Assembly (NCBI GenBank): GCA_951406725.2
Contig: OX597815.1
Location: 173,414,001-173,478,000, forward strand
DNA from: Octopus vulgaris
Taxonomy: Eukaryota
Direction: 5' to 3'
Length of the DNA stretch: 64,000 nt
Part shown: piece by piece, positions 1-64,000 of the stretch
Layout: every line of letters starts with the position of its first letter
Position numbering within the stretch: position 1 is the first letter of the stretch
Position numbers and translations under genes: made by a program
Notes under the pieces: model-generated
Told to the model about the DNA's origin: nothing
Database searches by the model: none
What the model saw: only the letters and a program-made list of their open reading frames with translations

Positions 1-59
1 TTTCTGCTACTTAGGCGACCTAATTAGCATTGGAGGATGATGCAACAACAATGTAAATT

Positions 60-570
60 GCTAGAATAAGAATAGGACGGTAATGGTTCAGAGAGTTTTT
101 AATCTTTGTTGATAAAAAAGAATCTTTCTTTCTGAGTGAAAAGAAAAATGTATAATGCATGTGTACGAACTGCGATGTTACAGTGCAGACATAGGCTCTG
201 AATGCAGAGGACATGTGAAGACTAGAGAGAGCAAAGCTGATATACTCCACTGGATGTGCAATGTTAGTGTACATGTGTGACAGAGCACTGGCGTATAGAA
301 AAAAAAGTTAGGTAAGAGAGAAGACTGTGCTGGTTTGGTCATGCAATGTGGATGAGGACAGTTGCATAAAGATGTGTCAATGACTCAAAGTGGAGGGAAG
401 TTGTGGAACTGGGAGACCACAGAAGACGTGGGATAAAATATTGAAGGCCAATCTCAAAATGCTGGGCCTTGTGAAGGAGATGACAAAGGACCAAGACGTG
501 TGGCACATTGCTGTACTCAAGAAGACCTGCCCAGCACAACAGAACTGATATCCTAGACTCAAAGTGCCAC
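60..570 (+). mobile_element. Decayed RTE-clade LINE 3' coding fragment
   Basis: RRLCWFGH...GRPQKTWDKILKANL-type C-terminal RTE motifs. Similar to 6350-6750 (+) and 20030-20470 (-). Confidence 0.6.
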
Positions 571-574
571 CTAA

Positions 575-2380
575 AAATCAATGGTGATGTGGGCCCCTGA
601 AACCAGGCTGTTGCAGTAACTGGTCCTGAAGCGCTGGGATCTTTGGCACTATGCAGTGCCAACCCATTCTGGCATTGGTGTAGCTTTCGATGCCAAAATT
701 CCAGCTGTATATTAATGCATACCTCTCCTGCCTTCGCTCCAGGGAATAGGGTCTTAGTTGTTTTAGCCTTTCCCAGTAACTGAGCTGTTGCAATGAGACA
801 ATCTTCTTTGTGAAGCTCTGCTGTTAATTTTACACTGTTGGGTGACCATAGCTGGGAGCAGTAATCCAGGCAGCTGAGGACAAATGTTCCCCAGAGGACC
901 ATCATGGCTTCCTTTTCTCTGGTTCTGAACGTTCTCAGGATCCATCTAGCCAGTCATCAGCACTTAATTTGCCATTCTAGAAATGTGCACTTGGAAAGAG
1001 GCATTATCATTCATGTCGATACCCAGGTCCCTCACTAATTTAAGCTCTGGGAATGTAATCCCCTGTGGACCAGTGTACCCTGTAAGTTTCATATTCAGTT
1101 TGGATGCTGGTAGTGCAGGGATTGGTATTTTTCAGCATTAAACTGCATATTATTATCCTCAGCCCATTTGTAAATTGAGTCCAACTTCTGCTGCATGTGT
1201 GCAACAACGCTGGGGTTCAGTATTTTCTGCAAGACTTTCATATTGTCTGCCTAGCTAGCAAGGGTTGCTATCTGGGTAGTTGAAGGCATATCTGAGAGGG
1301 CCGCTATGAAAAGCAGTGGTCCCAAGACAGTGCCCTGTGGAACACCATTCACTATTTGTGTTTTCATTAAGGTGGCTACATTGGTTACTACTGCCTGAGT
1401 TCTATCTTTCAGAAAGTCATATACCACTTTCCTAGCTTTGCCAAGATCATGCAGTTTGTGGCATATTATACCATGATCAACTTTATCAAAAGCTTTTGCA
1501 AAGGTATATTACATCCACATTTGAGTTGTTGAGTAAATGCCTCAACACCTAATCAGTGCCATAAGAGCTGGGTCAGGCAGCTCCTACTTGGTCGAAAGCT
1601 ATGCTGGGTATCACTAAGTAAGTTGTTTTCTTCAAGGAACGCGATTAGTTTCCTTCTGACTATCCGTTCCATGACTTTGCTGATGTGTGATATCAGAGAG
1701 ATAGGCCTATAGTTTTTGGCATCTGCTCTGGTTCTCCCTTTATGGATTAGACATATTATTCCCTCCTTCAGTTTGCTTGGCAGCCTGCCTTTTGCAAGAA
1801 AGCTCTGGAAGAGAATCTGCAGATGTTTCGCCAGAGCATGCTTACACGATTTGAGAAGGATTGCTGGGAAACCATCAGGACCATCAGTTGAGTTTGCATC
1901 CACCTCATCTATGGCTAGTAGTATATTTTCTTCGCTAATGTTGATGTAATCCATCATAACTGCCTTGTTGGTTATAGGTGAGGCAGCAAAGAAATCCACT
2001 GGTTTGTTCACTTGTCTGTCTTCCAACAGGGTGGTAAAGAAATTTTTGAACTGGTCATTCAGTACCTCACTGATCCTGACAGGACTATCTGTGAGGGAGC
2101 CATCCTTTTGGAAGAGGGGTACTATCTTACAACGTACTGAGTCTGTTTCTTTCGGATAATAAAAGAAGGCTTATGGGTTTGACTTAATGTTTTTTATAAC
2201 CTAGGCATCTTTGTCTGCTTTTTCGCCTCACATAGTATTGTTGCAAGCTTTTGTCAATCTCCATCAATGTTGTTTTTAGGCGGGACCTTTCGCTAATTTT
2301 GGAATGTTGGTTGAAGAGATTTGCAACCTTCGTCCATCAACAAATGAGGATCTTCCTCTCCCTTGGAATCTTGTTCCTTT
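575..2380 (-). mobile_element. Decayed CR1-group (CR1/Crack/L2-like) LINE ORF2, reverse transcriptase region
   Basis: Frameshifted pieces DGPDGFPAILLK...NYRPISLISHISKVMERIV, GVPQGTVLGPLLF (about 1310-1345), LDYCSQLWSP and SYWERLKQLRPYSLERRQERY. Confidence 0.85.
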
Positions 2381-2399
2381 TTGTGTATATATATATGTA

Positions 2400-2441
<42 letters not shown>

Positions 2442-2485
2442 TACATATATACGCAAACATATATATATATGCATATATATATAAG

Positions 2486-2519
<34 letters not shown>

Positions 2520-3118
2520 TATATATATACACATATATATGCATATCTACACACACACATATATATATATACTTCCAATACATCTCAACGCTTCTAAAAG
2601 AAACTTTGTTTACTTTTATCTTAAGTTGAATTATAGTAATAATAATAAAAAAATGACGACCAAAGAATGAAACCTTGATATGAGGTAAATAGAGGAATTG
2701 AAACATGTATAGTTTACGGCAATCAGTAAGTTGTCATAATAGGACTCAAGAGTTTGAAATGTCGGAGCTATGTGCTATGATGCATTCTCGTCGGCTATTA
2801 TGCTAATAGACGCGATATAAAAAAATTGCTGAGTGAAAGGGAAGTTACTCTGATAGGGTGGAAAAAATATAAAAGATTAAAAAAATACATGCAACTATAT
2901 TCTCACAATACATAGACATAAAAACCTTGTGCATTCATAATGTCCACATATGTGCACACACACACAAACATGCATATGCCCATACACACAAACATATGTG
3001 CTTTTATGTACTCATACACATATCCCAACAAATGCAGACACACACACACATATATGCACGCAACTTCATCCTCATGTACACATAGGTGTATGCCTACATA
3101 TATATTAGACATTTATAC

Positions 3119-3151
<33 letters not shown>

Positions 3152-3170
3152 CGTATACATATATACGTAT

Positions 3171-3208
<38 letters not shown>

Positions 3209-3284
3209 GTGCATATGAATGTATGCATATACATATATACTCATATGAATATATGCATATACATATTTGTACATATGTACACAA

Positions 3285-3329
<45 letters not shown>

Positions 3330-3580
3330 TGAATATACTGTATCACACACCTACAACTGTAGATATGCAAGCATATGCATATACGTATATAAGGAGATGT
3401 GTGCATGAAAGTCACACTTATACACCGGAAACAGTCCAAACTCATATACATACATGCATACACATATATACACACACATACACATTTAATACATACATAC
3501 ATACATATACTCACACATGTACACAATCACACAATCAAAAAGGAAAAAATATATAAAACAATAAATGTCAAGACATGGAA

Positions 3581-3619
<39 letters not shown>

Positions 3620-3680
3620 TATACTTATATAAAATATACATGCAAAATACATATATATATATATACATACATATATATAT

Positions 3681-4910
3681 ATCTACTACATAAGTGGAAA
3701 ATCGGAGTGTTTGTGGCGTTGTTAGCTAACTCTTACATCGTTTTATTGATTTTGATGAAACTAGTCACAAGAGTAGGACTCATGTCTCACAACCTTGTGA
3801 CATACTCAGATTGTTTAAAAAATCGTTAATACGGCCCCTAGAAGGGATCTTTATATCTACATCATATAACTAATTTTTTTTAAACACCCAGGGGAAATAA
3901 CCCATAGCCCCTGCACTTACAGTTGTTAGTTTTTAGTGAAGTGATCAATATTTAATTCTCATGATCAGTAGACGTAATTCTGCATTTCTCTATGCCCAGT
4001 TTCCAACTGCTAAACCTTATTATTGCACTTTCTTGATGCATGTACACATTCAATGCCCATAACTCCGATAATTCTGCATTTTTCTAGTTAAAATTTTTCG
4101 ATGACAGTACATAAATTTTTGATTCCAGAACGTATTTAATAACTGTGTACCAATACAATGAACTCATACTTTGAATGCTTAAAATTCTTTAAAAATTCAA
4201 CCAAACTTCTACACCACATTCAGTTGGGACACCCTGTATCACTTATACTTATTTTACAAATCACAATATTTAATGTTTATTTACAGTTCATACATTTTCA
4301 TGAAACTAATTGAGCCATCGAATTTAGAAATGTTTTACAGGTTTCATTGTTTATGTTCAGTTACCGTGAATATTGATATTAGTGTGTCCAATTTCTAATT
4401 TTTGGAGACAATATAACTTTTATACTTTATTTGACATGTGAGTAAAACTCATGTCTGGAAACCTCGTGACATACTTAGATTGGTGACAAAAATCGATAAT
4501 TGGGCCCCTCCAATGGATCCTTTTATCAAATACCCATTACTAATATTTTATTTCAACAACCCATAACACCTGCAGTTTTTAGCGAAGTGATCAATATTTA
4601 ATTCTCAGGATCAGCAGACTTAATTTTGCATTTCACTACTCAGTTTTGAACTGCTGCTAAACATTATTATTGCACTTCCTTGATTTTAATGTTAAACCTT
4701 AAAGACTTCATTCATACTGTTTTGAATGCCCATTACTCTGATAAGTTTGCATTTTTACAGTTACACTTTTTCCATGACAGTATCACCAAATTTCACTTAA
4801 CAATTCAACATTGCTTTTCTCATGTTAAAAAGAATTGTTTTCCTGTCAATGAGAGCAGTTATACATTTCCCAGATGCCTTTGCTAAGCAGAATAATGTCG
4901 TTGTCACTAG
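3681..4910 (+). mobile_element. Probable non-autonomous Helitron-like element with an internal ~670-bp duplication
   Basis: Starts atctactacataag with a gattttgatgaaact motif and ends near cactag (about 4910). 3780-4110 is repeated in diverged form at 4448-4790. Confidence 0.4.
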
Positions 4911-5139
4911 ACACTTCTAACTTCTTCTAGGCCACCAGGGGCTGGAATGGAGACTCCCCTCTCCAGCTGACAGTTTTTTGTACTTTTTTGCAACGGAAAA
5001 TACACCTCTTGTGGCAGTCATAATGAAATTGCTTTCTTATATCAGAGTAATAAGACATTTCAATAGAACATCTTTACACACCGGAAATTACTGGCTACAC
5101 CAGCTAGTACATATATACATAAACATATATTATATACAC

Positions 5140-5420
5140 ATATATATATATATATATACATAAAATATACAAATAATATATATATATACATAAAATATAC
5201 AAATAATATATATATATATATAAAATATACAAATAATATATATATATAAAATATAATATATATATATACATAAAATATACAAATAATATATATATATAAA
5301 ATATAATATATATATATACATAAAATATACAAATAATATATATATATATAAAATATACAAATAATATATATATATATATAAAATATATATATATATAATA
5401 TATATATACATATAAAAAAT
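5140..5420. repeat. AT-rich minisatellite of ~30-nt units (cataaaatatacaaataatatatatatata) derived from (TA)n
   Basis: Motif taaaatatacaaataat recurs at least 6 times, separated by variable (TA)n. Confidence 0.85.
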
Positions 5421-5689
5421 ATATATATATACATATAAAATATATACACATATAAAAATATATATATACATACATATAAAATATATACACATATAAAATA
5501 TATACACATATATATATCTATATACATATAATATATATATTTATATACATATAAAATATATATAAATATATTTACATGCATATAATGGCCATCACCAATG
5601 GTGCAAGTAACATGAAATATGTAAACAAGGAAAAAATAGGAAACGGGACAAGCAAACACAGAGAATGGACCCTTGTAAATCAGTTGTTA

Positions 5690-7045
5690 GCTAACAAAGA
5701 ATACAGCTAAGAATTCAGGTCCAAGGATTAGACCTCAGCCCCCTCTTGTTCATCATAGTCCTTGAAGCAATAACTGAGGAATTTAAGAGAGGCTGCCCCT
5801 GGGAGCTCTTCTATGCTCATGTCTATGTTGTTATAGCTGAATCATTACCAGAACTAAAGAAGTTTCAGGTATGGAAGCAAGGTCTAGAATTGAAGGGCCT
5901 TAGAGTTAACCTAACAAAAAACCAATGTCTTAGTAAGTAGGAAGGCAGACAAATCCCAAATCTCTTCAGGTAAATGGCTCTATTGAATCTGTAGAAAAGG
6001 CATAGGTAGAAACTCCATAAGATGTATCAGGTGTAAGCTATGAATACATAAGAGGTGAAGCAATATCAGAGTAAGGTTAACAGGGAGAATATGTTTTGTG
6101 TGTGGATGTTACACAGGTACAATAAACACCAAAAATGTACAGAAAATAGACTCCATCAATTGCCAATGGGGTAAGCTAGAGATTGTAGATAGCTTCCGTT
6201 ATCTAGACAACCAAGTTAGTAGTGGAGGTGGATGCCCCAAGAGCACAGCTGTGAGAATAAGAATAGGCTGGGCAAAGTTCAGAGAGTTCCTACCTCTGCT
6301 GGTAACAAAGTGCTTCTCCCTCAAAGTGAAAGGCATTATATGATGCTTGTGTGCAAACAGCTATGCTACATGTTAGTGAAACATGGGCCATGACAGCAGA
6401 GGACATGTGTACACTTGAAATAAATGAAGCTAGTATGCTTCGCTGGATGTGCAATGCCAGTGTGCATGTTTATCAGAGTGTAAGCATCTTGAAAGAAAAG
6501 TTGAACATAAGTGACATCAGATGTGGTGTGCAAGAGATGATTGTGCTGGTATGGTCATTTGATGTGTATGAACATCTGTGTAAAGAAGTGCTGATCTCCA
6601 ACTGTGGAAGGTACCTGTGGCAGAGGTAGACCTAGGAAGACATGGAACGAGGTGGTGAAGCATGATCTGAAAACTTTGGGCCTCACAGAGGCAATGACTG
6701 GGGACAGAGACCTTTGGTGATATGTTGTGCTTCAGAAAACCTGTCAAGCCAGGTGAAATCCTAGTTGTGGCTGATGCTAGTGTCACGTAACTGGCACCCA
6801 TGTCAGTGGCATGTAAAAAGCACATTTTGAGTGTTGGGCCTCATGGCGGTAATGACAAATGAGCAAGACCTTTGGCATTATATTGTGCTTTAGAAGAAGA
6901 ACCATCAAGCCAGTAGTGGCAGATACTGGTGTCACACAAAGGGAACCTATGCCGGTGGTATGTTAATGCACCCATTACACACTGTCAAATAAGACAGGAG
7001 TCTGGTGCAGCCTTCCAGCCCCAGTCAAACCACCCAACCACGCCA
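5690..7045 (+). mobile_element. 5'-truncated, decayed RTE-clade LINE (RT C-terminal half, Cys-rich insert, 3' UTR)
   Basis: LSPLLFIIVLEAITEEFKRGCPWELFYA, LKGLRVNLTK, FRYL, RIRIGWAKFRE, SETWAMT and GRPRKTW motifs, with frameshifts. Confidence 0.85.
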
Positions 7046-7086
<41 letters not shown>

Positions 7087-7092
7087 TACATA

Positions 7093-7820
7093 TATCTTTA
7101 TATATATAAAACTGAGAATGTGTGTCTGTCTGTCTGTGTGTTTCCCTAAAACTTGAGAACTACACAACCAATTTCATTCAAATTTTACACATGCCTTACT
7201 TAGGGTCCGGGGAGTGTCATCTGCAAAAAAAATGTTCAACTTCTTGCCTAGATCGAGCCCAAAGCAATATCATATCTTCTTCACTATTTCAGTATTACGT
7301 GTTAAAAGTGAAACAAAAATATTTCTCTATTTTATGTCAGATGCTTTCACTTTAACAATAAAAATAATAATAACAATTGAATTATATGTAGTAAGTGATA
7401 ATTAAAATCAAACTAAAGTATAATATAACCATAACATAACAAAAGTAAAAATAGCAATTGGTATAAAATTGCATCAATTATTTGAACTTGAATAAGTGGT
7501 TTCACATGAATGGGAATAAATTAAAAATAAGATTAGCGTACAGAAATGGAATAGTCCAGATGGATGATAAAAAATTAAATTAAAGAAAAGACTATTGTCT
7601 ATAAAGTATACAATGTAGAGAAAAAAGAAGAGCTAACAATTCCAGTCTGTTATATATTTTGAGTATTGTTATCACTAGCGATATCAAGATATAACTTTGT
7701 ATTTTGCATTTATGTGTAGATGTATATATATAGATGTACATGTAATATGTACACATATATATACACATATATACATGCACTAGCACTATGACCTGGTAAC
7801 GACGGGTCTTTAATGCTAGT
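7093..7820 (+). mobile_element. Non-autonomous Helitron-like element
   Basis: 5' tctttatatatataaaa with (gtct)n and accaatttcattcaaatttt motifs. 3' hairpin actagcactatgacc...gggtctttaatgctagt ending in CTAGT. Confidence 0.5.
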
Positions 7821-7864
7821 ATATATATATATATATATATACACACACATACATACATATATAT

Positions 7865-7895
<31 letters not shown>

Positions 7896-8576
7896 CACAC
7901 GCACATACATATATATATATATATATAGATATATATTTGTGTATGTATATACATGTACATATATACATACACACACAAAGACAGTCCTCTCTATGTGAGA
8001 GTTAATTTTGACAATATATTAATTTGAAATATAGAAATATATCAGGTAGTGATTGTACCTATTAGAGAAAAAGCTATCAATAATAATATAACTAAAAGCC
8101 TTATAATTAATTATAATCAATTATGTAGTTGCGCTTAAGAATATAGTAATATAATTATGACTGTATCTGTCAGTCTTTTTAATTGGTATTATAAATTAAG
8201 TTGGGATAAGGGAGATAATTTTGGGTGTCGTGAAGAACATTGAGATGCATTTTACAACTTTTTTTTTTAGCACAAGGAATTTACACATGTTTATTGGGAA
8301 ATTGCTTAAAAAGCTAGATACAAATTTCTGTCAACTTGTTGCAATGGTAATTAAATTTTTGAAAGGAATACTATAGTTGATTGAATGCATTTCAGGATAT
8401 TTGTGGGTGCTTTACAGGTATCAGTATTTCCAATGTATTATTTATTCCCCATAAGGAAAGCTAGTCATTTTTTTAAATATCGATGATAATGCATTGCTAC
8501 AGAATGAATGAATGATAGAAAAAAAACTATTAAATTTTGAAAACACAATTTTTGAAAAAGCAGTAGTAAACTTTAC

Positions 8577-8779
8577 CTTATAGTTTGAAAGTGATTTTGT
8601 AATATCTCGAGAGTTATGTGATTTTGATTTCACCTCATCTTCCATCTGGTGTAACCATCGGTTAAATGCAGAGTATGTTTCATCAAACTGTCGACATTCA
8701 AGTAACATATCCTCTAAGTGAGTCTTTCTTGATGAAACTGCAGATCTTGTGTCATTCCAAAGATGGCTTATTTCATCAG
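8577..8779 (-). CDS. DMD: Dystrophin coding exon, equivalent to human exon 53, 203 nt
   Basis: ttttgcag|CT acceptor and AAG|gtaaag donor (phase 1 to 0). Encodes (A)DEISHLWNDTRSAVSSRKTHLEDMLLECRQFDETYSAFNRWLHQMEDEVKSKSHNSRDITKSLSNYK, versus human ERIQNQWDEVQEHLQNRRQQLNEML. Confidence 0.92.
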
Positions 8780-9223
8780 CTGCAAAATAAAGAAAAAAAC
8801 TGTTTATTGAGTGACAAAGGTAGAGAGAGGTATATGGAAATAAACTTTTGAAAAAATACCATGGCATTTGAATCAGAAATGCTGAAAAATCTACAAGAGT
8901 TCAAGAGAAATGAGTTTAGTATGTTGGGGTGTAACATCAAATTGCATGAAAAGCAATACAAGAGAAATGAGATGTGTATCACAGTCATTGAACAAAATAG
9001 CAATGTTAACTATTTTGAATGGAAAAAGTACTGTGTAATGACAGTGGAAGGTACTGAAGTAAAGAAAGATAAAACTGACATGGGAAGAAGTGATGAGGTT
9101 GGATCTTTGAATATTGGGCCCAACAGATGAGATGAGAATGGTTGTATGTAAATAAATTGTATTGCAGACCACTCCAATTCATACCAACCTAATACTAATG
9201 ATGAAAGGAGTTCCTGAGTTTTT

Positions 9224-9790
9224 ATCATCATCATCGTTTAACGTCTGCTTTCCATACTGGCCTGGGCTGGATGGTTTGACTGAGGACTGGCAAGCCAGGA
9301 GGCTACAGTAGGCTCCAATCTGATCTGGTAAGGTTTCTTATTTCTTTATTGCCCACAAGGGGCTAAACATAGAGGGGACAAACAAGGACAGACAAAGGGA
9401 TTAAGTCGATTACATCGATCCCAGAGCGTAACTGGTACTTAATTTATCAACCCCGAAAGGATGAAAGGCAAAGTCGACCTCGGTGGAATTTGAACTCAGA
9501 ACATAACGGCAGACAAAATACCACTAAGCATTTTGCATAGTGTGCTAATATTTCTGCCAGCTTGCCTGATCTGGTAAGGTTTCTACAGCTGGATGCCCTT
9601 CTTAACACCAACCACTCTGAGAGTGCAGTGGGTGCTTTCTACGTGCAGCCGGCATGGGGGACTGTTAGGCAGCTCTGGAATTGACCATGCTCAAATGGTG
9701 CTTTTTATGTGCCACCATAACAGGAGCCAGTCAGGTGGCACTGACATCAGCAATGACTACAATTTTACTAAACTCAAAAGGTCTTCTCAA
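9224..9790 (-). mobile_element. RTE LINE 3' end with (GAT)n tail, interrupted by a SINE
   Basis: catcatcatcgtttaacgtc...ggatgcccttc...gagagtgcagtgggtgc. Same family as 19606 and 44358. Confidence 0.75.
9339..9565 (-). mobile_element. tRNA-derived octopus-type SINE (family 1) with 19-bp target-site duplication
   Basis: On the minus strand: A-box-like tggcagaaa, B-box gagttcaaattcc and AATAAA tail. TSD ctgatctggtaaggtttct at 9320-9338 and 9566-9584. Confidence 0.9.
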
Positions 9791-9867
9791 GATAAAAATT
9801 ATGATGATGGTAGTAGTGGTGATGATGCTGAAGTTTACAAATATCTAATAAGAAAAACTATATTTAC

Positions 9868-9985
9868 CCTTCTCTTGAACTGCCTTCTTAACTTCAGAAG
9901 AATTAGTTTCTTTTTGTAATACTGATGCTTTCTGAAGAATGTCTTCAAGATCTTGTTGTCGATTCTCCATATTTTGCAAAGTATT
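9868..9985 (-). CDS. DMD: Dystrophin coding exon, equivalent to human exon 52, 118 nt
   Basis: ttttcag|AAT acceptor and AGG|gtaaat donor (phase 0 to 1). Encodes NTLQNMENRQQDLEDILQKASVLQKETNSSEVKKAVQEK, versus human ATMQDLEQRRPQLEELITAAQNLKNKTSNQE, same length. Not in the ORF track. Confidence 0.92.
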
Positions 9986-10696
9986 CTGAAAATGATTTTA
10001 TAAAGTCATAAAAATGTTTATACATAAAAAAAGATGTGAATCAACTATAAACAAACGTTTATAGTTGATTCACTTTTTCCATAAAGCATTCTTTTTTCTC
10101 AGTACAATTAAGCTAATAAAACTTCTCAACAAAAGAATATGTAGAAAGCAATCCTTTTAGAGTCAGTGTCACTAAGTTATGCTGAACCGGTGCAGCTCTA
10201 TTAGACCACTATAAACATACTAAATCTGATTATTTTCAAGTTGAAAATTCTTCGACTTGTTAAATATCTATGCTGAAAATTTGTATGAATGCAAGACCAA
10301 CATTAAATGCATCAGCATGTAGAGTCTCTTGACCAAATTTTTGAGACTTATACTACTGTGTACATTATTAATGTTTGAATTCAATATACACTATGAATGA
10401 TTCAGGCTTTTCTTGAAAACAATTTCCAGAGTTTACAAAGAATAAGTCAATATATGAAAGATTGATATTTCAGAGTTGTGCTTGTCTGGTAAGTTGTTTG
10501 ATTTGAGATCATATGTTGAAACTGAAGTAGTTACATTGTAAAAGAGTGACTTTAGCCATTTACAAATGTATAAATTTCTGTGTTTTTTCAAGTATTTCAT
10601 CATGTTTCTATGATTTGATCACTGACATCTCATAACAAGCATTTCTAACTTTTATTTTTCATTATATCCATATCACTCATCCCACTTTATCACTAA

Positions 10697-10910
10697 CTAG
10701 CACTATGACCCAGCAACGTCGGTCATAGTGCTAGCCAGTTTATCGATTTTTTAATGGCTTTCTGGGGTGACTGGGGAAATGAAAAGATCTTCACAACCAT
10801 CCTCAGACAGTTTTGAAAGGCCATAGAAAATGCGAGCCTTTTATGTGAAAAACTGTGGATTTGTATAAAGGACACACATACATTTTGCTGTTTATAGATA
10901 TATTGAGATA
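10697..10910 (-). mobile_element. Short non-autonomous Helitron-like element
   Basis: Near-perfect palindrome ctagcactatgacc-cagcaacgtc-ggtcatagtgctag, matching the hairpin at about 7778-7820. Confidence 0.45.
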
Positions 10911-11366
10911 TTTGTCTCTATTGCCAATACCTCTCATTCTGAAAAGAGCCAGAGAGAAAGAAGAGGCATGAGGTTGTGAGGTCCTTTTAGTCAGGTCAAG
11001 GACATAGATGCTCTTCTCTCAAGCTGGTGTCATGTAAAATACACCTAGAACACTCTATAAAGTGTAAGCTAGTAAGATTCTTAAATCTTGTTGAGGATGT
11101 GACACCTCTCTAGTGCTGGTATCAAAAAAAAAAAGCACCTAATACAGTTTGTAAAGTGGCTGGTTCTAGGAAGCCAAGTGTGAAGTGTGAGTAAGACGAG
11201 GTCATCTGTACTGTCTAAGGAAGTAGTACCCCCAAATATGTAATGACTTCAATTGTGACATTCTGTCCAGGCCTACGCCAACATGGAAAGCAGGATAAAA
11301 TTAAAAGTAAAAGAATTTTTCTCGAATTCAATTTCTCTATAACTAAAAATCGAGTGAAAAACCTAC

Positions 11367-11554
11367 CTTTTGTTTGACAATAAGTTGCTCAATATCAGAT
11401 ATGTTGCCAATCACAGCTTTATTGACTTTCTGCATTCGATTCTGTAAAGCTAACCAATCCATGATGTCATTTACAGATTTGTCATAGCCTGAATGTCGAG
11501 CAGTGCCGGCATGAGGCAAATGGTTTGCTTGCTGCATCTCATGGGATACTTTTA
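11367..11554 (-). CDS. DMD: Dystrophin coding exon, equivalent to human exon 51 (hinge 3 end, start of R20), 188 nt
   Basis: tgtaatag|TA acceptor (a second in-frame AG lies 6 nt downstream) and AAG|gtaggt donor (phase 1 to 0). C-terminus DIMDWLALQNRMQKVNKAVIGNISDIEQLIVKQK matches human ELTDWLSLLDQVIKSQRVMVGDLEDINEMIIKQK. Confidence 0.92.
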
Positions 11555-12211
11555 CTATTACAAAAAGAAGAAAAGAAATTGAATTTATAATACCCAAGAT
11601 AAGTTAAGCATTTTTATATTCTTAATAATGATGGACATTAAATTCATTTATTTTCAGTGAGAAACAAAATATTTTTTTATTAAATATATTTGCATATCAA
11701 CTTAAATTGCAAGACTGGATCAGATTTACTATAGATCTTTTAGGATACATTTTTTTTCTTTCAATCAGCTATTTAATTTAAAAGTGAACAGTTCAATAAT
11801 TATGAAACAAATCATAAACATTAATATGTGTTTCAAAAGATAGCTCTATGGAGCATATCTCAGAAAACAATAGCCTACTAATTTATAGTTTGTAAACGAA
11901 ATCATTTGCAACATATCACTTGCACAATAACAAAAAACCCATGCCACAATGATTTTGACATGAACTTTTATACTACAATGAATGCAGCAGATCAATGTAT
12001 AAGTATGAAATTTAGTATGACTCCTACCTTAACAGTGAATGACTTTATGCATCTTAAAGTCACATAGACACAAAAATCTCAAATAAAATGAACGTGTTCC
12101 AATTGGGAATTAAAAACTGATAGCAAGATTAAGGCTTGCTTAATAAAATAGTTTTAAAAGCTTTATTTTTTCATGAGTTACATAAAACAGAGAACTAATG
12201 CATTTGCATAC

Positions 12212-12428
12212 CTTTTTTCATAACTTCAACAACTGCTTCTGAAGCTGGCTTCATCTGAGAAGCCATTATTTGTATGTGTTCCCAGTCGTTGTTAAGCTGA
12301 ACAACTCGGTCTTGAATTGCATCTGTCATCTTAATATTCTGCCGTTGTCCTTCTTTCACCATCTGACCATACTTGTGATTGATATTGTCTACATTTACTT
12401 GCCGTGCTTTCAAAGCTTTCTGCATAGT
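12212..12428 (-). CDS. DMD: Dystrophin coding exon, equivalent to human exons 49+50 fused, 217 nt
   Basis: ccttgtag|ACT acceptor and AAAG|gtatgc donor (phase 0 to 1). Encodes TMQKALKARQVNVDNINHKYGQMVKEGQRQNIKMTDAIQDRVVQLNNDWEHIQIMASQMKPASEAVVEVMKK, i.e. spectrin helices B-C leading into hinge 3. Confidence 0.9.
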
Positions 12429-13647
12429 CTACAAGGAAAAGTTGATATAGGTTTACCTGTTATAACTTATGTAGTAGCAAAGCCAAAATCTTCACAAAAT
12501 CAACAAGACAAATGAAATAGTTTAAAAATTGCTATCCTAAATCCTCCCATATTTATGATTTAAAATATCCTCATTTTTACCTCAGTATTGAAGGGAATTT
12601 GCAGGTTTGATATTTTAAATTTTATTATTGTTAAAAATCAAACAGTTGTTATACTGAAAAGGCCTGAATGAACCTGCAGTATCATTTCTCTATGATAGTT
12701 CCAGGTGATTCTTTTCTAAATCCTGCTCTGACTAGTAACAAGTCTCTAACTATCTCAATGTTCTTTGGCATATATCTCATTATGGCCACTGTCAATAACT
12801 AAATCACCATAGTTTTGAACCCGTTATATATATTATTATCCATAATTATCAGATAATTAGATATCTGAATAATCACTTGTTCATACAACACTTATCTTAA
12901 GTTAGCAAAAAATTTTCATGCAGTCACTTGACCTACTAGAAGTAACTGCCAAATCTCTTTCATATCACATTCTATGTATGAAATTAACATGTGTCACAAC
13001 TTGAATATCTTTGGTCATAATAAGTCTGTGTGACCAGAGCTGGCCTGTGCATGAGCCACAACAATAATAACAATCACCTTTTTTCAATTTTTTTAAACAA
13101 GAAGCAAATCTTTCACCTTCAGTTTTATATTTAAGACAGATTAACTCACTATAATTCTGGAGATTCGAATCCATTGCAGTTACCCACAAAATATTAAAAT
13201 CTTATTTATACCCTTCAGAAAAACAAACAAGAAAGAAAACAACATTTCTCAATCTTGTGTTATTACTCGACATTATTTCAGGTTTTTTCACATTTTACTT
13301 ATCTAACAGTATTTATGAACAAGCCTAAGTATTTTAGAAGGTTAGGAAGTGATAGAAGAGTTATATAGACGGAACAGTAAAATGGCACTAAAGAATTAGA
13401 ATTTCAGGAACTTCAATAAATTATTATTTATAATGCCGATCATAGATTACAAATGGTTAAACTTATCGGGTATTAGATAATCAGCTAAAATGTCAATAGT
13501 CTAAAGGATGAGAACTGCATAACATTGATGACCAAGCCACTCAACTTTTGAAAGCCTAAATCTGGCTAATTTTTAATAAGTTCTACAAGGTAGGATGAAC
13601 AACTTGTTATTGTAAGTAATGGCACACTGTAAAATTGATACATGATA

Positions 13648-13868
13648 TATGAAAGGGTGCAGAAAAGTTCCTGGCTTTGGATAAAAGAAAACACAAGAGG
13701 ATCAGTTAGTTAAGATTTTATTTAACATATTCTCCTCTCAGATTCACATATTTATTACAGTGGTTCTTCAGTTTTTTTAAGCCTTGTAAAAGAACTCAGA
13801 AGGTTAGGCCTTCAGCCAGGCCTTTTGCAATACCCTTAAAGCCAGCAACTTTTCAGCACACTCTCATA
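13648..13868. mobile_element. Tc1/mariner-type MITE
   Basis: ~30-bp imperfect TIRs: tatgaaagggtgcagaaaagttcctggcttt versus the reverse complement of the right end, tatgagagtgtgctgaaaagttgctggcttt. TA at both ends. Confidence 0.75.
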
Positions 13869-14865
13869 TTAACTTCAAGTGTTTCATTCAATAACTTGTG
13901 TGCATGTAGCCGATTTAACCAACTTTTTTCTCCTAAAAGCTAAGAGACAATTACTATCGGAAGAATTGATTAAGGAAAGAAGAAATGAATAGCAACGTAT
14001 CTATGAAATTAGATAAAAATTTAATTAAAAATTAAATAAGATTCATTGATTATTACCATTCACTCTCTAATTTAATCAGTATGTACTAAAGAAATAAATA
14101 TTAACATGAGCTCTTAAATGCAGAATGCCAAGCTATTTAACAATTTGCAAACTAGTAGTATTTTCATTTTCAAGAGTATGGTTTTATATTCAGTACAGAT
14201 ATTGTGGATAGGTATTAACACTTAGTGGATATTATGTAGGATTTGGTTTGTGGATTGTGTGCATTTCATTACACATTTTATTAGTCTGGTAAAGAAAGCC
14301 TGTGATATGCACAAAAAAGGTTAAAAAAAAAAAAAAAAGAGAAAGAAATGCATAACAGGATATAGGTTTTGACACTAGACATTTACTGTTCTTTTCAAGT
14401 TCAAGAGTTATCTTGCACTGCTTCACACATTGCGCTGAGCAATCAGAACATATTGAATCTGTTTGGGTATTCTTTATGCTCCAGGACAACAGAAAACATC
14501 ATTAGTATTTGTGACAGAGATGAACAAGGTAAACTGACTTAATGCATGATATAATTACTTCTTTGTGATTCATCTGAAGAAGTTGTTAGATACATAGGTA
14601 TTCAGTCATAAGGATAAGATCATATGTCAGGTACCTGCTTTTTTATGAATCCCCTATCTTTATAACAATCTTACGACACTAATATCACCATTGTGACAAA
14701 CAGAAACTGTTCTTTTGCGGTTCAGCATTTGAACAGCACATCATTAAGTTTATCTTATATGCTTCAAGTGTGCATAACATGCACAGATGTATATACTTTG
14801 TTTATAAATATGTGCATATGTATTATAGATATCTATAGCTTTTATCATTATGTATTTGTTACTAC

Positions 14866-15040
14866 CTTTGGCAGTTAGCCAGATGGTAGCAAGCAATACT
14901 AATTGCATTATCATATCTAATCTAATAACTTGCTCTTGCAATCTTTGAGAAGTACCAGATGAGATGAAATCTCCAGATTTTGAATCCAAAAGCTGCTCAG
15001 AAAGAATATAATCTGAATTTAATGAGGCCTTCTGTAATAG
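14866..15040 (-). CDS. Candidate alternative (mutually exclusive or terminal) dystrophin exon, 175 nt
   Basis: ttttacctag|CTA acceptor and AAAG|gtagta donor. Phase 0 to 1, the same as exon 12212-12428. Open frame LLQKASLNSDYILSEQLLDSKSGDFISSGTSQRLQEQVIRLDMIMQLVLLATIWLTAK, with weak similarity to that exon. Confidence 0.5.
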
Positions 15041-15653
15041 CTAGGTAAAATAAGATAAAATGACTGACTTCTGATTATGAAATTATCTAATGCCAAGCAG
15101 CCTTTACATATTATAATGAAATTTAGAAACAAAACAATGATTTCCTCTGCTTAGAATAAAAACATATTTGTAAAAGAGAGTTAGCTCATTTAAATCAATT
15201 TAAGTATTTTGCCAGTACATTTTTATCATCTTCAAACAGATTAATGTGGGTGATGCTTTTCTGAGGGTCAAAATGATGCTTAACCAAAGACTAAGTTTAA
15301 ACTTAAAACACATGACTTTCATAATCTGATTCCACTTTTTTCCATGCTTGCATGGGTCACATGGAATTTGTTAAGGCAAATTTTCTAGGATACCCTTCCT
15401 GTCACCCACCCTCATGCTTCGAAGCTAGGTAATATCTCACCATGGTCAGACATGTTTTACATGGAAGAATGGAAACAAACATCCTTGCTTGTATGATGAT
15501 GATGATCATTTACAACCATCATGTCATGTCTAGAGAAGAGTACACACACACATACATACATGATAGGTTTCTTTCAGTTTCTCTCTTTGGTTATTGAAAT
15601 TATTTTCTAAACTTAATGTTTATCTTTAGTTAAAAATGAAAAATGAAACTAAC

Positions 15654-15845
15654 CTGTGGATCTATAACAACTGAATCTTGTTCTTCAGAGACAGTATTTG
15701 AGTTAGTAGGATTTTGTTGGGCCTCTAAAACCTTTTTGGTTCCAGTAATCCACGTTTGTAACTCCTCAAGATCTTTCAGGAAGACTTGTAAAGTATTGAG
15801 CTTCACATCTAAAAATTTCACACGTTCTGGAATTGCAACTATCAA
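15654..15845 (-). CDS. DMD: Dystrophin coding exon, equivalent to human exon 48, 192 nt
   Basis: tttttag|TTG acceptor and CAG|gttagt donor (phase 0 to 0). Encodes LIVAIPERVKFLDVKLNTLQVFLKDLEELQTWITGTKKVLEAQQNPTNSNTVSEEQDSVVIDPQ, with a spectrin helix-A Trp. Confidence 0.9.
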
Positions 15846-16138
15846 CTAAAAATAGAACCAATCAAAACAAAACAATGAAATTTAGATTTCTGGAAAGTAT
15901 TAAAAATTCAATCTAATTACACACAAGAGAAAAAATAATCTAAAACAGTATTTGAGTTTATTTAAGCTCATATTTATTAAAAACTTATAATCACATAATG
16001 AAGGATACAAATGCACTCAATAGAATTAGGTGAGAGGAGATTTCATCATTATAGATGATGAATACAATGGGAAGATGTAGGCAACTGTGATTTGATATAA
16101 GAATAACTTGAAATAAGAAGCAAGTGAAGCAACCTCAC

Positions 16139-16288
16139 CTTTTTCCATCGTGTATTGAGATTTTCAAGATCTTTACTCATGTTCTCTTTATCCTGGTTAG
16201 ATAAAGAGTCTTGCTTCATCATATGTTGTGCATTGCGGTTAAGTGCCTTCAGTTGTTGCTGATGTGTTGGTAAATCATCTTCCATTTC
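16139..16288 (-). CDS. DMD: Dystrophin coding exon, equivalent to human exon 47, 150 nt
   Basis: ctttag|GAA acceptor and AAG|gtgagg donor (phase 0 to 0). Encodes EMEDDLPTHQQQLKALNRNAQHMMKQDSLSNQDKENMSKDLENLNTRWKK, same length as human exon 47. Confidence 0.92.
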
Positions 16289-16379
16289 CTAAAGGTAAGA
16301 AGAAAGAAACAAATAGAGAGAAATTCATCCTAATCACCACCACCATTACCATCACCATAAAAATCACTGTTACTTCCAT

Positions 16380-18560
16380 TTTATGTCTCTTTGACTATGC
16401 TTATATGGGCTTGTTGAATCTTTTCCAGTACGACCACAAATCAGTCTTTGTGTCTCCTACAATGTAAGATTTATCTCCTGAGATTAGCCTCCACTATTTC
16501 CATATCTTCTTTAGAATTCTAATGCAGGTTCCTTCTACTTGGATCACTTGGCTCTTGTTTCACCTAACTGTTTTCTTCCATATGCATTACATCTATATCC
16601 ACTCAGTCATTCTTCTTGCCCACTGCATCTGACTCAAATTATATCTGGCTTTTTACTTCTTAGCTTATTTGCATTTTGTTATTCATGAACAATAACAATA
16701 CATATCCAACAGAGCAAACTCACATCATTTCTTTTAAGCTTTTGTACATCTCTGGCATTCAATGCCTGTTTCACAACTATCCAATGTGCAGCATCACTTC
16801 ATATGCAAGTATCATATAATCTGCCATTCATTTGGAGATGGAATCATTTTGTTGACTTCACTGTTACCACTTAGATAACAAAACATACTAACTACTTACA
16901 GGGAACCCTTAAAGCATTTGAAAGAATATATTTTATAGGTGCTTTTAACTCCTAACTACTTCTATACGTATTGTACTAGGTTTTTCTCTGTCAATCTATC
17001 TGTGACCCTCCTGCACCCTTTAAGCACCTTAATTTATACTAGGTACAACATATGGAATTTCTACCTGCTCATTTCCTGTTTATCATATATGGCCACTTTC
17101 CAGATGGTAGCAGAGTCATGTTTTCTTTCCTACTAACTAAAACTTTTAACATTACTTTTTACCCTTGTAGCAGTTGATGCTGACACTGCTATACCAATCA
17201 CTAGAATTAGCCTTTCCAGTTCCATTTGATTGACTGTGCAACTAACTAGCATTTTTCTTGTTTGTTGGCCATAACATCTTTGTGACTATCACTGATAGTC
17301 CAGCTGCTTTTCCTGCCTTCACATACATATGTTTAACCAAATAGCTGTCAATTTCAACAGCTTGTCCCTCTGTTTGGTTTATTCAGGGTAGTCCTCTCTC
17401 CCCTACAACTTCTCATTCAACAACATCTTGAAATAGCATTTCCATACCTTCTGGGCATTATTAAGAACAATTAGAGCAATGAGCTGGCAGAATCATTAGG
17501 ACGCCGGGCGAAATGCTTAGCAGTATTTTGTCTACCCTTATGTTCTGAGTTCAAGTTCCATCAAGGTCGACTCTGCCTTTTATCCATTCGGAGTTGATTA
17601 AATAAGTACCAGTTATACACTAGGGTCGATGTAATCGACTTAATCTCTTTGTCTGTCCTTGTTTGTCCCCTCTATGTTTAGCCCCATGTAGGCAATAAAG
17701 AAATAATTATTAAGAACAATTATGCCACTACCATTACATACACATGAACAATGTCCTGATTCATAATGACACACTTCTTCACAATGTGGAAGACCTGATG
17801 CTTGTGATCTTCACATCACAGAACATTGGCAAACTTTTTACTTTCTACTTTTCTCCTTGTTATGAATACCTGATGGCTAACTACCTGATACTGTTCCTTG
17901 AACTTTCCTTTCATTTATTTTGGGCCTGTCTCTTAGTTTTTATGTCTGCATGCACTGTACTTATTCTAACATTATCTACATGATGCACAGGCCTTCTATT
18001 TGACTGGAACCTGATTTCATCTATAGATCTCATTTGTGACTCACAGTAACTTGTCTCATATAAGCTCCCAGCAGTTTTTTATGGCTTAGGTTTCTATTTC
18101 TTTCTCCTTCTTCACATATCCATTACTTGGTGCTTCTCTAAACTTAAGTCTGGCTTAGGAATCTTTCAGATTCCATACATTCTTCTCCAGATTATCTTGT
18201 CTGTAGAGCCATCTGACTCTTGCTTTGGTGTCATAATCACAAGTCTATACTGAATAGTACATTCTTTATCAAGGAAAGAATTAATATTCACAACCACCTG
18301 CCAATCTTGTCTCCTAGTGGGTATGAAGCCTAACTTCCATGTTCACCAGAAGGATAGCTGACTAGATGGTTGGTTATTTTCCTGATGTTAGTATAGCAAA
18401 TTGTTATGCAAAACTCTGATGTGAAGTTTAAGGCATAGTTAAGAGATTGCTTTGGATTGTTTGATGTTTAAATGATTATCTGATGAATGGCACATTGATT
18501 TGTTCATGATTGAAAAAATGTTGTATATCCAACAAATGCAATAAGAAGTTCCTAACATTT
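16380..18560 (-). mobile_element. Old, highly decayed RTE-like LINE
   Basis: Patchy similarity to the reverse complement of the other RTE copies, with many stops. Boundaries approximate. Confidence 0.5.
17474..17705 (+). mobile_element. tRNA-derived SINE (family 1) with 17-bp TSD
   Basis: gagctggcagaat...gagttcaagttcc...caataaagaaata. TSD attattaagaacaatta at 17457-17473 and 17706-17722. Confidence 0.9.
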
Positions 18561-19242
18561 ACATTAGACTGGTACAAAATCAATATCATTGTGTTATGTC
18601 AACTTGATCTTGATGATACATACCATTTGTGAACAAAACTTTATGCAGCAATAGTTGTAGATATTGTCCTTCATAGAAAAGGAGTAATCTCTACAGACTA
18701 CAATAAGTTTCTGGTGAACTGAGACTATAATGTGGTTCCAATATTTAGTTCTTTTAAATATATATCTCATTTGTGCCATGAGAAAACAATCAATATTATT
18801 TTAAGAATTAGACAAAAAAAACTTAATAAATTTCTAATTTGATAATTTGTTATAGTTCATGTTTTATGAAATAAACTAAGACATCAGATGTGATATTATA
18901 TACAAATATAATAATTCATATTATGAATTCATAATATAAATAATCAATACTTGACAAAAACTGAAAAAGCTGACTAGAATTACGAAACAAAATTAGTAAT
19001 ATAGTTTTGTAGAAAGTAATGTGATGAAGTGAGAGAAGTATTTAAGACAAAATAAAATCACCCACACAGAAGCCTTTTAGTGAGCAACATAATGTTTTTG
19101 ATGCAACCAGGAGAAATAAATTAAAAATCAATCCTGCAGATCAGAGAATAATGTTAGTCTTATTTAATCAATCTTGAACAAATAAGTTTTACAGTGTAAC
19201 ACAATATTTAAAAATATAGATACAAAAATTTAGAATATTTAC

Positions 19243-19387
19243 TTTGAATTTGTCATAGGTTTCCTCTAAATTTTCTTCACCTTGAATTAATGGAATGCTC
19301 AAAAGGTTTTCTGCTTCATCAATCCATAAAAATAATTCATCCATGTCATCAGTGAACTCACTAGTTTTAATACTCTCATTATCATAC
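19243..19387 (-). CDS. DMD: Dystrophin coding exon, equivalent to human exon 46, 145 nt
   Basis: gcacag|G acceptor after a poly-T tract and AAA|gtaaat donor (phase 2 to 0). Encodes YDNESIKTSEFTDDMDELFLWIDEAENLLSIPLIQGEENLEETYDKFK, versus human SEFQRDLNEFVLWLEEADNIASIPLEPG. Confidence 0.93.
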
Positions 19388-19605
19388 CTGTGCAGAAGCA
19401 GAAAAAAAAAAACTGAAGTAACTGAAAGGATCAGACATGCAATAACATGAAACAATAATGCAGAGGCCATAAGTACCATGACGATGCAAAAAGAAAAAAG
19501 AAAAAAGCAGACAAGAATATTTCCATGCAATTGTTTGATCAGTTAGAAGTAGCAGCTAAATTTCCTTAAAATAACACAATATCCATCTTAATAAAGGTAA
19601 TATAC

Positions 19606-20470
19606 ATCATCACCATCATTGTTGTTTAATGTCCATCTTCCATGCTGGCATGGGTTGGACGGTTTGATTAAGGTCTGGAAAGCCAGTGGCTGCACCAGGC
19701 TCCAATCTGATCTGGCAACGTTTCTACAGCTGAATGTCCCTCCTAATGCCAACCACTCTGAGAGTGTAGTGGGTGCTTTTTATGCCACTGGCATAGGAGC
19801 CAGTCAGGCGGTCCTGGCATTGATCACATTTGGATAGTGTTTTTTATGTGCTACCAGAACAGAAGCCAGTCAGGGGGCACTGGCCACTGGCCACAGCTAT
19901 GACTTTGGTTTTACTTGACTCAACAGGTCTTCTCAAGCATATCATATTGCCCGACGCATCAAGGGTACTTTTAAATGGACCGGACATGCAACACTGGCAT
20001 CAGCCATGGCTGCAATCTCACTTTAGTTGCTAGGTCTTCTCAATCACAGCATATCTCCAAAGGTCTCGGTCTCCTGTCATTGCCTCTGTGAGGCCCAACG
20101 TTCAAAGGTCATGCTTCACCATCTCATCCCATGTCTTCCTGGGTCTACCGCTTCCACAGCTAGAGAGTGGCACTTCCTCACACAGCTGTCCTCACCCATA
20201 TGTAACACATAACCATACCAGCGCAGTCGTCTCTCTTGCACAACAAACAGCTGATGCTTCTTATGTTCAACTTTTCTCTTAGGGCGCTCAAACTCTGTCA
20301 TGTATGACATTACACATCCAGTGGATCATACTAGTTCATTTCTTTCAAGCCTATGCATGTCCTCAGCAGTCATGGTCCATGTTTCACTCCCATGTAGCAT
20401 GGCAGTTCGCACACATGCATCATGCAGTCAACCTTTAATCCTGAGTAAGAGGCCCTTAGTTGTCAGCAGA
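19606..20470 (-). mobile_element. RTE LINE 3' portion with (GAT)n tail
   Basis: Coding remnant QERRLRWYGYVLHMGEDSCVRKCHSLAVE, joined to the 3' UTR shared with 9224 and 44358. Confidence 0.8.
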
Positions 20471-22109
20471 GGTAATAATGTAATTTAGATACGTTGAAGA
20501 AGAGAGGTTACATTTGGAATGTTTGTGATGATAGGTCTGCTCAATCAACAACAGCCTGATAAAACTATTAATACAAAAATTCTAATGAACTGTTACCCAA
20601 AGGACTATTTTTCAATTCAGAAGATGAAAGAGCTTTGTTGTGCTAAGATTAATGGGAAATACTTCAACAACTCAGCTACCTAATTTACAACTGAAGAACT
20701 AAAGATAAAATTACAGATATGGCACCTTAGGCGTCTTCTACTGTAGTCTTGGGTTGACTAAAGCCTTGTCAGTGGATTCGGTAGACAGAAACTGAGAAAA
20801 GTCTATTGCATATGATTGTGCTGTTCCCCACTTGATAACTGGTGTGTTTATGTCCCCATAGCTTAGTGGTCTGGTAACAGAGAGAATGCTTCTTGGAATT
20901 TGTCCCAGATCTCTGAGCTCCAAGCTGAAATTCCACTTAGGTTAATTTTGCCTTTCATTCCTTCAGGGTTAGTGCAAATAACTGTCTAGGTTGGTGGATT
21001 GGCAGAAAATTATATATGCTTGAGACACCTTAATCCTACCTCCTGTCACCAGAAAAACAAGTCCTTAAATCAAATGCCCAAGTATTTTAGCTGATTACTC
21101 TCCATGCTATCCATACAAGTTCTCTCATGCCTGCTGAAGAAAATGAAAAGGGACTTGAAGCCCTATTCTATCAAGAACAATATATATATGTGTGTGTGTA
21201 TATATATCTACACACACATATATATACATTTGTATACACACACACATATATATCTATCTACTATATATTTCTGAAAAGGGTGGACGTTGTATCACAAGCA
21301 GTTGTGCAGGCCAAAGTGATAGTAAATGTGGTTGGACTGACCTGAAATTTTGCACAAGTATGTTAAAAGTGCTAGGGAGTTTGCATGGCAACTTTGAGTT
21401 TGCTCAATTGAAAGACATGGCCTCTAGGGCAAAGTTCCTCATCTTTAAAATGTGGCCTGAGTAGACCCAAATGAAATTGGGTTATAATACTAGTATACAT
21501 ATATAAACACACACACACACATATGGTGGTTGTCTACTTCTTATGCAAAGTTTGACCATATCCTGTACCTACACCTTAGAACCATCATGGCATCTGATGT
21601 AGCTTTTTAAACCAGACAATGTTCTAAAAAGACACCCACATAGATTGTACATCCAATTTGGATCACCAAGAGCTGCAGATACATTCTGATCTTAATGGAT
21701 CTTAAAATGTCTTTTGAGGATTCCGTTAGATTTGCAAATCTTCTGGCATACACTGCATTCAAAGGTGTGCACAGAAATATAGGCAGAATAGTTGGTGGAG
21801 GTTTGTTTTCCATGGGTTCCTAACTTGGGCTTCTTTCCTTTTTATCTGCCACACAGAGTGCATATATATATATATATATATGCGTGTGTGTATATATATA
21901 TGTGTATGTATACATAAATATATATGCGTACCAAATTGAGATAGGGGTTGTAAATGCAACCCTCCATGGGATAACATATATCCAATATACTGCTAGTGAA
22001 GTACCCAACAAAGTTAATACATAAATGTTAAGGATTGCAATGCAATCAATTCATTTACTGTATTATATGGGCAAAGGTAAAATGATTTACCACAAATTAC
22101 TAATACAAG

Positions 22110-22733
<624 letters not shown>

Positions 22734-23131
22734 CTGTATATACATACACACATATATATAAAATACAGTTCTATATTTAAGAGCTGAAGAAGACATGTAT
22801 ATATGCATATATGGCTATAGAATGTCATGAACAGTGAGCAACATGAAATACGAAAACAAATGAATTGAATATGCAACATAAAGCATGACCCTTCATAAAA
22901 TTTGGGATTTATGGAAGGTCAAAGCTGGGAACAAAACCAGCACAGTGGAGATATACAAGGAACCTGAACAAAAACAAACATGTACAGTTGTTAGACTGGA
23001 AAGAGGGTAAACTAGCAAACAGAGAAATATTTCCTTTGAAAAGAGAAAAGATAGAAGAGAGAGATTGATAGGATATGCCCTGCCTTTAAGACAGCCCTGA
23101 AAGAAAAGAAAGATGATCATATGTGTATGTG

Positions 23132-23164
<33 letters not shown>

Positions 23165-23168
<4 letters not shown>

Positions 23169-23355
23169 AGAGTTTATGAAAAAAACAAAAGACGAAGACA
23201 GGTGGTGTATAAAACAAACAGATGTATTAGTATAACGCTCAGGAAATTGAAAAAGTCTTTTATGTTTCGAGCCTACGCTCTTCTATAGAATGGAACACAG
23301 AAAAAAACAAGGAAAGAAAGAAAATGCGTGTAGTGGCTCTACCGATCTATCATGT
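23165..23355 (-). mobile_element. Penelope-like element terminal fragment with a degenerate hammerhead-like motif
   Basis: Minus strand reads ctatagaa-gagc-gtag-gctc-gaaac...gcgtta. Embedded in (TA)n tracts. Confidence 0.45.
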
Positions 23356-25091
23356 GTGTGTGTCTATATATATACGTGTATGTGTATATTTTTATATATA
23401 TACATATATATATATACATGTATATATATGTATGTATATATATATATATACACATGTAAATATATATACACACACATATATATATGTATGTATGTATACA
23501 CACACTTTTGCTACTTTTAAATAATGTGGGTATATATATATATGCATGTGTGTGCGTGTGTATACATTAAACACTCCTTCATCTCAGCCTTCTGACATAC
23601 CACTGACTACCTCTACTTCTATTTACAATCAAGTATCTCCACCACTATATCCATCAAACTCTAAATGAACAACCCCACTTGTATGACAATGATGCTCATT
23701 TACAACCATCATGTGATATCTAGATAAAGGTGCACATGTACATACATGATGAGCTTCTTTCAATTTCTATCTACCATATTCACTCGTAAGGGTTTGGTCA
23801 ACCCAGGCCTATAGTAAAAGACACTTGCCCAAGGTGCCACATAGTAGGACTGAACCCAAGACCACATAGTTGAGAAGCAAATTTCTCAATCACACTTACA
23901 AATCATATATATATATAATTTGCCCATTTAAGGTAAAAACTGAAAAGCTTTAAAAGCCCAAAACAATTTAAATACCTAATAAAATATATTACATTCATCT
24001 TTGAGTTAACAGTAACCTTTAAAAAAACCTCAGAAACACAAATTTTGCTCACTAAACTTTTACCCTAATGATTCAGAGGTCAACATTGTATTCTGTAGAA
24101 GGGTAAAAATGGAATTCTTAGTTATTAACCATGAAATAAATTTTGACAAAAGAACACTTTTGTCAATTATGACTTCATATTCATTTCAATGTAGGAGATG
24201 AATGTAAATTTCTAAAGAGGGAATTTTAAGCCCTACCTTATTCCCCTAATTACATTCCAAGTTTTGGAAGAGGGGGAGACATAAATAGCAAACTTCAATT
24301 ACTAGAACATTGTTGTGAACAACAGCCCTTAATCTCTGCTGATGCATAGCTGATAATCAAACAAAGTATTTTGTAAACTAAGCATTTGACCATTTGACAC
24401 CATCTGTTAACAATAAACATTCAAATAGATGTATTGAAATACAATAAGAGCATTAAGAACAGTTGAATGGGGTCAAATCCAAGCAACTAGAAATAGGGTA
24501 CCAGAAGTGTAGAAACTAAAATATACAACAGGCTTTTTTAATTACTGGGGCTGGCACTAGTTAATATTGCTTAGTGAGGTGAATCAATTTCTTTCACAAA
24601 AAATGTACAATATTATTTATAGATGATGTGAATTTTTCAAGATTTAACAATATATTAAAAAATATTTGTAAAAAAATGTGTGTAGATGAATGCATTGAAT
24701 TCAAGGCCTGTAAAATACAACAGAGTTCTGTGAAATAATATTCTAATTAAAAGCAGATTACTTCCATTTAACATATCATCACTAACTGACTGACTATTTC
24801 AAAATAAATCACTATCTAAATTATTGCTTGTCAAATATCCATGTCTTGCATATTACAACATATACATATGTAACATAAAATACTAACTTGTTTATTTAAT
24901 TCAAATAGGATTAGCATTATAAATAAATACAGATTTTCTTGTAACAGCATGTAGTCTATATTTTAATTGAATAGTAGTACCTCAATGGAGGAACATTTCT
25001 GAGTCAAAAAAGAAAAGAACATAAAAAACATTTTTGAGCATCTAAATTGCAGAATGGTGTTCTGACACCTTTCAGCATGTCTGTCGCTTAC

Positions 25092-25267
25092 TTGTCAGGT
25101 CTTTCTAAAACATCTTTACACAAGCATTTCCATCGGTGATTAAGAGCATCCAGCTTTTCTCTCAACAGATGAGAATCAGGAGCGGCTGACTGACGAATTA
25201 TTTCATTGCCTGCTGCATTCATGCTATTTACAGTTCCTTGATGAGATCGGATTCCATTCTCTAATTC
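25092..25267 (-). CDS. DMD: Dystrophin coding exon, equivalent to human exon 45, 176 nt
   Basis: ttgtag|GAA acceptor and AA|gtaagc donor (phase 0 to 2). Encodes ELENGIRSHQGTVNSMNAAGNEIIRQSAAPDSHLLREKLDALNHRWKCLCKDVLERPD(K), versus human ELQDGIGQRQTVVRTLNATGEEIIQQS...EKLGSLNLRWQEVCK, same length. Confidence 0.95.
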
Positions 25268-26360
25268 CTACAAATAAAATTAACACAGATGTAAGTTCAC
25301 ATTTGAGACAATGAAAGAATCAAAGACAAAAGTTATGTTACAAAATAAGATTAAAATTTAGGAGCAGCAATGCAAATATATATATTAAGTAGCTTTTTCA
25401 AAGAGATCATTTTTTTCTCAAATGTCAACTTTAGATACAATGGAATACTAATTGTAACTGCCAAAATTTTAAGTGTTAGTTTTCGATTATATAATACACA
25501 TTGTATGTTTTTATTTGAAGTATGAGTGCAAAAGCAAATAACTAACTATATATAAGAGCATCAACAAGGAAACTGGTTTGAGTGTCAACAGTTTTTGTTC
25601 ATGTTGTTAAGTCATTTGTATCTCTGCTTAATTTAAAACCATTTTACAAGAGTTATTTTAGTATTCCTTAGGGTTAAACTGTCTGACTTTCCTTGAAAAT
25701 ATAACAAGTTACACAATGCCAAAATATCTATACATACAATAAGAAAAGAATAAAATAAGTGAATAAATAAATAAAGATTAAATCTTGAAATAAAGGAACT
25801 TGAAAAGCAATTTGAACATGTGTTCAGAAAGATGTTTTGATAAACAAACAATTTTGAAGAAAAACTGAATTTTAAGGATATTTGATTTCAAGAAAGCAAT
25901 ATCATTGGTGCTAATTTACTAATTCTTTTCTGTGATTCATTTAGTCTAATTCAAATACAACCATATGAATGAGAGAGAGAGAGGGGAGGGAGGAGTAAAT
26001 TGAAAAACTTCAGTAGTTTTAGATGGGCCACATTAATAAAATTAGATGCTTTTAAATTAATTAGGTACAAAAAGTTTGTGTTTATGTTAAGAAAATTAAA
26101 TATCTTGATCTACATTAAGGAAGACTATTTCAAATTTATATTTCTCAACATCAAGCTTGAGCAATTATTCACCGTTAAAAGAATGAAAATATGTAAATTC
26201 TTCATATATTTCAAGTTTTGATAAGGCTCCTCTCAAAATAACATCAGACTTTACATTTAAGAAGAGAACTTAAATTAATCTAATAAACACAATGTTTAAG
26301 GTTGGTTATAATTATGTTCATAATAAAAAAGGAGAACGTGAAGATAAACAACAAATTTAC

Positions 26361-26496
26361 CTTGTATAGCTGTTTGTCTGATGGGGCAAGTTCTTTGGCT
26401 ATAGTAAGTTTCTTCTCAGCTTCATTAAGCCATGACATAATATCCTTCAAGTCACAGTGGAACTGGCGCCATTGCTCGACAGCTTTGCTCCATCGT
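26361..26496 (-). CDS. DMD: Dystrophin coding exon, equivalent to human exon 44, 136 nt
   Basis: tttgcag|A acceptor and AAG|gtaaat donor (phase 2 to 0). Encodes RWSKAVEQWRQFHCDLKDIMSWLNEAEKKLTIAKELAPSDKQLYK, versus human RFDRSVEKWRRFHYDIKIFNQWLTEAE. Not in the ORF track. Confidence 0.93.
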
Positions 26497-26829
26497 CTGC
26501 AAACACAATGTTTATTATGTTATCAGAAAATATAAAAAGAATATTTGAGACACAAAGCAATTAAGCTAAATGTTAAAGAACAAAAGCAAAAATTGTAAAA
26601 TTGATTTTTTTTTTCCAAATAATTTGAAAGTAAATGAAGCTGATCTTGGCCATTAATTTGATAGGATAAGGTCATGAGTTCTATATATTTAAGAGATTAG
26701 ATTATAAAATAAACAAACTATTATTAAAATTGCAAAGTAATTTGATGAAACATTCCAAACTAGCACTAAATTCATTTGCATGTTTCTCAGTTTGTCAGAG
26801 CAGCATGTAACTACAAATGCATATATAAT

Positions 26830-26842
26830 TGAGAGAGGAGAG

Positions 26843-26910
<68 letters not shown>
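26830..26910. repeat. (GA)n microsatellite
   Basis: Directly visible. Confidence 0.95.
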
Positions 26911-26913
<3 letters not shown>

Positions 26914-27429
26914 TTTTTTTCTTGAGTTAGTTCTGATATATGAGTATTTGCCAGTGGGTGGGGAATGCGTACACTATTTCTGTGCATATGTGTAGAGTAG
27001 TTCAGTAAAGTGAGAACTGATATAGAGGAAATTGACACCTCTAATGGTTGCAACCATACCAATGCATGTAGGATATTAACTATTCTGGCACTTTCAAATA
27101 AACGAGACAAATGAGTGATCCTAGTGATGTTAAAAGTAATGGATATAAAAGACCTACAAGTGGTAGAGAGCACACCGTTTATGGCAGAAATTGACCATTG
27201 ATGGTACTGCATCAAGATCTGGCTGCTGAAGCAATCACCCACTCTCTCTCTCTTGTGGATACTGACAGTGAAGTGAAAGGCTTTGGCTGTAGACATGAAG
27301 TGATCACTGTCTGAGACCTACCCTAGTTCTGCTACAAATTTTGTTTCGAAGTGACTTAATCCTTGTATCAAAATTTCATGTTAATTTATGTTCCAAATAC
27401 CACCAGTACAATTTTTCATTATTTCAAAA

Positions 27430-27920
27430 TTAATTGAAACAGAGACAGTTCTACTCAACAGAAATAAGGATTAATGCACTGCTTTTAAGCCAATGTATAT
27501 TCCACAAGGACAGTGATCAGCAAATAGTAAACTATAAACTTTCATTCTATCTTTCCTAGACTGATTTGACTTTCTATAAGTTAAAGTATGTCTGTTCTGA
27601 AACCGGATGTTCACACCACCAGCGAGATAATGGAATTCAGTTCCAAGTATTGCTGAAATAATTATCCGAAAAGTATATATACATGAATGAATCTCTACTG
27701 GCTTCATACCACTGGAATAAAAAAAAATCAGATAGATATCTTCCTTGCAAGACAGCATGTAACATTAACCCAGCACTGGTTTTTTCAAGTAGAAGGATTG
27801 GATGATCTCAGTTATTTTATCTTGCATACCTAGATCAGCAAATATCATGTATAGATTCTGCTGAGGTTTTCCTGAACAGGTACACACCAAGGATCATACC
27901 TACACTACCATGCCTGAATT
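27430..27920 (-). mobile_element. Decayed RTE-like RT fragment
   Basis: GVNIRFQ...KVYSLLFAD remnant in the minus-strand ORF 27471-27758. Confidence 0.45.
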
Positions 27921-28627
27921 AATGTTACAAATATATATATATATATATATATATACAGCTTAGCTTCAATGGTAGTAGTTAAATATCATCACTATCTGTA
28001 GATGCTTTTGCAAACATTTTGTGTTTTTGTCATGAAGAATTAGCTTGTGATTTTTGGCTAGAATATATAACCAGGCTTGTGACTTCCATAAAACAAAATC
28101 CTAGAGTATAGTTCAATTTTTATTTTAGATATTAGGGCAAATATAACCAAGGAGCTTTTTAAGTTAGTCTTACTTCATTTTATAAAAAATACAGGTATTA
28201 TTAGATCTTTAGTATAAATTCTATGAAATTTTTTACTCTTGTTGCAAAAATTTAATGAATTCGAAAAATGCAAACATATTAAGTAATAGTAATACAAAAA
28301 CTGAGACTAAGAATAATTGTAGGAACTTTCATAAATTTTCAGTTAATGGTAACAGTTTTTCCAGTTCCTTAGCATATACTGCATTAATTGTGATTGAATG
28401 ATGTCTTGCATTGAATCAACATAAAATAATTTTAAATGAGATTCTATTTGCATTAGTAATTATTGGTTAACCCAAATGAGAAGTCTACTATTGGACTTTC
28501 AAATAGTGATAGTGACTTTGATAGTCTATCATTCATTACTTGTCACACTTGCTTACAAGCATGACAATAGAAGAAAGAAGCCAAGGTGTCATTGCTTCAC
28601 AAAAAATATTTTAATACAACAGTAAAA

Positions 28628-28800
28628 TGAGCTGGCAGAATTGCTACTGTGCTGGGCAAAATGCTTAATGGTTATTCTTCTGACTTAATGTTCTGAGTTC
28701 AAATGTGACTGGGGTTGATTTTGGGTTTTATCCTTTCGGGGGTCAATAAAATAAGTACCATTTGAGCAATGGGGTTGATGTAATCAACTTACACCTTCCT
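28628..28800 (+). mobile_element. Diverged SINE family 1 copy
   Basis: gagctggcagaatt...ttctgagttcaaat...taagtacca. Confidence 0.75.
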
Positions 28801-29244
28801 TTGTACCATAATTTGAAACAACTTGGACTAATGAATCATCATCCAGAGTGCCTCTTTATGAAAATCAAAAAGGTTGATGTATAATTTTCATAGGGCTGGT
28901 TCACTTCAGAGCAGGAAGTTTTGATAACTTCTAAGTTTATCATTTATTTCCTTGTTCAGCTTTTTGTTTTCAACTTAACTATGTTCCCTGTGACACCCAC
29001 CTCCAGGTTGTTTTTGCTCATCTTATAAGGGGCTGCAAATGAAAATTCTATTCAGAGTGTTTTCTAGAATTAACTTTTCCTTTTTTTCTTTTTTTTTTTG
29101 TTTGAACTATATGACATACTGGCACTTTCTTTGTCTTACTTTCTGTGTTTGAGACAGTAGTATTTGAGCATGAATTAGTCAAATATTTGCTTCAGATTTT
29201 GGTTCAGGGCTAACAATTTCAAGGTAGAGGTTAAGTGATCAACA

Positions 29245-29362
29245 GGTACCTATTTTATTGACCCTAAAAGGATGAAAGGCAAAGTCAACATCGACAGAAT
29301 TTGAACTCACAATATAAAGATGGACAAAATGCTGCTAAGCGTTTTGACTGGTATGCTAATGG
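29245..29362 (-). mobile_element. Partial SINE family 1 copy, inverted relative to 28628
   Basis: aaggatgaaaggcaaagtcaac...gaatttgaactca...gctaagc. Confidence 0.7.
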
Positions 29363-29640
29363 TTCTGTTAAATGTCTTACGAAACGTTCACATAGAATTG
29401 CATTGTTATTTTCATTTATTTTATATACATACATATGTACGTGTACAAAGAAACATCTCATTTTTATATACACAAGCAATCAAATGTTATCTATTTCAAT
29501 TAATCTTCATGCATACAGCCAACCAAAAGCTTCTATTTTGTTTTGTTTCAATTTCCTGAATATTTCTTTTTTTTTTGAGGTTTCCATTTTTTATTGCAAA
29601 TTAGATATGTGCTAAGTCAGAGATATGAAATTTGAGCTAA

Positions 29641-30022
29641 TTCTTTTACTTGTTTCAGTCATTTGACTATGGCCATGCTGGAGCACTGCCTTTAGTCAAG
29701 CAAATTAACCCCAGGACTTATTCTTTGTAAGCCTAGTACTTATTCTATCGGTCTCTTTTCCCAAACCGCAAAGTTACGGGGATGTAAACATACCACTATC
29801 AGTTGTCAAGCGATGTTGGGGGGACAAACACAGACACACAAACATATACACACACATACATATATACGACAAGCTTCTTTCAGTTTCCGTCTACCAAATT
29901 CACTCACAAGGTTTTGGTTGGCCCGAGGTTATAGTAGAAGACACTTGCCCAAAGTGCCACACAGTGGGACTGAACCTGGAACCATGTGGTTGGTAAACAA
30001 GCTACTTACCACATAGCCAGTC
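29641..30022 (-). mobile_element. tRNA-derived SINE family 2 (full length, internal CA/TA tract)
   Basis: Minus-strand head tggctatgtggtaag...ggttcagtccc followed by tgggcaagtgtcttctactata. Related copies at about 20720-20900, 23750-23895, 36680-36810, 49150-49500 and 50870-50990. Confidence 0.8.
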
Positions 30023-30620
30023 CTATTAATAAATATATTTTGATAGTCTACATGGCAGTATTAGGTACACACTTTTTAACCTTATGTCCATAAAGTTCTT
30101 GCATTCAAATATTTACAAACATCCATTCATACAAATACATGCACATGTAGGTGTATTTTTAATAAAGAACTCAAAAGAATTTTTGGTCCTTCGTCATTCC
30201 TTATGCTATACCCATACCTTCCATGTTCATCAAAGAAATCATCATGTTGTTATGTAGCATGCTCATTAAAACTGAATCTGTGATAGTGATCTTCATCATT
30301 TGATGTCAAGACACAGAAATAGGCAAGCTCAAAAAAAAAACCCTGTTCTGTTCATCTGTCAGCACTTGTGGTAACTGGCTGTAGCTTCGTCTGTGAACAC
30401 CTTAAGATTAATTATTCTACCACATACCCTGATTACCTCAGTTAATCCATCTATCTATTTCTCTACTAGCAATATACCAACTTCACCACTCCACTCCTAT
30501 TACCCAAACCAGAAAACTTTTATATTTGTTCCTTGCCCTTCAGGTCTGTGGTTGAGGTCTCTCATCATCTTGCTGCTTGAATATAAAGCACAACTTGATT
30601 TTATTGCAGTATTTCTACAA

Positions 30621-30714
30621 TCTCTTGTCACCTACCTTTCACCAATCTGTCATTAATGATGTCAACCTCTCTTGTCACCTACCTTTCACCAATCTGTCAT
30701 TAATGATGTCAACC
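30621..30714. repeat. Perfect 47-bp tandem duplication
   Basis: tctcttgtcacctacctttcaccaatctgtcattaatgatgtcaacc occurs twice. Confidence 0.95.
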
Positions 30715-32539
30715 TTAAGGGCTTGGGCTTGAGAGAAAGAAGGGGAATTTTTGTAGTGTGCAGGTAGATTTAAATCTGTTTTCAGTGCCTGCAAGGATGA
30801 AAGTTTTTGTGGTTGCTTCTTTTACATAGCCAGATGCTTCAACTGATTGACTTGATATTCATACCCTCACTGGAATTACTATTTTCAGTGGCAGAAAGTT
30901 TTACACTTGATTAGTTGCAGATATATTAGCCAGTAAATAAAAATATATATGTACATCTAAGAGGTAAAAAAAATACATATGCATACTTATGTAGATCTGC
31001 ATGCATATACAAATGCGTGCACACACACACAAACACACACTTACTAGCAAAACAGCCATAAATGTAATTAGATGTTGGTGGTATAATATACATATGCAAG
31101 GGATTATGGGTTCTACATGTGTGTGTATATATGGAAATATGAGCTCTATGTATAATGGGGGGGGGTTCCCCTGCACATACAGCTTTCAGAGTGAGGCTGA
31201 TATCATAGTTCTAATTGTGAAGAGAGCACATCAAAACAGTCTTTATGTAATTTGGTTGGGGGAGGAGGGGGTGAGTTGTCATATAGCAAGAATGAAAACA
31301 TGATTCTTTGCAAGACAATAAAACTTAATGCAGAGCCTGGCTAAACATTTTGTATATTATATATAAAATATTTTGTATATTATTTGTATATTCAAAACAT
31401 TATCTAACGTGTTTTTCTGTCTATTCTTAAACTAGGTAAATAAGTATCTTCATAGAAATATCATTAAAAAATTGTTTTATGTTAATACATTATTTGAATA
31501 ATAAGTTGATGGTGATGAAAGTAAATAATAAAGTAAATCAAAATGAATTGTGGCTCCACATCTTACATGCCTTATGTATGATAATGGTTCTGATGCAGTT
31601 ATGGAATTACCAAACAAAAGAGAGAAGTCATGGGCTCACTCTTAGACAAATCAAAAGATACACCTCACTCATATGTTCTACCTTTGACATGGTTTCTATG
31701 GCTAGATGTCCTTTCTAACACCAGCTATTTTACAGAGTGTAATGGATATATTTTATTATGGCACTAGAGAGGTTGTCATGTCCTCGACAAAGCAAAACAG
31801 AAGAGCCTTTTGACCTTACGTTCTCTCCACTCATTCACCAACCTCCTAACAGACAGAAAGGATAATGGAAGATATTACTAGCTGGCTGAAGTGAGAAACA
31901 GAAGATAGCAGGAGAGAAGCACTGATGGCAACTATATGTTTGCTGGTAAGAGAGAGCACAAGTGATGGATAATTGTAGAAGTGGTCAATAGTATGAGAGT
32001 GTAATGGATATGAGTAATGAGTGACCTAGTGGAGAGGGTGTTATGACCAGCAATATAGAAAGGTAATGCAACACTAATAGAAAATACATGTCTGTTGGTA
32101 AAAGAGAGCGAGAGTGATGAACAGTGAAGATGGTGATGGTAGGAGAGAGTGATGAATGAAAATAAAAGAGTGAACTGAGGAGGAGAGAGCGATGAGTAAT
32201 AGCAGTAGAAGAGGGTAGATGGAAGAGTGTATGGGGTACTAACAAGTATGATGTAATCTCTCATTATTCAGACATCATAATGAAAGAAAGAGCAGGAGGT
32301 TACAAATGGAAACATATTGAGTATGGAAAGATTTGTTTTGTTTCCTTACATAAGGGCATGGTATAGTGATTACAATGGGGTAATAGTTGGTGTTGAATAA
32401 ACAAGGAGGGAGCAGATAGAGAGTTAGTAAGTAGAAAACGGGTGAAAAACTTTGAAAACTCAGTTGTAAAAATGTTATATATATCCCAACTTCCATCGTC
32501 ACCCAAATTTCATCAATAAGTTCCATGTTTGCATGTGTG

Positions 32540-33860
32540 GTCAAATCTTCTCCAGTCCCACATGTTGGCAATCATCTCTCTACTCTGTAATCTCCTTGAC
32601 GAAGTTCCATATCATAAGATTGGTCTTCGATATTTCACAGGAAATTTTCCTTGTCTCTCACACTTCTAAAGGTTCCATCAATTTGGAGCACTAAGAAATT
32701 CTTTATACAACTGCCATCCTCCATATGCACACATCAGTGAAGTCTTCTCTCTTTCACACTATATTTGATTCCTCTTATAGTCAGTTTTCTCTCAGTTCAT
32801 TTGTACTTTGCTGTTTATGACCATTAACATTACACATACAATGGATCATACTTGCTTCATTTTACTGTACTCTTAGCCAATCTTTTGCATTCAAGTTCTG
32901 TGCCTTGCAACCAGGCATCATTGAATTTCATACACATGCACTAAACAATACAACCATCTATGATGAAGGAAACTTAAAGAGGTAATAACCCCTTGAACAT
33001 TATGCAACCCATTCTTATATTCTTATTCTGGATACTGTGCTCTCAAAACATCCACCTCCACTGTTAATTAGGTCACCTAGATAACAAAAGCTATCAACTA
33101 TTTTTAGGGAGCCTTCTTATAAATATTTAGGAAAATCTATTTCATAGTACTCTTAATGTTTACTTATACCTGCGTGTTTGCTGTATTTTCCTTCATAAAT
33201 CCCATTACATGTTTTGTATTCCTTAGTTTACAATAGGTGCATCATATGTAATTCCAACCAACTCCTCTTCTGCATATCAAACATTGGCTATTTCTGTCAT
33301 GGTACCATGACTGTCTTCTATCCAACTTTTAAAATTTTTACAAAGTTTACTTTGAGGTTCTCAATTCCAGCAATTTCTCTTTATGAAAACAAAATCAATT
33401 CACATAGACAGCTGTCTTGAATTCTTCAGTATAACTTGGAGAACTATAATAAACAGATGGTGGCTGAACAACTGAGTTATACTGGACAACAACTTTCAGA
33501 TAAATTCATTGCTAAATACTTTCTTGTCCTACCTGATTGACTATGCATAAGACTAGTGCACGATTTACCCTGCCAGATATTTCCAGCATGTCAACTATTA
33601 TATCCAACAGTCCAGTTGCTTCCCCCATTTCATAATCCTTAATTATTTTACTTATTATAATCTGTCAATTTGGAAGGCTGGTGCCTCTGTTGAGTATTTT
33701 GGGACTAGGTGCTCTCTCTCTTCCACAAATTGTCCTCATTCAACAATCTCTTAAAATAACATTTCCTTGCCTCCTACTTTTTAGCATTGTTAAAAGCAGG
33801 TATCATTTTCAATACCCTTCTCGCTAACAATGTCTCAATTTTCTCTGGTACATTGTCTTG
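32540..33860 (-). mobile_element. Decayed RTE-clade LINE
   Basis: Reverse-complement similarity to 5690-6700 (FCYLGD, RIRMG and ICRRGVG-like remnants). Boundaries approximate. Confidence 0.55.
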
Positions 33861-34399
33861 CAATTTGGGTAAACAAATAAGTAAATATTTTCCTATATTA
33901 TTATTTAAAATATTATTCTACATTAATACATTAAAATGATAATAATTTGCCAGTAGTGAAAGTAAATAATAAAGAAAATCAAAATTATGAATTCTTGAAT
34001 TAATATCTTAACTCTCTTGTGTGTGATAAATGGTTCAGGACAATAAAATTAATGGTAGAAGCAGACAATGCATTATCTAACAACATAGATAAATAAGCAT
34101 TTTCATATAACATTAATCTTACACACACCTATTTATATAAAAACCAAATAAAAACAAGAATCAGAGGAACTAGTGGTGGTCTATGTTAGCAAACATTATT
34201 CAGTGAAGTTCATGAATATGGATAAGTTTGTTAACCATGGGGAGATAAAAGTATCCTAATGGGTTGAGCGAAGCCCTTCCACAAAGAAGAAAATTAAAAT
34301 ATATATATATATAACACATAAGTCATTTTTCATTGTTATTCATTGTTAGCTTGATTATTATCATTTGGAACTGATAGTGAATATTTTAAGCAATATTAA

Positions 34400-37300
34400 C
34401 CAAACTACTCACCCTAACTAACCCATACACCAGATGTATACTATATTCACTTGAGAAAGATGTCACAAACTTTTAACAAAAAGGATACTGTAGGGTTACA
34501 AAAAAATGAAGGAAAATACACTATTGATACCAATAATGCTTTCAACTGCCTCATAAACTAAAATCCCTTTATATACAAAAGAATTTATACCAATGCACAC
34601 ATACTTTCAAGCCAACTATAACTTTTCCAGACATTAACTTCTGTACTACACATTTAGCTACCACAACAATGATCCTCCAACTATTCTTAGACCATCTATG
34701 AAGGAAACAATAACATTTAATGAAGGAAACAAATAATATTTAATGAAGGAAACAAATACATTTCTACAAACTTAAAAAGCTTATTGGAATGAGTTCCACC
34801 AAAAACAGAATTAAGGTTTCCCTATTTCCATATCACCTAAATTCACCAATATAGACAATGCAGTACATGCATTTAATAAAATAATTTTAAATGATCCCAA
34901 AAGTATATCCCAGAAGGTAATATAATATATGACCAATTAATATATCAGAAATAATAGACAACTGCACAAAAGTCAGGAAGCTCTGGGATACTGCACCAAC
35001 ACCACATGCAACAAAAAACAGAAAACTGGCAAACATTTGTATTGAATACAAACTAGAAAATGGGCATTAAAGCACTATATAGAATAATTATCAACAACAA
35101 CATTGAACAAAATAGCCATACTTCAGTACCAAGCAAATGTTCTTTGACATTTTTTGCTAAAATCAAACACTAAAAATCAGACAAGAACATAAAATGAAAA
35201 CTATACACTTCCAACCTAGATCATGATTTTTGTCATCTTCATTTCATCAAACAAAAACAAGCAATAGAATATTCTGGAAACTCAAAAGCCTCAGGGCCAG
35301 TATCAAAAACTTGAAGGGATCATTGCATTAACTAATATCTTCAATTACTTGTACCAACACTGCCCAATTCCCAGAATTTGGAGAATGAGAAAAATCATAA
35401 ACAATTCTAAAGCCCAACAAAAGCCCAAACAAAGTAACATTATACAGGCCCATTACACTCCTAAGCACCACCTCAAACATTCTGGAAAAAAATACTAATC
35501 CATGACATCAGTAACCTACACATTTAATTCAAATCAGAACATGGATTTAGCCCATTATACTTAATATACTCATGAACTTAACATACAAAAATTATTTTTT
35601 ATTGAAGAAAAGAAAACCTGTCACATGCACCGTGCTAATTTCCACTTTTTCCATTAGCAAAACTTATTCACTTAAAGAAAATCTACTTCACACAAAATCA
35701 TATTGTCAAGACTATGTAGTAGGCAAAAACACTTCTAGAATTTTCAGCTTCCTAAAAAGAGAACTAGACAGATTTGTCATTTCACTCTTTTCAAGCCATG
35801 CCCTCCAGCAACTTCTCAAAACATACATATGATCTCATATATATACACATATATGACTGACACCAAACACCATCCTGTTGCCAATCTCCAGACACATATG
35901 CACAACTCCTCAGACTCTACATTATTCATCCACAAACTTAGTTCCAAAATAATAGACTATAAGTAGCACTTACCAAATTCAGTCTCTCTGGCCAGCAGGG
36001 AAACAGTTTTTTGATCTAAATATCAAATACGATCAACTACCAAACCCAACAATATCAACAAACCCCCATACAGAAAGCTGATACTTACAAAGTTACATAC
36101 AACACATCTCCAATATTTACAGCACTCACAAAAGACATAGTAAAGAAAGAAAAATGAGACACAAATCTACCTAGAGCACCAACAATGCATTAGAATTACC
36201 ATGGAATATACTAGTTCTACCTGGGTCCTTAATCTCTCCACGAGGAACCTCAATAAACAAAATAGTAAACAGAACAGTACACTATGCATCATTACGGACT
36301 GAACACAAGCTATCAACATAACAATGATATTACAAATGAAAGACCACTTAAACTTGCATGGAGTACAGTTTTTATAATAACAAACCTCACTCTCAGTTAC
36401 TGCTTTTACATTAAAACTCACCATCAAACACACAAATCATCATTTAATGTTCACTTTTCTATATTTGCATGAATCAGATGGAATTTGTTGAGGCAGATTT
36501 TCTATGGCTGGATGCCCTTCCTGTCGCCAACTCTTATTTGTTTTCAAGATAACACTTTTCCATGGTCAAACATGTTTCTCATGGGAGACTTAAAATGAAC
36601 AACCTTGTTTATATGACAATGGTGTTTGTTTATAACTATCACATGATGTCAAGTCAAGGATGGGGAGAGAGAGAGAGAGAGTTCTTTCAGTTTCTGTCTA
36701 CCGAATCCATTCACAAAATGTTGGTTGGCCAGAGGCAATAGAAGATGCCCAAGGTACTGCATAGTGGGACCACATGAATAGAAAGCCAACTTCTTAATCA
36801 CACAACTATGCCTATCCCTACAACAGACAGACACTCACACAAAACTAAAGAATACTGCAACACCCTCTCTCACTCAATCAAAGTAAATGTAAAAGAAGAA
36901 GAAAAAATACACATGGACAATGAAATAGCTACAACTTCAAAAGCATCACTAGACCCAAATACCCAAATATTGCACAGAGATGTCCACCATAGACATGTAT
37001 AACTGAACTGACCTTGTTCACCTTTGTTGTAGTCACTACCAGTTATGTGAGTGTGCAGTAACAAACTGATCAGTGAAGAGAGTGAAGGATGTTCAGACTG
37101 TCACATAGTTCCCCTGTACAATTTATTATTGCATATCAGGGTGTACAATATGTTCTCAAATGCATGGAGACATAACAAAAAACACAAAAACAAACAGATC
37201 TACGAGTTACAATATCTAAATAACTACTTACACTCCATAGGATTGCTCAATTAGAGCTTACTTGGGGCTGCAAAACAGTACAACCCCCAACAGATACAGA

Positions 37301-38210
37301 CTTGCAGATGGCATCACAAATCAACTTTTTACTATTTGCCAGACACAACACAATTACAGCTAGTCCAATTACTTGGCAACATGACTCCAAAATAACAAAC
37401 AGAGGCACCTGCCACACCCAGCATCTCTCTTATTACCAACATCAGATAATGTCAATTACAGCCAACCACCACACTCAATAGCATAAACATACCACATACA
37501 CAAATGATAAAATATTAAAAATTACATGAAACACCTCTAACAACATTTACACTACATGTTGAAGGTAGCTTAAATAAAGGAAAATAAGATATGAGAAATT
37601 TGGGAGCACTCACATTTGACCAACACAATAAAACAACAGTTGTTTGCCAACAATATATTTGATCCATCATGGATTATACCAGTCCTCTTACACAACAAAT
37701 AAGAAAATTAAAATGAATGTAAAATAGTGCACTCTTCATTATCTTAAGTTGAACACAGATCACACCCACAAACTATCTCAATGAAACAAAAATACTGAAA
37801 ATGTAATGCCACCAGGACATACAATTTCTTATTGCTGCAAGCTCCTCACAGCCCCTACTAACGGATAAAAAAAATACATTACCTCAGTGACCACGAATCA
37901 ACACATAGATGACACACAAACTGCAGAAAACAGCTTAACTCATTGAAAACATTTACTGACATAAAATCCTAATCAAAAGAAGCCAGCAACAGCCTGGCTG
38001 AAATGCCAATCTCTCAGCTGGAGGCTATTTCAAAACACCCACATCATTACAGACAACCCACCATATCCAAAAATTACCAAAAGGGTAAAACAACACCAAA
38101 ACTTAAATATTATGCTTCTATCCAGGCCATCTCTGTAATTATATGTCCAAATACGGCTCAACACATCAACAATACCTTGAGCAATAGGATACAATTTGTT
38201 TTCTGCTAGG
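34400..38210 (+). mobile_element. Old, fragmented I/Jockey-group LINE remnant(s), interrupted by a SINE
   Basis: A/C-rich strand bias. Remnants KASGP (about 35285), ILKPNK (about 35403) and YRPITLLSTTSNILEK (about 35442). Boundaries approximate. Confidence 0.5.
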
Positions 38211-39079
38211 GACCTAAAGGAGCACAAAATACAATATACAAAAGTTACTACAATATCAATTTTGTGCTCAGTTTTCATCCACCTTTAGTGAATTTTATAA
38301 AACTAGCATCTTACTAATTCATCATAACCATTTTTCATACTGATAAACAAGACTTTATTTTTGTATAGTAACTTGAACAAAACACAGCACATTCTGGCCC
38401 CATATCATACTGAATGCTGGAATAAGTGAAGACCTGAAAGTTTCTTTTGTTTGTCCGGTTACTGCAGAAAGCTGACCAAAGTTGTTTAACACCAACTAGC
38501 AGTTAATCTTAAATCAGTATATTATTACTGCTATTACAAGGGATAATTTAAGCTAGGAAAGATTTTTGACTCAGATCAGTGAGAAACAAACTTAACACCA
38601 ATTTGACTAATTTTTTTTGAGTCATAAGCAGAGTGATTTATTCAGCTTCACACTTGACGGTATCTGAACACCAGATCTACATCATGCTGCTTCCGTAGTA
38701 ACATACAACACTAAATAGTCCAATTGAACTAATTGTAAACAGTGATATTACAGTTCACAATTGTAGTAGTTTTCTAGACCATTGTTTGATGTTTGACTAT
38801 GTTCTTGCACATTAGACCCTTATAATTTCATTTCCCCTTTTGCAGTGTACTGGTCTTAAGTTGTTAATTAATGAGCATCTTTACCTAATTATTATTTGTT
38901 TTTTTTTTTTCCAATATCTATGTAACATACTGTCAAGGCCTTAAATTCATGTGCATAATACCTTGTATATCAACTTCTGAAAAAAGACTAAAAGACAATA
39001 TATTACAAATATCATATAGTCTATGTGACATGACTGCATCTTTTCCTTCACAAATCTCAACAAAGACAAAACAATATAC

Positions 39080-39105
39080 CTTGCTTCAACACGGATTGCA
39101 CACAT
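39080..39105 (-). CDS. Candidate second alternative first exon (coding part MCAIRVEAR)
   Basis: First ATG after an in-frame TGA: ATG TGT GCA ATC CGT GTT GAA GCA AG|gtatat. The phase-2 donor is in frame with the exon at 26496. Lies in a non-repetitive island. Confidence 0.35.
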
Positions 39106-42067
39106 ATCAATAATGATAAACTTTTTGTGGTTTGATGCGTCTTTCTTCGTTAAAATGTTTCACTAATACAATATTGTCACCAGTGAAGTGAAGTTCCCTT
39201 AACACATCTTTGAAGTTTTTGTCTTTACATGAAGTTGAGAATGCTTTATCAATCCACAATCAATGCACATGTAAAATAGCATATTTAATGGATTTAGAAA
39301 TCAGAGTATGATAAAAACTGTTCTTTGTGAGAGCTACAACACAACAGTATTTTACCTTATAATGAAATATAACGGATCCAATCTGGATCCAATATGGAGC
39401 TATGAATTGTGATTTGAATTGTTTAGGAGAATATCAGTGAATCCAAGTCACACAAGTACATACTAGAAACCTGTGAAGCTGATTTTTTTTTACATGAATA
39501 CTCCAAATAGAGGATTCCACTGTTTTTTGCATATATCTCGTAAATCACAAGGAACATGACTACTCTAAACTGATTGTGAAATTTTGGCTGGTTCTCAGCA
39601 TTTTTATACAAGTTGTTATAATCTGGGATGTAACATCCAGACACGTGTTGCTTACCAGATTCAACAAGGAGATTCTTTTTCAATGCTGGAAATAATTTTT
39701 GTTTACTCTGAGGGTAAAGATATAAACATCCTTCAGGTTTCAGTGCAATCATAAGCACTTTCTTGCACATCTAAACAAAGGAGTGGCTGTTTATAAATTG
39801 TGATCTTTATTTCATTAATAAATAAATACAATACTATATTTCATCATTTAAATTTGTTATAACTATGTTATAATCACCAATGTGTATAGAATATATAGTG
39901 ATAGGCTTCATGTTAGGTACAACTTCTCTGCAAATTGAACTGTTTCACATCCAGTTAAAGATGCTTCACTTCACTAATGAGTATAGTGAAGAGCACAATG
40001 TAGAGAGACAAAGTGAAGGGTGGATAAGATGTGTATGTGCAGAATATAAGTAGAGGCAAAAGTTAAGCAGCAAATGTCGTATTTGGGTATAAGACATGAA
40101 TGTTAAAGAAAGTTAGACAGGGGATTTATTAAAAGAAGTAGATGAAGTCATGTCTCAGAATTGTTCTTATAATAGTGAAGACAAAATGTTATATGATATA
40201 TAAAATCAGCTTCAAGTGAATGGGAGTAAACAGGACATTTTGGGTGAAATTTTGCAGACACTTCTATTGGTCTTACATAAAGGAGGGAGCTTTAATAATC
40301 CCAGGACTTTTATCCCATGAGTCATGATGAGTGTTCCAACAATTTATGAGAAAGTGAATTAGCCAATACAGTAATGAGTCAGATTATTTCAGTGTAAACA
40401 TCAGAAAATAGATTAGAGAAAATTATTTAATAATATCTACAGAAACTATGTTTAGCTCAAGAAACCTTGAAAAGAAAGAAGCCAAAGGCATATTTAGTGC
40501 ATTGATTTATTGCATCAAAAAAAATTTGGAATACAAGTTCAAAAGATAATTTTTAAATACTTTAAAGATTTTATTTACTTGGATAAATTATTTTCATTAA
40601 ATATATTCGCAAACTTCTTAAAACTTTATAAATAACATTGATTAAGATTAATCTGAGCAGGATAATTTGAATCTACACTTCAAGATCCATCTCTTTTTAG
40701 CATCTCTTTGATACTAGAGAACTTTGCCATAAACTATTTCCAGTTAATAGTTTAGAATGGACTCGACTGCAAATAAGAAGTATATTTTGGCTCTTTATGA
40801 GTAAGCTTAGAGTAGTTTACGCCACTATACATTAATAATTAAACAATTTATGCAATGTAAATAAGTAATATATTATGTTTGTTTGTGTATGCATGTGTTT
40901 AGGTAAGTTAGAATAATTAAGTCATTAGACATAATTATTCTAGCTTACAGATCAATATATGTCTGAATGAAATGAAAATAGATGTGTGGAAGAGGTTTAA
41001 CACTCCAATTGTGTACTAGTTTTTCAAGAATGCATTCTCACCTACCTATTACAGTTTACAGAAATATAAAGTAAAGAACTTGTAGTTAGCAAATCAATAA
41101 AAAAATTGCAAGTGCATCTACAATTGGTTGTTATTGATGAATACATTTAGCTGAATGAATACTCCTAATTACTGCAGCTGCTGCTGCTGTTACTGATGTT
41201 AAAGAGTAAAAGCAAGAGGGGATGAGTAAGATAATCAAGACAATGACAGGGAATGATGTTTAGGAAAATGTTAGCTCTGTTATTTTTTCATATGTGCACA
41301 TGAACATAGATTTAACGCATAGTGATAATTTTCAGTAGGCTTTTAAAAATTTTGATAGGCAAAAATTATCTAACTAAAGTGTAGATGTGAACTGGAGCCA
41401 AAAAAGCAAGCTAAAGTAGAGTTTGTTTAAATAAAGAAACCGGTAGTATACAATTGGCGATGACTAACTGGGAAATCGGATTCAACTAATAATTGTCTGT
41501 GTTGATATATATATATATATACAATGACAAAATCAATAGTATGCAATCAGCTTTACCAGCACATATAGTGCTGGAGAGAAATATCCAGAACACTAAAATA
41601 CATGCAGAATAAAAGCATTCAATGATATTAGCGCAGTAAATGCGCGCGCGTGTGGTGTATACACATTCAACTGTATTATTCTATCAATGTATACGAGCAT
41701 CTAAGTGAATGAATACATACATGAGTAGCTGAAAGGGGTAGTAGTTTACTTGCAAAAGTACACAAAAAAAAAAAGAATATAAATGAATAAGAATTAAAAC
41801 TGAATAATATGTAACATTTACGAGTGAAAAAATAATATACTGGTAAAATCTTTCGCATTAACATTATATGAAAATTGTTTCTGTTTAGACAAAATATTTG
41901 AAAATGATTATAAGAATAAAGCATGCTTAAATGACAGGATGGAGCATGGTATATACACTAGACCACCAGCTGAGGACAAGAAAATCATGAGATGTTGAAA
42001 GAAAACAAAAATCAACAGTAGTCGGCTACTGATTAGAGGTGGGGTCAGAAAAAATATGTATACTTAC

Positions 42068-42207
42068 AAGAGGAGTTGGGGATCATAAGGGATGGTTATG
42101 GTCCCACATGAAATAGTGCTGTTGGACACAGTTGTGTCATTATTGTTGTTGTTGTAATTATTGTTTGTAACAGTGGTAGGACATTTTGAATATGTGTTTT
42201 CACGCAT
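42068..42207 (-). CDS. Candidate alternative first exon (or 144-nt cassette exon 42068-42211) of a short dystrophin isoform
   Basis: gcaaaATG preceded by in-frame TAG and TAA. 46 open codons MRENTYSKCPTTVTNNNYNNNNNDTTVSNSTISCGTITIPYDPQLL, then TT|gtaagta, a perfect phase-2 donor compatible with the acceptor at 26496. Confidence 0.6.
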
Positions 42208-42245
42208 TTTGCTGGAGTGTTATTGACCACACCACTAAATTTAAG

Positions 42246-42313
42246 CAGGTGTTTTCTCTAAGTCACAAGAACAACTGAACTGTAACAGGTGCTCTGTCAA
42301 ATTAAGGGGTTTG

Positions 42314-42360
<47 letters not shown>

Positions 42361-42528
42361 ATGTGTGAGTGTGTGTAAATATATATATCCAACAGGTGTG
42401 GAGAGAGAGGGAGAGAGAGAGAGAGAAAGAGAGACAGTAAAATATTATATAGATTACTGAAACTGTTTAATAGTGTTATATACTGGTAAAGTAATTAATC
42501 CAACTATCAACATTGAAATCACCAGGTG
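42246..42528. promoter_or_regulatory. Cluster of four CAGGTG/CACCTG E-boxes upstream of the candidate first exon
   Basis: CAGGTG on + at 42246, 42286, 42393 and 42523, all in the same orientation, interleaved with (TA)n and (GA)n tracts. Confidence 0.4.
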
Positions 42529-44357
42529 ATAGTGAAAGCTGTGTGTATGTGTGTAAGCTCGCGAAACACTCATTGTTTTTAAATGCACACATCACTGATG
42601 TAGTACTTCTGGGAAAAAATTACGAAGGGGCTATTTCATAAAGAGCAGGGTAAAGTAGAAGATAAGATGCTGCTGTTTTAAAGACTTTTATGAAACAACA
42701 TACTAGTTGACAATATTTGTATCAAATCCAAAGTCACAGTTGAAAACAGTTGTTAATTCTTCATGACTGCCTCTCTTATGCATAGTAGTAATTTTTATGC
42801 TTAATGCACACGTGCTCTATCCCTGCCTTACACTAATCATCGTTCTCTGAATCATATACCCTATCTCCAAACCATTGACTCAAACAAGCTCACCCAAACC
42901 ACAACAAATTACTACTGAAATATAATTGTCTTGATTTATCACAATTTTTTTTTTATTATTAAAATGTAAACATTATTATTCTATAAAAATGTTTTTACTG
43001 CATGAAACTTGGTATTTATATTTTCAGTTTCCAAACTGTTTGTCTTGGCACAGTGGTGTGTTGTGAAATCAATATCTATGTGTCATGATTTGTTTTCTTT
43101 ATGAAGCAAATCTATAAGTTAATGTTATTTTATATCAAGGTTTTTTTTTTCTTTCTTAAAAAATAAAAATAAAATAAAATCCACCCAGTTCATTACTGGT
43201 CAGAGTCTAATAATTGTACTGCAGTGTTATATCTTATTTCAAATTTCCTTAAAATTTAAGTGAAATGAAATGTATGGCATTTGAAAAAGTTGTCTATTTT
43301 TGTCTGTTAATGACCACACACATACATATATGCATGCACGCACACACACATACACACGCACGTGCACACACACACACACACACACTTCAATGAATATGTA
43401 CTGTCTAGAAAGAATGATCAAATCCTACATCAAAACTTTTATAATCAGCAGAAATCTTTCATTGAGCTCAGTATAAAAATGGAATATTTCAAACATACAA
43501 ATGTTTTTTGTCATATCTAATTTTAAAATTTGCCTGATTATATGTGTGTGTGTGTATACACACACATACATATCCATACATACTATTGATGTTTGTATAA
43601 GTTTTTGAATTATGATTTCACTTATTATTTCCTTTTCCGAGTTATTCAAGTACTTGGGGCACTTAGACTGATAGGTTTTAAGGGCTTTTTGATGCAATGT
43701 TAATATTATTAAGTATTATTATTCACAGTTATAGCAACCACATTTAAGAAGTTCCTTGATATTGAATTAGAAGAGTTGGGTCAAGTTAATATAGTTGAAC
43801 ATGTTTGCATAACAATGATGAAATTGCAGAAAAGTCAGAGGACTAGTTCAAACACACTTTAAAGTATTATATTCTGTATATTCAGATATCTAATACCTTC
43901 AGAATTGACTTAGCCGTTCATATATCACAGCTCAATAAAATAAATAGCAATCATGTACTATAGTTGAATCAATGAGTTACAATTACTTAAAAATTTGTGG
44001 CCTTATACCATGAACCATCAAAATATTAAATGTTCATGTTGGTTCATTGTAGGTGAGTATTTGGTCTAGTCAAATATATGCAAAAAAGGATTGAGCAAAA
44101 TATTTTCATAAATGACAGAAAGGCTGGAAGAAGTTTTTGACAATATTGTTGCCAGTCCAATTTTTCTCAAATGCAATCTGAAGAAAGTGTTTCGCTGATA
44201 ACATGAGAAATGAAATTTTTAAAAGAGTCAGTATCTTAGTGCTGATACATATTTTGGTCCAAATTCATCACTTTAGAATTGCTGTGTATCTGATGTGAAT
44301 GGTTGGAAAGCATTTATTTTATACATGTTGCAGTAAGAAAGATATATACATCTATTC

Positions 44358-44720
44358 ATCATCATCGTTTAACGTCCGCTTTCCATGCTAGCATGGGTTG
44401 GATGAATGACTGAAGGCTGGCGAACCAAATGGTTGCACCAGGCTTCAATCTTGATCTGGAAGAGTTTCTACAGCTTGATGCCCTTCCTAACGCCAACCAC
44501 TCTGAGAGTGTAGTGGGTGCTTTAACGTGCCAGTCAGGCAGTACTGGCAATGACCTCGCTCGAATCTTGTACACGTGTCACTGGCACAGGTGCCAGTAAG
44601 GTGGTGCTGGTAACGATCACGCTCGAATGGTGTCTTTTATTTGCCACCGGCACGGAGGCCAGATAGCCGCTCTGGCAACGATTACGCTCGTATGGTGCTC
44701 CTAATACCCTACTAGCACGG
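44358..44720 (-). mobile_element. Relatively young RTE LINE 3' end with (GAT)n tail
   Basis: catcatcatcgtttaacgtccgctttccatgc..., CpGs retained, internal ~60-bp subrepeats (ggcaatgacctcgctcgaat / ggtaacgatcacgctcgaat / ggcaacgattacgctcgtat). Confidence 0.8.
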
Positions 44721-45539
44721 GGCTAACGTAATTAATTATATTTCCGTACTATAGGGGCATAAAATTAAGATTTGCATCCTAAATTTCAGTGATAACTTCA
44801 CAAGTGTCCAAAGCAATAACTTTGCATTTAGACAGTCATCTTGAAATTTTGTTGGTAATTCCCATGCTCTCTATTTAAGCAGATCTATGGTATGCAGAGA
44901 AAAATGGCTGGTTAAATGTAACATTCAGTTAGCATTTCTAATTTTTACAACCCACTGATAACTGAAAATGAAGACTACACATGTAGATATGGTTAACTTG
45001 TTTCTTATGTGCTCATCACTATAATGAATTTGAGATGTGTGCCACTTTATTTTGTTTTTGATATTAAATGTATTATGCATACTTTCTTACTATGGAATAG
45101 ATGTTGGTGGAAGGTAAGAAATTTGCTTGTTAGGACCTGAGCCATCACTAGAGATAAGAATAACTATAATTCCATCATGACCAATGGATTCTGTACTGAG
45201 AGATGAGCATTTTCTGCAGTTAGTGTGGCCACTGTCAATGAGTCAGTGTCTTGTCTATTTGCATCAACATTGCGTGTAGACATATATATGCATGGACAAT
45301 TTATCAGAGAACTGTTTTACTGTAAGGGAAGCTGAGGAACAAAATAAAAGTAAATATGTTGTCCAGAGAAGATTGTAAAACTCAACAGAGACAAGCAATC
45401 AATGACTTCAGGATAAGAGCTTCAGAGACAGAAGACAAACTTAGAAAAGTAAGGTTTGGAATCTGAATGATGCCTTCATTGTATATAACTTTCAAGAAGC
45501 ACAAAATATGCCTCTGGCAATAAGCGATGAGAGTGAGAA

Positions 45540-47560
45540 CTATGACAGCTAGGTTTTGCTATGTGACAATCTTCTGCAAAGATACCAGGGCTGTGGGTGA
45601 GCCAGGTTTCAACTAAAAGTTTAGAACAAGGTAGTCAAAGCCATAAAGGCTAAAAGGTAGGTCTAGAAAGAATGGAAGAAAGGCAGTAGAAGAAAAGGAA
45701 CAGCATTGGGTAGGTATGCGCTAGTATGCTTAGCAGGGAGAGAAAATGAACATAAAAAGTTTGCCAACATCCTGAAAATTGAAAATCAAAAGAACAGGAG
45801 TTCCAAATAGTGAGGCAGTGGGTCAGTATGAACTAGGAAAACTGTATGTAATATTGTAGGTGTAAACTTACCCTCACTGATGCTGACAAGAAAGAGGCCT
45901 GGGAATGCTTACTATGAGTTGTTGAATGTAGAGAATATAAAAGAAAAAAAGATACTATCCATATAGATCCAACAGAGAGACCACCTAGATATAGTAACTA
46001 CGATATAGTGAAAATGACCATTAAGGACACCAGTTCTGTTGGTTTGTGGTCACACATGGAAACAAGGACGAAATACAACTCACAGATCTATTTTACTGTC
46101 TCTGATTGTATTAATTTCCATTTTCAAGTTTATTTCTGTATGCCTGTACAGAAAAGACTTGCGAGTATGGTGGACTGTTTCTTTGCCCTTATTGTTAGTG
46201 GTCTGTACCCCAGTAGTGTTTGGAGCTAGTGAGGGCTATCAGTGTTTCAGTTGTTTCTGTGACAATGTGTTGCATAATGCTCATCTGGACCAAGTGAGAA
46301 GGATAGCAAGTTTAGATTGATGATGTAGTACCTAAGGGTGTTGTATACCTGTCTTGGTATAGTGCAGTGAAGTTTTATCCCCTGTAACTGACATTACAGT
46401 ATTATGTTCAGTTGCTACATTGGCAAAGATAAAAAAGAGAAAGTACAAAGATATTAAATTGATGGATCAAGTCATGAAAGCTAGAGAGAGAATGTATTGA
46501 ATGAGAAGCAGTTTGAGTTTATGCCATGGCATGTAACCATTTCTTAGTGAGTCAAGTACAGAAGTTTTTAGCTGAGAATAAACCACAATAACTAACATTA
46601 AATGACCTAGAGATACTTAGAATGCAAGATGTCCATTAAGTCGCAGTTCTCAATCCCATCTTGGTTATCATAATTCTCTAGGCTGTATAAAAAGAATTCA
46701 TAACTATCCATGGGGATCATTGTGACAATCTAGTTCTCATAGCTGAATCAGCTGAAGAATTAGAAAAGTTCTAAACATGAGAGCAGGGCCTGTAACTGAG
46801 AGGTGTGAGAAAAAAACAAAAAAAAACCCAAAAAAACAACAACAACCTACAAAAGATAAAAGTTTTAGCTTAGCTAGCAGGAAAAAAAAAAAAACAGAAC
46901 TCTACTACCTACTGGAAAGTGGTAATGCTTAATTGCAGAAATAGAGTAAGTAGGAATTCTATACTGTATATAATGCAAACTATGGGTACTAAGTTTTCAT
47001 TATATGCATTAGAATGAATTACAAGCAGATTGACAGAGTAGGACTTCATATGTAAAAGAAACACCAAAAATGAAATCTTTCAACCATTTACTAGAAGTAA
47101 TTCATAGCTTCTATTAACTAGGTAGCCTAATCAACAGTAGAGGAGTTTGTGGTAAATGCATAATAGTCAGAGTGAGAATGAGGTGGGAAAAGTTCAAGGA
47201 GTTATTACTTCGGGAGACAACACAAGCTTTCTCAGATTGTATACTTCTTGTGTACAAAGTGACAATACTGTATGGTAATGGAAAAATAGGCATTGAATAA
47301 AAAGGATGTGTAAAGAAAGGAGGTAAGCAAGCTCCACTGGAGGTGTACACTTAGTATACATGTGAACAATGGAGCATAGATTAGCTGAGAGAAAAACAGA
47401 TTATCAGAAGAATCAGCCATAATGCAAGCAAGAAGAGTGTGTTAGTACAGATATTTGAGGTCTATTAAGGATAACAGTTTGGTGAAAAATCCTTGAACAA
47501 TATAAGTGAAGGACTATGTGGCAGAGGAAGATCATAAATGATGAAAGACCATGGAAAGTG
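45540..47560 (+). mobile_element. Highly decayed RTE-clade LINE
   Basis: Remnants IKLMDQVMK, QFEFMP, VRVRMRWEKFKELL and CGRGR, collinear with the copy at 5690. Confidence 0.55.
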
Positions 47561-48548
47561 GCAAGACGCTTTACTAGAACAAATCAATCCAACCTGTGTC
47601 ACATGGGAAAACAGATGTAAAGTGATGACGATACAGAAATACTTCAAATGTAGTGATAGAGTGTAGATTAGACATAAAAAATCAAAATATATAATAAAGC
47701 TGTCATATGTTTTATACTTAGCTGTATTAATAACATTTATATTCTAATAAAGTTATGGTGAGAAAACAATTTTATTATACATCAGAGAATAATAAGTAAC
47801 TGTGATGCAGTTGATAGAAATCTGTGAAATAAAAGTGAGTCTTCTAATGAGTATTGGAGCTGGGTTTTTTTTTTTTTTTTTTTTGAAACATCTGCAATAA
47901 GGCAGAACAATCATTTTAAGTGGAGGGATGAAAAATCTAAGGATTTTAAAGATTGCTGCTTCATTTTATTTATGTCAAGATTTGACATAAAATATTAATA
48001 TAAAATTTCTGAGAAACAACATGAGGAAGGTGAATGCTGACTAATGAGCTTGTGACATTAAAAACAGCAAGGTAAACACATGCTGAGAAGCTGTTGAAGC
48101 ACCAACTGTGTTAACAGTAATAAAGTAGGGAAAAATGAACCACAAATGAGGAGAGGAGCACTGATTCAGAATACGCCTCTACTGTAAACAATTAAAATAT
48201 AGATTAGTGCAACAGTAACAGATGGCAGAGGATTGATGTATTTTTCCTTTATTTCTTTCATGAAATGCGGTGGTGTCATTTCATTTTGGCTCTGCTGTTT
48301 TATCTCCTTTCCAACAGCAAAATGAATATTAAATGTTTGAAAAGACTATCATTAACCTCCAACTGAGTAAAAGAATAAGTTATAATAATGACTAGATAGC
48401 CGAGTTTCACATAGATTTCAAATGATTAATATTAAATTTAATTACATTAAGTTTAGTGAACGTTTCTTCTTTCTGAGAAAATTTAAAGAGAAAACAATAA
48501 TTTTTGTATGATTAATACAAACTATAATATATTGTTTCAAATGTTCAA

Positions 48549-48553
<5 letters not shown>

Positions 48554-48613
<60 letters not shown>

Positions 48614-48624
48614 TGTGTGTGTGT
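48554..48624. repeat. (GA)n(GT)n compound microsatellite
   Basis: Directly visible. Confidence 0.95.
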
Positions 48625-49149
48625 TTAAATACAAGCATGCTCTGCATTATGGAAATTTGTGTTTTCGAAAATTGTATATTAGCATGATGTTCTGGAATGT
48701 GAAGCATGTTTTCCTCTCTTCAATGACTTCCATGAAGCATGAATGTCAATGGAAAAATAAATAAGTTTCACATTACACCAAGATTTTCAGGAACACAAGT
48801 CTTCCATAAAGTAAAGAATGCTTGTAGTTTATTGTATCTGCAGAACTATAATCCAAAATCAATTAATTTGTTTTAAATTTACCAAAAGTAACCTAAATAT
48901 GAATAGCACCGTTATGCCAGAGAACCTGAAATTAAAATATAGCTTCCTTCCCTATAACATAGAGTACCCTGCAGCAACAAGTAATATCTCTTATTACAAA
49001 TATTACTCTTCAAATTATAAGGCCCTTGCAGTGTGACAGGATAAAAATAAATTAGATATTAATTCCTAAAACTAGGTTAGTATAAAAAAGACAAAAAACA
49101 TGAAAATATTTTAAAAATTACATACCTGCATAAGTAGCAAAGTAACTGA

Positions 49150-49500
49150 AAGGTTGGGGGTAGGAGCTCAAGTTTAGTTCCATTGCACCTTGGGCAAGTG
49201 TTTTTGTAACCCTGGGATGACCAAATCCTTGTGAGTGAATTTGGTAGATGGAAACTGAAAGTAGCCAATTATGTGTGTGTGTGTCTTAGTGTTTGTCCAC
49301 CACCACTGCTTGACAATTAGTGTTGGCTGTGTGTTTGTTTACATTCCTGTAACTTGGCTGTTTGGCAAAAGAGACTGATGGAGTAAGTACCAGGCTTTAA
49401 AAAATTAAGTACTGAGGTTGATTTATTTGACTAAGACTCTTCATGGTGGTGCCACAGCTCGGTTTCAGTCCAATGACTGAAACAAGTAACAATAAAGATA
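49150..49500 (+). mobile_element. SINE family 2 copy just downstream of the exon-43-equivalent donor
   Basis: ccttgggcaagtg...gtgaatttggtagatggaaactgaaa...gactgaaacaagtaa. Confidence 0.7.
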
Positions 49501-49543
49501 AAAGGGCCCAATAACTTTGTTGCAAAGAATAAAAGGGACTTAC

Positions 49544-49716
49544 TTGTAGCGTTTGGAATAAGCTTCATTGACATTTTTCCACTGACACTGGAGCCGATCT
49601 GAAATGGCCATAATGTCCTTACTTTCATCATCACCACTTTCAGTTAACATATACAATTTTTGAGTATCAGCATCTTGAATGTTTTTCTGAATGCAATCAA
49701 GAGACTCTTTTACAAT
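49544..49716 (-). CDS. DMD: Dystrophin coding exon, equivalent to human DMD exon 43 (spectrin repeat ~R16), 173 nt
   Basis: cag|ATT acceptor and AA|gtaagt donor (phase 0 to 2). Encodes IVKESLDCIQKNIQDADTQKLYMLTESGDDESKDIMAISDRLQCQWKNVNEAYSKRY(K), similar to human exon 43 (NIKDSL...LDFQWEKVNKMYKDR), same length. Confidence 0.9.
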
Positions 49717-51152
49717 CTGGGGAGTGAAAAAAAATAATAATAAAAAGTTAGAATAATGATTAAATAGTATTATAGGCAGCATTCACTTCAATCAGTCATC
49801 TCTAATTATCTTTATGGTAAACAGGTTAAGGATTTTGAATTCAAAGACAATATTTGTACTTGTGTATTTTTGGATGTGTAACATGTACAATTACATACAA
49901 ATACAATAAAAAAAATATCATGCATTGTTTTTCTTAGAAAATTAACACTTGCAATATTTTTATATTTTACATTCATATAAATTATGCTATTTTTAATATA
50001 CATCAAATATTATCTTGAAAATAATTCCAGTAACTGTAAAAAGTTATTTGTGTAGCTTCCCAGTAACTGCAAAAAGTTAGGCATGACTAGTTGCGCTAAA
50101 ATGTAACTTTCTCTTCCAATGAACCAGAAAGGTAATCATATTAGCTACTTGTATTGCTATAAAGATAAGTACAATTTAATATCGTTAATTATTAATAAAA
50201 ACAAAATAGAAACAAAATGAGACTGTATTTAATCATGTGTTGATGTTCCTTATTAAGATAGGAAATATATCTGAAGGGATATTCAATGAAAGAATAGAAA
50301 GAAAGTTATCTGTAGATATATTTGTTTTAAATGCAGAGAAAATATCCATAAATTTCTGGAATTTATACTGAAAAATGAAAAGAGAAAAACTGAACATGCA
50401 ATATTTTGTTTACAAGAATAGATATATATATAATCTGGGAAGCTACAATTAAAGGGAAGTAACTCCTGCTATATTTACCATTAAGCGGAAATATATGGAT
50501 TGCTGAGAAATTTTCTAATTTCTTGACAGAAGTCAATAGTAAAATGTATGTTTTCATCCACAGAGAAATGCCCCCACTTTATCATAACTTTCAAGAGAAA
50601 TTTATATATTCTTCAACATAGATTCTTTGTTTTTACATCCATTTCCTCATGCTAGTATGATTATATGAATATATTACTGATGCACAGTTTTACAATCTGA
50701 TATTCTTCCTGTGATCAACCCATAGTTATTTTCCAAGTAGGAGATATCATATTTCACATGTCTTTGAAGGCACGAAGTGGGTGAATAATTTATTGACAGT
50801 GTGAATGACAACAACAATATCTCTTCTAGCTTGCAACTTTCTTAAAGTGTAAACATACACAGCGCACACACATTCTTTCAGTATCTGTTTATAAAATGAC
50901 TGATAAAGCTTTGATTAGCTTGGGGCTATAGAAGACACTAGCCCAAGGAGCTGCACAATGGGCTGAACTTGAAAGGCTTAGCTACAGCTTTGCCTTTGTC
51001 TCTAGTAAAGGTAAACATATACCTAGAATACTTTGGGGAAATAATTTTATAAAAGACACCATTAAAGTCGATTGTATGGCTGAGTTATGGATGTGATACT
51101 TTCATACACAGGTCTCAACAGAAAGAAGTGCAGCTGGACAAAATGAACTTAA

Positions 51153-51367
51153 CCCTTTTGTTACCATATTTCTGTTGAAATGCTCAGTGTTTCTTTCAAT
51201 TGATTTTAAATATAACAAAGAATTTAGTAAAATAACTTAGTTATCATTCAGCTAGTGTTAGGAACATAAATTGTGACTAAGGTTTGGTGGAAGATTTTAA
51301 TTCAAAACTTATGAAAACAAGACATTTGTACCCAGAGCCGGTTTCAGTTGGGTTGGTAATGAAAGGG
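51153..51367. mobile_element. piggyBac-type MITE (subfamily A) with TTAA target duplication
   Basis: TTAA|CCCTTTTGTTACCA ... TGGTAATGAAAGGG|TTAA. Confidence 0.85.
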
Positions 51368-52720
51368 TTAATAAGATTTTCAATATACTTCACAACAGAA
51401 GAAAAACAAAATACAATAAGCTGGCTTTCCTGAAGAAGTTAATAACATACAGAGTATAGATTCATGACAACTGTATGTTGTATGTCTACATTCACCAGAC
51501 ACTACTAGACCTTTCACTTCCATGATTCACATGAGGAAAGGGACTGTCTATGGGATGCAATAAACAGCAAGCAACTGTGATGAGAAGCCACCCAGGCATA
51601 TGTCAACAAAACATGATCAAGATGAGAAAGACCCATTAGAATAATGTAGTGATTACTCTGCAAGCATAGCACCAACTTCCAAGAACAGTGATATAAAGGT
51701 GGAGAATATTAGTTAAATAACAAAATAGAAAAAAGAAAAAAAAAGTGAAATAATCTGTCTACCATTCAGAGACATGTACGTCAGAAAAAAAATTCTGATC
51801 TGCTGTGCATACATCAGGACAGTAATGAAATGAGATGAAATGAAATAAACATCCAATATAGGTTTACCTTTCATGAACCATCTCTTCTGAACAAAGCTTC
51901 AATGAAAAGAAATCAATAATGCTATGCAGTTGTAAAAAGGAATATAAAAGTGAAAGTAACCCTCAAAGAATAAGGTTTAAGATTAAAGTGAAGTTGTAAT
52001 TTGTGAGGTGACATAGAAATTAGATATAGCTGATCACTGTGGAAGAAAAAGGGAGTTATGCTTGTGGAATAAAGTTACAATAAGTGATAAGGAACAATAC
52101 TGACAGATAAGATGGTTGAAAGAATCAATGCATTATGCTGGCTGTGATAACCTCTTCAGTAGGCCTAGCATAGAGATAAACACAATAAGGGAACCTTTAA
52201 TCAACAACACCAAATCTCTAAGCCTGATTTTCATTATCTAATTGTTTTACAAGACAACATAATACATAAGAAATGACTGAATTTCAAGTGTTCTAGTTTA
52301 TTAGATGGATACTTTGGTTTAAACGGATTAAGCAAGTGGCGCTACAAGTACAAGGATAATTAATATGAAGATATCTGCTGTGAATAACAGGAAGGTGACA
52401 TTCTACCTCAGTAGGTTGAACAAAGGGTTTGGCTTGAAATTTTGACAATGTTACTATATATGACATGCAACTGAAAGAGGTCAAAGATTACAATAGCTTA
52501 AATTTGACTATAACCATTAAGATGAGGACACTAGTCCAATATATAATACTGATAATTTCTCATCTCAGTAATACAGACAGATTGATGGCATTTTAATAAA
52601 ACAATGGGTCCAATTTATAATGATTATAATTAATACTTTGATTTATTATATTCTTATTTTGAGATAATTGTAGATGTAGATTCTTTAATATCATTTTAAC
52701 AGTATTGATCTTTTCTTTAA

Positions 52721-52941
52721 CCCTTTAGCATTTAAACCGGCCATATCCGGCCAAAAATATTCTACCTGTTTTATGTTCAAACTGGCCAGATCTGGTCTCT
52801 CAGACCAACCCTACAATATTGTTTTAAAAATTAACAACTACCTCATCAAAATCTCATAGCTACAAGATAATGCATGATTAATTCAAAACAAGGTAGGCGA
52901 AGAAGCATTAATTTTGGCAGAATAATGCGAACACTAAAGGG
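52721..52941. mobile_element. piggyBac-type MITE (subfamily B) with TTAA target duplication
   Basis: TTAA|CCCTTTAG ... CTAAAGGG|TTAA. Confidence 0.85.
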
Positions 52942-54436
52942 TTAAACAAATAAAGAATCTTGAATCATATTGAGTATACAATTCTAAGGGATTATAATGT
53001 TCCCATTTAACTCTACATTAACCCTGATCAAGGAAACATCTAGTTAAAAGCATTTCATCCACCAATAACCTGCTTTATCTTCAGAGTATATCTAGGATCA
53101 CACTATCTAACATGTCTTTACTTTTTTCAGATAAAATGTAATTTGACAGAAATATAGCTGTTATTTCTTGCTGGTTGAGTGACCACATAAAGGTTTCCAA
53201 GCTGGCTTATAGAAATAATAGCTGAAGAGTGGCTGAAAAGATAAGAAGTTCAACGACTGATCTCAAGGTAAAATCCAAAATTTAGTATAACTATTGTGAT
53301 ATGTCCTTAGGCAAAGCACACAACTTTTTCTTTTTACTCAGCAGACAAATCATTAACAAGAAGAGTAAAATTCAATCATAATTAAAAAAAACCCCCAGAA
53401 AATTAATATATTTACTCAAGTGTTCAGGTCCTGTCAATATACCAATTACCATAACTATTCAGCTGTCAATCTAATTGCTACAACTGCAAGCATATGCCCT
53501 AGTTCACAAAATTAAAAAGTGTTCTAGGTATATTAGCTAGGAAACACAAAAATGCAAAATGTAGTTGCTCACTAAATTTTTAGATCTGGCAGTTTAATAA
53601 TAATAATATAGTTTTAAACTGATACAAAGAGTTATGTGAATGAACAATTAACATCATTTGTGTTTGCAAAAATGTATGAAATGTAGAGATCTCATATTGG
53701 ATATTAAAATATAAACATTGAAAGAAATGTAGTTACTTCCCTCAGTTTAAACTTCACACTAACTTCAGAAGAAATTAATTACTGAGAATCTCATTGAAAA
53801 CAAATTTTGTAATTTTGTGATAAATACGAAATACAATAATAGAAAATCTTTAATTTATTTGAAAACACTTCTTAAATATTTTATGATATTCATCAAATAA
53901 AATTATTAGTATAAACAAAACATTTAGATAAAAGATATAAAATATAATAATGTCTGGTATACTATAAAGGTATTCTGAATGTTATGATTTTTTTTCTTTT
54001 GTTTTATAACTGATGTGAGTTAAACTTGTTATGTCATATTTTATGAGAAACATCTTCACAAATTAAATACTTTAAAACTCTTAATAGATTGTGACTATTT
54101 AAGTAGACTTAAAAATAAATATTTTCAATTATTTTCTTGATTCAAAAAAGAGACTGTTCACTCAAGACAAACGTATCTACATGTATGGATGAGTGATTGA
54201 GAGAGAGAGAGAGAGAGAAACAGAATGAACTATCAAATTATGTCCTCCAATATCTTTTTGACTACTATTTTGATGGCCTGTCTCTCAAAATGTGTCCTCC
54301 TACCCTTGATGCCCCTTTTATATCTTATCTACTTTACTAAACCTCCACAAGTATCACACAGCTCAATTGATAAGCCCTAGATCTGTATTCCTGGATCTCC
54401 TTTCTGGTCACTATTTCTCTTCCAAGTACTAATATA

Positions 54437-54655
54437 TTTCTTTACTTCCCACAAGGGACTAAACATAGAGGGGACAAACAAGGACAGACAAAGGGATTAA
54501 GTCGATTACATTGACCCCAGTGCGAAACGGGTACTTTATTTATCGACCCCGAAAGGATGAAAGGCAAAGTTGACCTCGGCAGAATTTGAACTCAGAACGT
54601 AACGACAGACGAAATACCGCTAAGCATTTCGCCCAGTGCGCTAACGTTTCTGCCA
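54437..54655 (-). mobile_element. SINE family 1 copy (young, CpG-retaining)
   Basis: Near full-length match to 9339-9565. Confidence 0.9.
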
Positions 54656-55568
54656 AAAGTTCAAACTGAACATACTCCTATTAACCTAATATCTATCAGT
54701 AGCCTGAAATAGCAATGGATCTCCTTTCTTTCCTAAGTCTTAAAAACATAAAGCAAAATTATAGTTACAGACAAAATTTCTTGTAATAAAATACAGCATC
54801 GAGTTAGAATTCAATAATAGCAGATTGGTCTATAAGTAAGAAAGTATGATTCAATAAAGATTAAATAGGTAGAAATATTTTTTCTAACAACCACATTTTT
54901 GTCAGAATCAATATTTAAAACACCTATCCTATAATGTTCTTTCAGTTATGAGACATTTTAAACAGATAAAAAGCAAAGGTAAGTAAAAATCAAATTCATT
55001 GTTGATCTCAGTCAATGAATTTGATTTTTGTTTTGTAACTTCAAAATCAATAATTTGTATATTGTTAACAATTCTAAGTGTGGTAAAAAGGAAAAAAACA
55101 AAGAAAAGAAAGAAAAAATAGATAAATAAGTTACAAATATTTCTGAACCAAAAAATGAAAACAATCAATGAGATATGAGATTTTGAGCACAAAATTCAAT
55201 CATACTTAAAACAAATAATTTCAACATATTCACTCAAATGATAAGGCCCTATAACCGAAACAGTTTAAATGAAGCAAAAGCTGTTTATCAATGACTTCTT
55301 TTACAGCATGCACTTAATGCTTGAAGATAATTAATGGCAACAATTTCTTGGTTCTAGATCTAATATTTTCTCTCTAAATTAAAGGGTTATTATTATATAG
55401 CTATATAAATTAATATAGACTGAATATATAAAAAAAAAAATACTGAACAATATAGCATTTGCACATGTTTTCTAGTCATACTTTATCCATCTAAACAAAT
55501 ATAACTAAAAATAGTCACCAAAATAGATGTAATTTACAGAAGAGGCTCATTTAGATTTTATCATTTAA

Positions 55569-55777
55569 CCCTTCTGTTACTAATCTGGCAGAAACTGGCT
55601 CTGAGTACAAATGTACTCATAAGTTTTGAATTAAAATCTTCCACCAAACATTAGTCACAATTTATGTTCCTAACACTAGCTGAATGATAACTAAGTTATT
55701 TTACTAAATTCTTAGTTATATTTAAAGTAATCGAAAGAAACAGAGAGCATCTCAAAATAAATACAGTAACAAAAAGG
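55569..55777. mobile_element. piggyBac-type MITE (subfamily A), inverted relative to 51153
   Basis: TTAA|CCCTTCTGTTAC...GTAACAAAAAGG|TTAA. The interior is the reverse complement of the 51153 copy. Confidence 0.8.
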
Positions 55778-56825
55778 TTAAAGGTCTAAGGTCTACGTTT
55801 TAGAATTGTGTGCATAATTCCTTTTTAAATCTTAACAGTAATAATAAATTCTAGAATCCTTTTGAAGCATTCAAAAATGATCAGCTCCCAATCCCACCAT
55901 TACAAAAACAAGGCAGCTGTTAATTCATTATTCAATAATTCTTATAACAAAAAAGTAGTACAAAGAACCAGTTATCAAATCAGAGATGAAATCAAAAGTA
56001 TGATTATGGCTTTCAGAAAATTGGGAAAATCAATTAGAAATAGAGAAATGCCAAAGTAACACCAAGATTTCTTAAATACTCAGGAGAAAAGGAACAATTC
56101 ATTATGAAAGAAGAAAACAAACATGAAAAAGATAGCCTAAAGAATTTTGATGTATCTGATAAAATAAAAAAAAAGAGATGTCAGTATTTGTTTAGAGCCA
56201 ATTAATTGATTAACTATTACAATACAACATAAACTATTTGACATCAAAAGATAAATAGAAAAGACTGCACTGAAATAAGACAATTGACTGGAACAAGGCT
56301 ACATGGTCAGATGAACCTAAATTTGAATTGTCTTCTGAGGAGTGCAAAAATGTTCTTAATTTAAATTTATAGAGTTGTTTTTTTATTTCAATGATTTTAA
56401 TGCATACTATTAAATTATTGAATAAACTTTAAATTCTTTAAGCACATTACATTATGCAATAATTTGCTGAAATTGTCAGTAAATAAGACTAATAAAGTTT
56501 AGTGAGATAATCCTCTATCTTATATATCAAAGGAAGTAAAAAGTTACTTCAACAAAATCATCATCAAATTATTGTGAACCAAATCTCATTCAGAATATTT
56601 AAAGCCACTTTAAATGGCTAATAATAAAAAGAAACCACAAAATTAACATCAACCAATGAACAGTTTGAATAAAATATGAAATGACTGGTTTCTAGAAACC
56701 AGTAAATTTTTCCCTCAAAATATCCAATACATAAATGCTTGCATTTCATTTTCTTAAATTTAAGAGGTTCCATCACTAATTAATTATGACTAGTTTTATT
56801 TTTCACTCACTCGGAAATACTTTCT

Positions 56826-58137
56826 TTCTGTACATTTGTGCTCATATGTATGAGATGAATGAGCCAATTGTATTCAGGAGCTCATTTTCTGAAGAGTAGT
56901 TTTATAAATATATTCTTATTAATATTTATACAAAAGACATTGTTGTTATTTGCAATTTACATTTTATAAATTTATATGTAAACATGTACACACACATCTA
57001 TGTGCATGGCTGATGCAAAAGGACACAAAAAGCAATTAAAGAAATATCCTAAATAAATCCATACTTAATTATCTTTAATTAATGACCCCATCGCCAAAAA
57101 AGAGGAATTATTAGAAAGGATGTTTTGCAATTAAGAGGTAATCAGAAAGTAGAAAATATGACACCAGAAAACTAGAGGTCTTTAAATCAACACAAAAATA
57201 ATTTGATATTAAACCAAAATTAAAACTAATGACTCACAAGTCACCATTATGAATGGAGAGGTTATTGCAAACACACCAAAACATTGTGGTAATTACAAAA
57301 CCAAACTAGGTGTGTATATATGTGCATAACATGAGATACTAATGTACCTACAATCAGTCTCAACCATACATTACATTTATGACAGAAACAAACAGGTTCT
57401 CTGGGTAATCAAAGCATGTAAATTTAAGCAAAACTATGTAGAACCACAATGTAAATTAAGATCTACCGACGAATAACTGAAATGTAGGTCACAAATTGAA
57501 AGCAAAAGGAGATCATCTAAATTCTTTTCTACTCAAGGCCCAAAATTTTTGGGGAGGGGGCAGTCAATTAGATCGACCCCAGTATGCAACTGGTACTTAA
57601 TTTATTGACCCTGAAAGGATGAAAGGCAAAGTAGACCTCAGTGGAATTTGAACTCAGAATGTAAAGACAGACGAAATATCACTAAGCCTTTTGCCAGGCG
57701 TGCTAACGTTTCTGCCTGCTCTCCATCTTGGAGATTATCTAAATTGGCTCCACAATGTAAATGGGAATTGGAAACCTCAGTATATTTATTTAACCTCAAA
57801 AAGACAATGAGCAAAGTGCTGAGACTGGACAAAGGCAACATGGAATCATCATGCACATGTATTTCAATGTCAGTAAAATGCAACAAACATTGCTCTCAAG
57901 TTATTCAGTGTGAAGAACCCAAGTCTTGTATTTTTTTATGTGGTTTAGCCTCAGAGGAAGAAATATAGAATCATAACATTTGCCAAACCTCTCAAGAACC
58001 TATAGACAATACAGAAGGAAGCAAGGAAGAACCCATAGACAAGGTTCTGTACATTTGTGCTCATATGTATGAGATGAATGAGCCAATTGTATTCAGGAGC
58101 TCATTTTCTGTTTTAGTCTGAAGAGTAGTTTCATAAA
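56826..58137. repeat. ~83-bp direct repeat pair (56826-56908 and 58045-58137)
   Basis: ttctgtacatttgtgctcatatgtatgagatgaatgagccaattgtattcaggagctcattttctg is identical in both. The second copy has an extra 10 nt (ttttagtctg). Confidence 0.9.
57522..57718 (-). mobile_element. SINE family 1 variant with a different 3' tail
   Basis: Shares the head and core (aaaggatgaaaggcaaagt...gaatttgaactcagaa) but the tail reads ggcccaaaatttttggggaggggg. Confidence 0.8.
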
Positions 58138-59384
58138 ACGCTGACTTTAGAGGAGTAGTGGTACTGTTGCACTTTTTGCCCTGCTATTCATAAGGTATGG
58201 GAGAGCAAAATAATACTTATTTAAGCAAGGAATCAAGTTATCTTCAAACTGGAGACCTGATGTGAATGCTGGCAACAGAGAGGACTTCAATCTCTCAAGG
58301 AACCCAAAAGCAAGATGGTAGTATTAAACTGAGTGAGGTATTAGGTTTACCACCGAAGAATAAGATACTATCCAATGGGTGGCCATATTCTTTCGATTTC
58401 ACAAAATTTGGATCACATCTGAAGCTTACAGTAAGAGAAATTTACCTCAGGTGTAGTGCTATACAGGGGAACTGAATTCTGAACCATATGAATGTGAAGT
58501 GATATGAACCTAACAACATGGCCATGCCTGCAACCACAATCATAATAACAATTTAGTTGTTATTGTAGCCGAGAAAAGTATTAACTGACCTTTTTTCTTC
58601 TAAAGGAAAGAAAATTGCATGAGATGACACTTGGCAGTCAATTCTTAAATTATATGGAATGATGATGCAAATAAAAGAAATTACACAACTGTTTCTCATG
58701 AATAAAAACATTTACAATCTAGGTGAAAATGAGTAGTGTCTCCCTTTTAACACTGGAGCAAAAACCTTCTTGCCAGAATCACATAATTGTTTCCAAAATG
58801 TCACACTGATGGTTGAGATGGCATGATAATTACTCTACGGAAATGCTTGAGAGACAAGAAACTATAATTTGTCAATTAAACTGAACTTAATGACATTAAA
58901 ATCTAGGGTTATTATTCCTTTTCTGTTATTGGAGTCTCTCTAAAACTCCAAGGTGTACCTCTAATAACAGCTTCTATATATATTCATTCAGCTGCCGTGT
59001 TAAAGATTATAAATGGTTCTAACATGGATAGGTGGAGCCAGAAGGATGTTGTTAAAATAGCATGATGAGAAGAAGGTTTACCTGGTTATTACTTTCTGAA
59101 ATAAATGATCTGTGTCTAAATGATAGCATGTTTATATATAATAATTTAATGCAAAACATGTGTAGACATACATTAGAAGCAGGCATTAAATGTGTAGCCT
59201 GCATATTTTGGAGAAGCAGCTCCATGATATATCATATCTCAGCAAAATGAACAAAACCTTTTGAAGGATTAGTAATGAACAGTTCCTAAGGTATAAATAA
59301 GTATTATTTTACTCTCTCATACCTTATGAATAGCAGGGCAAAAAGTGCAACGGTATCACTACTCCTCCAAAGTCAACGTTTTAT
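58133..59384. repeat. 91-bp inverted repeat pair (58133-58223 and 59294-59384)
   Basis: Manual alignment gives 85/91 identity, and all six mismatches are transitions. Confidence 0.9.
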
Positions 59385-62300
59385 ACTGATTCCTAATTTA
59401 TCAACTAGTATTGCCTTTATAGTGAGGTTTCAAAGCTATATATTTTAAGTATCTTGGAAAGGAGTTTACAGTTCATTCAAGCAAACTTAGAAAAACTCTC
59501 TACAGGAATTTTTGCTTGCCAAAAACATTTCTACAAGATACATGCAGCTACATACTAAGACACTGAAAACACATATGAAGGAATGAAAATGTATACTCAA
59601 CATCTTGACTAAATGTGTGAATGCTGTCTGCAAGACTGCACAGAATTTACAGGGGTAAGTAGTATGTCTAAGTTTATTCAAGAGCTATTTAAATGAAGCA
59701 TAAAGTGCTACATCCAGCATCATTTGCCCTTTCATAAAAAAGAAAGAAAAAGAAACATTTTCTTTGCTGTGCTAGTCAACATATTCTAAACTAGCAATGG
59801 CACATTCCAAAATAGCAATGTAGTTGAAATCAACATTCTTCACCAAATGTACCTTTAACCAAGAAGTAGAAAACATTTAAATTTCATTAAATGTAGAAAG
59901 TTGTTTCTTCCTTTAAGCCAACTCCTTAATACTGGGCACCTTCATTACTGAACATAAAGAATCAAAATCTTTAAACTCTAAACCTACAAATGACCTAAAA
60001 TAGGAATAAATTAAATGTAGGAGCGAAACTGAAAGCAAACAATAATTTGTTAAATCTTTTAATCCAAGAAACCAGTCAAGTGTATCTATTAGAGTACTGA
60101 AGGCTAATATTCTTCTCACTTTTGTGTCATCCACAGAAATATAATAACATCAAGTTTACCAGCACTTCTTGTTTATAAAAGCTAACAGGTGTTCAAGAAA
60201 TTTAAGTCCTGCAAAGTACACAAAATATCCTTCCTCAACAATCTGACTTCAACCCAAAATAAAGCAGACAGACAGCATATTTTAATCTCCTCCAAAGACC
60301 AATAAAGTCAACTATATATATATATATAAGCTGTGCTCAAATTGGCAGAATACAGAATTTTAAGAAAAAATAAAGGTAGACTAGTAATGGGGTTTCCTTA
60401 TAGACAGTAGAAGTATTATCTACACAATTACTAAAACAGAGCAAATGAAATAAAAGTTGAACATAATTTTATAAAATACACAGATACAAAGTAAAAAAAA
60501 GTAAACCTTATCTGAAATAACAAACTGAGTTTTACATACTGAATGAAAAACAGATTTTCAGTATAAAAATAGCAAGTTCAAGCAACACATTTTTGTGAGC
60601 TTAATATGCTACTGATAATTCAACATTATATGAGGTTGTCCTGATGTTTTCAACTCATCTTCCCTCTGGGTACAACACAAAGAAAATAGCGACAGTTCTG
60701 CTCATCTCTAGTTATTAACAAGCAAAAACTGAGGTTGATACAATCTATGTATAACTCTAATAAACAGTTAAGTGATAATACATTTGCAATAAATAGCATA
60801 CAATATTTTAAAATAATTACTTCATGATTTTATTGGTATTTAACATGTATCTAATGTATTATATATCTACCCCTGGCATTAAAAGATGATAGTAAGACAT
60901 GTAACTGTATAGGGTGAATTCCTTGATCCTGTTTTGACATTACTACTTGTTCTATTCTATCCAACTACATTTGTTAATTAACAGTGGTGGATAGGCTGAT
61001 AGAAAAGTTGTACAACAAAGATTAAATTTTTAGCATTCAAACTTGGTCATAATCAACTACTATGAAAACAAGGATTTTGGTGTAAAATAACCAACCATGA
61101 TGGGATGTTATACTTGAAAGCTAGAATACCTTCAGCAATTTATTCAGTAAAATCATATTTTTTAAAAGTTTATATTTTTCATGGATTAATGTAACTAACA
61201 CCATACTTATGGGCTAACAACATTTTTAAGCAAAAAACTACAAGATCAACAAGATATGAATTTTAAGTTTTTACTCGGGAATTACATCTGACTTACATAT
61301 TCAAAATGCTATGAACATAACTTTTATGTTATAGTCCCTACCAATTAATTAGCATTTATAACTTTTACATTTAATATGAAAGAAAACTAGCAATGATCAA
61401 GCAGATCTTGACATTATCATACATCATGGTTATAATTATAAAAGTACATTAACATTATGTAGCAGTATAAAATAATGAAATACACTGAAATCTTCCAAGA
61501 AAAGAAAGAGAAAAGCAACAAAAAAGTAAACTGACCAGACAAAAAGAAAAAACAAAGACAAAAACAAATGAGCTGAATGTGGAAATTAAGACTTCTATGT
61601 ATGTATAAAAATACAAGAAAATTCATATAATAACAGATCCACAAGGCCAAGAGGAACATAAAATTGACATCAATATATAAACTGATGCTGAAGTTCAGGA
61701 GTTAAAGCCTTTGTAGGATTTAAAGTCAATGAGACATTGAACTAGATCACACACATCAAGTGAAACTCTCTACTGATTATAACTATTAAACATCACATTA
61801 GCTTAACTGAGTTAATGTGATATATAATACAAGAACTTTTAAACTTATTTTATTATTTTTAAGTATACAATATTCAAAACATTTTGATTGTATATTTCAA
61901 TATTTGGCAAGTGCATATGGGTAGTGAGTCACAGAACAACTGTGGAGTTGACTGTCTTTACCATTCATCCTTCCACATGTGATTAGATAGATGCATACAA
62001 GTCATACACTGAAAAGCATACAGAAGCTGATGAAGCTGACATTGAAGTCACAGAAAAGGCAAATGAAAACAGGAGAGATGAAAGAGTTATGTTGAGTGTA
62101 GAAAGAGGGAAGGAAATTGTAAGTATTATGGGAGATGAGGTAAGTAGTAGTGTAGGAGGTGGTTAAGAGATGATGTGAGTAGTGTGGGAAACAGGTGATG
62201 TGGGAGGAAGTGAAGTAGAAGGAAGAGTAGTAAAAACTTGAAGCAAAACTTTGCAGGTCATTTGAAATGAGGAAGGAGGTGAACTGTCACAGATCAAGTG

Positions 62301-62775
62301 AACTGAGGAATTAGAAAGAAAGCAAGACAGAGTGGGGAGGGTTGAACAAAAGAAAAAAACTTTGATATTCACAAAACAGTGGAGATGGGGGAAGAGGGGC
62401 AAAGGGGAAGTTTGAGAAATGGTAAGAATTGAAAAACAAAAATGTCTAGAGAAAGGAAGGCAGGCAGAAAAGTAATATTGGTTTATGATGGTGGGGAAGT
62501 GTGGTGAGAAGTGTGCAGGAGGTTGAAATAATGAAAATAGAACCATGAACATGTGCACAAACTGAAAGAAAAAAAAAAGAACTACATTTTTATCAGTATA
62601 TTGTATACAGTCAATACATAGCAAATATGTACAGTGAATGTACAAACAGTATGGAATGTATGAATAGAGCAGTATGTATACATATATTAACACACACAAA
62701 TATATACTAACACAAGAAAATTTAGGCCAAATAAGAGAAGAGTAGTACGCTGTTAATAAGAACTGCATCTATGAT

Positions 62776-62936
62776 ACAGTATGTACAGCTAGAGTGTGTA
62801 CTGCCCAGGGTGGCCCTTCAGTTTGCTGCATCTGGGCCCCCACAAAAGATACATATTGCCTACAGCAGACCCAAAAGTGCTGCCCCCCTCTAGCTATGGT
62901 GGACCACTCCATCTTCCCCCTCTAGCTAAGCTAGTG
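62776..62936. mobile_element. Possible hAT-like MITE remnant
   Basis: GC-rich island with imperfect termini cagt...agctagag / ctctagctaagctagtg. Confidence 0.3.
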
Positions 62937-64000
62937 ATTATGTATAGTGTATGCAAAAACACCATCCAACAATTATGATCTAGTAGCCTATGTATTTACA
63001 GGATGTATAGACACAGTGAATTAGAACACAATATACACAAACACAGGCCATAAGCCAATGTAAACAATTACAGGGTGAAGGGACTGACAGTAAGGGGAAT
63101 AATCAGGTGAGACGAGAATATATTATGGTCATGTAGAGCAGAAGTATCTAGATAAAGACATTGCTTTTGGTGATTGTGTAGGTCGCTTTTGAACCACTGT
63201 ATTGGACAACCCAAACTGGCTGCTCCAACATCTTTGCTTTGTAACTTCTACTTCCTGCCACCCATCCTTACTACTGCCCTTCAGTTTTCAGAGCCCTCAC
63301 TCCTATGCTTCAAAAAGGAAAAATATGTATATGACCTACTCCAGGGGCTCTCAAAAATTTTCTAGCCTATTTATCAGAAGTGAGGTCAACCAAGTTAAAG
63401 CACTCTGCTATAGGTTTTGCAAACTCCTTAAGCATCATTATAAATATTTTTATGAAACATGGCTCCCAAAAGTCAACTTGTTTTGCCCAAGAACAGAGTA
63501 AAACATTTCTTACAAGCTATGAAAATGTTAAAGAACCAAGCATCACTTAAAAATAACTAATAATGATTTATATGTAAAAAAATAATATATATAAAATATA
63601 TTGATACTAATGCAATGGCAATAATTCCATAGTTAGCATTTCACTCCAGAGCATGCAAATTATGCTGTATATTAAAGTTAGGTGAGATGCAGTCAAAGTG
63701 GCAGTTCATACTGACTCTAGGTTTGGGGCCAACGAGACAAGTTATATGAGAATTGAAGGGACAAGTCAGTCAATGAAGTCAAATAGATGAAAGTGTAAGG
63801 TTGGATGTGAGAGTAGGGGTATTACTGACTAGAATAGGGGTTATCAGACAAAGGTCAATGTAACTACAGCCAAGTCGTAGAGCTGAATGTGAAGGGCAAG
63901 GAAATTTGGACTGTGAGAGGATATGTGCATGGCATGATTGAAACAGTATAGCTGTTGAACTAGGCTCAATACATGTGGAATCAATAAAGCATGGGAAGTT

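Follow-up and report, generated by a model that had tools for sequence, protein, structure and literature searches.

The 23-kb intron in the rod region of the dystrophin gene of Octopus vulgaris holds a conserved and spliced alternative exon, with which the coding sequence of an internally started dystrophin very likely begins. The exon lies on the minus strand of the stretch analysed as a whole (the window: 64,000 nt of contig OX597815.1, assembly GCA_951406725.2), and its coding part, at 42068-42207, is an ATG-started frame of 46 codons plus 2 nt ending in phase 2. It was recognised in the sequence, in RNA-like contigs and in the orthologous proteins P0022 and P0027; the case for it is made by the contigs and the orthologues, not by motifs.

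Ten dystrophin rod exons, 40-97% identical to the protein P0001, are found on the minus strand of the window. P0001 clusters with the dystrophin of the cuttlefish Acanthosepion pharaonis and matches residues 1915-3693 of the dystrophin chain 9c3c_D. The host intron of the leader exon extends over 23,047 nt, from 49543 to 26497. Above it lies the canonical upstream exon (49544-49716, minus strand, the exon-43 equivalent), absent from the short isoform; its identity comes from tblastn, and a PDB search with it gave no dystrophin match. Below it lies the acceptor rod exon (26361-26496), which matches residues 2098-2127 of 9c3c_D and which we take to correspond to human exon 44 and to open repeat 17. 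Eight further rod exons, common to both forms, follow between 25267 and 8574, with approximate limits from tblastn at 25267-25091, 19389-19243, 16288-16136, 15833-15654, 12428-12213, 11555-11367, 9988-9866 and 8780-8574. Positions 49717-64000 of the window yielded no dystrophin exon; the next upstream one lies near 173508000, so that the intron above 49717 measures about 44 kb. Within the 23-kb intron the GC skew is reversed at 33000-39000, possibly by an element inserted on the other strand, and two downstream introns contain AT microsatellites (22116-22722, about 300 copies; 5111-5571, about 240 copies).

An initial annotation of the window had described an Asn/Thr-rich frame of 46 codons that opens after two in-frame stops and ends at a gtaagt donor whose phase fits exon 26496. 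Frame and peptide are present as written, the ATG lying at 42207 within CAAAATG and, 140 nt on, the gtaagt 5' splice site (42062-42067). The donor has the phase of the canonical upstream exon 49716-49544 (phase 2), and the leftover TT of the frame joins the single leading A of exon 26496; the in-frame stops before the ATG number three rather than two, at 5, 10 and 12 codons. The sense strand of the intron has 44 phase-2 GT[AG]AG donors, of which one terminates an ATG-open frame of at least 20 codons, namely this exon, while the 35 such donors on the antisense strand terminate two. In 100 Markov simulations of the intron, 0.10 ATG-open frames of at least 40 codons per intron ended at a phase-2 GTAAGT, and 0.72 did so when the donor was relaxed to GT[AG]AG; taken by itself the frame is therefore suggestive, to a modest degree. 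A search of the 2.8-Gb genome found the exon to be single-copy: it returned the locus and a 50-nt match to an AAC repeat, which removes a second copy or retrocopy from consideration.

Of 24 sequencing runs listed, 20 (from nine studies) contain at least half of the words from 42068-42315; 14 of these were guessed to be RNA, and none of the 20 is recorded as such. Runs X21-X24 contain none of these words. Contigs from four of the 24 runs (X1, X2, X10 and X11, representing four studies and two organisms, A and B) were mapped onto 41700-42900. In every one of the four a contig breaks off at 42068, and its loose end matches the first 30 nt of exon 26496 (26467-26496; identical in X1, one letter different in X2, X10 and X11), and the interval behind the donor, 41700-42067, is without cover. 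Because the contigs end at the donor, jump to exon 26496 and leave the intron uncovered, as RNA would, we regard the splice 42068>26496 as real; that these runs are RNA is itself a guess, resting on the same splice and the empty intron. The junction foreseen in the initial annotation is thus present in four of four runs, its donor at 42067 is in use, and the end of the frame is conserved in cuttlefish. In X1, X2 and X11 the contigs, 300-301 nt long, stop 30-32 nt inside the shared exon, as where a second upstream path merges, and a 3779-nt contig of X10 begins within the leader exon and continues unbroken downstream, as expected if the short form predominates. Judging by this contig shape, with 30 loose letters visible, the short and the canonical forms are probably both present. 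Organism B differs from A at 42198, where leader codon 4 changes from Asn to Asp.

The same contigs bear on the alternative put forward in the initial annotation, by which a weak ctccag acceptor (42212-42213) would turn the exon into a symmetric 144-nt cassette (42211-42068) that places a linker after repeat 16 and before repeat 17 in the full-length protein. Such an exon would be open and in phase from 42211, and minor use could escape contigs, which lose rare variants; the mapping covered 41700-42900 and not the 49544 end. In all four runs, however, the contigs cross 42211 unspliced and continue to 42306, and neither 42211 nor any of the other AGs as far as 42293 (eight AGs in all) shows a loose end, which leaves the cassette unsupported. 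Moreover, the -3 base of the acceptor (42214) is A in organism B, so that ctccag reads ctcaag. The orthologues have their initial Met in this exon, and the insert is missing from all five longer cluster members that cross the junction. We consider the cassette very improbable. An acceptor at 42293, after a long AG-free stretch, was likewise discarded, as the contigs cross this position unspliced.

Beyond 42306 the contigs skip a microsatellite block (42316-42434) made of TA (42316-42356) and GA (42401-42434) repeats, and no contig in the four runs spans the gap 42307-42442. Among the contig pieces listed, with four loose ends inside repeats set aside, cover resumes at 42557-42816 (X1), 42593-42752 (X2), 42525-42677 (X10) and 42443-42757 (X11), at a depth resembling that of the exon (8.21 versus 8.29 in X11). 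As the minus strand lacks any AG between 42296 and 42456, the gap hides no acceptor. The simplest reading is that the pieces 42068-42306 and 42443-42816 probably belong to a single exon about 700 nt long, of which 550-600 nt within 42208-42816 would be 5' UTR. This probable UTR contains six upstream ATGs, all of whose short frames close before 42207; judged from the sequence, they could damp translation from the ATG at 42207.

No splice was seen upstream of the exon and the pieces end at 42677-42816; contigs, which carry no strand, cannot reveal a start. We infer a promoter inside the intron and a transcription start near 42750-42820. A pattern scan picked out CATAAAA at 42799 and, about 31 nt away, the initiator-like word GCAGTC at 42770; they have a TATA/initiator-like spacing and form a candidate core promoter (42765-42799, minus strand). 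The X2 and X11 contigs end at 42752 and 42757; because the X1 contig extends to 42816, we treat this pair as a weak hint. The initial annotation had noted four CACCTG E-boxes within 330 bp upstream. Four same-strand copies do occur (42523-42528, 42393-42398, 42286-42291 and 42246-42251, with a putative function), amounting to four of the 14 copies on that strand in 64 kb (P of about 0.0004 for this hexamer; three other tiles of 193 also have a rare hexamer four times). Since transcribed pieces extend to 42677-42816, they probably lie inside the long 5' UTR, three under RNA-like contigs and one in the skipped repeat. We did not accept them as proof of a promoter, as transcribed contigs overlie them and organism B, at a difference of about 1-2%, is too similar for conservation to be informative. 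Transcription might instead begin at a non-coding exon higher in the intron, or at several starts, some of them near the E-boxes; the leader exon would then be a long internal exon that supplies the same ATG and protein. The scatter of the 5' ends of the upstream pieces (42677-42816), the unspanned repeat gap and an initiator-like TCAGTT at 42278 are compatible with such an arrangement, and the mapping reached 42900, with 42900-49543 lying outside it. Against it, the upstream pieces show no loose end or joint in the four runs, and those set aside in the repeat block mark no acceptor, given the AG-free minus strand there. A different promoter of this kind appears unlikely to us.

The P0001 cluster comprises 14 proteins, seven of which span the junction with exon 26496. 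Five of the seven carry the canonical exon there (P0029, P0031, P0001, P0028 and P0026), and two carry a Met-started leader: P0022 (CAE1330730.1, Acanthosepion pharaonis, 699 aa), with 43 residues before the junction, and P0027, with 47. P0027, which derives from assembled contigs of up to 6244 nt, has 1646 aa (190 kDa) and runs to the normal C-terminus. Its residues 48-1376 map in order along the window's own genome, down to C2:173214751; within the 200 kb covered by this mapping, beyond which residues 1377-1646 fall, 1291 of the 1646 residues were placed at 40% identity or more, and residues 276-312 at 38%. The leader ends in SSGTITIPYDPQLML in P0022 and P0027 versus SCGTITIPYDPQLLL in the octopus, with 12 of 14 positions identical, whereas the canonical upstream exon in the same comparison retains 22 of 57 (39%), and 8 of its last 14. 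The conserved motif at the end of the exon, GTITIPYDPQLL(L), encoded at 42068-42105, has 11 consecutive invariant columns in the three sequences. The first two-thirds of the leader are poorly conserved, with the Asn/Thr-rich composition kept.

These comparisons also weigh on the possibility that the exon belongs to a spliced side transcript, untranslated or non-functional, which a cryptic promoter in a long intron would produce and whose upstream frames would block the ATG. The low contig depth on the leader exon (3 to 8), the six upstream ATGs and the low complexity of the poorly conserved part of the peptide would all suit such a transcript. A block of 11 residues that is invariant with cuttlefish, next to a canonical exon of 39% identity, argues the other way, as does the retention of frame, Met distance and junction between the octopus exon and the proteins of the cuttlefish cluster. 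We therefore hold a non-functional side transcript to be highly unlikely and retain the reading as a first coding exon.

A search with the downstream exon among 1.84 billion representatives gave 51 matches, of which 33 extend 13 residues or more beyond the junction on the N-terminal side. A single one of these, P0047 (GFR63471.1, a 270-aa dystrophin of Elysia marginata with a Met-started leader of 21 residues), scored 23 against the motif in the exact register; the runner-up among the 33 scored -5, and one of 97,401 background 13-mers reached 23. The remaining 32 are mostly intron read-throughs or canonical forms. The Elysia motif shares five of 13 residues with that of the cuttlefish and comes from a single automated gene model, so that a gastropod-deep age of the exon is to be taken as probable. 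The end of the leader exon is thus conserved in cuttlefish and, as far as these alignments go, probably in a gastropod. The initial annotation had proposed a mollusc or cephalopod isoform with a unique N-terminus starting at about R17; this is supported, but the frame is not a young, lineage-restricted one. The bivalve protein P0002 represents the canonical form only. In the chiton Liolophura sinensis, the RefSeq models P0003 and P0034 (1521 and 1562 aa) have their Met one exon below the junction, which could reflect a split model or, alternatively, a further internal start.

Searches with the leader itself were less informative. A direct protein search with the 46-residue peptide produced 27 candidates, none at E<=1, a weak negative that the cluster members later overturned. 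The leader matches no Pfam family, its ESM Atlas matches (0.87-0.92) are unnamed proteins or spectrin look-alikes and uninformative, and a metagenome scan with the leader alignment yielded 583 pattern matches, none of them confirmed. An exact look-up of ten single-exon frames from the gene matched none. The leader exon is already inside the automated gene models CAE1330730.1 and GFR63471.1, both truncated, which are named only 'unnamed protein' and 'dystrophin', with no isoform described, and the octopus genome annotation may already list it.

In P0027, Pfam recognises eight spectrin stretches, EF-hand_2, EF-hand_3 and ZZ; a WW match falls slightly short of the cut-off, and a CH domain is absent. 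By the proposed mechanism, the ribosome would pass several short upstream frames and initiate at the CAAAATG at 42207; the leader exon would be spliced onto exon 26496, leaving out the canonical exon 49544-49716, and the product would have about 1640 residues (about 190 kDa) and lack the actin-binding end. Its floppy Asn/Thr-rich leader of about 34 residues would be followed by the conserved 13-residue motif, which would replace the last helix of repeat 16, normally continuous with repeat 17, and then by eight spectrin repeats, WW, two EF-hand regions, ZZ and the C-terminus. The AlphaFold model of P0022 (11-row alignment, mean pLDDT 72.6, pTM 0.34) has residues 1-34 disordered and a 40-residue helix that begins at P39, directly after D38. 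A D-P pair is a textbook helix cap, and with pLDDT of about 54 at residues 31-40 the model predicts, with low confidence, that the D-P of the motif caps the first helix of repeat 17. Because a cap leaves the invariance of GTITIPY unexplained, a binding role for the motif is also likely. On the model of Dp140 and Dp186, the protein would serve as a membrane scaffold that binds dystroglycan and its partners without the N-terminal actin link, probably in a restricted set of cells. Just past the junction lies an FH.D helix, which is kept here and not in Elysia. PMC6186803 describes a His-centred syntrophin site in repeat 17; we did not equate the His-bearing FH.D helix with it, as the site is assigned to exon 45 and that part of the source gives no sequence for matching.

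Short dystrophin isoforms do much non-muscle work, with Dp186 acting at central synapses of the fly and Dp140 in the vertebrate CNS. The octopus exon has several features of this class: it is a unique intronic exon of a dystrophin gene, is spliced onto a shared exon and has a coding part conserved at its end; the orthologue P0027 has no actin-binding domain and keeps WW-EF-ZZ and the C-terminus. Dp260, Dp140, Dp116 and Dp71 keep 15, 5, 2 and 0 repeats, and the fly isoforms Dp186, Dp205 and Dp117 keep 4, 2 and 0 (PMC2840664); a start with eight repeats is unlike any of these seven (PMC2840664). The first exon of Dp140 is non-coding, lies in intron 44 and joins exon 45, and the start codon is in exon 51 (PMC1790709). 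The octopus form resembles it in the mid-rod promoter that we place in a large intron, in the missing actin-binding domain and in the cysteine-rich and C-terminal regions kept, but its exon lies one intron earlier in the numbering assumed here, is coding and precedes eight repeats (PMC1790709). The parallel with Dp140 drawn in the initial annotation accordingly holds for the internal-start kind of isoform and is otherwise loose, the Dp140 first exon being one intron down and non-coding (PMC1790709). A Dp140 orthologue was rejected, as the octopus exon splices to the exon matching 9c3c_D 2098-2127 (presumably exon 44) and has an in-frame ATG.

With the fly isoforms Dp186, Dp205 and Dp117 the octopus form shares an invertebrate host, a unique coding N-terminus conserved among relatives and the lack of an actin-binding domain; unlike them, it has eight repeats (PMC2840664), and no sequence link to them came to light. 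Dp116, G-utrophin and the sea-urchin SuDp98 arise from an intron-55 promoter and keep two repeats; they indicate that a promoter of this sort can be ancient (PMC1790709). A short conserved coding first exon is a likeness to Dp116 and G-utrophin, while the intron differs from that of all three, which keep two repeats (PMC1790709). Membership in the intron-55 group (Dp116, G-utrophin, SuDp98 and Dp205) was rejected, as eight spectrin stretches follow the leader. No mollusc short dystrophin isoform was found described in the literature searched, with most subscription journals and supplements outside its scope, and the available parts of PMC4582122, PMC10293626 and PMC6251231 contain nothing on mollusc dystrophin isoforms. 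The exon would belong to an established type of isoform, at a site that the literature checked does not report. It would make molluscs the third lineage with a mid-rod promoter, one intron from the tetrapod Dp140 site, and its placement fits the idea of large dystrophin introns as promoter sites. With the kind of system well known, the surprise is moderate; cephalopod biologists now have a defined junction and peptide for work on brain and arm muscle.

A second candidate internal first exon lies 67 kb upstream on the same strand, about 45.5 kb past the end of the window (G000:C2:173523553-173523714). A hydrophobic stretch of 54 residues, with 19-residue hydropathy as high as 2.84, forms the N-terminus of P0001 and P0028 (1837 aa), and 49 of the 54 residues of the candidate exon equal it; full-length P0029 has ordinary rod sequence at the same place. 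The exon consists of 54 codons opened by an ATG; a stop precedes the ATG by about five codons, and the phase-0 donor, gtaaat, suits the exon that begins at C2:173508412. ESM Atlas matches to the hydrophobic N-terminus reached at most 0.83 and were uninformative, and a membrane-anchored form was not met in the literature checked. From its translation, the exon is predicted to give a membrane-anchored dystrophin of about 211 kDa, which, if confirmed, would be a stronger result than the leader exon. Molluscs may then possess mid-rod starts of their own, namely a leader exon that predates the gastropod-cephalopod split and carries a selected cap or binding motif, together with a 54-codon membrane-anchor exon that replaces the actin-binding domain; we put forward this combined scenario tentatively, and rate it at slightly less than an even chance. 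Large dystrophin introns frequently contain further promoters. An intron of about 89 kb is located at C2:173303295-173391895, between the exons for residues 604-670 and 671-727 of P0027.
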